NCBI GenBank assembly: GCA_963667875.2
Contig: CAXXGC010000009.1
Coordinates: 474,312-506,311 of the forward strand
DNA from: Melioribacteraceae bacterium
GTDB taxonomy: Bacteria > Bacteroidota > Ignavibacteria > Ignavibacteriales > Melioribacteraceae
DNA length: 32,000 nucleotides
Direction: 5' to 3'
In this document: piece after piece, positions 1-32,000 of the stretch
Position numbering within the stretch: position 1 is the first letter of the stretch
How the letters are laid out: the number at the start of each line of letters is the position of its first letter
The notes under the pieces: generated by a model
The model's input: only the letters and a program-made list of their open reading frames with translations
Database searches by the model: none
Told to the model about the DNA's origin: nothing
Program-made: the position numbers and the translations under genes

Positions 1-536
1 TCTTTCGATTGGGCTTTTATTATTAAATTATCGTTCTTCAGATCGATCGAAATTTGTTTTGATTTTAATTTTAGTTGATTTTTTTTAGTAACCAGCTCAT
101 CATTAAGTCTTAATAAGTGGTTTTTAAGATATTTTATTTCAAGTTTGGTGTTGCTTCTTTTTTGAAAAGTAACCTTTGAAATTTCTTTAATATTTGTGTT
201 ATATTTCCTATCTAATTTCTTAATAGGTTTAATTAAATTTTTAAGAGTTTGAATATGATTTTTAAGTTCTAATTTTTTCTCCTCAAGAATTGTAATATCA
301 CTCTCAAGATTCTTTGATTCATTAGTTACCTCTTCCATCAAGGTAATAATGTCTTTATGCGAGCTCTCTATAATAGAAGTCTCCGCATTGATTACGGTTT
401 CTGGAACTTGGGAATCTTTTTGTAGTTCTGATTCTTTTATGGATTCCGGTTTTGCATCCGGTGTATTTCCATTGGTTTTTTTGTCCTTTGTTACAGGAGG
501 GGTTGGTTCATTAGAATTTTGCATTTTTTCTTTCAT
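1..536 (-). CDS. hypothetical coiled-coil protein, N-terminal part only (runs off the left edge)
   Basis: Absent from the ORF track because it has no stop in the window. My reverse-strand translation from the ATG (complement of 534-536) stays open to position 1: MKEKMQNSNEPTPPVTKDKK...ITILEEKKLELKNHIQTLKNLIKPIKK... AGGAG (complement of 543-547) lies 6 nt upstream. The K/E/L-rich heptad-like composition suggests a coiled coil. Track ORF 349..549(+) is its antisense shadow. Confidence 0.6.
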   Translation of the reverse strand, partial: MKEKMQNSNEPTPPVTKDKKTNGNTPDAKPESIKESELQKDSQVPETVINAETSIIESSHKDIITLMEEVTNESKNLESDITILEEKKLELKNHIQTLKNLIKPIKKLDRKYNTNIKEISKVTFQKRSNTKLEIKYLKNHLLRLNDELVTKKNQLKLKSKQISIDLKNDNLIIKAQSK

Positions 537-569
537 TTGGTACTCCTAAAAATTAATTAGTATTTTATT

Positions 570-591
570 ATCAAAGCATTTAAGCTTTGAT
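570..591. promoter_or_regulatory. perfect palindrome ATCAAAGC-ATTTAA-GCTTTGAT, candidate operator or hairpin upstream of the truncated coiled-coil gene
   Basis: 8-bp arms (570-577 / 584-591) with a 6-nt spacer, about 30 nt upstream of the minus-strand ATG at 536. No T-run follows on either strand, so it does not look like an intrinsic terminator. Confidence 0.25.
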
Positions 592-715
592 GTAAAATTA
601 ATAAAGGAGCATCACGCAGACCGTTAGAAGATATCAAGCGAAGGGACTATTTTGCTTGACGAAAATTATCTATATTGAACGAACTGAAAAGAATTAATTT
701 GTGAGGATTAAAGAT

Positions 716-2407
716 TTAATTTAGAAGATTGGATGGAGTTATAGTGACTGCATATTTATTTTTATGATTAAAAAAATAGTAACCTTTTGAAGCGGAAATT
801 GTTTCTTTTATAAATTCATGCAAATTTTTATACTTTTTTAATCTGCTTAATGCCCCGCTAATATTCCCCCTGTCGGATTCGCAAAGACCTAATTCATCTT
901 TACCCCAAAGTTTGATGGTTTGGTTTCTTTTTTTCATGAGGGCTTCATCTCCTCTATATCTTACCGATATATCCATGATGTCCGTACTGCTAATTTCATT
1001 TTTACTATTTATGATTATTAGCAAGTATAATAATCCAATGTTTCCATCATCTTTGATAGTTGGAATTTTCCCGAGCCCACTAATAATCCATTCGTCATCT
1101 ACTTTTTCAAAAACAACTTTTTTAGGAGGAGGAGTCTCATCTTGCTTTTTGCGTATTTCTGTTTCATAATTTATTTTTTCTTCTAATAAATACCAAAACT
1201 GGATGTTATTCATTAAATCCTTATATTCGATTTGTGAAAAATCATTGATGCATTTATATAGAATTTCAATATCATCAATTTGTGGAATCACTTTTTCAAG
1301 AAGATTTTTTTCGACAAGCGGATAAAGTCTCCAATAATCATCACCTTGAAAGATATTTCGATCTCTTAATAATGATATAAAAATGCCTGTTATATGTTTT
1401 CTAATCTCGTTGCCTTGTGGAATTTCAATGTTATCATAATAATAAAAATACTTTGAATTAACATTACGGATTGCTTGAAGAATAACATGTGATTGATCTT
1501 CAGTTTCTTTAACCCTTTCGTGTAATTCGTGATAACCGATAGGATCGTTAATACTATCAAAATTTTGAATAACGGCGGATTTATTTTCTGACTGGATTGC
1601 TTTAAGGTCCTTAGGCATTGAATAGTATATTCTATCTTTACCAAATAATATTTGTTCAGTAGCTCTACTAGTTAGAAATGTATCATGTCCATAGAAATGG
1701 AGTTTAGTATTTGAAGTTGAAATGATTTTATAATAGAGACTATTTTCAAAATATTTTAGTGGGTTTACCGGTCTATATTCTCTAAGTTTCCATGGTTTTT
1801 CCGGCATGTTTTCGTTATAATTTTCTCTAGTCTTTACAAGTTCGTTATAAATTTGCAGATATTTTCCTTTACTAATAGAATATGAACCCACTTCCGCCTT
1901 TAATTTTGCCGTATAATTTTCTATCTGAATCAATACTTTGTTATCAGGTAAACTCTCAATTAATATATGAGATGCTTTTTTTATCAATGGACAAAAGAAA
2001 AAGAATGATTTTAGACTTTTAGATAAAGAATTAAGCGTTTTATCATTTTCATAAAATATAATGGATATTTCATTGATTAACGTTTCAATTTTCTTCCTTC
2101 TCTTTTCATTTCGTAATTTAATTGGATAAGGGAAAAAATCGCAAATTTCAGCCATTAATTTTTTTTCATCGGGATAATCTTCAGGATCAGCAGAAAAATT
2201 TCTAAAAATTGCTAAGATAGATGATTCGTCGATTTCAAGCTTCTCAAGTAAAAAAACTATTTCATGTACGTCGTTTAGTAAATTATCGGATAACTGATAT
2301 AATGATTCATAAATAGTACAAGCTTCTTTATATGTGAATGCTTTAACTGCGGCAATATTAATTAATTTGGATGATTCGATGTGTTGATTTTCGTAAATAA
2401 AGATCAT
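716..2407 (-). CDS. hypothetical protein, 563 aa, no motif recognised
   Basis: Long uninterrupted ORF with an ATG start and AAGG (complement of 2413-2416) 5 nt upstream. I recognised no catalytic or nucleotide-binding motif. Overlapping short ORFs 912..1169(+) and 1390..1644(-) are treated as shadows. Confidence 0.75.
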   Translation of the reverse strand: MIFIYENQHIESSKLINIAAVKAFTYKEACTIYESLYQLSDNLLNDVHEIVFLLEKLEIDESSILAIFRNFSADPEDYPDEKKLMAEICDFFPYPIKLRNEKRRKKIETLINEISIIFYENDKTLNSLSKSLKSFFFFCPLIKKASHILIESLPDNKVLIQIENYTAKLKAEVGSYSISKGKYLQIYNELVKTRENYNENMPEKPWKLREYRPVNPLKYFENSLYYKIISTSNTKLHFYGHDTFLTSRATEQILFGKDRIYYSMPKDLKAIQSENKSAVIQNFDSINDPIGYHELHERVKETEDQSHVILQAIRNVNSKYFYYYDNIEIPQGNEIRKHITGIFISLLRDRNIFQGDDYWRLYPLVEKNLLEKVIPQIDDIEILYKCINDFSQIEYKDLMNNIQFWYLLEEKINYETEIRKKQDETPPPKKVVFEKVDDEWIISGLGKIPTIKDDGNIGLLYLLIIINSKNEISSTDIMDISVRYRGDEALMKKRNQTIKLWGKDELGLCESDRGNISGALSRLKKYKNLHEFIKETISASKGYYFFNHKNKYAVTITPSNLLN

Positions 2408-2609
2408 TTATACCTTTGCAAATTTCTGTGCTATTGAATATTTAGAAAACATATAAAATTACAAAAAAAAGAAATGAAATTAAACTTTCTTTACTTAACA
2501 AATTAGTGCTTTTATAAATTATTATCCGTGGTTTGTATTTTTTGTTCCTTAAAAATAGATTTTTGAAATATCATGTGGAATACTTATTTTAGAATGTACC
2601 ATATAAATT

Positions 2610-3770
2610 TTGAATACAAATCAATTATTGTCAAACCTATGTAATGGGATTATGGAAATTGCATTATTTTTCTCTGGCTCTAAAACACTTTTAGGTGTTA
2701 AATATAATAATGGGAAAATTGAAAATCGAGTTATTGATCCTTTTTTATTATTTAATGATCCATTGACTTTTGTTGATAGATTTATTTTGACGCTAAAAAA
2801 CTGTTTTGATATCCAAAATCCAAAAGAAATAAATCGAATATATTTTGGTATTCAAGGAATTATTAATGAAAAATCAGGGAAAGTAATTAATTGTGAAGCT
2901 CTTGATCAATTAACAATGGCTAAAAGTTATTCCGGATTTTCTTTTAAGGAGAATTTTGGAAAAATTATTGGTGAAGAAAACGTCTTTGTTTTTAATGATA
3001 CTTTGGCTGTTAGTATGGGAGTGGGAGATTTTATGCCAAAAAATAAGTCTACTATTGTATATCTAATTGATAAAGAAACTAGTGTGAGTTATATTAATCA
3101 AATAGGTGGCGTCAAACTAATTGAGCTCGGAAATCTTAAATTGCCAAAAGAATTGGCAGATTCTTCAATTGCTCAACTCGCAGGACCATCTATTCATGAA
3201 ATACTTTTCTCGGGCGACAAAGATGTCTTTGGAACTTATACAACAAATTTTATTGGTTCAGTTCAAGTGTTATTTAGGAGTGTTGACATATTAATAGAAG
3301 TTTTTGCAAAATTAATAGACCCTTGGGTGCCTCTGTTCAATTTATCTAAAAAGCTTTTGGATAAATTTACGTCAGCTTCAAAGAAAACTACGGATAACAG
3401 AGTGTTCGTATGGTCAGTTTATGAAGAATACATCAACAAAAACCAATTGAAAGATTCCGGATTAGGGGAAATTATTTCTTTCCCAAAAGATGAAAATCAA
3501 AAAAATTTAATTCCAATATTGGGGTGTTTCGCGTATCCTAAACAGTTAAAACTTACCAGTCAAACAATTAAAAGAATAGAATACATATCAAATTCTAAAT
3601 CCGTGTATCAATTTACAGAATATTCCGACTTCGAAACTCATTGGAATACAAACCACACTTTCGCAAGTCCGAAAAATGAATACCATATTTTTTATTCTGA
3701 TGATTCAGTAAAAATTCGCAAAATGGCTGATATTAAGGAAAAAAAAGATTTAGAAGAGTTCATTTTTTAG
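2610..3770 (+). CDS. ROK/ASKHA-fold sugar-kinase-like protein with degenerate phosphate-binding motifs and an uncharacterised C-terminal half
   Basis: The layout resembles ROK-family kinases. MEIALFFSGSKTLLGV sits where DIGGT is expected, RIYFGIQGIINEKSGKV resembles igiGvpG.vd..g.v, VFVFNDTLAVSMGV resembles veNDanaaalgE, and IVYLIDKETSVSYI sits where tlGTGiG is expected. The glycine-rich motifs are not conserved. The track start is TTG at 2610; ATG at 2652 (MEIALFF) is an alternative. Confidence 0.45.
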   Translation: MNTNQLLSNLCNGIMEIALFFSGSKTLLGVKYNNGKIENRVIDPFLLFNDPLTFVDRFILTLKNCFDIQNPKEINRIYFGIQGIINEKSGKVINCEALDQLTMAKSYSGFSFKENFGKIIGEENVFVFNDTLAVSMGVGDFMPKNKSTIVYLIDKETSVSYINQIGGVKLIELGNLKLPKELADSSIAQLAGPSIHEILFSGDKDVFGTYTTNFIGSVQVLFRSVDILIEVFAKLIDPWVPLFNLSKKLLDKFTSASKKTTDNRVFVWSVYEEYINKNQLKDSGLGEIISFPKDENQKNLIPILGCFAYPKQLKLTSQTIKRIEYISNSKSVYQFTEYSDFETHWNTNHTFASPKNEYHIFYSDDSVKIRKMADIKEKKDLEEFIF

Positions 3771-3824
3771 TGTTAATCTTCATATTGTAGGTTAAGATTG
3801 ATGAGTGAATGAATAAATCTTTAA

Positions 3825-3853
3825 TAAGTATTTGGGGCGGGTTTTGTTGGGCT
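3825..3853. repeat. copy 1 of intergenic direct repeat TAAGTATTT...GGGGCGGGTTTTGTTGGGCT
   Basis: The identical 20-mer GGGGCGGGTTTTGTTGGGCT occurs at 3834-3853 and 4262-4281. Both copies are preceded by TAAGTATTT, and copy 2 has a few extra bases in between. These are GC-rich islands in a very AT-rich spacer. Confidence 0.8.
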
Positions 3854-4064
3854 TGTCGCTTGTATAAATTAATATCATGTTATTTCCTTATTGCAGTATA
3901 CTTACAAAAGAATACGAATTATAAAAACTAGCCTGAATTTTTACTGCACAAATTATATTAAAAGGGCGTAACACGTTATAATACAATAGATTAGCAATTT
4001 ACAACTTATTTTTACCCTGTTAATGACTCTAAAATTCGTCATAAATATTAATTTTAACCTCCAG

Positions 4065-4258
4065 ATTTTGTTAAAAAAACAATTTGAGCCCCTCAACATT
4101 CATTAAAAAATAATTTCCACTTAAAATTTTTATCAAAAAATCGTTTCTACTTATGATTTTGTTGCTATAAGACGTTTTAACTGTTAAATTTTTGAAAAAA
4201 AGGTTGTTTGACTTCAATGAAATTATAAAAAAGTGTTTTTTAATTGTAAGTATTTTTA
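4065..4258. repeat. degenerate tandem array of about six units, about 30-33 bp period (T-AAAAAA-N-TTT-N-ACTT...)
   Basis: A-tracts recur near 4073, 4105, 4134, 4193 and 4227. The best unit pair is ttaaaaaataatttccacttaaaattttta (4103-4132) against tcaaaaaatcgtttctacttatgattttgt (4133-4162), identical at roughly two thirds of positions by eye. The other units are weaker. Confidence 0.45.
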
Positions 4259-4281
4259 TTGGGGGCGGGTTTTGTTGGGCT
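4247..4281. repeat. copy 2 of intergenic direct repeat TAAGTATTT...GGGGCGGGTTTTGTTGGGCT
   Basis: See copy 1. The 20-mer cores are 428 bp apart and in the same orientation. Confidence 0.8.
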
Positions 4282-4495
4282 GTTGGTTTATCATACTTCT
4301 TCTTATAGATTTATAGCTGAACATAAAATTGACTAATATATTGATCCGGCTGACTCACCTTTCTATTATTTATAAATCAAATCAAATTCCTTATTTGTAT
4401 TCAAATAAAAGATTTATACAATTTTCAAAATTATAAACAGATATTTATTTCCTCAAATCCTCTCTGATTATTAATAGTATTACTAACAGTTATAC

Positions 4496-4524
4496 AAAAA
4501 AAGAGTACCTCAAAGAAGTACTCT
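4496..4524 (-). terminator. rho-independent terminator candidate for the Gly/Ala-rich small gene
   Basis: The minus strand reads AGAGTAC-TTCTTTGAG-GTACTCT followed by TTTTTT. This is a 7-bp stem (4518-4524 / 4502-4508) with a 9-nt loop and a T-run (4496-4501), about 55 nt downstream of the stop at 4580. Confidence 0.55.
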
Positions 4525-4579
4525 ACATTAATACTGGTTAGCAAAAGTAACAGATTCTACCAAGTTTACCTGATATAAT

Positions 4580-4825
4580 TTACTTCCTAGCCAATCTCCA
4601 AATACCGTATGTTGCAGCCGCAACTGCTAATGGAGCAGCAGCTGTAATAGCAATGCCTGCCACCATTCCACCTCCAACAACCGATCCAATAGCTGCAAGT
4701 CCTGTTGTGATTCCAGTTGCGCTTAATCCTGCTGTGCCGGCAGCTGCTACGGTCCCAACTGCACCACCTACAGTTGCTGTTCCTGCTACGCCGGCTGCTA
4801 CTTTTGCTTCAGTTTCTTTTTCCAT
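4580..4825 (-). CDS. small Gly/Ala-rich (glycine-zipper-like) membrane protein, 81 aa
   Basis: ATG start with GGGGAG (complement of 4830-4835) 4 nt upstream and the terminator candidate downstream. The sequence is almost entirely G/A/T/V (GxxxG-type spacing) and ends with the basic tail IWRLARK. It forms a local GC-rich island. The Pro/Ala-rich + strand ORF 4653..4901 is its mirror image. Confidence 0.6.
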   Translation of the reverse strand: MEKETEAKVAAGVAGTATVGGAVGTVAAAGTAGLSATGITTGLAAIGSVVGGGMVAGIAITAAAPLAVAAATYGIWRLARK

Positions 4826-5102
4826 TTTTCTCCCCTTTTATTTATTAATTGCTCTTTTTATTATAAGAGACCCTTCTTTATATCCTATATTTCTTTATTA
4901 AATGTATCTTGAATTTTTTACAGTATTTATGAGCTCGTTGGGTATTAAATAATCACATTCAACATCGGCTCTGATTCCTTCTGACTAATTTGATGGCTTC
5001 ATACTGTTAATATTTTTGCGAACCATCAAATAAAATTTTGAGAAAATCTACTATCAACGATAATCTATTTTATTATTCTTAAATCAAATATAAAATGGTT
5101 CA

Positions 5103-5711
5103 TTATTGTGTTGACATAAAATACCAAATCGAATCATCCATTACACTTCGTGGTATATTAAGAAAATCGGCTGCATATTCAACAATTTTTTTAATATTAA
5201 AATAATTACTTTCATTAATTCCGGCATTTTTGCAATATGTTATTATATGTCTATCAACAGCTATTGTATCAAGACCTAATAATTTTTGAGTGTAATTTAT
5301 TGTTTTGGGTCCGATCCCCTTTATTGCAATAAGTTCCTGATGATTTCTTAAATCTTTAATGAAATTCTTAAAATCAGTACATTTATTAATATTATGATTT
5401 GATAAAAAGACCAACAAATCTTTCATTAAATTTATTTTTCTTTTATTCTTGCATTGTAAAGCATATTCAATCCCATGAATTTCAATAAAAGCGACATAGT
5501 CTTTTAGTGTATTTTTTTTATTAAGTACATTTAATATAAATGATACACGTGGTAAGACTACATTCTCGTAGCTTAATCCTGCTTGTAAGACAATATCGGT
5601 GAGTAAGGCTCCCATATTATTATAATCGTAAGAATTCTTTTTTACAATTCTTAAATTTGTGCTTGAAATATAATTAGCTAATTTTCTTGCATTTTTTGTT
5701 TCTTCAACCAT
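5103..5711 (-). CDS. HhH-GPD superfamily (endonuclease III-like) DNA glycosylase-like protein, 202 aa, no Fe-S cysteine cluster
   Basis: IKGIGPKTINYTQKLLGLDTIAVDRHI aligns by eye with the Nth segment [28 protein letters not shown]. The lysine (K136) and aspartate (D153) positions are conserved. The C-terminus has no Cx6Cx2Cx5C cluster. The start overlaps the stop of the upstream gene by 8 nt. Confidence 0.6.
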   Translation of the reverse strand: MVEETKNARKLANYISSTNLRIVKKNSYDYNNMGALLTDIVLQAGLSYENVVLPRVSFILNVLNKKNTLKDYVAFIEIHGIEYALQCKNKRKINLMKDLLVFLSNHNINKCTDFKNFIKDLRNHQELIAIKGIGPKTINYTQKLLGLDTIAVDRHIITYCKNAGINESNYFNIKKIVEYAADFLNIPRSVMDDSIWYFMSTQ

Positions 5712-6339
5712 TTATAATTTCTTCCGATATTTTTTTTAACGCATCTATTCGATCAACACAATTTGGGCAAGCTCCACAAGGAATTATATCCGAAGCCTGG
5801 CATGAAAAAGTCCTCCCAATAGGAACTGCAAGTTCAATTCCAATTTGGGCCACTTCATATTTGGTCTTGAATCTGAATGGCATTTGTATTATCTGAGATG
5901 AATTTTGCTTAATAAATACATCAATATTGTTAAAATAATCTGCTGTACAATCAATTTCTTTTGCATGATTACTGTTAATAAATGCCGAAAAAACTTCTTT
6001 GATTCCTAAAGTATTAGCATAAGATAAACCAACTGTCAAAAGGAGTAAATTTCGAAACGGTAATATTAAATCATCCGCAGTAGTGTGAGTTTCCCATAAA
6101 TTTCTTTTATAAATAAAACATGAGTCGGATTTCTTATATAAATTATTAATTGTTATTATTTCAAGGTTTTGTACAACAGTGTTAGGCAAAAGTTCTTTTA
6201 ATGTATCAAGTTCAGTTTTGGCACATATTTGTCCATAATCAACAAATAATGGATAAACATCATATTCTTTCTTTTTTAACCAATATGCAAGCGTCGTAGA
6301 ATCCATACCCCCTGACGCTAATAGTACGCATTTCTTCAT
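5704..6339 (-). CDS. QueC-like PP-loop ATPase (7-cyano-7-deazaguanine synthase family), divergent
   Basis: N-terminal PP-loop VLLASGGMDSTT (SGGMDS = complement of 6298-6315). LPFRNLLLL matches the QueC vPgRNl.fl segment. The C-terminal zinc-type motif SCQ...PCGACPNC matches QueC C..CGxCxxC. The middle region (EIDCTADYF) differs from the canonical YPDCR-type segment as I remember it. A 4-nt ATGA overlap joins it to the upstream gene. Confidence 0.7.
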   Translation of the reverse strand: MKKCVLLASGGMDSTTLAYWLKKKEYDVYPLFVDYGQICAKTELDTLKELLPNTVVQNLEIITINNLYKKSDSCFIYKRNLWETHTTADDLILPFRNLLLLTVGLSYANTLGIKEVFSAFINSNHAKEIDCTADYFNNIDVFIKQNSSQIIQMPFRFKTKYEVAQIGIELAVPIGRTFSCQASDIIPCGACPNCVDRIDALKKISEEIING

Positions 6340-7661
6340 ATTTTCTCGCCGATTAATTCAAATATCTTTGTAATTATTTCATCAAAATCCGCAGATACAA
6401 GATCTGGTAAAAACTTTAACATATTATTTTGCGCGATATTATTAGGATCGTATACGATAACCGATTTGTTTAAGGCTTTAGCATAACCAATTTCAATTAG
6501 GGTGCCGGGGTCATTAAAAATTAATATCGCTAATAATAAATTGCAGCTGTTTATCAGATCTAAGTCTTTATTAAAAATTGTTAGTTTGTCTTTTTCGCTG
6601 GATTGATTATTTATCTCGCCATTTTCTTTAATTGGACGGTGGGGATTAAAATTGTGATATTTTAAGGAATTGTAAACAAAATCAATTATTTGTGTGTCAA
6701 CATAAGAGAAATCTGGAGCCGCCAAATAAATATGAATTTCTGAACGTTTTTCCCATGGTAAAGAAATGCCAACATGGGCATTAATAATCTTTTCGTTAAA
6801 GTTTTTAATAGTACTGATTGCTCTACTAAAATTGTCAATATATGTCGTTCTTGAGTATTCCGAGGCAACGATTGAAGCGACGCGATATTTTAATTCTCCC
6901 AAATATTCGCTACAAATAGAAGCTATATCAAAAACATCACCAACTCCTACAGAATGTGTGATTGTATGTGATTGAGAAGGAATTTTTATTTCTTGTTTAG
7001 TAGAAAAATCATAAACTCTACTACCACCCCTATTCTCTTTTAATACCAAATTTTCAGTTAAATTATTGAATAATTGCACAAATTGATTATAATCAACAAA
7101 ACTTTTATTAAAAAAGGTCGACGAGGTTGAAATGAATATTGTATCAAACTTAAAATTGATGGTCTTAAAGACATCGATGTTTTCCACATCGTTTGATAAA
7201 TCAATGTGAATCTTTTTCCCACAATTTGCAATCCTATTAATATTAGGAATTATATGTTGAAAATTCGATTGACCAACTATTAATAATAAATCTGTTATCG
7301 AAGTAAAATTATAAGATTCAAAATTATTTAGATAATTGATCTTGTATTCATCACGTAATATTAAATCATAGTGTTGGCAACCTATTTCTTTAATTTCATC
7401 AATAGTAATAATATTCGGTGCTCCAGTGACATCACCAATCTTTACCATATTTATACAATTATGTTTTTTAAGAAACATTTCAATGCTTCCATCTAAATAG
7501 GCAGGAGCGTTAAATAAAACATCGTAATCAATTCCCAAAGCATATAAAGCACGTATGGCATGCATTATACCCCCCAATCTCATTTTTCTATTTCCGGATT
7601 TTTCCGGTTTTATATTATAATCAATGAGAATATCACCTAATATGCATATTTTTTTATTCAT
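6336..7661 (-). CDS. fusion protein: N-terminal PfkB-family (ribokinase-like) kinase plus C-terminal nucleoside 2-deoxyribosyltransferase-like (NDT/Rcl-like) domain
   Basis: The kinase part has KICILGDILIDY, RLGGIMHAIRALYALG and HSVGVGDVFD (the PfkB GAGD anion-hole motif, complement of 6939-6950). The C-terminal part (about aa 305-441) has IHIYLAAPDF and NDPGTLIEIGYAKALNKSVIVY. The latter matches the NDT family D.GT..E.G.A..G motif, including the catalytic-type Glu. Confidence 0.65.
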   Translation of the reverse strand: MNKKICILGDILIDYNIKPEKSGNRKMRLGGIMHAIRALYALGIDYDVLFNAPAYLDGSIEMFLKKHNCINMVKIGDVTGAPNIITIDEIKEIGCQHYDLILRDEYKINYLNNFESYNFTSITDLLLIVGQSNFQHIIPNINRIANCGKKIHIDLSNDVENIDVFKTINFKFDTIFISTSSTFFNKSFVDYNQFVQLFNNLTENLVLKENRGGSRVYDFSTKQEIKIPSQSHTITHSVGVGDVFDIASICSEYLGELKYRVASIVASEYSRTTYIDNFSRAISTIKNFNEKIINAHVGISLPWEKRSEIHIYLAAPDFSYVDTQIIDFVYNSLKYHNFNPHRPIKENGEINNQSSEKDKLTIFNKDLDLINSCNLLLAILIFNDPGTLIEIGYAKALNKSVIVYDPNNIAQNNMLKFLPDLVSADFDEIITKIFELIGEKI

Positions 7662-8037
7662 GTTGTGGAGTCAATGAAATTTTAATGATAGCAATTGGCT
7701 TATCATTTGAATAATCAACTATTCCTCTATATTCAACACCTTCTGTCATACATCGCATCAAATAATTATATTTAGTTGGTAAATAACCCAAGGTTAAATT
7801 ATCTTTAATATTATATGCTTCTATTCTGGAATTAAAACGTATAGAAACCTCTGTGTTAAATACAGGGACATTGTGATTATTAATATAATAATCGCATTTT
7901 TCGATTTCTTCAAGAGATGTAGAAATTGCCTTAAGACAAATATCATCTGAACTACTACCACCCGCTCCTTCAACCCCTGTCTTAGTGTTATCATATGAAT
8001 GATAATCGCTAAAGTGACCAGTACCAGTACTACCCAT
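7654..8037 (-). CDS. small hypothetical protein (127 aa from ATG 8037), N-terminus MGSTGTG, C-terminal half weakly HIRAN-like
   Basis: The track gives a TTG start at 8049, which would place the GGAGGT motif (complement of 8042-8047) inside the coding region. ATG at 8037 sits 4 nt downstream of that motif and is preferred. The stop overlaps the next gene start by 8 nt (ATGAATAA). LTLGYLPTKYNYLMRCMTEGVEYRGIV resembles the HIRAN pattern iGYlp...a..l..l.d.g....g.v. This similarity was judged by eye only. Confidence 0.6.
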   Translation of the reverse strand: MGSTGTGHFSDYHSYDNTKTGVEGAGGSSSDDICLKAISTSLEEIEKCDYYINNHNVPVFNTEVSIRFNSRIEAYNIKDNLTLGYLPTKYNYLMRCMTEGVEYRGIVDYSNDKPIAIIKISLTPQHE

Positions 8038-8281
8038 TTTTACCTCCAATTATTCATTATTTAATTCTTGTTAATATTTAGTTAAAATATAAATAATTAA
8101 TCGGCTTAATATAGTAATAATTTTTTAAAATTATATAAATGTTTTACTTTTTTTTAATAATAATTAAATCTAAAATTTAATTATTGCCTTTCTTATTAAA
8201 AAATTATAAATTATACTCATACAATAATATATTAACTAAATAATAAATTTAATCTGGTTTTTTGACATAAATTGAATAAAA

Positions 8282-9466
8282 ATGAATAAAAAGATAAAAA
8301 TTCAATTAAATAAATTCCCTCAAGTGCCAAATAAGCTTAGAGAAAATAGTCCTTCTAATATTGTAAAAGATGAAGTTACTATTAAATTATCAAGATTATA
8401 TTATCACTATTACCTCGATTTTTGGGGAATAATACAATCGCATTTTACTTATAAGAATTCGGATATTTTTGAGTATTTAGTCAAATCTCCTGATTTTAGA
8501 TTCCATTTAAATGGTACGACGATTAATTCTGATCATAAGCGGATAGTTTCATATTTACTTGGACAAGCTTTTTGTAGGTATTTTTTGTACGAATTTTGTG
8601 GTATTACATATTTTGCACATATGGATAAGATAATAGATAAAACAACTCATCCTGCTTTTAATGGATTAAGAATTCAGAGAGCACTAACAGGGGATATCCC
8701 TGATTATCTATGTGCAAGGAAGGTAGATGAACCTTATATTGCAGAAGCTAAAGGTCGGTTTAATAATATAAATTTTAATTCACTTGAATTTGCAAAGTGG
8801 AGAAAACAATTTGAAAATATTATTATCTTGGATAAATCAGGGAAAAATTGTAAAATAAAGGGATTTATAGTGGCTACAAAGTTCGTAACTGATCAAAATA
8901 TAAATTCAAATAGATCAACAATTATGGCAGAAGATCCTGAAACAGGTGGGGATAATATTGGTACACGCGTAAATGGTAGTATAGGAAGGGGCTGTATTGC
9001 GATTCATTATTCTAATGTAGCCGAAAAGTTGGGTTTGCCATTAATTTCACAAGTTCTTGGAGGGAACATTATCATTAGTGAAAATTTAATTATTAAATTA
9101 CCATTATATAAATGCTTACACCCCAAATTAGAAGGTCAATCCTTTATTTCAGGTCGCAGATTCTTTGGTGAACTCAGGTGGTCAGAATTCTTCGTAAGAG
9201 AAAATTATATAATGAAAAAACTTGAGAATTCGTTAGGTGTTAACCATCCGCTATTCTTCGGATTACATCTCGATACTTTTAAGTTTCTAATAAAAGCATG
9301 TACTGTTAATTGGAATTTTCTTTCGGAAATTACTCCGTTGGAAGATGTTGAAGACGAAGAGGAGAATTTAATGTTGCTGAGAGATGGGACTGTTTCTGGA
9401 AATTTAAACTTATTTGAATTTGTAGAGCAACGAGAATTTAGACTAGGAGAATTCGAAACAATCTAA
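8282..9466 (+). CDS. hypothetical protein with PD-(D/E)xK nuclease-like motif, 394 aa
   Basis: ATG start. GDIPDYLCARKVDEPYIAEAKGRF gives a PD...(13 aa)...E-A-K arrangement typical of restriction-endonuclease-fold active sites. It is divergently transcribed from the QueC-like operon across a 230-bp AT-rich spacer. Confidence 0.45.
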   Translation: MNKKIKIQLNKFPQVPNKLRENSPSNIVKDEVTIKLSRLYYHYYLDFWGIIQSHFTYKNSDIFEYLVKSPDFRFHLNGTTINSDHKRIVSYLLGQAFCRYFLYEFCGITYFAHMDKIIDKTTHPAFNGLRIQRALTGDIPDYLCARKVDEPYIAEAKGRFNNINFNSLEFAKWRKQFENIIILDKSGKNCKIKGFIVATKFVTDQNINSNRSTIMAEDPETGGDNIGTRVNGSIGRGCIAIHYSNVAEKLGLPLISQVLGGNIIISENLIIKLPLYKCLHPKLEGQSFISGRRFFGELRWSEFFVRENYIMKKLENSLGVNHPLFFGLHLDTFKFLIKACTVNWNFLSEITPLEDVEDEEENLMLLRDGTVSGNLNLFEFVEQREFRLGEFETI

Positions 9467-9557
9467 AATAATAGAGAATTATTATGATAATTTTGTTCAT
9501 TAATATTTTTTTAGTGAAATTTGCACAATACAATTTTAAAAAAATCATTATTCGTGT

Positions 9558-10133
9558 CTAAGTATTTGATAAAATAGGCCAACCATAAATAAATCGCCAT
9601 GCTGCCTCAATTGCAATTCTTGTGTTTTTGTTTTCGAGATATCTCTTTATTTGTTGCTTTTGGCTAGGATTTAAACTTTCCAAATTTGGTAAACTTGCAA
9701 TTGAAAAATAAGAGGCTTGCCACTCTTGGTTTGATAAATTATAATACTTAATTCCTAAAGCTCCTGTGGAATTACTATTAACAAAAAAATGTGCACGGAG
9801 CCTGGAAAGGATTTTGTCAGCTTCTCCGTTATAAATTACATTTAACTTTGCAAATCTATGACAAATATTACTAGTAAATAATGAGTTGCCATTAGCCCTT
9901 TGGCTCCAAACGATTGCATTGTCAGGGAGATCACTGGGGGTTGCTAATTTTCTTAACTTATCTATGGAGTAATCAACTTGAAACCAATAAAGTCCTTGAC
10001 TGTTATAATAGTCCAATGATTTATTTGTAAACCACTTTCTTAAGAAAGTTTCAGTTTCCCATGCACTCGTGCCTCCAAAGTCCACAATTTCTCTATTCTC
10101 CCAACAAGCGGATGCAATCTGTGATAAAGTCAT
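9558..10133 (-). CDS. GIY-YIG nuclease-like protein, 191 aa
   Basis: GGAG lies 5 nt upstream of the ATG. VIYNGEADKILSRLRAHF (complement of 9786-9833) matches the Y-x-G-x-A-x5-R-x3-H-F spacing of I-TevI YVGSAKDFEKRWKRHF. The C-terminal IAIEAAWRFIYGWPILSN matches the GIY-YIG E...P..N helix. The first (GIY) strand is ambiguous. Confidence 0.4.
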   Translation of the reverse strand: MTLSQIASACWENREIVDFGGTSAWETETFLRKWFTNKSLDYYNSQGLYWFQVDYSIDKLRKLATPSDLPDNAIVWSQRANGNSLFTSNICHRFAKLNVIYNGEADKILSRLRAHFFVNSNSTGALGIKYYNLSNQEWQASYFSIASLPNLESLNPSQKQQIKRYLENKNTRIAIEAAWRFIYGWPILSNT

Positions 10134-10255
10134 TAAATCTCCAAATTAATTTTTGATTAAGTTAATAGTTTTGCATTTAAACTTTAGATGTAAACTATAA
10201 AATATACGAATTGTATTCTCCAGTTAAAAGAGGGTTGTGTTATTTGAAAATCTAA

Positions 10256-11617
10256 TTAAAAAGGTGCAATACCCGATAATTCGTGAAATAGTTTAATTGC
10301 GTAAGTGTCGGTCATTCCACTTATAAAATCAGTAATCAATAATAATTTTTTATATTTCTCGTTACCATATTTCTCAAATTTATTATTAATAAATTCATAA
10401 TTTTTTGATACTAATGCATTGAATTTACCCGGTATTGTTCGAGTATCGTCTTTTGATTCTGAAAATAATGAATCAGTAAAATATTTTAGATGAAATTTTA
10501 ATGCAGCTTGTCCGGCTAATTCACGTTTCAACACCGTTGGATGATTGAAATTATTTTTTGCTAATTTCTTGAACAGTTTGCGTATGTTAGCTGCATCTGA
10601 TGCCAATACTAAATCTTCATCAAATTCACCATTAATTATTCGTTCATAATTGTTTATAAAACAATCAACCGCTGCAACAATTAATGACGATTGAGAGCGT
10701 ATTCTATAATACTGAATTAATAGAATGAAATCAGCAGGATGATCTTTTGGTATTTTGTTTTTGTATTCATCTAAAACCTTATGTTCATTCTCTTTCTCTG
10801 AGCCTAACAAATTTTTATCAATATTATCTCTAAGCGTTTTTTCAGTTATAATCCCTTTTTTACAACCATCTTCAATATCTGAAACTGAATAAGCAATGTC
10901 ATCAGCTGCTTCGAGCAAAAATACTAATGGATGTCTTTTATTCCCTAAACCTAAACTATCTGAAATTATTTGAAAATCATCTTTTTCGGCTTGGAAATAA
11001 CCAAACTTTTTTTCACTTGATTTTGTACTCGCTTGCTTATTACCACTTATTGAAGAATGTGGGTATTTTATGATTGATGACAAAGTTGGAAATGTTAAGT
11101 TATAGCTATACTCATCAATAGCGGGTCCTAATTTTCGGAGTATTCGCAAAGTTTGGGGATTGCCCTCAAATTTTAAAAAATCATTTTTTTCTTCTTCATT
11201 CAAATCATCTAATATTTCGCTATGCGTAAAGAAATCTTGAATGCATGTTTCACCGAAATGACCAAAAGGTGGGTTCCCAATATCGTGTAATAATCCAGCA
11301 GTTGATAATAAAGAAGGAATATATCCTAAGGACTTCTCTGGAAGTTCCTTAAGCTCATATAATCTTTTTTCTACAGCCAACCCAAGACTTCTTGCAAAAC
11401 ATGATACTTCGATAGAATGTGTTAATCTAGTTCTCACAAAATCACTATCATCATAGGGGAATACTTGGGCTTTATCCTGTAACCTTCGGAAATGTGGAGA
11501 TAAAATAATTCTGGAATAATCATTATCAAAATGATTTCTAGCATCATTGTCTATAATACTGCTACGTGTATTTCTAAATCTTTTGTTTTGTAAAAGTTTT
11601 TCCCAATCTGCTTTCAT
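10256..11617 (-). CDS. dgt: dGTP triphosphohydrolase-family HD-domain protein (dGTPase-like)
   Basis: FRRLQDKAQVF, RLTHSIEVSCFARSLG and LLHDIGNPPFGHFGE are the classic Dgt/HD motifs, and DDIAYSVSDIEDG is the conserved DD motif. I prefer ATG at 11617 (MKADWEKLL), which leaves a 25-nt gap to the upstream gene. The track start at 11680 would overlap that gene by 38 nt. Confidence 0.85.
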   Translation of the reverse strand: MKADWEKLLQNKRFRNTRSSIIDNDARNHFDNDYSRIILSPHFRRLQDKAQVFPYDDSDFVRTRLTHSIEVSCFARSLGLAVEKRLYELKELPEKSLGYIPSLLSTAGLLHDIGNPPFGHFGETCIQDFFTHSEILDDLNEEEKNDFLKFEGNPQTLRILRKLGPAIDEYSYNLTFPTLSSIIKYPHSSISGNKQASTKSSEKKFGYFQAEKDDFQIISDSLGLGNKRHPLVFLLEAADDIAYSVSDIEDGCKKGIITEKTLRDNIDKNLLGSEKENEHKVLDEYKNKIPKDHPADFILLIQYYRIRSQSSLIVAAVDCFINNYERIINGEFDEDLVLASDAANIRKLFKKLAKNNFNHPTVLKRELAGQAALKFHLKYFTDSLFSESKDDTRTIPGKFNALVSKNYEFINNKFEKYGNEKYKKLLLITDFISGMTDTYAIKLFHELSGIAPF

Positions 11618-11642
11618 ATTATTTCCAATTTTATTTATGCAA

Positions 11643-11876
11643 TTACTCCTTATCCTTTGGTGGGCATGGATCATTCCCATAGCTATTCTTTTCGGAAATT
11701 TGTCCGTTTTTATTGTGGATGATTAATTCGGATTCTTGGTTTTTAGCTATTTCTTTAGCTTTTTCGACGGCTTCTTCTTTTGTCTTGGTTACTTTTGTGG
11801 CTTTTGAATTGTGTTCACCCTTAACCTGCCAACCATTTGGGTGTTTGGTTACATGCTGATTTTTACCCTTTGACAT
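11643..11876 (-). CDS. DUF2188-like small protein, 77 aa
   Basis: HVTKHPNGWQVKGEHNSKATKVTKTKEEAVEKAKEIAKNQESELIIHNKNGQISEKNSYGNDP follows the DUF2188 pattern (hv.p...gW.vk.e...ra...f.tkeeAi..a.eiAk......l.iH..dG.i......g.Dp). It sits directly upstream of, and probably co-transcribed with, the dGTPase gene. Confidence 0.65.
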   Translation of the reverse strand: MSKGKNQHVTKHPNGWQVKGEHNSKATKVTKTKEEAVEKAKEIAKNQESELIIHNKNGQISEKNSYGNDPCPPKDKE

Positions 11877-12228
11877 TTTTAATACTCTTTATTTATTTTA
11901 ATAAATGAATTTAATTCCTAACAAGTGGACAATAAAAACACTAAACTATAAATAAAATGAAGCAAGTAATGAGGAAAACCAGTCCGACAGAACCATCCTT
12001 ATATTCCCAATAAGCCAGAAAATATTCCTTCAAAATTTTACTGCGGACGAATATATAAAAAAATATTTATGTAAGCAATGTTTTTATTGTTATTTACAAT
12101 ATTTTCTATTTTAACCCCCCAGCAAACTTTTGACCCTTTTTTGTTGCATTTTGTTTTATATTACAATAATTTATGTTGTCGTTTTGAGGATATTGTTATT
12201 GTTTATTAAGGGAGAATAATTCTAAGGA

Positions 12229-12960
12229 ATGGTTAAAAAGTTAAAATCTACAGTACATACTGCCCGAACTATAATGTTTGAAGAATTGTCCAGAGTTATT
12301 AATAGTACTATTGATGATAATAAGTATATTGATTCCCTTAATGATAATATTGCCGGCAAACAAACAAAAACAAATCAAAAAAGAACTAACTCGGCTCTTT
12401 TAAGTTTATATAAGCTTGATATAAACTATACTCCCTTTTTATGTTTTAAGTATTTTTGGCAAATGGCTGATGAAAAAGAGCTGCCGATAATTACTTTGTT
12501 ATACGCAATTTGCAATGATTATTTACTTAATGAAAGTACCGATGTAATACTTTCAACACCAATTGGTGAAAAAGTTGAAAAACTAAAGTTAGAAGAGAAC
12601 ATCGAATTATTTAATCCCAACAAATATACCCCAAAAACCAAAGGGTCTTCCACAAGGAATTTAATTAGTTCGTGGAAACAAGCCGGGTATATTTCCAACG
12701 ATAAATTATGTACACGTAAGGAACAAAATCACACGTACCGGACTGTGGCGTTTGCCTTTTTAATGGCATATTTAAGTGGTGAAAGAGGAGATTTTATATT
12801 ATCAAGTAAATGGGTAAAAACACTTGCGTTAAACGATTCACGAATACGTGAATTTGCCTCGGAAGCGTCAAAACGTGATTTGCTTAAATATCAGTATGCG
12901 GGTAATGTATCTGTAATTTCTTTTGACAATCTTTTCAAAAGGTTAAATATAAATGTCTAA
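12229..12960 (+). CDS. brxA: BREX protein BrxA (DUF1819-type), called mainly by position
   Basis: First gene of a canonical brxA-brxB-brxC-pglX-pglZ-brxL array, with an 8-nt overlap onto brxB. I did not verify specific DUF1819 residues. Confidence 0.65.
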   Translation: MVKKLKSTVHTARTIMFEELSRVINSTIDDNKYIDSLNDNIAGKQTKTNQKRTNSALLSLYKLDINYTPFLCFKYFWQMADEKELPIITLLYAICNDYLLNESTDVILSTPIGEKVEKLKLEENIELFNPNKYTPKTKGSSTRNLISSWKQAGYISNDKLCTRKEQNHTYRTVAFAFLMAYLSGERGDFILSSKWVKTLALNDSRIREFASEASKRDLLKYQYAGNVSVISFDNLFKRLNINV

Positions 12961-13498
12961 CTTAGTGGATCGTCTTTTAACAGCGGTTGATATTGTGCTT
13001 CGAGAACCTTGGGCTACTTCGTTATCCGGGAAAGAACGAATGTGGTTTCTTGTTTACGATCCCGCCGAACAAAGGAAAATAAATTTACGCTTGGGAGATT
13101 TTGAATCCGTAGCAGTTAAAGCAGGTAAAAAGTGGATTGAGATCTCTTTTAAGAATGTTTTCCCAACTTGGATGGCAAACCATGAGTACAGGGATGAGTA
13201 TTTTATGGATCCCGATGGGTTAGTGGATCAACTTGAAGCGGATTTTAAAAATTATGCAATTAACCATTGCATTAAAGAACTTAATAAACTTGGGACAGAT
13301 AATAATACCTTAATTGCACTTAAAGATGTATCCTCTTTGTTTGGATTTGTAAGGTTATCTTCAGTTTTAGACGGAGTAGCCAATTCATTTAATGGCAGGG
13401 TGCTTGTTTTTTTTCCGGGTGAATTTGAAAAAAATAATTATAGATTGTTAGATGCCAGAGATGGCTGGAGTTATTTGGCACGACCAATTATTGCATAG
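12953..13498 (+). CDS. brxB: BREX protein BrxB (DUF1788-type)
   Basis: Size (181 aa), position between brxA and brxC, and the N-terminal segment ERMWFLVYDPAEQRKINLRL typical of DUF1788 proteins as I recall them. Confidence 0.7.
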   Translation: MSNLVDRLLTAVDIVLREPWATSLSGKERMWFLVYDPAEQRKINLRLGDFESVAVKAGKKWIEISFKNVFPTWMANHEYRDEYFMDPDGLVDQLEADFKNYAINHCIKELNKLGTDNNTLIALKDVSSLFGFVRLSSVLDGVANSFNGRVLVFFPGEFEKNNYRLLDARDGWSYLARPIIA

Positions 13499-13510
13499 GA
13501 GATTTTGGTT

Positions 13511-16500
13511 ATGAAAAACAATGAACTTTTTACTCTTAATCCTTCTGAAAATAATCTGATAAACGATGGTGTAGTAGAAATTAACACCGCAAAAGATGAC
13601 AAAGGGTTACAGATATTACATCACGAAATTAAGACATTTGTTTGTGAAGGCGAATATCAGAACGGCATTTATAGAATTTTGGATACTTACCTAAAACATC
13701 TTAATCAACCCAAACAACCGGCGGCTTGGGTAAGCGGATTTTTTGGAAGCGGTAAATCTCATCTGGTAAAAATACTTGGTTATTTATGGGAAGATTTTGT
13801 TTTCCCTAACGGAGATACCGCAAGAACATTAAAACCTTTACCTGCGGATATAAAAGATTTATTAGTAGAGTTAGATAGAAAGCAAAAGATATATGGTAAA
13901 CTTGCTGTTTCGGGTACACTTAAAGACTTTCCATCCGCGGATATTAGATATTCGTTTTTACAGTTATTCCTTAACGCCCTTGATCTTCCGCCTCAGTATC
14001 ATCATTTTAAGTTTGTTTATTGGGCAAAACAAGAAGGTATTTATGACGATCTTAAAACTATTATTGAAACTCAGGGTAAAGATTTTAGAAAAGAATATGA
14101 AAATCTATTTGTCTCTTCAACACTTGCAAAAGCCGTTTTACAATTAAAACCTGAATTTGCCGAAAATGAAGCAAAAGTAAAAGAAAATTTTAAGGCAAAT
14201 TTCAAAAGGGTTGATAATATTAACCGACAAGAATTAATTGATACTATAAAAAATGAAGTATTGCCATTAACTTTTGGCGATAAAGTGCCATGTACAATAA
14301 TTGTGTTGGATGAAGTACAACAATTTATTGGAACCGATGGAAATAAAACAATAGATATCCAAAATCTTGCCCAAGATATATGCAGTAATTTTGACAGTAA
14401 ATTTTTGCTTGTTGGTACAGGTCAAAACGCTCTTTCCGAAACACCGTTTTTACAACCTTTGCAGGATCGTTTTACAATAAAAGTTTCGTTATCGGATACT
14501 GATGTTGAAACTGTTACAAGAAAAACCGTATTAGAAAAAAAACCGTCGGTAGTTGCTACAATTAATAACAAACTGGAATCCGTATTGGGCGAAATATCGC
14601 GCAATTTGTCGGGTACCGAATTTGGTTATGTTACAAGTGAAAGAAATACTCTAGTTGCCGATTATCCTATTTTACCGGCTACGCGAAAATTTTGGAAAAA
14701 AATTCTTCAATCAATTGATACAGCCGGTACTTCGGGCCAGCTTAGAAGCCAGCTTAGGATAGTTGATGAGAGCATTAAACATGTAGCTGAAAAAGAACTT
14801 GGGGTTGTTGTTCCAGCGGATTTTATATTTGAACAAAAGCAGCAACAGCTTTTACAAAACGCATTATTATTAAATGAAACAAACAATATTATACAGGAAC
14901 GTAAAGTTAAAGGTGGCGATTCGCTTTTAGAGGGACGTATTTTAAGTGTTGTGTTTTTAATTGATCAACTGCCAAATGATTTACCAGGCGGTATTCTCAA
15001 ATCGGATGGAGTTACTATTGAAAACTTACTTATTGAAAACTTAAATGAATCATCCGATATCATAAGAAATAAAGTAAAAGAACTTATTAAAAAAATGGTT
15101 GAGGAAAAAGTTCTTATGCTTGTTAATGATGAATATAAATTACAAACAAAAGTTGGGGCTGAATGGGAACAAGAATATACAGCTCATGCTGTTAATATTA
15201 ATAGTACCGGTGATGATAAAATTCAACAAATTAGAAAAGATAAAATCAGCCGATTTTTTAAGGATAAAACCAAAACAATTAATATTCTGCATGGCAATTC
15301 AAAACAAAGAAGAGAATTTGAAATTTGGGACAAAACAGAAAAACCCAATTTGGAAAATAAACTTAATATTTGGATACGCGACGGTTGGTTTGAAAATGAA
15401 CTTGTAGTGTTAAACGAAATTAGAGCTGAAGGAGCCGATAAACCTTTAGCATATACTTTTGTTAGAAAATTACGCGATATGGATTTGCGTTTGGAAATTA
15501 TTAAATATATAGCTGCCGATTTAACAATTCAATCCAAAGGGCTTCCTTCAACACCGGAAGGTGAACAAGCAAAAAAAAGTATGGAAACGCGCAAAGAAAT
15601 GGCTAATAAAACGATTGAAGATATAGTTGAAAAAATATGTAATGATTCCATTGTATATTTAGCCGGAGGGAATAAAGTTGAAGTGGGTGACACAAAAGCC
15701 AACATTGACGAAGCACTTAATAATATTGCGGATAGACAGTTCCCCGAATTTAGAAGTAAAGCGGATTACAAAGATTGGGATAGGGCTTTATTAAAAGCTA
15801 TTGCAGGCGAACCTGATGCGTTAAAGAAAATTTTATGGGATAAAGAACCAAAAGACCACCCTATGGCAATAGAAATTCTCCGTTTAATAGGTAATAATAA
15901 TATTACGGGAAAAGAAATACGAAATTATTTTACAAAGTCGCCTTATGGATGGAGTCAGGATGCTATTGATACAATTATAATAATGCTTAAAAATACAGAA
16001 CACATATCAGCATCGGAGCCTTTAATTAATCAGTCAAAAATAGCTAACTCGGTTTTCAAAAAAGAAATCCATACTATTTCGGCATCCGAAAGAATAAGAA
16101 TTAGAAAGTTATATCAAGAAACCGGTATTATGTGTAAACCGGGCGAAGAGTTTTTACATTCAAACACATTGTTTAATAAATTAAAAGAATTAGCATCAGG
16201 AATTAGCGGAGATGCTCCAAAACCCGAACCGATTAATATCCAATTTATTAAAGAAATTGAAAATTTAGATGGTAATGAAAGGTTGCTGCGGATTGTTGAA
16301 GAGCAAGAAGACTTAAAAAATAAATATCTTGAATGGAAAAATAAACTTGAATTAATTAAAAAACGAGAACCTCAATGGATTTTATTAAGTGAATTAGCAA
16401 AATATGCTTCATCTCTACAAGATGTTGATTCTCTGCTTGCGGAAATAGAGGCGATAAATGAAAACCGTTTGATTTTAATGGAACCCGATCCTATTCAGCC

Positions 16501-16942
16501 CAAATTGTTAGCTATTGTTGATAAATTAAAAGCAAGATTAAATGAATTAAAGGAAGAATATATAACCCTATATGATTTGAAAATGAATAATTTGCAAGCA
16601 AATGAATATTTTGTAAAACTTCCTCAAACACAAAAACATTTTATCCTTGCCAAACATCAATTATTAAAAAAACCGGAAATAAAAGCATTAGACGCAAATA
16701 CGCTTAAAAACGAATTATTACAAGTATCTTTGACGGGTTGGGAAACAAAAATTGCTGCGTTGTTAAGCCAATTTGAATCAGCTACGGAAGATTCAATAAA
16801 GTTATCGGTACCCGAAGCCGAAACATTTTTATTGCCTAGAAGGACTATTAATACAGCCGGAGATATTGAAATATACATACACGAAATTAAGACAAAATTA
16901 GATAAATTAATAAAAAATGGGAAATCGATTATCCTTAAATAG
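13511..16942 (+). CDS. brxC: BREX P-loop ATPase BrxC/PglY
   Basis: About 1140 aa. Walker A is GFFGSGKSH (13736-13762) and Walker B-like is CTIIVLDEVQQF, followed by a long helical C-terminal region. I prefer ATG 13511 with AGGAG (13497-13501) 9 nt upstream; the track uses TTG 13505. Confidence 0.85.
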   Translation: MKNNELFTLNPSENNLINDGVVEINTAKDDKGLQILHHEIKTFVCEGEYQNGIYRILDTYLKHLNQPKQPAAWVSGFFGSGKSHLVKILGYLWEDFVFPNGDTARTLKPLPADIKDLLVELDRKQKIYGKLAVSGTLKDFPSADIRYSFLQLFLNALDLPPQYHHFKFVYWAKQEGIYDDLKTIIETQGKDFRKEYENLFVSSTLAKAVLQLKPEFAENEAKVKENFKANFKRVDNINRQELIDTIKNEVLPLTFGDKVPCTIIVLDEVQQFIGTDGNKTIDIQNLAQDICSNFDSKFLLVGTGQNALSETPFLQPLQDRFTIKVSLSDTDVETVTRKTVLEKKPSVVATINNKLESVLGEISRNLSGTEFGYVTSERNTLVADYPILPATRKFWKKILQSIDTAGTSGQLRSQLRIVDESIKHVAEKELGVVVPADFIFEQKQQQLLQNALLLNETNNIIQERKVKGGDSLLEGRILSVVFLIDQLPNDLPGGILKSDGVTIENLLIENLNESSDIIRNKVKELIKKMVEEKVLMLVNDEYKLQTKVGAEWEQEYTAHAVNINSTGDDKIQQIRKDKISRFFKDKTKTINILHGNSKQRREFEIWDKTEKPNLENKLNIWIRDGWFENELVVLNEIRAEGADKPLAYTFVRKLRDMDLRLEIIKYIAADLTIQSKGLPSTPEGEQAKKSMETRKEMANKTIEDIVEKICNDSIVYLAGGNKVEVGDTKANIDEALNNIADRQFPEFRSKADYKDWDRALLKAIAGEPDALKKILWDKEPKDHPMAIEILRLIGNNNITGKEIRNYFTKSPYGWSQDAIDTIIIMLKNTEHISASEPLINQSKIANSVFKKEIHTISASERIRIRKLYQETGIMCKPGEEFLHSNTLFNKLKELASGISGDAPKPEPINIQFIKEIENLDGNERLLRIVEEQEDLKNKYLEWKNKLELIKKREPQWILLSELAKYASSLQDVDSLLAEIEAINENRLILMEPDPIQPKLLAIVDKLKARLNELKEEYITLYDLKMNNLQANEYFVKLPQTQKHFILAKHQLLKKPEIKALDANTLKNELLQVSLTGWETKIAALLSQFESATEDSIKLSVPEAETFLLPRRTINTAGDIEIYIHEIKTKLDKLIKNGKSIILK

Positions 16943-16973
16943 TTTAGTTGGTTAAAACAAAGAGAAAAAGGTT

Positions 16974-19900
16974 ATGGCAGTACTTACCACACAACAGCGT
17001 AATAAGTTAGAATCAATTGTTATAAATGCAAGAGTGATGGCCGAAAACGGTGCTCGCAATGCTCTTGTTAGTTTTGGGGTTAATGCGGAGTCTCCTTTTG
17101 TTCATATGTCCACCGAACAAAAAACATTGCGCAACCGACTTAGGTATAAAGCCAGATTGTTGGGTGATGAACTTTTGGCTAGCGGGCAACAGCAAATAAA
17201 CCGATTGGCTTATGAGTTAGCTTATGAATATTGGCATAAAATGCTTTTTACAAAGTTTTTAGAGGCTAACGGATTATTAATACATCCCGATGGTGTGCCT
17301 GTTACAATGGCGGAATGTGAAGAACTGGCAAATGAAGTAGGAGTTGGTGATAAATGGGATGTGGCGGCAAATTACGCCTCTAAAATGTTACCCGCTATTT
17401 TTAGAGTAAACGACCCATTAATGAAAATAGAATATGCCGCGGAAGACAGGATTAAACTTGAAAGTTTGTTAGATGGTTTGGACACGGAAATATTTGTGGC
17501 CGATGATGCTCTCGGGTGGGTGTATCAGTTTTGGCAAAGTGAGGCAAAAGCAAAAATTAACGCAAGCGGCGATAAAATTAATGGAGAAAAATTACCCGCC
17601 GTTACACAACTTTTTACCGAACCTTACATGGTGCATTTTTTAATTGATAATACTTTAGGAGCGTGGTGGGTAAGTAGAAATCCGGGAGTTACTCCTCCTG
17701 TTAATTTTGAGTATTTACGAACATTTGATGATGGGAAACCGGCGGCAGGAAGTTTTGAAGGTTGGCCGGATAAAACAGCAGAAATAACTTCTCTTGATCC
17801 TTGTATGGGTTCGGGACATTTTCTTGTATCCCTATTTACCGTTTTTGTTAACCTAAGGATGTTTGAGGAAGGACTAAACAAAGAGGAAGCCACCGATAAA
17901 GTAATTTTAGAAAACTTACACGGTCTTGAAATAGACCCCCGGTGTACACAAATTGCGGCGTTTAACCTTGCTTTAACGGCGTGGAAATTTTGTGGTTTTT
18001 ATAAAATTTTGCCCGAAATGAATTTAGCGTGTAGCGGAATTGCGCCAAAAGGGAAAAAAGAAGATTGGGTAAAGTTAGCCGGTGGAATAAAAGACTCGGT
18101 TCAAAAATCAAGAGCTGAAAACGGCATGAAAGTACTTTATGATCATTTTCAATTAGCTCCCGAACTTGGAAGTCTTTTAGACCCTTCAACAATTAAAGCC
18201 GATGTTTTTACCGCTAGTTTTGAAGAGCTTCAACCTTTATTAAATAAAGCTTTGTTAAGTGAAATTGGCGATGAACAAACAGAAATTGGGGTTGTTGCGG
18301 CCGGAATTGCTAAAGCGGGTCAGTTGTTGGCTAAAAAATATACTTTACAAATTACTAATGTGCCATATCTTTCGAGGGGTAAGCAAGATAAAATAATTGC
18401 TGATTATTGCGATAAATATTTTAATGAAGCTAAAGGTGACTTATCAACCGTCTTTTTTTCTAAAATGATAAAATTCAATACGTTTGGGGGTCTTTCTTGT
18501 TGTGTGATTCCGCAAAATTGGCTTTTTCTTACTTCAAATAAAAAATTACGAGAAAAATTATTAAAGGGTGAGTCATGGTGTTTTGTTGCAAAATTGGGGA
18601 CAAAAGCATTCCAAACACCTATGTGGGATTTTAATGTCATGCTTATAGCGATAGCTCATAAAACACCCACAATTGATCAAGTTTTTATTGGTGTTGATGT
18701 TTCGGAGGCAAATAACACGCAAATAAAAAATAGTTCTATTAAAACAGTTGCATTTACACCATTTATTCAGAAAAAGCAATTGAGCAATCCAGAATACAAA
18801 GTTATTTTGGCTGAATTTGACAAGTTGCAATTTTTGAATATTTATGCTTTTTCATATCAAGGAATAAAAACCGGTGACGATTCGAGGTTTAGATTTTCTT
18901 TATGGGAAATAACGAATTACAATATTTGGAAGCCTTTACAGAGTACAGTTAAGAAAACAACGTTATTCGGTGGATTAAGTGATGTGATACCATGGTATGA
19001 CAATGGACATTATTTGAGTAGAAGGCAGGGTGTGGCTGGTTGGGGTAAGCATGGTGTATCCGTAAGTCAAATGGGATCCCTTCCCTGTTCGATTCATCTC
19101 GGTTATTTATTTGACTCCAATATCTCAGCACTTATACCTAAGAAGGATATTTATAATTTCCCGATTTGGGCTTACTGCTCCTCCGAAAATTATTGCAAGG
19201 ATGTAAGAATCATTGATCAAGCCCTTGCAGCTTCTAATACAGCTATGGCTCAAGTAAATTTCGACATTGAATATTGGCAAAAAATTGCATCTGAAAAATA
19301 CCCAAACGGTTTACCCAAACCATATAGTGACGACCCAACACAATGGTTATTCCATGGAAATCCAATAAAAGCGGATAACCCTTTACAGGTAGCTGTAGCA
19401 CGTTTGTTGGGGTATAAATGGCCTGCGGAAAGTGATGAAAATATGGAGTTGGCCGATGAAGCTAAAGCTTTAATAAAAACAATAAAACAATTTGATAAAT
19501 TAGCTGATGAAGACGGCATTGTATGCTTACCATCTGTAAACGGTGAATTTTCGGCAGCTGACAGACTGAGAAACTATTTGCAAACCGTTTTGGGAGATGA
19601 TTGGAATAACCAATTATTAGAACAATTTTTGGCAAAAGAAAATACAAAAAAAACTAACCTTGAAGATTGGTTAAAAGAAGAATTTTTTGAACAACATTGT
19701 AAACTATTTAATAACCGCCCTTTTATTTGGCACATTTGGGACGGAAGAAAAGACGGATTTAGTGTTTTAGTTAATTACCATAAACTAACAAAAGAAAATT
19801 TACAAAAGCTTGTATTTACATATTTAGGTGATTGGATAAGGCAATGTGAAGCAAAAAAGAAATTAGGCGAAAGTGGTGCCGAAGGATTATTAAGCGCGGC

Positions 19901-20192
19901 GGTAAAATTAAACGATAAATTAAAAGCAATTCTTGAAGGCGAAAACCCGTTAGATATTTTTGTTAGATGGAAACCGATTGAAAAACAACCTATCGGTTGG
20001 GAACCCGACTTAAACGACGGTGTAAGGTTAAATATAAGACCTTTTATTATAGCAGGAGTATTAAGAAAAAACCCAAACATTAAATGGGGCATAGATAGAG
20101 GTAAAAATCCTAAAAACTCGCCATGGGGTGAAATTAGAGATAATGATAGACATTTGAGTTTGGAAGAGAAATTAAGAGCAAGGGGGAAATAG
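16974..20192 (+). CDS. pglX: BREX N6-adenine DNA methyltransferase PglX
   Basis: 1072 aa. The SAM-binding motif I is LDPCMGSGHF (17793-17822). The catalytic motif IV reads NVPY (18357-18368) in place of the usual NPPY/F. Its position between brxC and pglZ fits pglX. Confidence 0.9.
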   Translation: MAVLTTQQRNKLESIVINARVMAENGARNALVSFGVNAESPFVHMSTEQKTLRNRLRYKARLLGDELLASGQQQINRLAYELAYEYWHKMLFTKFLEANGLLIHPDGVPVTMAECEELANEVGVGDKWDVAANYASKMLPAIFRVNDPLMKIEYAAEDRIKLESLLDGLDTEIFVADDALGWVYQFWQSEAKAKINASGDKINGEKLPAVTQLFTEPYMVHFLIDNTLGAWWVSRNPGVTPPVNFEYLRTFDDGKPAAGSFEGWPDKTAEITSLDPCMGSGHFLVSLFTVFVNLRMFEEGLNKEEATDKVILENLHGLEIDPRCTQIAAFNLALTAWKFCGFYKILPEMNLACSGIAPKGKKEDWVKLAGGIKDSVQKSRAENGMKVLYDHFQLAPELGSLLDPSTIKADVFTASFEELQPLLNKALLSEIGDEQTEIGVVAAGIAKAGQLLAKKYTLQITNVPYLSRGKQDKIIADYCDKYFNEAKGDLSTVFFSKMIKFNTFGGLSCCVIPQNWLFLTSNKKLREKLLKGESWCFVAKLGTKAFQTPMWDFNVMLIAIAHKTPTIDQVFIGVDVSEANNTQIKNSSIKTVAFTPFIQKKQLSNPEYKVILAEFDKLQFLNIYAFSYQGIKTGDDSRFRFSLWEITNYNIWKPLQSTVKKTTLFGGLSDVIPWYDNGHYLSRRQGVAGWGKHGVSVSQMGSLPCSIHLGYLFDSNISALIPKKDIYNFPIWAYCSSENYCKDVRIIDQALAASNTAMAQVNFDIEYWQKIASEKYPNGLPKPYSDDPTQWLFHGNPIKADNPLQVAVARLLGYKWPAESDENMELADEAKALIKTIKQFDKLADEDGIVCLPSVNGEFSAADRLRNYLQTVLGDDWNNQLLEQFLAKENTKKTNLEDWLKEEFFEQHCKLFNNRPFIWHIWDGRKDGFSVLVNYHKLTKENLQKLVFTYLGDWIRQCEAKKKLGESGAEGLLSAAVKLNDKLKAILEGENPLDIFVRWKPIEKQPIGWEPDLNDGVRLNIRPFIIAGVLRKNPNIKWGIDRGKNPKNSPWGEIRDNDRHLSLEEKLRARGK

Positions 20193-21164
20193 ATGAAAAC
20201 CGAATTTGATATATGCACTATTTTTAATATGCCTTTCCCGGCAATGTCTGTTTATGATTTTTATCAATACGTAAAGGGAAATGAGGTTCGTTCTTATTGG
20301 GATCAATCGACAATTTATTTTATATGTCAACGTGCTGTTATATATTTTGATGAATTAACAGTCGGTGAAGCATCTGTCTCAGCAAAAATAAAACAAAGAG
20401 GCACCTCAAAAGAAATTGACATTGAATTACCTTTATGTAAAGGTAGTGATTTGAATCCTGAAGGCGATAGCCTAACAGTTGATGTCCGATTCTATTCGGT
20501 TACTCACGAAGAAGTACCACCTTTTAATAATGTCGCTGGTTTTCAATTATTTGATAAGGATAAAAATTTTATTGTGTGGTTTACTCCGGAAAGATTAATT
20601 TATGATCACGTTATACGAGGCTTAAATGTAAAATTTAATGGGGACTTCCATCAATTTTTAGATTACAATGTGCATTATATCGGACAAGCTCAAGATCAAA
20701 AAATTTGGGAAAGGTTAAAAAATCATGAGACACTTCAAAGAATTATTGCTACAGAACACCCTTATATCAATGGAGAATATTCGTCTTATGAATTTGTTTT
20801 AATATTTTTACAAAACATAGGTGCTGATATAATTAATTATATTTTACCAGAAGAATCTGATTTTGTGTCTGATTCTTCCAAAACTAAATTTATAGAGGAT
20901 CTGTCTAATTTAGAACAAGAACAAATTCTTGATAAAATTAAAAAAGAAATAACAAATGATATTGAGGCTTATCTCGTAAATCTTTTTGAGCCTAAGCAAA
21001 ACAAAATTCTTTTCAAAAATTATCCAAACATTACGAATGGATTAAAATCCCTCGGGTATAATAATATTACTCACGAATTTATGGTATTAGGTGATTTGCA
21101 CACAGAAGAGGGCTCGTACTTTATTAAAACGGCCCCAATATATATTAATAAGAGCGATCAATGA
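20193..21164 (+). CDS. hypothetical protein embedded in the BREX operon, 323 aa; weak GIY-YIG-like motif
   Basis: The ATG immediately follows the pglX stop, with GGGGGA 5 nt upstream. The stop overlaps the pglZ start (ATGA). GDFHQFLDYNVHYIGQAQDQKIWERLKNH (20640-20726) loosely fits GIY-x9-YIG-x-A...R...H, but the spacing is 2 aa longer than canonical and no clear downstream E/N motif is present. Confidence 0.7.
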   Translation: MKTEFDICTIFNMPFPAMSVYDFYQYVKGNEVRSYWDQSTIYFICQRAVIYFDELTVGEASVSAKIKQRGTSKEIDIELPLCKGSDLNPEGDSLTVDVRFYSVTHEEVPPFNNVAGFQLFDKDKNFIVWFTPERLIYDHVIRGLNVKFNGDFHQFLDYNVHYIGQAQDQKIWERLKNHETLQRIIATEHPYINGEYSSYEFVLIFLQNIGADIINYILPEESDFVSDSSKTKFIEDLSNLEQEQILDKIKKEITNDIEAYLVNLFEPKQNKILFKNYPNITNGLKSLGYNNITHEFMVLGDLHTEEGSYFIKTAPIYINKSDQ

Positions 21165-23476
21165 ACAACTCCCTTTTGAATAAAATTAGCAAGAGCTTAA
21201 AAGATATGAGTAAGAGTAACTCAAATCTGATTACTCCACCTGAAGTTATATTATGGCCCGATCCCGAAAAACAATGGGAATCTATCATTCCAATTTTAAG
21301 AATGGAGTTCCCCGAACTGTTAACATTGGGTGAATTTTTGCCCGATAAAAAACAAGGGCCCGCTATTTGGATAAAATGTATGGTTGCCAAGGTTTTGCCC
21401 CAGGCGGATTGGTCTAATGATACAATACCCATAATTTATATGCCGGGAATATCGAAGGGGGATTTCAAAAACATTTCCTCCGCCGGTATGGATTTGCAGC
21501 CGTTAATGGAATACCAATATACAGGAACGATTTTTACACAGATTAACGGCAAAGAATGGACGGTGTTGGCTTTTTTTGAAAATGAACAATTAGGTTTAGG
21601 ATTAAAAGTAGCACAAGATAAATTAACACGCGAAACTTTGGTTAAAGTATTACCAACTATTTTTCAAGATCATACTATTAAGTATCCCGCTATTATTGAT
21701 GTTGATTTTTTGAATTCATTATTGTTCCCCGATGTTTATCCTTCTGTTTTGAATTGGATGTGTAAAGGAGACGAATTTATAAAATCACTTCCGCTTAATA
21801 AACAGGATGTGTTTATTAATTTATGCCGCTCGCGATTTGAGTTTGACCCGGATTATAAAAACATTATTGCAATTGTTCAAATGTTTGGGATGCAAAATAA
21901 CGCATGGAGACATGTTTGGCAGTTGTTTGCATCATCGCCAAAAAAATATCCAGAATTGGAAGAATTGTTAAGATTAGCAAAACCTGAAGATATGGGTTAC
22001 GCGTTATTTGAGGTTAAAAAAGAAAGTTGGCCTCAAATAAATGAAACTTTAGAAAACGAACTAAGAGCATTGTTACTTAATATAACAAATTTACACCCCA
22101 AAGAAATTTTAATTAAGTTAAACGAATTAGAAGAAAACCATTCCGAAAGAAGGGGTTGGGTTTGGGCTGAATTTGGTTATTCATCATTAGCGCAAACATT
22201 ACCTCATTTGTTATTAATGACTAAGTTATCAACAAAAGCGTTTCCATTTACAACTATTGATGACTTAACACACTATTATGTTACCGATGGTTGTAAAATT
22301 GACCAAGAAATGAGAAAATCTTTATTGTGTGTAAAGACGGAACAAGATAAAGATGTGATAATAAAATTAATTAATGTAATTTATAAACCTTGGCTGGAAA
22401 CGATAACTAATAAGTTTCAAACTTTGGTAACAACTAATCCTTCCTTGTTTATAGTAAAAGATATATTAGCTGAGTCTGATGAATATATACTTTTTGTTGA
22501 TGCGTTTAGATATGAACTGGCCCAAGAATTTATGGAAAGACTTAATAAACAGAAATATAAAATTGAACTTAATAATGTTTGGTCAGCTCTGCCAAGTTTA
22601 ACCCCAACCGCAAAGCCAAATGTTTCACCAATTGTTAAAGATATAAATCCAAATAGTAACTGTAATGAGTTTAGGCCGCAGCTTAATAATGGTAGAGATC
22701 TTCAAATAACACAGTTTAGAGAATTATTAGAGGAAAATAATTATAGGGTTGTTACTAACATTTCAACTATTGAAACCGGCCGAAACTATTGGCAGGAAAT
22801 TGGAGATATTGATACACGTGGACATGAGGAACAATCAGACATAATAAAACGGATAAACGAACTTTTTGATAAAATACAAGAGGTTTTAGAAACCGTATTT
22901 AATAAAGGTATTAACCGCATTAAAATAGTAACGGATCACGGATGGCTTTTATTGCCCGGCGGATTACCAAAGGAAGATTTGAATAAAAACTTAACGGAAA
23001 CTCGCTGGGGTAGATGTGCGCTTATTAAAGAAGGCGCGGAAACAAATTTATTGCAACTTCCGTGGCGTTGGAATCCAAATATTTTTATAGCTTATGCTAC
23101 GGGTATTTCGTTTTTCAAAAAAAATGAAGAATATGCTCACGGAGGAATATCGTTACATGAATGTCTTATTCCGGTGTTAACAATTGAAAAAATAGAGCAT
23201 TCAATTATTGAAGCCAAAATATCTACCATTAAATGGGTGGGATTAACATGCAAAGTTGAGACTATCCAAACACCCGATGGGTATAAAGTGGATTTAAGAT
23301 TAAATTATAATGTTGAGGAATCATCAATTGTTATAAGCAATAAAGAAAAAAAGGTTATTAACAATAAAATTTCAATTATGGTAGATGGTGACGCTGACCA
23401 AAAATCGGCAGTAGTTGTTTTAACAGATGAAAACGGAAGAATATTAGATAAAAAACCAACCTTGGTGGGATCATGA
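21161..23476 (+). CDS. pglZ: BREX alkaline-phosphatase-superfamily protein PglZ
   Basis: 771 aa. YILFVDAFRYELAQEF and IVTDHGWLLLPGG are PglZ-domain hallmarks. Its position fits pglZ, and a 4-nt overlap joins it to brxL. Confidence 0.85.
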   Translation: MNNSLLNKISKSLKDMSKSNSNLITPPEVILWPDPEKQWESIIPILRMEFPELLTLGEFLPDKKQGPAIWIKCMVAKVLPQADWSNDTIPIIYMPGISKGDFKNISSAGMDLQPLMEYQYTGTIFTQINGKEWTVLAFFENEQLGLGLKVAQDKLTRETLVKVLPTIFQDHTIKYPAIIDVDFLNSLLFPDVYPSVLNWMCKGDEFIKSLPLNKQDVFINLCRSRFEFDPDYKNIIAIVQMFGMQNNAWRHVWQLFASSPKKYPELEELLRLAKPEDMGYALFEVKKESWPQINETLENELRALLLNITNLHPKEILIKLNELEENHSERRGWVWAEFGYSSLAQTLPHLLLMTKLSTKAFPFTTIDDLTHYYVTDGCKIDQEMRKSLLCVKTEQDKDVIIKLINVIYKPWLETITNKFQTLVTTNPSLFIVKDILAESDEYILFVDAFRYELAQEFMERLNKQKYKIELNNVWSALPSLTPTAKPNVSPIVKDINPNSNCNEFRPQLNNGRDLQITQFRELLEENNYRVVTNISTIETGRNYWQEIGDIDTRGHEEQSDIIKRINELFDKIQEVLETVFNKGINRIKIVTDHGWLLLPGGLPKEDLNKNLTETRWGRCALIKEGAETNLLQLPWRWNPNIFIAYATGISFFKKNEEYAHGGISLHECLIPVLTIEKIEHSIIEAKISTIKWVGLTCKVETIQTPDGYKVDLRLNYNVEESSIVISNKEKKVINNKISIMVDGDADQKSAVVVLTDENGRILDKKPTLVGS

Positions 23477-25524
23477 CAATGAAATTGGACGAAATCGATC
23501 AAATTGCAACAAAAGGTTTTGAAGGTTATGTAGTACGAAAAGATTTACTTGAACAGTTCAGAAAAACCTATCCGGTACCAACTTATGTTATTGAATTTTT
23601 ATTGGGTAGATATTGTGCTACAACCGATGAACAGGAAATACAAGAAGGATTGGAAATTGTTAAACGTCAACTTTCTGATCGCACAGTTAGGCCGGGTGAG
23701 GAAGAATATTTCAAATCGAAAGCAAGAGAGTTGGGTTCGATAAAAATTATTGATATTATTACCGCCAAATTAGATTCCGCAACCGATAGTTATATTGCTA
23801 CACTTCCAAGTTTAAGATTAAATAAAATTAGAATTACCCCCGAAATGGTAAATTCAAACGACAGGATGCTGACAGGTGGTTTTTATGCGGAAATAGAATT
23901 GGAATATGATAGTGCTATAGCTCAAGAAAATAACGGCAGACCCTTTGGCATTACAAGTATAAGACCAATTCAACTTTCACAAAGAAATGTGTTAGATTCC
24001 TTGTACACGGGAAGAAAAGCTTTTACTGTTGGACAATGGAAAGATTTTTTAATCCGCAGCGTTGGAATGGAACCGTCGGAATTATCGGAAAAAGCAAAAA
24101 ATGTTTTATTTGTAAGAATGATACCTTTTGTTGAACGAAACTATAACATGGTTGAGCTTGGCCCAAAAGGAACGGGTAAGTCGCATATATACCAGCAAAT
24201 ATCCCCATATTCACATCTTGTTTCAGGGGGTAAAACCACAGTTGCCCGAATGTTTGTAAATATGTCAACCGGAGAACGCGGTCTTGTTTGTAAATACGAT
24301 GTTGTGTGTTTTGATGAGGTTAACGGTGTTTCGTTTGATCAGAAAGATGGCGTAAACATTATGAAAGGATATATGGAAAGTGGTGAGTTTAGCAGAGGGA
24401 AAGAACCTATAAGAGCCGATGGCAGCGTAGTTATGGTTGGCAACTTTGAAGTGGATGTTGAACATCAACAACGTATAGGTCATTTGTTTGGGCCGCTTCC
24501 TCAGGAGATGCGGGACGATACAGCGTTTATGGATCGTATTCACGCTTATGTTCCGGGTTGGGATTTCCCTAAACTTAACAAGTCGTTTTTTACAGGTCAT
24601 TTTGGTTTAGTAAACGATTTTTTAGCTGAATGTTTTACACGATTACGAGATACAAACAGAATAACCTCTGTGTTGCCCCGCATAGATTTTGGTGGAGCTT
24701 TAAGCGGCAGAGATAATGCCGCGGTAAATAAAACGTTAAATGGGCTGTTAAAACTTATGCAGCCCAATCCGAATGAACCGATATCGGATGAATTATTAGA
24801 ATGGGCGATAAAAATATCTTTAGAATATAGAAGAAGAGTAAAAGAGCAACAAAAAAGGATAGGCTCGGCGGAATTTCGAAACACTCATTTTAGTTATCGT
24901 ATTGGTGACGAGGGTATTGAAACATTTGTGGTTACTCCCGAAGTTCATAGCGAAAATACAATTGGAGAGGATCCATTACCTCCGGGGCAAGTTTGGACAA
25001 TTAACACTGGGAATATGGATGAGTCGGCAGGACTTTATAAAGTGGAAGTTAATATTGGTCCCGGCAGCGGAGTAAGAGTTCTAAACAAACCTACCCCACC
25101 TCAATTTTTAGAAAGTGTTCGTTACGCCGAACAAAATTTGTATAGTAAAACAAAAGATCTTGTTGGGGATAGGGATCCGAGATTACATGAATTTTCCATA
25201 CAATTACGATCTTTTGATGTTTCTAAAAGCGGCAGCGGAATAGGCATTGCGGTATTAGTAGCATTATCAAGTGCACTGTTAGAAAAAAACATTAAAGGGG
25301 GCTTATTAATAGTTGGACAGTTAAATCTTGGCGGTTCAATTGATAACTTATATAATGCCGTAAATTTAGCCGAATTAGCAATTGAAAAGGGTTCTACAAC
25401 ATTGTTAATTCCCCTTAATGCTCGTAAACAATTAAATGATCTATCGGATGAAATGGTTACAAAAATTAACATCCAATATTACTCCAATTTACGAGATTGT
25501 TTGTTAAAAGCTTTGGTGGAGTAA
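23473..25524 (+). CDS. brxL: BREX Lon-like protease/ATPase BrxL
   Basis: 683 aa. Walker A is GPKGTGKSH (24160-24186) and Walker B is VVCFDEV. The C-terminal region is Lon-protease-like (SKSGSGIGIAVLVALSSAL...GGLLIVGQLNLGGSI). ATG 23479 is an alternative start. Confidence 0.85.
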   Translation: MTMKLDEIDQIATKGFEGYVVRKDLLEQFRKTYPVPTYVIEFLLGRYCATTDEQEIQEGLEIVKRQLSDRTVRPGEEEYFKSKARELGSIKIIDIITAKLDSATDSYIATLPSLRLNKIRITPEMVNSNDRMLTGGFYAEIELEYDSAIAQENNGRPFGITSIRPIQLSQRNVLDSLYTGRKAFTVGQWKDFLIRSVGMEPSELSEKAKNVLFVRMIPFVERNYNMVELGPKGTGKSHIYQQISPYSHLVSGGKTTVARMFVNMSTGERGLVCKYDVVCFDEVNGVSFDQKDGVNIMKGYMESGEFSRGKEPIRADGSVVMVGNFEVDVEHQQRIGHLFGPLPQEMRDDTAFMDRIHAYVPGWDFPKLNKSFFTGHFGLVNDFLAECFTRLRDTNRITSVLPRIDFGGALSGRDNAAVNKTLNGLLKLMQPNPNEPISDELLEWAIKISLEYRRRVKEQQKRIGSAEFRNTHFSYRIGDEGIETFVVTPEVHSENTIGEDPLPPGQVWTINTGNMDESAGLYKVEVNIGPGSGVRVLNKPTPPQFLESVRYAEQNLYSKTKDLVGDRDPRLHEFSIQLRSFDVSKSGSGIGIAVLVALSSALLEKNIKGGLLIVGQLNLGGSIDNLYNAVNLAELAIEKGSTTLLIPLNARKQLNDLSDEMVTKINIQYYSNLRDCLLKALVE

Positions 25525-25559
25525 AATAACTTTTTATTCAAAATATTGTTTGAGGTCAA

Positions 25560-27602
25560 ATGAGTTCTCTTTTAAGAAAAAAATACTTTTGGATAATCTT
25601 CATTGCAAATTTGGCAATTTGCATTGGAATAAACATATCCTACTTGTGTTATCCAGTCATTGGTGGACTTGTGAAAGACAGCTGGTCAATCACTCTTTTT
25701 GTAGGGCAGATAACAATTTTTATCGTATTTTTTACATTCGTTCAATTCTCCTTTTCAAGCGTTGAGATTCCAAAAGATATAATTAGAAGGTATATTATAG
25801 AAGCTGATAATACAACACTTTATATTGGATATAATTTGTCAGCTATTGTAATACTTGGGTATGGTTCAATTTGTTCATTTAACACGAAAGGGGATAATTA
25901 TTCCATAAATGGGCTTGTTAGTATACTTGTTGTTTTGGGATCTGTTGTTTCATCAACTGCTTATATGTTTTGGTTAGTACGACATACCTCCTTTCAAGAC
26001 ATTGGCAAAATGATTGTTGAATCTATTAATTTTGAAGGAATTGTAAATCTTCAAGATAAAATCCCTTTGTGGAGAAAAGAATTTAAGGATGAATATATAA
26101 ATATTGCAAGGTACTTTAATTATCCAGAGGTTCGTAATGTTGAGACAAAATATCATACAGATATTTACCCTTTTAGGCATGGATTAGTTGAAAAAATAAA
26201 CTTAAAAAAATTAGCAGAATCTGTTATAAAGAGTTTGCCTAATGACATTAAAATAATTAAAGTATATAGTTTTGTAATTCCAGGAAAAATTGTGGCGGAA
26301 TACGAGAATTTTTTTAGTATAAAATATAATTCAAAATCATCTCAAGACATAGGCTATGAAGAGATAGTCGGATATCAACTTAGTCAAGGAATTGAACAAT
26401 TTGTTAAATTTAATGAGGAGTACAAGAATTTTTATTCGTCAATTGTTTATCTATTATCAATAGTATACTCCCAAAAGAGAACAACTTTAGGTCTTGAAAC
26501 TAATGTTATAATTGACGTTTTACGAGATAAGCTGTTTTTATGGGGAAGCCAAAGCAATATAGTGGATGAACAGGAATTTAATCCAATGCAGGTGTTGTTA
26601 CAAGTATTTTTAACTTCAATTGATAACTATTTGTTTAAAAGTGAATTAAATGAAAATACAATTTCCGTAACCTTCCGATTGCTATATATGTTACGAGTAT
26701 TAGCTAGTGATAAAAAAATGGTTGCCGAGCATGCTGGAATAATGAGGATTCTCAATTATTTACATTATAAAATTATTATTAATTATCCGAGTTATCATAA
26801 AAAGCTAGAGATGAGTGTGTCGCATATTTATGAAGTTTCACTAAGATATACATTATACAAAAAGGAACTCTTGAAAGAATTATTTGTTTCAAATTTGGAT
26901 TATCTAAGTACATTATTGAATACAACAATTGATCATGCTGCAATTGCAGTTTGTAATTTAGTAAAATGTTATTATAAACTTGATCCACATGAATCATTAA
27001 AAATATTACATGAGAATATTCAAGAATTTTTAAATTATTCTTCCTTTATTGATGTAGTTAATGTTGAAGATGAAGACATTAAATTTTTTATCAACGAGAT
27101 AAATATAAAATTAAGTGATAAAATATTTTTTTTGGCAATAATAATTCTTAGAAATATTGAGGATTCTAAAATAGAACCTGATAGATTTATTAAATTAATC
27201 ATTCCAATTGTATCCTATAAAAAAGATTCAAGCTGTTTGCCAAATTATTATTACCAATTATTTACTTTAATAGAATTCCAGAAAGAACTTCTTGAAGATG
27301 TTGATGCACAATTAAAAGAAGAAATTGTTCTTGAGCAATTACATTGGGAAAATATGCCTGAAACAAAGTATTATAAATACGAAAAAATATTTGGACTAAT
27401 ACTCCTTTACTTAAAAATTAATGTCTTGGATGGTGAGTATACTGGATTGTTATCCTTGCTAAGAAAAGTAGATGTGGCATATTATAAAGGAGTTCTAGAA
27501 AAATATGACAGAAAATTACTGTCTGCAATGATGGGTATAAATACTGGTGAGATTAATAGATATTTGGAAATTGTTTTGAGTGATTTGAGTGAAAGAAAAT
27601 AA
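25560..27602 (+). CDS. hypothetical membrane protein, 680 aa (about 4 N-terminal TM helices plus a large helical domain)
   Basis: GAGG lies 4 nt upstream of the ATG, and only 35 nt separate it from the brxL stop on the same strand. Hydrophobic segments include FWIIFIANLAICIGI, ITLFVGQITIFIVFFTFV, YNLSAIVILGYGSI and LVSILVVLGSVVSSTAYMFWL. No enzymatic motif was recognised. Confidence 0.75.
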   Translation: MSSLLRKKYFWIIFIANLAICIGINISYLCYPVIGGLVKDSWSITLFVGQITIFIVFFTFVQFSFSSVEIPKDIIRRYIIEADNTTLYIGYNLSAIVILGYGSICSFNTKGDNYSINGLVSILVVLGSVVSSTAYMFWLVRHTSFQDIGKMIVESINFEGIVNLQDKIPLWRKEFKDEYINIARYFNYPEVRNVETKYHTDIYPFRHGLVEKINLKKLAESVIKSLPNDIKIIKVYSFVIPGKIVAEYENFFSIKYNSKSSQDIGYEEIVGYQLSQGIEQFVKFNEEYKNFYSSIVYLLSIVYSQKRTTLGLETNVIIDVLRDKLFLWGSQSNIVDEQEFNPMQVLLQVFLTSIDNYLFKSELNENTISVTFRLLYMLRVLASDKKMVAEHAGIMRILNYLHYKIIINYPSYHKKLEMSVSHIYEVSLRYTLYKKELLKELFVSNLDYLSTLLNTTIDHAAIAVCNLVKCYYKLDPHESLKILHENIQEFLNYSSFIDVVNVEDEDIKFFINEINIKLSDKIFFLAIIILRNIEDSKIEPDRFIKLIIPIVSYKKDSSCLPNYYYQLFTLIEFQKELLEDVDAQLKEEIVLEQLHWENMPETKYYKYEKIFGLILLYLKINVLDGEYTGLLSLLRKVDVAYYKGVLEKYDRKLLSAMMGINTGEINRYLEIVLSDLSERK

Positions 27603-27838
27603 ATTGCTCATTGAAAAATTATTACTGTAAGTTTTATGTTTTATCATATTCAATGTCTTATAATAAATGGTGGAATATAATTGTTAAAAACAAACAAAAG
27701 TGACACAATTTGTACTCACTACAAAACTAAATATTTAACTGTTATATATTACAAAAAATAATGGTTGTTCTTCTTGAACACATAACAAATACAATAACAT
27801 TAAAATAAATGTAATTACAATCTTTGGGAGAAAACAAA

Positions 27839-28822
27839 ATGAATGATGACCTCACATATTTTTTAAGCCTTAAAAAGTATACGCTTAACTATGATGAATC
27901 AAAGATAAAAAAGCTAAATAAAAATGAAAAGAAAAGAATTAATAATATTTTAGAAAAATTATGGGAAGAAAAAAATAAAGGGGAACTAAAAATATGTTAT
28001 AGAGGGGATAATTATAATAATCTTAAAAAAACAATTTATCCCCAAACCGGTTTATTACGTAAATTTGATTTCTATAGAAAGTTCTTTGTACTAAGTCCAA
28101 AATCTAAGATATGTATTTATCAAACGAGTCAAGTTGATTTAGATATTGCTGAAGTTAATGAAATAAATATTAGATGGCTTTTTTCTAAAATTGCAACTTT
28201 AACAAAATGTGCTGCACTATCAGGTATCTTTGATAAAAACTTTATTGACTATTTCAACCATGCCGGAAATGCGGACTTATTTGTAAATGCAATTTGTCGA
28301 CTAAACGAGCAGGAATCCATAAAAATTCGTGATTATTATTATTGGTTATTACATACTGAGGGTGGAAGTGCATATGAAAAAAGTTATTTTCTATCATCAT
28401 CTACTGAGTTGAAGGTTGCTAAAGGTTTTACAAATAAAACGAAAGCCCCATTAATTATTCTATTCTTTTTGCCCAACTTTTGTCAGGAAATGGAAACAAG
28501 TATTAATAGCATAAAGGATCTAAATGGTTTAATAAACGATTTGCATTTGCCTATGTATAGTGATAGTTTCTATCCTGAAGAATATGAAGTCTCGGTAAAA
28601 GGCAGTATCTTTTCAAAGTATATTATTGGTGTTGTAGAGAAAGATAGATTAATTGTAAACCCAAACATCTTCGATAAAAAGAATGCTGATTTTGAAAATA
28701 ATATAATTTGGGGACTTAATATAGATTATTCAAGATTTGATGAAGAAGCGGAAATGTCGGGATTTAATTCTATAATTCTCAAAACAGGTACAACTTATGA
28801 AAGACAAGATATAGTAAAATAA
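27839..28822 (+). CDS. ADP-ribosyltransferase-like protein (R-S-E type motifs)
   Basis: I prefer ATG 27839 with GGGAG (27826-27830) 8 nt upstream; the track uses TTG 27824. YFLSSSTELKVAKGF (SSST = 28394-28405) fits the STS motif context. EEYEVSVKGSIF (EEYE = 28577-28588) fits ExE followed by v..kGs.f. The arginine is ambiguous (YRG at aa 54-56 is 131 aa upstream; R164 is only 22 aa upstream). Confidence 0.5.
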   Translation: MNDDLTYFLSLKKYTLNYDESKIKKLNKNEKKRINNILEKLWEEKNKGELKICYRGDNYNNLKKTIYPQTGLLRKFDFYRKFFVLSPKSKICIYQTSQVDLDIAEVNEINIRWLFSKIATLTKCAALSGIFDKNFIDYFNHAGNADLFVNAICRLNEQESIKIRDYYYWLLHTEGGSAYEKSYFLSSSTELKVAKGFTNKTKAPLIILFFLPNFCQEMETSINSIKDLNGLINDLHLPMYSDSFYPEEYEVSVKGSIFSKYIIGVVEKDRLIVNPNIFDKKNADFENNIIWGLNIDYSRFDEEAEMSGFNSIILKTGTTYERQDIVK

Positions 28823-28903
28823 TTCTAACATAATTTATTTAGTATATGTTGGTAATATAAATAATTCAAAATTAAATTTAAATCTTAGCAGTTATGGAAT
28901 AAT

Positions 28904-29698
28904 ATGATGAAAGAAAAAGAACCAAGTCTCAGACATTTATATATAACGGAATTCAATTCGAAGTTTTGTATAGATAAAGATAAAGATAAAGATAAAGATA
29001 AAGATAAAGATAAAGATAAAGATAAAGATAAAGATAAAGATAAAGATTTATTAAATAAGGCATATGAAAAAGCATGGGATAGTAAAAAATTCGAAATTGA
29101 AAACTACTGGAAAAGAGCGACATATTTTTGGGCTTTCCAAGCTGCTACGTTTGCCGGATATTTTGCGATTAAGGAATATACAGTTAAAAGCAAAGACCCA
29201 ATATCATTGTATTCAATTATAGGGGTAGGAGTGATTACGGCCCTAGCTTGGCTCTTTAGCAATAAAGGAAGTAAAACATGGCAAAATCATTGGGAAAATA
29301 TGGTTGATTTGTTAGAGGATAAAATTACCGGCCCGTTATATAAAATTTCAACAATGGAAAAAACCTTTTCAGTATCAAAAATCAATGAAATTGTAAGTCT
29401 CTTTTTTGTTTTTATATGGGTGATATTAGGCGTTAAATATTGGGTTGATAATGATTTATTTAATAAATTCAAATTTGAATCAATAGATTGGTATGTGACC
29501 CTTATTACTGTTGCTGTGTTTTTGTGTCTTTGGTCTATGTTATGTGGCTATGGAAGAGGTAAGTTTGAAAAGCGAAAAGTTAAACTTTATATTCGAGAAG
29601 AAGAATACATAGATCCCACATCTGAAGAAAAGGGAAATAACACTGGTTGTTGGGGGATAATATATAATAAATTAAAATCATATTTTCCCTTAAGCTAA
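28904..29698 (+). CDS. membrane protein with N-terminal (Asp-Lys)12 low-complexity tract and about 4 TM helices
   Basis: ATG start. (DK)12 tract at aa 24-47. An amphipathic helix FEIENYWKRATYFWAFQAATFAGYFAI leads into TM1. Further TM segments are LYSIIGVGVITALAWLF, IVSLFFVFIWVILGV and YVTLITVAVFLCLWSMLCG. Confidence 0.75.
   Translation: MMKEKEPSLRHLYITEFNSKFCIDKDKDKDKDKDKDKDKDKDKDKDKDLLNKAYEKAWDSKKFEIENYWKRATYFWAFQAATFAGYFAIKEYTVKSKDPISLYSIIGVGVITALAWLFSNKGSKTWQNHWENMVDLLEDKITGPLYKISTMEKTFSVSKINEIVSLFFVFIWVILGVKYWVDNDLFNKFKFESIDWYVTLITVAVFLCLWSMLCGYGRGKFEKRKVKLYIREEEYIDPTSEEKGNNTGCWGIIYNKLKSYFPLS
28973..29047 (+). repeat. perfect hexanucleotide microsatellite (GATAAA)12 plus GAT, in frame inside the CDS
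   Basis: Counted directly: 12 uninterrupted GATAAA units span 28973-29044, followed by GAT. They encode (DK)12-D. Confidence 0.95.
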
Positions 29699-30460
29699 GT
29701 GAAATTAGATTATATGATTATTTTGAAGCGAGTATTCTTGAGCAAATGAAAGATCTAAAAAGAGAATACTCTTCGAAGCTAAACAAAGTAATTTGTTAAT
29801 ACCAATATATATTGCGATAATATTATGTTAAAAGGTGCTACAAATTTGGAATCAATTAAAAACTTACAAGAATATTCTGAGATAGAAAACAGATTTTTAG
29901 ATTGCAATTGTTCCATACTCTGGAATTTTGAAATTGAAAAAAGCGAGTAATTTATCTGCAATAACGCCGTATTTTACATTCGCAAAAAATTGTTTTATAT
30001 TTTATTCTATCCCCATTTTCACATACATACCGTTCCTTGATATCCTTAATATTAAAAAAATATGAGTAAATAAAAAATAATTTTGAAAATCAAAAAAAAA
30101 CATGTAATTTATTTTAGGTGATATTATGGCTCTTTGAAAGGTAAATATTTCACTTGTGGGTTAATAAGTGAGAGTTTGAAGTATAAGGAGTTCCTTGTTC
30201 CCTGGTAATAAATTAAATAAATATTCTTGTAATTTGCCGGTTAACGTACACATCTTGTTCCATTAAATCCCAAATATTAAAATCCTCATTCGGCTTTTAT
30301 TCACATCTAAAATTATTATTGTTTATTAGTGGTTTAAATGAATGTGTGATAAAACGAAATGCTCCAAGCGGTTATTTATGGTTGCTTGTGAAGTAATTTT
30401 AAAAATATTGTTATACATAAAAATAATGTTTATTAATTAAATATTAATGTTGGAGATTAT

Positions 30461-31075
30461 ATGGAGTTCGAATTAATTGCGAAAATAATTGTTACGTTTT
30501 TTAATTTTTTGATTGCTTTATTTGAGTATTTTACTGCAACATCGCGTGTTGTTAAAATTTTTAAAAAAATTGATTATCAATCAAAATCTAAGGCTCTTTT
30601 TACTATCACCTTGAAATATTTAACGGCGATTTTATTGACAGTATCTTTTGTTATATCCTATAGATCTTCAAGTGATTTAATTGACCGGGATAAAGATAAA
30701 GTTAATATTAAATCATTAATTGATTACGAAGCAAAAGCTGTTAATACAAAAGATACATTACTTATTAAAAAAATATTTCAAACCAACGCAACGATAACTG
30801 ATAGAACTTTAGGAGTTTCAGTTTCAAATCCGGTAAAGTATTATGCCAATAAATATAACACTTTAAATTTTGAAGATGCTTCTCATTTTAATATAAATGT
30901 CGAAGAATTAACTGAAAATTTTGCACGGGTAACTTGCGGCAGCAGCGGTAAATACAAAAATATTAAAACAAATGCGTATGGTGAATATAAGAACGATACG
31001 CCTAACGCTGATTTATATGAACTTAAAAAACAAGATGATGGAAGTTGGAAAATAATATATTTTTCGTTTAAGTGA
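30461..31075 (+). CDS. small membrane-anchored protein, possibly with an NTF2/SnoaL-like C-terminal domain
   Basis: GGAG lies 5-6 nt upstream of the ATG. Two N-terminal hydrophobic helices are present (IIVTFFNFLIALFEYF, LTAILLTVSFVISY). The C-terminal part (IDYEAKAVNTKDTLLIKKIFQTNATITD...YELKKQDDGSWKIIYFSF) resembles the DUF4440/SnoaL pattern. This was judged by eye only. Confidence 0.55.
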   Translation: MEFELIAKIIVTFFNFLIALFEYFTATSRVVKIFKKIDYQSKSKALFTITLKYLTAILLTVSFVISYRSSSDLIDRDKDKVNIKSLIDYEAKAVNTKDTLLIKKIFQTNATITDRTLGVSVSNPVKYYANKYNTLNFEDASHFNINVEELTENFARVTCGSSGKYKNIKTNAYGEYKNDTPNADLYELKKQDDGSWKIIYFSFK

Positions 31076-31100
31076 TTTAGGTAAAAAGGAGGGTCATCTT

Positions 31101-32000
31101 ATGACAATTATTTTGATTAATAAATATGTACAAAAATTATTTAGACTTTTTTGTGTTCTGCTAATATTGGTATTAACAGAATACAGCTATGCAAATACAG
31201 ATAGTTTAGAAACAATAAAAAAGTTTTCCTTAAACGATATTAAAACAAATAAAAACTCTCAGGTACTAACTTATTCCACCGAGTCGCCATCGTTTACACA
31301 AACGGACATAGCGGAATTAATAATAGGAACACGTAAGGAGCGAAATAATTCTTTTACCTGCGGTAGTGGAGAACTGACATTTAAATTTAATGCCTCTAAT
31401 AAGTATAATCAAAATTATTATACAATTAGTATTAAATCAACGATAAATAATTTAGGGTTATCTAAAAGATATATTAAAAAAGCTAATGTTTATATTAAGT
31501 TAAATGACAAAATTATTTGGTCAAAACGTGGATATCAATACAGCTCGGAAGAAAAAAATGCAGAAAACGAGTTTATTACTTTCAGGATTAATTCATCGGA
31601 AAATCAATATTTATCTTTCTGTACCGATTCGCTTATAGAATGGAAAATTTTGGAATATGAAATAGAAGAAAATAAATTACCAAACACCATAAAAGGAATT
31701 GGATATAGTCCGTTTAGGGATTGCCAATATCCAATGGGTAAGCCAGAACCGACAATAGAAGATATTGAAAACGATTTATTTTTCCTTTATAATACATGTA
31801 ACGCAATACGAACTTATAGTTCAAGAAATATCAATAGTGTTATTCCAAACATTGCAAAAAAAATGAAACTACCCATCTATATGGGTGCATATATTGATAA
31901 TAACCCGTCTGCTGATGAAATAGAAATGCGCAATTTGCTGGAAGTTGCCGATACTATTTGTCCAAATGGAGTTATTATAGGTAACGAATTTTGTATGACC
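31101..32000 (+). CDS. secreted protein, N-terminal 300 aa only (runs off the right edge); C-terminal part resembles a GH17-like glucanase
   Basis: Absent from the ORF track because it has no stop. My translation from ATG 31101 is open to 32000 (300 codons), with AAGGAGG at 31086-31092. A signal-peptide-like segment LFRLFCVLLILVLTEYSYA is present. IKGIGYSPFRDCQYPMGKPEPTIEDIENDLFFLYNTCNAIRTYSS resembles the G.cYsPyrdgq.P....p....i..Dl..l......iRtY pattern of bacterial GH17-like proteins. Confidence 0.7.
   Translation, partial: MTIILINKYVQKLFRLFCVLLILVLTEYSYANTDSLETIKKFSLNDIKTNKNSQVLTYSTESPSFTQTDIAELIIGTRKERNNSFTCGSGELTFKFNASNKYNQNYYTISIKSTINNLGLSKRYIKKANVYIKLNDKIIWSKRGYQYSSEEKNAENEFITFRINSSENQYLSFCTDSLIEWKILEYEIEENKLPNTIKGIGYSPFRDCQYPMGKPEPTIEDIENDLFFLYNTCNAIRTYSSRNINSVIPNIAKKMKLPIYMGAYIDNNPSADEIEMRNLLEVADTICPNGVIIGNEFCMT

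Follow-up and report, generated by a model that had tools for sequence, protein, structure and literature searches.

Gene content and domain architecture of the locus

The minus strand of the 32,000-nucleotide stretch analysed here (the window) carries four open reading frames at 5103-5711 (202 aa), 5704-6339 (211 aa), 6336-7661 (441 aa) and 7654-8049 (131 aa), which we call O, Q, K and S, respectively, S being gene 1. Direct reading of the junctions bears out the overlaps of 8, 4 and 8 nt reported for these four genes in the first-pass annotation: 8 nt are shared by the S stop and K start (ATGAATAA), 4 nt by the K stop and Q start (ATGA) and 8 nt by the Q stop and O start (ATGGTTGA). The start assigned there to S, a TTG at 8049, had to be revised: it sits within TTGGAGGTAAAAATG and is therefore part of a GGAGG Shine-Dalgarno element (8043..8047, minus strand) 5 nt upstream of an ATG at 8037, which is most likely the actual start. 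Gene calling done independently on the same contig likewise yields a 127-aa S (7654..8037), and Met-Gly is the start of the alignment in all 79 homologues. The domain assignments of the four products, namely a small MG protein, a PfkB-NDT fusion, a QueC-like protein and an HhH-GPD protein, held up, as did the absence of TGT, CD-NTase, QatA, TatD and queDE.

S, a candidate substrate or adaptor protein with homologues in 79 of the 82 loci compared, belongs to a family of 313 cluster representatives, all of them standalone and small and never fused at the N-terminus. Its residues 1-28 (7954..8037) comprise the Met-Gly N-terminus MGSTGTGHFSDY and a Gly/Ser-rich disordered tail (pLDDT 40-49). The disordered tail, 20-53 residues long, carries a conserved 12-residue motif, MGSxGxGxFxDY; M1 and G2 are invariant, and S3, G5, G7 and Y12 are at least 90% conserved. 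The Met-Gly start is found in 79/79 loci and in 131 of 150 family representatives, and S starts with ME or MD in five loci. Residues 30-127 (7657..7950) are predicted to form a HIRAN-like β-rich domain, based on a single AF2 model (pLDDT above 90) and modest Foldseek E-values: the top 16 PDB matches are all HIRAN domains (E about 2e-3). Pfam HIRAN matches are weak and confined to 5 of 61 members, and no significant sequence match of S to HIRAN was found.

Q is a QueC-family PP-loop ATP-dependent ligase (PF06508, E=6.6e-35; PADLOC QueC, E=3e-24) whose fold resembles QueC and Cap9. The SGGxDS of its PP-loop (SGGMDS, aa 9-14; 6298..6315) is invariant. The family signature FINSNHAKEIDC (aa 120-131; 5947..5982), invariant in 24/24 and 81/82 cases, aligns to the 'yDC' of Cap9, placing D130 opposite Cap9 D117, a residue that contacts the conjugated base. 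The zinc ribbon SCQ(x)6CGACPNCVDR (5749..5805) has the Cap9-type spacing C(x)7CxxCxxCxD (motif definitions from PMC13329287), and a Cap9-type YxQ(x)5E is also present. While NCBI annotation labels Q homologues 7-cyano-7-deazaguanine synthase (QueC), by its sequence Q is not a housekeeping QueC: it scores 98.8 bits against the QueC equivalog TIGR00364 (cut-off 150.3), fails two canonical QueC catalytic motifs and carries EIDC at the position of YPDC, a motif with an aromatic residue that E. coli QueC requires. Neither a preQ1 riboswitch nor queuosine genes were found beside the module. Q also varies together with S: the NSNHAxExDC motif, near-invariant in Q (81/82), is rewritten in 5/5 loci where S starts with ME or MD, and the rewritten residues adjoin the Asp aligned with Cap9 D117. 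These five loci may represent a single clade (n=5).

K combines two predicted catalytic domains. Its C-terminal region (aa 305-441; 6339..6749) is a nucleoside 2-deoxyribosyltransferase (NDT) domain (PF05014, E=3.1e-16, above cut-off) with the motifs YLAAPDF (312-318) and DPGTLIE (384-390); Y312, D317 and E390 are invariant, and Glu390 is the putative nucleophile. The N-terminal region (aa 1-295; 6777..7661) is a PfkB-like kinase domain by its invariant RLGG (28-31), KENRGG (208-213) and SVGVGD (237-242) segments, including the GG and GxGD motifs. The K profile retrieves PDB PfkB kinases (2qcv, E=2.8e-4; 6ilr, E=6.5e-3), and the K of the window has no Pfam PfkB match; judged from sequence, PfkB is the least firm of the four assignments. 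In four Bacillaceae loci and in three Bacillus megaplasmids, K and Q are joined in a single protein of ~660 aa. The PF00294-PF05014 architecture is known from Cluster 4 neighbours (PMC13329287).

O is an Ogg2-type, Cap11-like HhH-GPD glycosylase/lyase-like protein, an identity for which a family profile was needed: this profile matches the PDB Ogg chains 9o00, 3fhg, 3fhf and 3knt (E=3e-7 to 9e-6), the PADLOC OGG (Cap11) model matches 31 of 57 members, and the match to the NCBIfam N-glycosylase/DNA lyase model (E=5.7e-6) is below cut-off. Its helix-hairpin-helix GIGPKT (K136) and VDRH (D153) segments (5247..5318) contain the catalytic Lys/Asp pair of bifunctional HhH-GPD enzymes; G132, G134, K136, D153, R154 and H155 are invariant in 57 sequences. 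All eight complete Bacillales loci lacking O have a Nudix gene directly upstream, whose best named relatives are MutT/(d)NTP diphosphatases, and OGG and Nudix are mutually exclusive among the loci.

Conservation, mobility and genomic setting

More than 10 phyla are represented among the 68 of the 82 loci that keep the S-K-Q-O order on one strand, and the divergences of the four proteins are correlated (Spearman 0.49-0.78); hence, the arrangement is far beyond chance. The co-occurrence across genomes proposed as a check on the first-pass annotation is thus strong. The same order is seen in 24 of 25 IMG/VR contigs. A strict signature of the module is sporadic, being present in 165 of 185,579 species genomes, with closely similar versions spanning phyla, and a DNA-level search of 5,426 E. 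coli genomes did not recover it. Its flanks are hypervariable, with integrases, a relaxase, IS elements, prophage genes (including tail genes) and many defence systems; integration beside smpB is seen, and an integrase and an excisionase lie just outside the window. The four genes are a self-contained, horizontally mobile module.

The defence-island setting noted earlier for this locus was likewise upheld: a dGTPase (10256..11680, minus strand; PADLOC dGTPase, E=5e-73; TIGR01353, 315 bits, above cut-off) and a type 1 BREX system (12229-25524) are confirmed neighbours. Flank genes across loci include BREX, dGTPase, AbiL, an NsnB-like ATPase, TIR-STING CBASS and SRA-HNH, an enrichment that describes the sampled loci rather than a rate against background. 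A dGTPase directly adjoins the module in 9 of the 81 other loci (about 11%) and is possibly a facultative partner, otherwise a separate defence gene; the module-adjacent dGTPases are only 21-45% identical to each other, and the association may therefore be island co-localisation rather than partnership.

Proposed protein deazaguanylation and competing readings

The module is most likely an anti-phage defence system, a phenotype that we infer. The conserved order, the non-canonical Q and the defence-island setting support the earlier reading of a new QueC-centred system. Three activities had been suggested for it: (a) building a modified nucleoside or nucleotide, (b) attaching a deazapurine to the small protein and (c) exchanging or excising bases in DNA. 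Of these, (b) is best supported, by the co-variation of S with Q and by the invariance of the MG tail; (a) is most likely joined with it, acting on the protein-bound base, while (c) is possible via the HIRAN-like and Ogg-like parts.

We accordingly consider, at about even chances, that the module mediates deazaguanylation, in which a protein N-terminus is covalently joined to a 7-deazaguanine base, with Q tagging Gly2 of S, K building a nucleotide on the tag and O or Nudix reversing it. The S tail fits the hallmarks stated for an NDG substrate in CdnD (MGGSGGSFGSGFD) and QatB (MGTS), with Gly2 as the proposed conjugation site. Methionine aminopeptidase would expose Gly2; the Cap9-like Q would adenylate host-made 7-carboxy-7-deazaguanine, or one of its close derivatives, at the carboxylate, and attack by the Gly2 amine would leave an amide-linked base on the roughly 30-residue flexible tail. 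N9 of this base would remain free. There, the NDT domain of K could install a 2-deoxyribosyl (or ribosyl) group, and the PfkB domain fused to it could phosphorylate the sugar, yielding a protein-tethered guanine-nucleotide analogue; the adjacent dGTPase, where present, might supply the deoxyguanosine donor. The HIRAN-like domain may then deliver this analogue to the 3' ends of DNA; there the analogue would block, or become joined to, replicating (phage) DNA. O could cut the base-protein adduct off at the glycosidic bond, and in Bacillales the MutT-like Nudix could instead cleave the nucleotide form, either of them serving as an eraser, negative regulator or self-protection. Against this pathway count the lack of Gly2 in ~9% of S representatives, the absence from Q of the stacking Tyr of Cap9 and QueC, and the failure of QatC to use CDG in vitro. 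To our knowledge, the NDT-like domains of other defence systems are hydrolases rather than transferases, which also counts against it.

Retron systems have NDT-like effectors that hydrolyse NAD+ or nucleotides. Q might deazaguanylate S while the NDT pocket of K merely binds the base-tagged tail and performs no chemistry on it; infection would free K as an N-glycosidase/kinase effector depleting NAD+, dNMPs or nucleosides in abortive infection, and O would reset the system. The TGT-like Cap10 is a base-exchange enzyme fold, remodelled as a receptor for the tagged CdnD N-terminus; Cap11 deletion increases toxicity in CBASS; and the four genes hold no other obvious effector. However, the two active sites of K are both invariant, and fusion places its kinase in line with a domain that forms nucleosides and, in Bacillaceae, also with Q, all of which suggests successive reactions on one substrate. 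Moreover, the NDT domain has its nearest relatives among genuine transferases (6evs, E=7.6e-11, profile against PDB), retron effector chains are not among its PDB matches, and a tag with both a glycosidic bond and a phosphoanhydride would account more easily for the OGG/Nudix alternation. We therefore regard such a receptor-effector role as unlikely, if worth keeping in view.

The combination of QueC, a nucleoside-forming enzyme, a kinase and Nudix also recalls 7-deazapurine nucleoside antibiotic pathways. The product could thus be a soluble antimetabolite that poisons phage replication, namely a 7-deazapurine nucleotide or (deoxy)nucleoside, toyocamycin/tubercidin-like or of dPreQ0 type, with S as a sensor or regulator rather than a substrate. 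Free nucleosides are indeed the normal substrates of NDT and PfkB enzymes, and the adjacent dGTPase could provide deoxyguanosine. Such a soluble product is quite improbable: Q scores below the QueC cut-off and is missing the aromatic residue on which preQ0 formation depends, queD/queE/folE and an exporter do not travel with the module, and both the invariant, never-fused Met-Gly tail and its co-variation with the Q active-site motif would go unexplained. Finally, a purine/7-deazapurine salvage or GO-type oxidised-guanine sanitation/repair cluster devoid of a conflict role, as evoked by the published purine-salvage reading of the QueC-like/PfkB-NDT pair (PF06508 Cluster 4, PMC13329287) and by the DNA-repair or pool-sanitation relatives of Ogg, MutT-like Nudix, dGTPase and HIRAN, is very hard to reconcile with the sporadic, phylum-crossing distribution, the hypervariable flanks rich in mobile elements and defence systems, the lack of a riboswitch and the absence, at DNA level, from the 5,426 E. 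coli genomes.

Relationship to known systems

Canonical QueC shares with Q the fold, PP-loop, RN motif and zinc ribbon, but YxQxHxxE and YPDC are not kept in Q, its zinc-ribbon cysteines are spaced C(x)7C instead of C(x)8C and the queD/E/F or tgt context is missing. Dpd 7-deazaguanine DNA modification and the 7-deazapurine nucleoside antibiotic pathways resemble the module in their QueC-step chemistry and in placing 7-deazaguanine on a sugar; unlike it, they have no protein substrate and need a TGT-like DpdA or a phosphoribosyltransferase together with queD/queE. The predicted fold of S 30-127 matches HIRAN domains (HLTF; bacterial lp_0118), including DNA-bound structures, whereas an NPYD-type 3'-end-binding motif is not evident. 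The HIRAN domains that we know of are helicase- or nuclease-fused or standalone, none having a modified N-terminal tail.

The claim that the system was undescribed holds only in part. Of the module, the adjacency of the QueC-like and PfkB-NDT genes alone had been published, in 2026, under the name PF06508 'Cluster 4', read there as likely purine salvage (Libby et al. 2026, PMC13329287). Cluster 4 and the Q family are probably identical or sisters: the QueC-like protein of Cluster 4 is about 10 residues shorter than QueC and keeps SGGxDS and YGQ...E, and in about 88% of its neighbourhoods the operon also includes the PfkB-NDT fusion. Cluster 4 differs in its zinc motif (CH(x)5CxxCxGCxK vs CQ(x)6CxxCxxCxDR in Q), in being dominated by Proteobacteria and in its nitroreductase neighbours, which were not seen in the module loci; the small protein and the glycosylase, which lack Pfam models, went unnoted there.

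In QatABCD, as in the module, a QueC-family enzyme is paired with a non-enzymatic partner bearing an unstructured MG(T/S) N-terminus, which in QatB enters the QatC active site, and the core is a minimal enzyme-substrate pair, QatB-QatC (PMC13279940, PMC13376578, PMC13639016). However, QatC, at about 400 aa, is extended at both termini and its active-site motifs are remodelled, and no match of Q (211 aa) to it was obtained at E<=0.01; QatB, an all-helical protein, is not related to S; and the module has neither the QatA ATPase nor the QatD TatD nuclease.

In type IV CBASS, the QueC-like Cap9, TGT-like Cap10 and OGG-like Cap11 act on CdnD (Wassarman et al. 2025, 10.1101/2025.04.06.647259). Common to both are a small QueC-family enzyme with Cap9-type motifs (Cap9, 9nto, being the best PDB sequence match of Q), a substrate with an invariant Met-Gly N-terminus on a disordered Gly/Ser-rich tail (MGGS in CdnD), an OGG-like accessory gene in most but not all operons, a defence-island location and, as we infer, reliance on a host-made 7-deazaguanine precursor. 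Unlike type IV CBASS, the module has no CD-NTase, cyclic-nucleotide effector or TGT-like Cap10, the PfkB kinase-NDT fusion standing in the place of Cap10; its presumed substrate, S, is HIRAN-like and 127 aa long, the YxDC of Cap9 is EIDC in Q, and Nudix swaps with the OGG-like gene. If the deazaguanylation reading is correct, the module would be a third, hitherto unrecognised kind of QueC-based antiviral system.

Organization, dispersal and genomic setting of the module

Four minus-strand ORFs (5103-5711, 5704-6339, 6336-7661 and 7654-8049) are joined, just as the first-pass annotation had described, by overlaps of 8, 4 and 8 nt, and a direct reading of the sequence gives the junctions as ATGAATAA between S and K, ATGA between K and Q, and ATGGTTGA between Q and O. 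In order of transcription they encode a small protein (S; 7654-8037), a PfkB-like kinase fused to a nucleoside 2-deoxyribosyltransferase (NDT) domain (K; 6336-7661), a QueC-family enzyme (Q; 5704-6339) and an Ogg2-type HhH-GPD glycosylase-like protein (O; 5103-5711). The earlier extent of 5103-8049 stands in that all four ORFs are present, but the first gene most likely starts at ATG 8037 and not at TTG 8049: the latter is embedded in TTGGAGGTAAAAATG and so belongs to a ribosome-binding site, GGAGG, that precedes ATG 8037 by 5 nt. When genes were called independently on the identical contig, S again came out at 127 aa, and the alignment of its homologues from 79 loci begins at Met-Gly in every one. 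A promoter and terminator scan gave no enrichment over shuffles and hence no operon boundaries. Just downstream of O lies an 81-aa Gly/Ala-rich ORF (4580-4825, minus strand), probably membrane-embedded, which is kept only in the near-identical contigs L001 and L003 (L-numbers denote homologous loci) and not in the wider family.

When one genome per species was scanned, 165 species had the signature of Q, and the locus set comprises 80 loci kept plus two more, 82 in all. K is present in 82/82 of these, S in 79 and O in 70, which answers the question of whether the QueC-like protein recurs across genomes with a kinase-NDT fusion, an HhH-GPD protein and a small protein. The S-K-Q-O order on a single strand is seen in 68 of the 82 loci, the exceptions being mostly at contig ends. 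The hosts span Bacteroidota, Bacillota, Pseudomonadota, Acidobacteriota, Planctomycetota, Chloroflexota, Verrucomicrobiota, Actinomycetota, Spirochaetota, Chlorobiota, Desulfobacterota, TM6 and Mycoplasmatota. Pairwise divergences among the four proteins are correlated (Spearman 0.49-0.78), and genes outside S-K-Q-O are almost never common to different loci. Given this recurrent order, correlated divergence and lack of shared flanks, the module is a self-contained unit that moves horizontally. A divergent 394-aa gene beside S (8282-9466, plus strand) was considered as a fifth component and rejected, having a homologue in none of the 82 loci.

The full module is also found on 24 IMG/VR contigs. 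On one of these (L104) it occupies 8281-11299, and some 6 kb upstream of it are genes for tail assembly and host specificity (844-2161) resembling those of Caulobacter and other alphaproteobacterial siphophages; this is the typical cargo position at a prophage end. No homologue of K was found in GenBank phages, and there was no DNA-level match to the module in 5,426 E. coli genomes. In four Bacillaceae loci (L067:8636-10633, L068:8651-10633, L069:8651-10621 and L073:8651-10633) and on three Bacillus megaplasmids (NZ_CP022446.1, NZ_CP036100.1 and NZ_CP042875.1), K and Q are fused as a single protein of about 660 aa, which ties the kinase-NDT to the QueC-like enzyme by a Rosetta-stone link.

The defence-island setting was judged from sampled loci; PADLOC on 150 immediate neighbours matched 241 families overall rather than per protein, a figure we use only qualitatively. 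In the window the module sits, as had been proposed, beside a dGTPase (10256-11680, minus strand) and a complete type 1 BREX system (12229-25524, plus strand; brxA, brxB, brxC, pglX, pglZ and brxL), with an excisionase and an integrase just outside the window's start. Elsewhere its neighbours include AbiL, and an NsnB-like ATPase with a PIN-like protein; Abi_C, SymE, a TIR-STING CBASS and an integrase; SRA-HNH, an Mrr-helicase, a SNIPE nuclease and an integrase; an integrase adjoining smpB, together with a relaxase; IS elements in Proteus; and a methyltransferase-helicase on a 70-kb plasmid.

A dGTPase directly adjoins the module in 9/81 loci from several phyla (L025, L026, L027, L030, L055, L061, L063, L076 and L077), lies two genes downstream in L115, and in the window stands 2.2 kb upstream. 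These module-adjacent enzymes share 21-45% identity; therefore the association arose repeatedly, and, not being one orthologous lineage, the dGTPase was rejected as a core part. The link could reflect either a functional partnership, through deoxyguanosine supply, or the clustering of genes in defence islands.

Several further features of these neighbourhoods deserve record. In four loci a nucleotidyltransferase of about 240 aa with a PolyA_pol head follows the dGTPase (L030:12903-13622, L055:4978-5709, L063:12227-12946 and L076:5782-6585), forming a recurrent pair next to the module; the 191-aa gene following the window's dGTPase (9558-10133, minus strand) was tried as its equivalent and proved unrelated. 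The BREX system carries an extra 323-aa ORF without a family match between pglX and pglZ (20193-21164, plus strand) and is followed, directly after brxL, by a 680-aa ORF likewise without a match (25560-27602, plus strand) and, further downstream, by a member of the 8xMP octameric membrane protein family (PF24838, E=1.2e-35; 28904-29698, plus strand). Six sizeable ORFs of the island lack a Pfam, PADLOC or NCBIfam match and are candidate defence genes: 716-2407 and 9558-10133 on the minus strand, and 2610-3770, 8282-9466, 27824-28822 and 30461-31075 on the plus strand. In seven Bacteroidota loci (L002, L005, L006, L013, L016, L021 and L088) an AAA_15/AAA_21 ATPase, whose best PADLOC match is NsnB, and a PIN_3-like protein of about 170 aa are the two genes directly upstream of S, and are either a two-gene defence system in their own right or an addition confined to that lineage. 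A Lachnospiraceae locus bears a DUF3800-XI small RNA (Rfam RF02975, 62.6 bits; L042:11402-11449, plus strand) about 120 nt downstream of O.

The four components and their co-variation

The first-pass view of Q as a divergent QueC-like enzyme lacking queD and queE partners is upheld. It matches PF06508 (E=6.6e-35) and the PADLOC QueC model (E=3e-24), while its 98.8 bits lie below the equivalog cut-off of 150.3 of NCBIfam TIGR00364. The PP-loop SGGMDS (aa 9-14; SGGxDS) and LPFRN (aa 93-97; VPxRN-type) are kept and invariant in the family. Against these stand EIDC in place of the YPDC of QueC, in which the aromatic residue is indispensable to the E. coli enzyme (Y131A is inactive); YGQICAKTE (YGQHCxxTE in the family, i.e., YGQ(x)5E) where QueC has YxQxHxxE; and a zinc motif C(x)7CxxCxxCxD in lieu of C(x)8CxxCxxC. 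Q instead carries the set typical of Cap9, the QueC-like protein of type IV CBASS, namely YxQ(x)5E, RN, PF(x)4K and C(x)7CxxCxxCxD, and keeps the H(x)4YxDC of Cap9 in part, as H(x)4DC. Its best PDB sequence match is Cap9 (9nto_B, E=2e-13), and the best structural matches of its model are QueC 3bl5, Cap9 and QueC 2pg3. Residue D130 aligns with the Cap9 aspartate that hydrogen-bonds the conjugated base. Neither the window nor the sampled loci contain queD, queE, queF or tgt, and an Rfam scan found no preQ1 riboswitch or other relevant family with the module. With these three motif changes, no que genes or riboswitch beside it in the window and sampled loci, and a score below the equivalog cut-off, Q was rejected as a canonical preQ0 synthase.

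The domain assignments originally made for all four proteins also held up, that of the PfkB half of K at moderate strength and through its family profile. The C-terminal domain of K is an NDT (PF05014, 60 bits against a cut-off of 28.8; family profile to NDT 6evs, E=7.6e-11) in which the putative nucleophile Glu390, the catalytic Glu of DxGTxxE, is invariant. The N-terminal half of the window protein has no Pfam match at E<=1, PF00294 included; a 55-sequence profile of K nevertheless reaches the PfkB kinases (2qcv, E=2.8e-4; ribokinase 6ilr, E=6.5e-3), and the motifs GG, KENRGG and SxGxGD are invariant. With moderate confidence, the sequence profiles point to a PfkB-like kinase. The family profile of O reaches Ogg2-type 8-oxoguanine glycosylase/AP lyases (9o00, 3fhg, 3fhf and 3knt; E=3e-7 to 9e-6), the PADLOC OGG model matches 31/57 O proteins (best E=4e-8), and both the HhH GxGxK (G132, G134 and the catalytic K136) and the catalytic D153 of VDRH are invariant; against a curated NCBIfam model O scores 25.9 bits, below the 183-bit cut-off. 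In all eight complete Bacillales loci that lack O (L050, L055, L063, L067, L068, L069, L071 and L073), the gene directly upstream of S, on the same strand, encodes a Nudix protein. This protein (PF00293, E about 1e-19; also PADLOC candidate PDC-S07) has MutT and (d)NTP diphosphatases as its best named relatives, all below cut-off. The Ogg-like O and the MutT-like Nudix thus look mutually exclusive.

S matches nothing in Pfam, PADLOC or NCBIfam, and a single-sequence search of a 5.8-billion-protein database returned S itself as the sole match, so that a profile was needed to find relatives. Run exhaustively against 1.84 billion representatives, the profile gave a family of 313 members of 92-202 aa, none fused to another domain, and it matched from residue 1 in most. 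Across the 79 loci the N-terminal consensus is MGS[ST]G[ST]Gx[FL]x[DN]Y, with M1 and G2 invariant and S3, G5, G7 and Y12 at least 90% conserved; 131 of the best 150 representatives start with Met-Gly. An AlphaFold2 model (mean pLDDT 81.7) has residues 1-28 disordered and 30-127 folded with pLDDT >90, and across the family the distance from the N-terminus to the first conserved Cys of the fold ranges over 20-53 residues. When this model was compared with the PDB by Foldseek, HIRAN domains took all 16 top places (HLTF, both DNA-bound and DNA-free, and lp_0118; probability 1.00, rmsd about 2.7 A over about 100 columns, E=1.7e-3 to 1.1e-2), the next match being at E=0.2. HIRAN (PF08797) is also the commonest weak Pfam match (5/61 members, best E=0.012), while the S profile has no significant match, HIRAN included, among PDB sequences. 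The predicted structure hence argues, with moderate confidence, for a HIRAN-like domain at residues 30-127. Domains of the HIRAN type bind DNA at free 3'-OH ends.

The hallmarks of substrates of deazaguanylation, the covalent placement of 7-deazaguanine on a protein N-terminus, are a Met-Gly start, a long unstructured N-terminal tail and an adjacent QueC-family gene (PMC13279940), and S has all three. Of the known substrates, CdnD begins with MGGSGGSFGSGFD and carries the base on Gly2, while QatB begins with MGTS and loses its defence activity upon a G2D mutation.

About 14 of the best 150 S representatives start with ME, MD or MC instead of MG. We fetched five such loci with S beginning MES or MDS (L115:4453-4839, L117:6001-6420, L118:1636-2037, L119:2279-2653 and L120:1046-1477), and the S-K-Q-O order is kept in 5/5. 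The partner Q proteins of this type of S have lost the signature FINSNHAKEIDC: NSNHAxExDC is present in 81/82 MG-type loci and rewritten in 5/5 non-MG loci (ESNLAPGLDC, QSDLATG-DA, ETHRAPGNDC, DGDYVRELDS and DSNVALGADC), which, as they may be one clade, count as one to a few events. In addition, SCQ becomes SCL in 4/5. The altered residues sit immediately before D130, as would be expected if the N-terminus of S occupied the active site of Q; the co-variation of S residue 2 with this motif thereby lends indirect support to such a placement of the tail. It is possible that Glu or Asp at position 2 blocks Met removal, in which case the acceptor would be the bulky Met and the pocket residues of Q would shrink.

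Possible roles for a deazaguanylated N-terminus

Protein deazaguanylation was discovered in 2025 and is known from two systems, type IV CBASS and QatABCD; the authors of the type IV CBASS work speculated that the free N9 of the base might gain ribose or enter nucleic acid. The deoxyribosyltransferase and sugar/nucleoside kinase that such an N9 step would need here adjoin a Cap9-like enzyme and an MG-tailed candidate substrate, in a module that also holds a predicted fold of the DNA-end-binding type and two alternative erasers of the guanine-lesion type. The scheme that we favour is one in which Q would adenylate 7-carboxy-7-deazaguanine (CDG) or a derivative and ligate the base to Gly2 of S, as Cap9 does with CdnD; the NDT domain of K would glycosylate the free N9 of the S-bound base and the fused PfkB domain phosphorylate the added sugar; the HIRAN-like domain would bring the tethered nucleotide to DNA 3' ends; and O would cleave the glycosidic bond, or the Nudix protein a phosphoanhydride, for reversal or restraint. 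The order could also be the reverse: K might first convert free CDG, and Q would join the resulting nucleoside to S. In vitro, CDG is not a substrate of QatC.

Ogg-like and MutT-like enzymes represent the two classical routes by which cells clear an aberrant guanine, the former out of DNA and the latter out of the nucleotide pool, and by this analogy their alternation fits a guanine-analogue nucleotide as the working species. Polymerases accept C7-substituted 7-deaza-dGTPs, which makes it chemically conceivable that the tethered nucleotide is joined to DNA. The boldest reading, which we offer tentatively and regard as unlikely, is of a protein-tethered 7-deaza-2'-deoxyguanosine nucleotide on the HIRAN-like S that would be joined to, or plug, the 3' ends of replicating phage DNA, with the Ogg-like protein (acting on DNA) or the MutT-like Nudix (acting on the nucleotide pool) as dedicated erasers and a dGTPase as the supplier of the sugar donor.

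A less likely alternative is that K is itself an effector that depletes nucleotides or NAD, with the tagged tail of S as its gate, in analogy to the Cap10 receptor. Alternatively, the product might be a free 7-deazapurine nucleotide antimetabolite with S as a regulator; this would leave the tail of S unexplained, and we consider it distinctly improbable. A housekeeping salvage or repair cluster is contradicted by the distribution and context of the module and has very little to commend it.

Were the tethered-nucleotide and DNA-conjugation reading true, it would represent a nucleobase-mediated antiviral weapon and reveal the purpose of the deazaguanylated N-terminus. More generally, a compact four-gene cassette found across many phyla makes the fate of the tagged N-terminus in type IV CBASS and QatABCD testable.

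Relationship to known deazaguanine-linked systems

The closest parallels are with type IV CBASS, in which Q has its counterpart in Cap9 and the OGG-like O in Cap11, an accessory of about one third of those systems. The absence of TGT/DpdA, a CD-NTase, QatA and TatD that had been noted for this operon is confirmed; for TGT/DpdA and the CD-NTase it extends to the conserved neighbours, which, like the four genes, also lack a cyclic-nucleotide-activated effector. The TGT-like Cap10 of type IV CBASS is missing, the PfkB-NDT fusion occupying the operon instead. Without CD-NTase, effector and Cap10 the module was rejected as a type IV CBASS. It was likewise rejected as QatABCD: QatC is about 400 aa long with N- and C-terminal extensions and Qat-specific motifs, whereas Q has 211 aa and matched no QatC chain at E<=0.01, and the operon has neither the QatA ATPase nor the QatD TatD nuclease, nor any PADLOC Qat match. 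Dpd DNA modification, which has the TGT-like DNA transglycosylase DpdA, DpdB/C and the preQ0 pathway, was dismissed since no TGT-like domain occurs in the operon or its conserved neighbours.

Our search of the literature on deazaguanylation, on QueC with PfkB and on HIRAN with deoxyribosyltransferase found no earlier record beyond Cluster 4 of PF06508 (Libby et al., 2026; PMC13329287), represented by A0A5J2UZ21 and read there as purine salvage. In Cluster 4 the QueC-like and PfkB-NDT genes share an operon in 88% of cases, compared with 82/82 loci here, and the present family likely is Cluster 4, although the published motifs YGQ(x)6E and CH(x)5CxxCxGCxK differ, the zinc motif included, from the YGQ(x)5E and CQ(x)6CxxCxxCxDR of Q. 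Our analysis corrects annotations that name homologues of Q '7-cyano-7-deazaguanine synthase', S and O 'hypothetical' and the pair 'purine salvage'. Neither S nor K has a model in PADLOC v2, and the module, if confirmed, would be an additional defence system missing from that collection. S is unrelated to both CdnD and QatB; by analogy, the module would work like type IV CBASS and Qat at the first step while being a member of neither.

Follow-up and report, generated by a model that had tools for sequence, protein, structure and literature searches.

It was found that a 441-residue protein of a Melioribacteraceae bacterium joins a PfkB/ribokinase-like domain and a nucleoside 2-deoxyribosyltransferase (NDT)-type domain in one polypeptide, and that its gene is the second of four strictly linked genes. 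I regard this fusion as the enzyme in charge of nucleoside chemistry in a mobile cassette centred on a QueC-family ligase, in which a nucleotide may be made while tethered to a protein. This reading is tentative and is held with slightly less than even confidence. The cassette is rare, mobile, and associated with defence islands. It appears to be a third type of immunity module based on QueC, besides type IV CBASS and QatABCD. The features below are given in the coordinates of the window, which is the whole 32,000-nucleotide stretch of DNA that was analysed.

5103 to 5711, minus strand: Ogg2-like HhH-GPD glycosylase, 202 amino acids, with a conserved GIGPK(136)T...D(153)RH segment
5704 to 6339, minus strand: QueC-like PP-loop ATPase, 211 amino acids (Pfam QueC, E 6.6e-35)
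6336 to 7661, minus strand: fusion gene (P0001), 441 amino acids, an ORF conserved over its full length
6336 to 6749, minus strand: NDT-type domain of the fusion, residues ~305-441 and the stop codon (Pfam PF05014, NDT alignment)
6777 to 7661, minus strand: PfkB/ribokinase-like domain of the fusion, residues 1 to ~295 (Foldseek, hhalign, invariant residues)
7654 to 8037, minus strand: small HIRAN-fold protein, 127 amino acids, first gene of the cassette, ATG at 8037

The fusion gene overlaps by 8 nt with the stop of the upstream gene and by 4 nt with the start of the downstream gene. Its full-length homologues share 42-49% identity in Bacteroidota and 32-36% in other phyla. The full-length fusion is kept in more than 1000 protein clusters (90% identity clustering), and it is present in 159 clusters at 50% identity (E<=1e-30). 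In an alignment of 65 sequences, 41 residues of the fusion are invariant, and the catalytic residues of both halves are conserved across at least seven phyla. An earlier note, made from the DNA sequence, had claimed a single-polypeptide fusion of a PfkB-type kinase with an NDT-like domain, without giving its strand. The fold search, the PF05014 match, and the conservation in more than 1000 clusters bear this out. Judged by its sequence, the fusion is a genuine two-domain enzyme that keeps catalytic residues in both halves, with its activity predicted from them. The two domains are confidently packed against each other in the AlphaFold2 model (pLDDT 91, pTM 0.90). The coupling of glycosyl transfer to phosphorylation within the fusion is a plausible prediction. 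In addition, a natural protein (P0182) has the PfkB-NDT pair joined directly to a QueC-like domain.

The NDT-type domain, which forms the C-terminal half, contains the nucleophile Glu, and deoxyribosyl transfer is its predicted reaction. Pfam Nuc_deoxyrib_tr (PF05014) matches residues 311-408 of the fusion with 60 bits (E 3.1e-16; cut-off 28.8), and the motif DPGTLIEIGYAKALNKSVIVY lies at residues 384-404. The residues Y312, D366, D384, and E390 are invariant (n=65 sequences) and align with their counterparts in solved NDTs. In NDTs, the Tyr and the two Asp residues contact the sugar and the base. In the alignment with solved NDTs, E390 falls on the Glu of their DEGVMVELG motif, the presumed catalytic nucleophile. 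Thus, the fusion has the Tyr/Asp/Asp/Glu active-site residues in common with class II NDTs (PF05014; solved structures 8rh3, 6evs, and 2a0k), and the claimed NDT motif with its nucleophile Glu stands, rather than an unrelated Rossmann fold. In sequence, the domain shares little identity with solved NDTs (E 0.03 with the single sequence and 9e-5 with a profile). Unlike in class II NDTs, the domain sits behind a 295-residue kinase-like domain and has extra invariant segments, YHNFxPRRPIKENG and NCML, that are unaligned to the solved NDTs shown.

The N-terminal half adopts the PfkB fold. Foldseek found ketohexokinase and ribokinase (E ~1e-14, target-normalised TM ~0.7), and hhalign of a 63-member family profile against E. 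coli RbsK and four host PfkB kinases gave a probability of 98.3% (E 8.7e-14). The earlier assignment of the GVGD region to PfkB is confirmed by these two results. A distant family member, P0261, passes the Pfam PfkB threshold (26.3 versus 25.8 bits). The fusion itself stays below the gathering threshold of Pfam PF00294, with zero matches even at E<10, and is not among the matches of a PF00294 search of the host genome. NCBIfam did not match PfkB on the N-terminal half. No kinase was found in PDB sequence searches with the single sequence or a 26-sequence profile, and when this profile was compared by hhalign with RbsK alone, the match was weak and local only. Thus, the PfkB identity was settled by the fold search and the broader profile-profile alignment only.

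The kinase half and the PfkB/ribokinase family (ribokinase, ketohexokinase, and archaeal nucleoside kinase) have a common fold, lid sheet included. The Asp that binds the substrate, the GG dipeptide, and the GxGD anion hole, which contains the catalytic Asp, are kept as well. In the 65 sequences, G30-G31 and G239-V-G-D242 (the GVGD motif, residues 239-242) are invariant, and D14 is also retained. G30-G31 aligns with RbsK G41-G42, and D242 aligns with the Asp of the RbsK AAGD segment, presumably D255. In contrast to the family, the kinase half has only 10-15% identity to solved members, is sub-threshold in Pfam, and has invariant motifs of its own, KENRGGSR and KE.G.QGY in the lid. It also lacks NXXE, the Mg2+/phosphate motif of the PfkB/ribokinase family. 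The PNETE segment of RbsK falls in a gap of the hhalign alignment, and S178-T-S-S181 is conserved in the fusion family at or beside this position. With NXXE missing, kinase activity is not assured.

The cassette encodes, in this order, the small HIRAN-fold protein, the fusion, the QueC-like ligase, and the Ogg2-like glycosylase. The fusion is second in all 51 related loci examined. The gene order is kept in 44 of 44 genome loci, and also in six IMG/VR contigs and in a distant sister lineage (30% identity). By tblastn, the small-protein gene was detected in 43 of the 44 genome loci, and the glycosylase gene likewise in 43. A scan for sigma-70 promoters gave matches no commoner than in shuffled sequence. 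No obvious effector was found among the cassette genes.

In the small protein, the tail MGSTGTGHFSDY is followed by a disordered Gly/Ser linker and then by a HIRAN-fold domain (residues 35-127). A GGAGG lies 5 nt upstream of its ATG. In 42 of the 44 genome loci, the protein begins with the motif MGS[ST]G[ST]Gx[FL][ST]DY, its Met-Gly forming the very N-terminus. In the AlphaFold2 model, residues 12-28 have pLDDT<50 and the remainder has >90. VIA-align gave a Z of 11.6 to 3k2y (rmsd 2.0 A over 88 residues) and of 9.1-9.6 to the HIRAN domains of HLTF and Rad5, while all others had Z<=7. The Foldseek probability versus HIRAN was 1.00, and HIRAN is the nearest Pfam-named cluster in the ESM Atlas (0.84). 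Pfam recognises neither this protein nor the glycosylase, and no PADLOC v2 model covers the fusion or the small protein. In the sister lineage, represented by a single locus (L053), the small protein begins with MFEDVY and has no N-terminal glycine. Thus, the glycine tail is not universal to the wider family.

The QueC-like protein has SGGMDS and four zinc-binding Cys residues, and the PADLOC QueC model matches it (E 3.1e-24). It falls under the TIGR00364 equivalog cut-off (98.8 versus 150.3 bits). Its best solved relative is Cap9 (9nto_B, E 4.6e-11), with B. subtilis QueC behind it (8.9e-8). Its substrate motif is E-I-D-C, versus Y-P-D-C in canonical QueC; D130 is kept, and an invariant Glu128 stands in place of the Tyr. 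The sister lineage retains the Tyr (Y-Y-D-C). The glycosylase matches PADLOC OGG (E 2.8e-4) and NCBIfam N-glycosylase/DNA lyase (E 5.7e-6), and among solved structures it is closest to 3fhg and 3fhf, which are Ogg proteins of the archaeal type. K136, D153, R154, and H155 are each at least 95% conserved.

Is the cassette a housekeeping unit? The fusion was found in 1 of 40 close relatives and in none of 400 sampled Pseudomonadota, while its family spans at least seven phyla. This rare and patchy distribution argues against a common housekeeping enzyme, an alternative that the earlier note had allowed for. The six IMG/VR contigs are predicted viral or proviral contigs. In the window, the cassette adjoins a dGTPase (2.2 kb away) and a complete BREX system. 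In other loci, the flanks differ and are rich in defence genes; they include AAA_21/OLD-like ATPases, ResIII, dGTPase, HipA, KAP, and type I restriction-modification genes. The accessory character and the defence setting were counted in favor of an immunity module.

Some neighbours were assessed as further members of the system. The genes at 8282-9466 and 9558-10133 and the dGTPase were rejected, as the cassette locus of a congener (L001), 96% identical, has none of them. The two former genes are also absent from every other locus, and only the dGTPase recurs, lying at most two genes from the cassette in 3 of the 44 other loci (L010, L016, and L018). A phage DNA-modification pathway was likewise rejected, since no full-length homologue of the fusion was found in 50,697 cultured phage genomes.

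Does the host supply a deazaguanine base? In the host genome (100% complete), QueE was not found by three models, and canonical QueC was not found. QueE was not found in the congener G003, which also carries the cassette, and was unmatched in a further 7 of 43 cassette hosts, the completeness of these 43 genomes not being on record. Thus, a supply of 7-carboxy-7-deazaguanine is not evident in a host without QueE or canonical QueC. The TGT of the host is one 540-bit match on a different contig from the cassette and is presumably a housekeeping tRNA enzyme.

It was recently shown that, in type IV CBASS, a QueC-family enzyme links a nucleobase to the N-termini of proteins; the conjugated base has its N9 free for 'subsequent addition of ribose', and the OGG-like Cap11 was proposed as the reversing enzyme (bioRxiv 10.1101/2025.04.06.647259). 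A QueC-family enzyme is also essential in QatABCD, although the recognition motif of QatC is altered and its substrate is uncertain; the N-termini that serve as acceptors or are essential carry MGGS in CdnD and MGTS in QatB (PMC13279940). On this background, the fusion may add a sugar to a nucleobase handled by the QueC-like enzyme, probably while the base is tethered to the small protein, and then phosphorylate it. First, the QueC-like enzyme would use ATP to couple a carboxylated nucleobase, 7-carboxy-7-deazaguanine or a related one, to the exposed N-terminal glycine of the HIRAN-fold protein. The NDT domain, filling the functional slot of the TGT-like Cap10, would then move a 2-deoxyribosyl group via Glu390 from a donor nucleoside to the free ring nitrogen of the base. 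The PfkB-like domain would phosphorylate the new sugar hydroxyl, resulting in a protein-linked nucleotide. The Ogg2-like glycosylase might reset the system by cleaving the glycosidic bond again or by excising the adduct from DNA, and the HIRAN domain would bring in DNA 3' ends.

Several observations were counted for this tethered-nucleotide pathway. The QueC-like enzyme is nearest to Cap9 among solved structures, the MGS[ST]G tail with its disordered linker resembles the tails of CdnD and QatB, and the genes are linked, with a natural fusion in P0182. The free N9 on the Cap9-conjugated base and the proposed reversal by Cap11 were counted on the same side, as were the catalytic residues kept in both halves and the confident packing of the two domains. 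Against it were counted the replacement by Glu of the base-stacking Tyr of QueC and Cap9, the absent NXXE, the tail-less small protein of L053, the lack of an obvious effector, and the lack of a fusion model in PADLOC v2. The missing host QueE and QueC speak against 7-carboxy-7-deazaguanine as the base. A more specific version, in which the nucleotide is assembled stepwise on the N-terminus of a DNA-3'-end-binding protein, engages or caps the 3' ends held by HIRAN, and is removed by the Ogg2-like enzyme, is unlikely as a whole. If true, stepwise protein-nucleotide capping would introduce a novel form of protein-nucleic-acid conjugation to immunity, and it would answer what becomes of the free N9 on the conjugated base in type IV CBASS.

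The cassette might instead yield a free non-canonical deoxynucleotide, a reading that I consider somewhat improbable while giving it weight. The QueC-like enzyme would tailor a base, the NDT domain would add deoxyribose, and the PfkB-like domain would give the monophosphate; the product would be an antiviral analogue or a DNA-modification precursor, with the glycosylase and the HIRAN protein acting on DNA that contains it. An NDT-kinase fusion whose catalytic residues are intact is most simply read as a path from base through nucleoside to nucleotide, and the HhH-GPD glycosylase is DNA-directed, as is the HIRAN fold. The nearby dGTPase, in the window and in three other loci, would free deoxyguanosine as a sugar donor, and the sister-lineage small protein has no glycine tail. 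However, a free product leaves unexplained the near-invariant MGS[ST]G tail with its disordered linker, and also the closeness of the QueC-like enzyme to the protein-modifying Cap9 rather than to biosynthetic QueC. The cassette has neither a DNA transglycosylase nor a polymerase, and the cultured phage genomes, home of the common deazaguanine DNA-modification genes, held no full-length homologue.

It is also conceivable, with low probability, that the fusion is itself the effector. NDT-fold enzymes include dNMP and CMP N-glycosidases, and 4jen, a CMP N-glycosidase, is among the weak matches to the fusion. A DNPH1/Rcl-like N-glycosidase combined with a nucleoside kinase would destroy deoxynucleosides or deoxynucleotides, plus ATP, in a futile cycle after the rest of the cassette has sensed infection. 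Nucleotide depletion is an established defence strategy, a dGTPase lies near the cassette, and the other cassette genes encode no obvious effector. The first position of the active-site motif differs between the two groups: it is an Asp that contacts the 3'-OH in NDTs and a phosphate-binding Ser in DNPH1. The motif of the fusion, D384-P-G-T-x-x-E390, has the NDT-type Asp, which argues against an effector. Moreover, transferases are the best solved relatives, DNPH1 chains are unmatched even at E<10, and the joining to a QueC-like enzyme in P0182 points to successive chemical steps, not to an effector of its own. Salvage is the classical role of NDT and nucleoside kinase activities, and an ordinary purine-salvage enzyme is the reading suggested in PMC13329287. 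Its probability is very low. The distribution (1 of 40 close relatives, 0 of 400 sampled Pseudomonadota) comes near to refuting it, and the constant company of the HIRAN protein, the QueC-like ligase, and the glycosylase, the variable flanks full of defence genes, and the predicted viral or proviral contigs also speak against it.

In the tethered-nucleotide reading, the cassette couples a QueC-family ligase with two halves suited to the conversion of a base into a nucleoside and a nucleotide, with a glycosylase that could undo it, and with a small partner whose fold is one that binds DNA 3' ends. Since these activities are gathered in a compact four-gene set, the fate of a QueC conjugate would be directly testable. 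Even without a tethered base, the PfkB-NDT family moves from 'purine salvage' to a rare and mobile defence-island module, and the HIRAN-fold protein and the Ogg2-like glycosylase are new here as cassette members missed by domain databases.

How does the cassette compare with known systems? In a survey of the QueC family, PF00294-PF05014 proteins adjoin 89% of the QueC 'Cluster 4' genes, and the cluster was filed under 'other metabolic pathways', likely purine salvage (Biochem J 2026, PMC13329287). Beyond this survey, the literature searched holds nothing on the cassette, its HIRAN or glycosylase members, or its defence setting. Thus, the remark of the earlier note that the architecture is undescribed in defence systems holds for the literature searched, but the domain pair was already in PMC13329287, and one UniRef homologue carries the name PfkB-domain protein. 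In Cluster 4, SGGxDS occurs together with a YGQ...E motif and with a variant Cys cluster. The motif of the latter, CH(x)5CxxCxGCxK, is an exact match to neither cassette lineage and is nearer to the sister L053 (CH(x)6CxxCxxC) than to the window lineage (CQ(x)6CxxCxxC). The HIRAN-fold protein, the glycosylase, and the defence-island setting are unreported for Cluster 4 in PMC13329287.

QatABCD is likewise a four-gene system with a QueC-family enzyme (PMC13279940). In both systems, a partner protein begins with a conserved glycine motif (MGTS in QatB, MGS[ST]G in the cassette), which is borne by a long, disordered tail, and the nucleobase-recognition motif is altered in both QatC and the cassette enzyme, so the substrate is uncertain. 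In contrast, the cassette has no QatA ATPase, no QatD TatD nuclease, and no Qat match in PADLOC. Its 211-residue QueC-like protein is without the QatC-type extensions, and its partner has a HIRAN fold, while QatB is helical and lacks a known fold.

Type IV CBASS (Cap9/Cap10/Cap11 with the CdnD acceptor) has in common with the cassette a QueC-family ligase, an OGG-like HhH glycosylase that is the last gene or an accessory, a partner with a Met-Gly-(Gly/Ser)-Ser type N-terminal tail, and a location in defence islands. On the other hand, CD-NTase, CBASS effector, and TGT-like Cap10 models (PADLOC, Pfam) are unmatched in the cassette, and those for CD-NTase and CBASS effectors also in its immediate neighbours. 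The Y115/D117 pair of Cap9, equivalent to Y-P-D-C of B. subtilis QueC, is E-I-D-C in the cassette. The PfkB-NDT fusion occupies the place of the base-handling Cap10, and the candidate acceptor is a small HIRAN-fold protein rather than a signalling enzyme.

The fusion gene is the second of a four-gene cassette whose genes overlap at each junction, and the cassette lies in the following setting.

5103-5711: gene 4, glycosylase, overlapping gene 3
5704-6339: gene 3, QueC-like, overlapping genes 2 and 4
6336-7661, minus strand: gene 2, the fusion (441 aa), overlapping genes 1 and 3
7654-8037: gene 1, small protein, overlapping gene 2
10256-11680, minus strand: dGTPase-family gene, 2.2 kb from the cassette
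12229-25524, plus strand: complete type I BREX system (BrxA, BrxB, BrxC, PglX, PglZ, BrxL)

In the C-terminal half of the fusion, residues 311-408 match Nuc_deoxyrib_tr (Pfam, E 3.1e-16), and the motif quoted in the earlier note occupies residues 384-404. It was found that E390 aligns onto the Glu of the DEGVMVELG motif of solved NDTs, taken here as the nucleophile, and that Y312 and D366 align onto the corresponding active-site residues. An NDT-like domain with a nucleophile-type Glu, as first proposed, is thereby confirmed. The N-terminal 300 residues have no sequence match in Pfam, NCBIfam or PDB. Nevertheless, this half belongs to the PfkB family, since the confident AlphaFold2 model (26 homologues as input; pLDDT 91, pTM 0.90) matches ketohexokinase, ribokinase, and other PfkB kinases in Foldseek (E about 1e-14), and since a family profile of 63 sequences aligns with E. 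coli RbsK and four PfkB kinases encoded by the host itself (alignment probability 98.3%). In this alignment, D14 corresponds to the sugar-binding Asp of ribokinase, G30-G31 to its GG dipeptide, and G239-x-G-D242, the GVGD at residues 239-242, to its anion-hole/catalytic Asp. The same alignment shows nothing equivalent to NXXE in the fusion family. The fold and the GVGD Asp bear out the PfkB assignment made earlier; with NXXE missing, kinase activity is not assured. Because the catalytic residues of both halves are among 41 residues invariant in a set of 65 sequences that covers at least seven phyla, both halves look like working enzymes, with the kinase metal site as a caveat.

The fusion is the second cassette gene in all 44 genome loci, with varying flanks, and tblastn recovered gene 1 and gene 4 in 43 loci each. 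Gene 3 encodes a QueC-family PP-loop enzyme whose nearest solved relative is the protein-modifying Cap9, ahead of biosynthetic QueC, and which has E-I-D-C where QueC has Y-P-D-C. Gene 4 encodes an Ogg2-like HhH-GPD glycosylase with conserved Lys and Asp. The gene 1 product has no Pfam match; its near-invariant N-terminus, MGS[ST]G[ST]Gx[FL][ST]DY, starts exactly at Met-Gly and is followed by a disordered Gly/Ser linker, and residues 35-127 adopt the HIRAN fold (Z 11.6 to 3k2y and 9.1-9.6 to HLTF/Rad5 HIRAN, well over the next matches). A metagenomic homologue of 655 aa (P0182) is a natural triple fusion of PfkB-like, NDT, and QueC domains, the last at residues 449-647. In a sister lineage (L053:1921-4778), the fusion is only 30% identical, and the same four genes occur in the same order. 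In this one sister-lineage locus examined, the small protein begins MFEDVY and has no glycine tail, and the QueC-like enzyme retains Y-Y-D-C. Its flanks carry a TerB_N protein, an Mrr-HRDC nuclease, and a NUDIX gene.

The best-supported inference is that the fusion would supply N-glycosyl transfer and phosphorylation on a base handled by the QueC-like ligase. Meanwhile, the HIRAN protein would most likely carry the base on its glycine tail, and the Ogg2-like glycosylase may be the reversing enzyme. The gene linkage, the Rosetta-stone fusion, the conserved catalytic residues, and the analogy to Cap9/QatC argue for this reading. Against it stand E-I-D-C in place of Y-P-D-C, the kinase half without NXXE, the tail-less sister locus, and the host base supply. 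The host genome, 100% complete, has one tRNA-guanine transglycosylase and two PTPS/QueD-like genes, and lacks QueE (three models) and canonical QueC; a congener with the cassette also lacks QueE. Queuosine precursors are apparently salvaged in this genus. Because of these opposing results, the base handled by the cassette may not be 7-carboxy-7-deazaguanine. Two less probable rival readings are that the cassette makes a free non-canonical deoxynucleotide, and that the fusion is a nucleoside/nucleotide-depleting effector. The earlier note had suggested channelling between base release or exchange and phosphorylation, for synthesis of a non-canonical nucleotide or depletion of a pool; its observation is confirmed and its interpretation partly supported.

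That the fusion is a salvage enzyme, as a QueC-family survey of 2026 suggested for purines (PMC13329287), is nearly excluded by its distribution. At 90% identity the family forms over 1000 clusters, and at 50% identity 159 (E<=1e-30; 1.84 billion representatives). I found it in only one of 40 host relatives, a congener; an even sample of 400 Pseudomonadota had none. Its hosts span Bacteroidota, Verrucomicrobiota, Bdellovibrionota, Desulfobacterota, Alpha- and Gammaproteobacteria, Acidobacteriota, and Cloacimonadota. The complete cassette lies on six IMG/VR contigs, and no full-length fusion gene was found in 50,697 phage records. Being rare per genome, wide across phyla, and present on IMG/VR contigs, the fusion is distributed like a mobile accessory gene and unlike salvage metabolism. 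Two copies are apparently decaying: L043:535-3673 has an internal stop in the small gene and a QueC-like gene split by about 1.2 kb, and L058:6001-7292 matches the fusion in two pieces with a short gap between.

The 137 ORFs around the cassette in other genomes include OLD/AAA_21 ATPases (7), ResIII helicases (4), dGTPases (3), HipA, KAP NTPase, type I restriction-modification, and SMODS-associated NUDIX genes, mixed with housekeeping genes. Three other loci have a dGTPase-family gene no more than two genes away from the cassette (L010:8675-10258, L016:8602-10059, and L018:4096-5334), directly downstream on the same strand in the first two. A dGTPase releases deoxyguanosine, from which an NDT could naturally take the deoxyribosyl group; ordinary clustering in defence islands might explain the adjacency just as well. 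In the window, the genes at 8282-10133 were rejected as cassette members because they are absent from the congener's 96%-identical locus. The BREX system holds an extra 323-aa gene between PglX and PglZ (20193-21164), with only a weak AAA-ATPase match (PtuA, E 6.8e-4). Directly after BrxL, a 680-aa ORF (25560-27602, plus strand) has no Pfam or PADLOC match, and an octameric membrane protein family 8xMP member lies at 28904-29698 (plus strand, E 1.2e-35).

The PfkB-NDT architecture itself is already on record: in the QueC-family survey, 89% of 'Cluster 4' have PF00294-PF05014 neighbours, and neither HIRAN/glycosylase partners nor a defence context is listed (PMC13329287). No other paper on this architecture in defence was found in the literature searched, and the finding that it always sits in a HIRAN/QueC-like/Ogg2-like cassette within defence islands appears to be new. 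In type IV CBASS, Cap9 modifies CdnD at its N-terminal glycine with 7-carboxy-7-deazaguanine; the authors of that study point out that N9 stays open to 'addition of ribose', and they suggest that the OGG-like Cap11 reverses the conjugation (bioRxiv 10.1101/2025.04.06.647259). Cap9 has a Y115/D117 pair matching the QueC motif, in contrast to the cassette enzyme. In QatABCD, the MGTS tail of QatB is essential and the base-recognition pair of QatC is altered (PMC13279940). In six Bacteroidota loci (L003, L005, L006, L011, L012, and L030; about 3760-5640), a conserved gene pair lies ahead of the cassette on the same strand, an AAA_21/AAA_15 ATPase of 430-450 aa (41-71% identity between loci) and a protein of 155-172 aa that starts with MCI[IV]IDTN and looks PIN-like. 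Its divergence is about equal to that of the cassette; the pair may be an optional effector module and recalls QatA and QatD. The cassette is classed as a putative new variant among the QueC-family immunity modules.

What the first reader, a model, noticed from the sequence alone, without database searches (positions are those of the whole stretch)
20193..21164. Unknown 323-aa gene translationally coupled into the BREX operon between pglX and pglZ
Its ATG directly abuts the pglX stop and its stop overlaps the pglZ ATG (ATGA). It is therefore expressed as an integral part of the operon rather than as a later insertion with its own signals. From memory, BREX loci sometimes embed accessory defence genes, for example a GmrSD-type BrxU on a plasmid BREX and PARIS inside a Salmonella BREX locus. 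This protein matches none of the accessory types I know. It has only a loose GIY-YIG-like stretch (YNVHYIGQAQDQKIWERLKNH). By eye the gene is more AT-rich than its BREX neighbours. It could be a new BREX accessory effector, modulator or anti-anti-BREX factor.
Basis: partly seen in the sequence, partly recalled or inferred. Interest (0 to 1): 0.62.

Follow-up and report, generated by a model that had tools for sequence, protein, structure and literature searches.

The report
Orphan nuclease-like cargo gene inside BREX
A real, intact 323-residue gene of a rare unannotated family, probably a divergent GIY-YIG nuclease, fills a swappable "cargo slot" between two core genes of a BREX anti-phage operon, the slot where sister operons carry known accessory defence genes, so it is a good candidate for a new embedded defence gene.

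Summary
ORF 20193-21164 (+) encodes 323 aa. Its ATG abuts the pglX TAG and its stop overlaps the pglZ ATG (ATGA). It matches no Pfam, NCBIfam, PHROG, PADLOC or PDB entry. Its family is rare: about 196 clusters among 1.84 billion representatives.

Residues invariant across 80 members (Y162, G164, R174, H178, E258; N270 >=90%) follow GIY-YIG catalytic spacing. Several profile tests beat their nulls. Curated thresholds and fold searches fail, so I call it a probable divergent GIY-YIG nuclease (~0.65).

The slot is a cargo hot-spot. A same-genus BREX (PglZ 94%, BrxL 99% identical) carries a BrxU-like GmrSD gene there instead. Homology breaks at the pglX stop and resumes 77 nt into pglZ. Other related BREX loci hold HEC-06, PDC-M07 or PDC-M38 there, and Salmonella holds ATPase+DUF4435.

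The three closest X copies are all BREX-embedded and form one clade. All other homologues lie outside BREX, have no conserved partner, and mostly sit in defence or mobile contexts.

Best reading: an autonomous single-gene accessory defence nuclease, long resident in this BREX lineage. Embedding itself is a published phenomenon, so this is a new member of a known kind. The scan has not noted this family on other DNA.

The parts
12229..25524 (+). Type 1 BREX operon brxA-brxB-brxC-pglX-X-pglZ-brxL, which hosts the cargo gene
   Evidence: Pfam BrxB, BrxC_wHTH, Eco57I/N6_Mtase, PglZ and BrxL_N/BrxL_ATPase/Lon_C. PADLOC BrxA 7e-56.
16974..20192 (+). pglX (methyltransferase). Its 3' end is the left boundary of the cargo slot and supplies the purine-rich AGGGGGA (20181-20187) ahead of the X start codon
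   Evidence: The last 638 nt are 95.6% identical to the sister genome, up to the TAG.
20193..21164 (+). Gene X, 323 aa: a rare unannotated family and candidate embedded defence nuclease
20193..20582 (+). N-terminal domain (residues ~1-130), mixed helices and beta strands, confidently modelled over residues ~40-160 (pLDDT ~90), with no recognisable fold relative. Conserved motifs are YPAMSVYEF, IYxICQRP, IKQRG, NVAG and WxTPERL. Presumed recognition/sensor domain (inference).
   Evidence: AF2 model. Foldseek found nothing. Conservation. Replaced by other N-termini in remote relatives that match only the core.
20625..21047 (+). Putative divergent GIY-YIG catalytic core (residues ~145-285)
20664..20735 (+). 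YIG...R...H half of the core: Y158-N-V-H-Y162-I-G164-Q-A...R174-L-K-N-H178-E-T-L
   Evidence: Y162, G164, R174 and H178 are invariant in 80 sequences. Aligns with IIYVGKAKNLKNR of the genome's own UvrC.
20811..20942 (+). Variable, low-confidence insert (residues ~207-250) between strand beta3 and the Glu helix. It is absent from canonical GIY-YIG domains.
   Evidence: pLDDT 44-54. Poorly conserved columns.
20955..21026 (+). E...N half of the core: N255-D-I-E258-A-Y-L-V-N-L-F-E-P-K-Q-N270-K-I-L-F-K-N-Y-P278
   Evidence: E258 and P278 invariant, N270 >=90%. Aligns with EALMLENNLIKELKPRYN of UvrC.
21161..21164 (+). ATGA overlap between the X stop and the pglZ start (translational coupling)
   Evidence: An analogous TAATG overlap occurs in L001.
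21161..21237 (+). First 77 nt of pglZ, the right-hand recombination boundary of the cargo cassette. It diverges from the sister genome although the rest of pglZ is 92% identical.
   Evidence: blastn and alignments. PglZ residues 1-26 match at 9/20 against 91% for the rest.
21161..23476 (+). pglZ, the right flank of the slot
   Evidence: Pfam PglZ.

Best explanation
X is an intact, self-contained accessory defence gene carried as cargo in the variable slot between pglX and pglZ of a type 1 BREX operon. It is not a BREX core subunit.

The protein most likely is a metal-dependent DNA endonuclease. A divergent GIY-YIG-type catalytic core (residues ~145-285) contains Y162, R174, H178, E258 and N270 and is interrupted by a ~45-residue insert. 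It is joined to an N-terminal domain of unrecognised fold (residues ~1-130) that presumably recognises the target.

X is transcribed and translated with BREX by coupling to pglX and pglZ. It probably gives a second, BREX-independent layer of protection. By analogy with the GmrSD/BrxU-type enzymes that occupy the same slot in sister operons, it may act against phages that escape BREX.

Shown here: the gene is real and coupled; the slot is a cargo hot-spot; the family is autonomous and partner-less; the BREX-embedded copies form one clade that diverged about as much as the operon. Inferred: nuclease chemistry (probable), defence function (by embedding and context), and target (unknown).
For: Gene and coupling.

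Cargo slot:
- A same-genus genome, G325, has PglZ 94%, BrxL 99% and the PglX C-terminus 98% identical. It carries a 570-aa GmrSD_N/HEC-05 (BrxU-like) gene in the slot.
- Nucleotide homology stops at the pglX TAG and resumes 77 nt into pglZ.
- G146 holds HEC-06/Orf5 plus PDC-M07A/B there. G270 holds PDC-M38A/B. G370 has nothing.
- Salmonella LT2 holds ATPase+DUF4435 there, and these genes are dispensable for methylation (PMC9009780).
- 'Guilt by embedding' is a validated discovery principle (bioRxiv 10.1101/2024.01.29.577857). Auxiliary nucleases embedded in BREX are widespread (PMC12839542).

Autonomy:
- Only 3 of ~20 informative contexts are BREX.
- No partner gene is shared across 19 loci.
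- Other neighbours are SIR2+HerA, DrmD-like SNF2/MTase/ResIII, PLD_Helicase+DUF1156_MTase, PDC-S06, SMODS, a DAC cyclase, DUF4238, RelA_SpoT, CHAT+VapBC, IS elements, a resolvase and an integrase.

Long residence in BREX:
- Window, L001 and L077 form a clade with 95/99 support.
- X is 62% identical to the L001 copy, against 40-83% for the six BREX proteins.
- The PglZ N-terminus pattern marks the G325 state as derived.

Nuclease core:
- Invariant Y162, G164, R174, H178 and E258, with N270 >=90%. The spacings R-4-H and E-12-N match UvrC, from my own knowledge and in register with the genome's UvrC.
- 13 of 80 members weakly hit PF20815 and one hits PF01541 (20.2 bits against a 22.6 cut-off). 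No other family recurs.
- A home-made GIY-YIG HMM hits 18 of 178 members at E<=0.1, against 0 of 178 reversed sequences.
- The 8 known GIY-YIG ORFs of the genome rank 11-514 of 14,993 against the X core HMM, p~2e-5.
- hhalign scores 21.2 (P 0.004) against column-shuffled nulls of 10.3 +/- 1.9, maximum 16.6.
Against: - No curated model reaches threshold for X itself.
- The literal GIY half-motif is absent; the sequence is G150-D-F.
- Foldseek of the full model against PDB and BFVD, and of the core alone against PDB, finds no GIY-YIG structure and nothing else significant.
- Profile searches against PDB sequences find nothing.
- The core helices are modelled with only moderate confidence (pLDDT 62-74).
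- Defence function rests entirely on genomic context.
- Co-divergence with BREX and strict translational coupling in three diverged operons could equally mean functional dependence on BREX.
Confidence: 0.58

Rival explanations
1. X is a BREX-dependent auxiliary subunit. It would be an effector or modulator that works only together with PglX, PglZ or BrxC, for example supplying or regulating DNA cleavage at unmethylated BREX sites, rather than an autonomous system.
For: ATG/stop coupling to pglX and pglZ is conserved in the window, L001 and L077. The BREX-embedded copies form one clade. They have diverged about as much as the core genes: X 62% against PglX 60% and BrxC 64%. This suggests long co-evolution. 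BREX is proposed to recruit auxiliary or backup nucleases (PMC12839542).
Against: A sister operon with 94-99% identical core proteins lacks X and carries GmrSD instead. G370 has an empty slot. Most family members, including one at 50% identity, are outside BREX. The Salmonella slot cargo is dispensable for methylation (PMC9009780).
Confidence: 0.13
2. The GIY-YIG resemblance is spurious and X is not a nuclease. It would be an embedded defence-related protein of a new fold with another activity, such as a sensor of anti-BREX proteins, a DNA binder or a regulator.
For: No structural match to any GIY-YIG protein or any other fold. No curated threshold is reached. The first half-motif is missing. 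The protein folds better as one unit than as a separate C-terminal domain (pLDDT 75.8 against 65.4).
Against: Five independent sequence-level tests point to GIY-YIG and beat their nulls. Exactly the residues that are catalytic in GIY-YIG enzymes are the invariant ones. Remote relatives keep only this core.
Confidence: 0.2
3. X is a selfish free-standing GIY-YIG homing-endonuclease-like gene that inserted between two conserved genes and spreads by gene conversion, with no benefit to the host.
For: It is inserted precisely between two conserved genes. The divergence extends into the first 77 nt of pglZ, which resembles a co-conversion tract. The core looks GIY-YIG-like. 39 of 80 members match a phage protein family, phrog_15714.
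Against: The alternative allele is not an empty site but another defence gene. The tract pattern marks the GmrSD allele, not X, as the incoming one. The genome holds a single copy. There are no matches in 50,697 phage records. The domain order (catalytic core C-terminal, no NUMOD/IENR1-type DNA-binding tail) differs from known homing enzymes. The family is rare and sits at many unrelated sites.
Confidence: 0.06
4. X is a degraded fragment or pseudogene of a known mobile gene.
For: None beyond the absence of annotation.
Against: Full-length, stop-free homologues of 305-334 aa occur across at least five phyla, with 33 invariant columns.
Confidence: 0.01

Closest known systems
BrxU / HEC-05 (GmrSD-family type IV restriction enzyme embedded in BREX; PMC8565348; bioRxiv 10.1101/2024.01.29.577857)
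   Same: It is a single-gene accessory module nested, co-oriented and tightly packed inside a type 1 BREX operon. In the same-genus genome G325 a HEC-05 homologue occupies exactly the slot that X occupies here. Both lack a cognate methylase and a partner gene.
   Different: There is no sequence or domain relationship. X lacks the DUF262 DGQQR NTPase and the DUF1524 HNH domains. X is 323 aa against ~570-600. In pEFER, brxU lies between brxC and pglX. Modification dependence is demonstrated for BrxU but is only conjecture for X.
GIY-YIG nuclease superfamily (UvrC/Cho N-terminal domain, Pfam PF01541, GIY_YIG_2 PF20815)
   Same: X has invariant Tyr-x-Gly, Arg, His (+4), Glu and Asn (+12) in the canonical order and spacing. 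Its predicted secondary-structure order is beta-beta-alpha-alpha-beta-...-alpha. Profile similarity exceeds the nulls.
   Different: The first GIY half-motif is replaced by G-D-[FI]. A ~45-residue insert separates beta3 from the Glu helix. X scores below all curated thresholds and has no structural hit. The core sits in the C-terminal half, behind a novel N-terminal domain.
Salmonella LT2 StySA BREX accessory pair STM4493/STM4494 (ATPase + DUF4435, PARIS-like) and the PDC-M07/PDC-M38 ATPase pairs
   Same: They occupy the same pglX-pglZ junction as non-core cargo (PMC9009780).
   Different: They are two-gene ABC-ATPase-based modules. X is a single gene with no NTPase motif.
Auxiliary/backup nuclease effectors of BREX and BREX-related systems (PMC12839542)
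   Same: A nuclease-like gene encoded within the core operon, flanked on both sides by BREX genes.
   Different: That survey lists PD-(D/E)XK, HNH, HKD, TOPRIM/OLD, HEPN, PIN and Schlafen. The term GIY-YIG does not occur in the paper.

Membership tests
GIY-YIG nuclease superfamily | YIG half-motif (Tyr-x-Gly on strand beta2) | tested here: met
   Y162 and G164 are invariant in 80 diverse members. They lie in predicted strand 157-165.
GIY-YIG nuclease superfamily | GIY half-motif about 9-12 residues upstream on strand beta1 | tested here: not met
   The position holds G150-D-[FI]. Only the Gly is conserved. Y158 is conserved in the close family but at non-canonical spacing.
GIY-YIG nuclease superfamily | Arg on helix alpha1 after YIG, with His or Tyr four residues later | tested here: met
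   R174 and H178 are invariant. They align with the Arg of UvrC and of small GIY-YIG proteins from the same genome.
GIY-YIG nuclease superfamily | Metal-binding Glu and an Asn about 12 residues later | tested here: met
   E258 is invariant and N270 is >=90% conserved. DaEkaLinalkPkyN aligns with EALMLENNLIKELKPRYN of UvrC.
GIY-YIG nuclease superfamily | Score above the curated family threshold (Pfam PF01541/PF20815, NCBIfam) | tested here: not met
   X itself has no hit. The best family member scores 20.2 bits against a 22.6 cut-off. 13 of 80 members have sub-threshold PF20815 hits.
GIY-YIG nuclease superfamily | Profile-level similarity exceeding a null | tested here: met
   18 of 178 members hit against 0 of 178 reversed. 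Rank enrichment p~2e-5. hhalign score 21.2 against shuffles of 10.3 +/- 1.9.
GIY-YIG nuclease superfamily | Three-dimensional fold matching a solved GIY-YIG domain | tested here: inconclusive
   There are no significant Foldseek matches. The core is modelled at pLDDT 62-74 and the isolated domain at 65, so the test is weak.
GIY-YIG nuclease superfamily | Metal-dependent phosphodiester cleavage | not testable with these tools
   Needs biochemistry.
GmrSD / BrxU type IV restriction enzymes | N-terminal DUF262 (DGQQR NTPase) and C-terminal DUF1524 (HNH) domains | tested here: not met
   X has no Pfam or PADLOC match. The sister-genome cargo does match: GmrSD_N 7.7e-30 and HEC-05 4e-112.
BREX type 1 core components | Present in type 1 BREX operons generally | tested here: not met
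   X is absent from G325, G146, G270 and G370 BREX loci. It is present only in the window, L001 and L077.
Embedded defence systems (guilt by embedding; bioRxiv 10.1101/2024.01.29.577857) | Nested between core genes of a known multi-gene defence system, in the same orientation | tested here: met
Embedded defence systems (guilt by embedding; bioRxiv 10.1101/2024.01.29.577857) | Homologues also occur apart from the host system, in other defence or mobile contexts | tested here: met
Embedded defence systems (guilt by embedding; bioRxiv 10.1101/2024.01.29.577857) | Demonstrated anti-phage activity | not testable with these tools
   Needs plaque assays.
Free-standing GIY-YIG homing endonucleases (I-TevI/Seg type) | N-terminal catalytic domain with a C-terminal DNA-binding tail; phage or intron borne; a cognate empty target site | tested here: not met
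   The core is C-terminal. There is no match in 50,697 phage records. The alternative allele carries another gene, not an empty site.

The most novel reading that the evidence does not exclude
X founds a new family of single-polypeptide restriction-type defence enzymes. A recognition domain of a previously unseen fold is coupled to a highly divergent GIY-YIG nuclease. The enzyme would be functionally interchangeable with GmrSD/BrxU in the pglX-pglZ slot of BREX. That is, it would be a new class of type IV-like (modified-DNA or BREX-escape-directed) nuclease that has co-evolved with one BREX lineage as its second line of defence.
Probability: 0.25. Interest if true: 0.65.

Novelty: new member of a known kind. 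Interest (0 to 1): 0.52.

Why it matters
BREX is widespread, yet how it stops phage is still debated. Accessory genes embedded in it have already yielded new defence enzymes such as BrxU, PARIS and the HEC systems.

This locus offers a natural allelic series. Near-identical BREX operons differ only in the cargo between pglX and pglZ, carrying either X or a BrxU-like GmrSD. That makes X a well-controlled candidate for a new accessory defence gene.

If its nuclease core and unknown N-terminal domain are confirmed, GIY-YIG would join the list of nuclease classes recruited by BREX, along with a new recognition module. The data also define the pglX stop codon and the first ~77 nt of pglZ as the recombination boundaries of the cargo slot. 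This is useful for mining more embedded genes.

Tried and rejected
Searches that found nothing:
- Direct family scans of X against Pfam, NCBIfam, PHROGs and PADLOC gave nothing significant. The only PADLOC hit is PtuA at 6.8e-4, a 58-residue stretch in the variable helical insert, which I treat as spurious.
- PDB sequence searches found no relevant hit. I tried X, the 80-member profile, the core profile and two distant members.
- Foldseek of the full model against PDB and BFVD gave nothing significant.
- Folding the C-terminal half alone gave a worse model (pLDDT 65) and no Foldseek match.
- A profile search of the 5.8-billion-protein database, meant to find Pfam-annotated intermediates, returned only unannotated family members.
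- No phage record matches X.

Weak or blocked tests:
- hhalign against small home-made GIY-YIG alignments gave the correct register but was not significant (P 0.015-0.17). Only a more diverse template gave P 0.004, which beat the shuffles.

Corrected or rejected ideas:
- I had recalled that brxU sits between pglX and pglZ in pEFER. The paper places it between brxC and pglX.
- I rejected the pseudogene or fragment reading, and recent foreign origin based on composition.
Full report
OBSERVATION. The window contains a complete type 1 BREX operon:
- brxA 12229-12960
- brxB 12953-13498
- brxC 13505-16942
- pglX 16974-20192
- pglZ 21161-23476
- brxL 23473-25524

These assignments come from Pfam and PADLOC. 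Between pglX and pglZ lies ORF 20193-21164 (+), 323 aa. The pglX stop TAG (20190-20192) is followed at once by ATG (20193). The ORF's TGA overlaps the pglZ ATG as ATGA at 21161-21164. A purine-rich AGGGGGA lies 5-11 nt upstream of the ATG, inside pglX. The operon shows no excess of promoter-like or terminator-like sites. GC content is 30.6%, against 31.6-37.5% for the BREX genes and 31.3% for the genome. X is therefore the most AT-rich gene of the operon, but it simply matches the genome. I call the gene X.

WHAT THE PROTEIN IS: DATABASE SEARCHES. X has no significant match in Pfam, NCBIfam, PHROGs, PADLOC or PDB sequences. It is nevertheless a real, conserved gene. The 5.8-billion-protein collection holds 19 other clusters at 33-62% identity, and none carries a Pfam domain or an informative name. 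An exhaustive HMMER scan of 1.84 billion representatives finds 196 at E<=0.001. Among 401 genomes sampled from the window's phylum, 7 have a match. Plasmid records that encode homologues annotate them as 'hypothetical protein'.

WHAT THE PROTEIN IS: CONSERVED RESIDUES. In an 80-member alignment with mean column identity 23%, the invariant residues are Y162, G164, R174, H178, E258 and P278. N270, P267, Y277 and a few others are >=90% conserved. From my knowledge of UvrC and I-TevI, this is the catalytic signature of GIY-YIG nucleases: Tyr-x-Gly, then Arg, His four residues on, and later Glu with Asn twelve residues on.

WHAT THE PROTEIN IS: TESTS OF THE GIY-YIG LEAD.
1. When each of the 80 members is scanned against Pfam, the only recurring family is GIY-YIG. 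Thirteen members hit PF20815 and one hits PF01541 (20.2 bits against a cut-off of 22.6). In one distant member the hit spans profile positions 27-134, which covers both half-motifs.
2. An HMM built from bona fide GIY-YIG genes of the window's own genome hits 18 of 178 family members at E<=0.1. It hits none of their reversed sequences. All hits fall on residues ~155-190.
3. The converse test searched an HMM of X residues 140-285 against all 14,993 ORFs of the genome. The eight Pfam-defined GIY-YIG ORFs rank 11, 29, 137, 163, 168, 172, 295 and 514. The rank-sum p is ~2e-5 with the paralogue triplet counted once. UvrC aligns in register on both halves: IIYVGKAKNLKNR, and EALMLENNLIKELKPRYN against DaEkaLinalkPkyN.
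4. hhalign against a 34-sequence GIY-YIG alignment scores 21.2 (P 0.004). Forty column-shuffled controls score 10.3 +/- 1.9, with a maximum of 16.6.
5. The predicted order of secondary-structure elements is strand 147-149, strand 157-165, helices 171-176 and 179-187, strand from 201, then helix 250-265. This fits the GIY-YIG topology with a ~45-residue variable insert.

WHAT THE PROTEIN IS: EVIDENCE AGAINST. The literal GIY half-motif is missing; the sequence is G150-D-F. No curated threshold is reached. Foldseek finds no significant match for the full model (pLDDT 75.8, pTM 0.77) in PDB or BFVD, nor for the isolated C-terminal half in PDB. The catalytic helices are modelled at only pLDDT 62-74, so the structural test is weak rather than negative. 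I rate 'divergent GIY-YIG-superfamily nuclease core' at about 0.65.

THE N-TERMINAL DOMAIN. The N-terminal ~130 residues are confidently modelled over residues ~40-160 (pLDDT ~90). They contain a mix of helices and beta strands and resemble nothing in the libraries. Remote relatives keep only the core and have other N-termini. That fits a recognition module joined to a catalytic module.

GENOMIC CONTEXT OF THE FAMILY. tblastn with the window's BREX proteins shows BREX around only the closest relatives. L001 has X at 62% identity in the same slot. L077 has X at 57% identity, starting 4 nt after a 52%-identical PglX. The next relative, at 50% identity (L078), and all more distant ones are outside BREX.

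Neighbours of the non-BREX copies are mostly conflict or mobile genes:
- SIR2+HerA on one side and a DrmD-like SNF2 helicase, a methylase and ResIII on the other (L002)
- PLD_Helicase plus DUF1156_MTase (L014)
- PDC-S06 and DUF4145 (L011)
- SMODS (L004)
- a DAC cyclase with DACNG/DACNH sensor domains (L010)
- DUF4238 (L022)
- RelA_SpoT and DUF6615 (L013)
- a CHAT protein, VapBC and an integrase; and a large SIR2 protein with IS elements (plasmids)
- IS66, a resolvase and a pRha-type gene

An all-against-all comparison of neighbours over 19 loci finds no partner shared beyond the BREX trio. The family is thus a self-contained single-gene module, spread over at least five phyla. In a maximum-likelihood tree the three BREX-embedded copies form one clade with 95/99 support.

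THE SLOT IS A CARGO HOT-SPOT. A genome of the same genus, G325, carries a BREX whose PglZ is 94%, BrxL 99% and PglX C-terminus 98% identical to the window's. It has no X-family match. Nucleotide identity of 92-96% runs up to the pglX TAG (window 20192) and resumes at window 21238, which is 77 nt into pglZ. Between these points G325 has 1.7 kb encoding a 570-aa protein that matches Pfam GmrSD_N (7.7e-30) and PADLOC HEC-05 (4e-112). HEC-05 is the BrxU type (bioRxiv 10.1101/2024.01.29.577857). That gene is packed just as tightly as X: TAG-AACG-ATG on the left, and TAA followed directly by GTG on the right.

Other in-phylum BREX loci with related PglZ:

| Locus | Cargo between pglX and pglZ |
|---|---|
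| G146 | HEC-06/Orf5 (GmrSD-like) plus PDC-M07A/B |
| G270 | PDC-M38A/B |
| G370 | none |

In Salmonella LT2 the same junction carries ATPase+DUF4435, which is dispensable for methylation (PMC9009780). In pEFER, brxU sits in a different slot, between brxC and pglX (PMC8565348). Every identifiable occupant of the pglX-pglZ junction is therefore a known or candidate defence module. This is the published 'guilt by embedding' argument. [quoted passage not shown]

DIRECTION OF THE SWAP. Between the window and L001, X is 62% identical. The core proteins are BrxA 40%, PglZ 49%, PglX 60%, BrxB 61%, BrxC 64% and BrxL 83%. X has therefore diverged in step with the operon. Over the first ~26 residues of PglZ, the window and G325 share only 9 of 20 aligned positions, against 91% over the rest. 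The window and L001 share 10 of 20, against 58% over the rest. The G325 5' end of pglZ thus appears to have arrived with the GmrSD cassette. X looks like the ancestral occupant in this BREX lineage, and G325 carries a recent replacement. The numbers are small, so this is an inference.

MECHANISM PROPOSED. X is co-transcribed with BREX and translationally coupled to pglX and pglZ. The protein is a stand-alone endonuclease. Its N-terminal domain selects the substrate, and its GIY-YIG-like core cleaves using E258 and N270 for the metal and Y162, R174 and H178 for catalysis (inferred). It has neither a partner methylase nor an immunity gene, and GmrSD enzymes can replace it. The most economical guess is therefore that it attacks DNA the host does not make, such as modified phage DNA. 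Alternatively it is held inactive until infection. Either way it would cover phages that evade BREX. This last step is conjecture; I rate the type IV-like reading at about 0.25.

COMPARISON AND NOVELTY. Embedding of accessory defence genes in BREX is established, including at this junction (PMC8565348, PMC9009780, PMC12839542, bioRxiv 10.1101/2024.01.29.577857). Three things are new here. First, the occupant is a rare, unannotated family absent from PADLOC 2.0 and from the nuclease classes listed for BREX in PMC12839542. Second, it is probably GIY-YIG with an unrecognised N-terminal domain. Third, there is a natural X/GmrSD allelic pair with defined recombination boundaries. I class it as a new member of a known kind, of moderate interest (0.52). 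Earlier scan notes on this window describe the BREX operon itself (e1-2629626), and I confirm that description. The family has not been noted on other DNA.

Noticed in passing
L086 (G146:C11) 2281-2379: A duplicated fragment of the pglX 3' end (residues 1027-1059, 58% identical to the window's PglX) lies between two stacked cargo modules (HEC-06/Orf5 and PDC-M07A/B) in the pglX-pglZ slot. It looks like a scar of cassette addition by recombination at the pglX terminus.
   Followed up: partly
L085 7032-8744 (-) and L086 7881-9608 (-): In two related BREX operons a ~570-aa gene sits in the brxC-pglX slot, where brxU sits in pEFER. It has only weak PADLOC hits (pAgo and SIR2-PNTD stretches, E ~1e-5), so it is another unidentified embedded gene.
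   Followed up: no
L077 2981-3524: In the third BREX-embedded locus, X is followed by a 53-aa ORF and then a partial gene with an HExxH-like motif (VAHELTHFYDH), not by pglZ. The slot there holds more than one cargo gene.
   Followed up: partly
window 25560-27602: The 680-aa gene 35 nt after brxL has a 43%-identical counterpart at the same position after brxL in the same-genus BREX (L074 3106-5187), although brxL itself is 99% identical. It has no Pfam, NCBIfam or PADLOC match. This may be a second variable BREX-linked position.
   Followed up: partly
G000:C13:278723-279827 (outside the window): Three tandem ~94-aa GIY-YIG genes lie about 450 bp apart. Similar tandem arrays occur in other genomes of the phylum, for example five copies in G041:C19:516155-517895.
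   Followed up: no
family-wide (alignment A2): 39 of 80 family members match phrog_15714, a phage protein family of unknown function (best E 4.6e-9). X itself does not match it, and no GenBank phage record matches X.
   Followed up: partly
genus level: This BREX operon is found in only 2 of the 7 genomes of the window's genus that were searched, and those two carry different cargo. BREX itself is accessory in this genus.
   Followed up: partly
window 5103-11876 and 27839-29698: The window is a dense defence island. A dGTPase (PADLOC 5e-73; NCBIfam dGTP triphosphohydrolase) lies at 10256-11680 (-). Earlier notes describe a QueC-like cassette upstream of BREX and an ART-like pair downstream.
   Followed up: no
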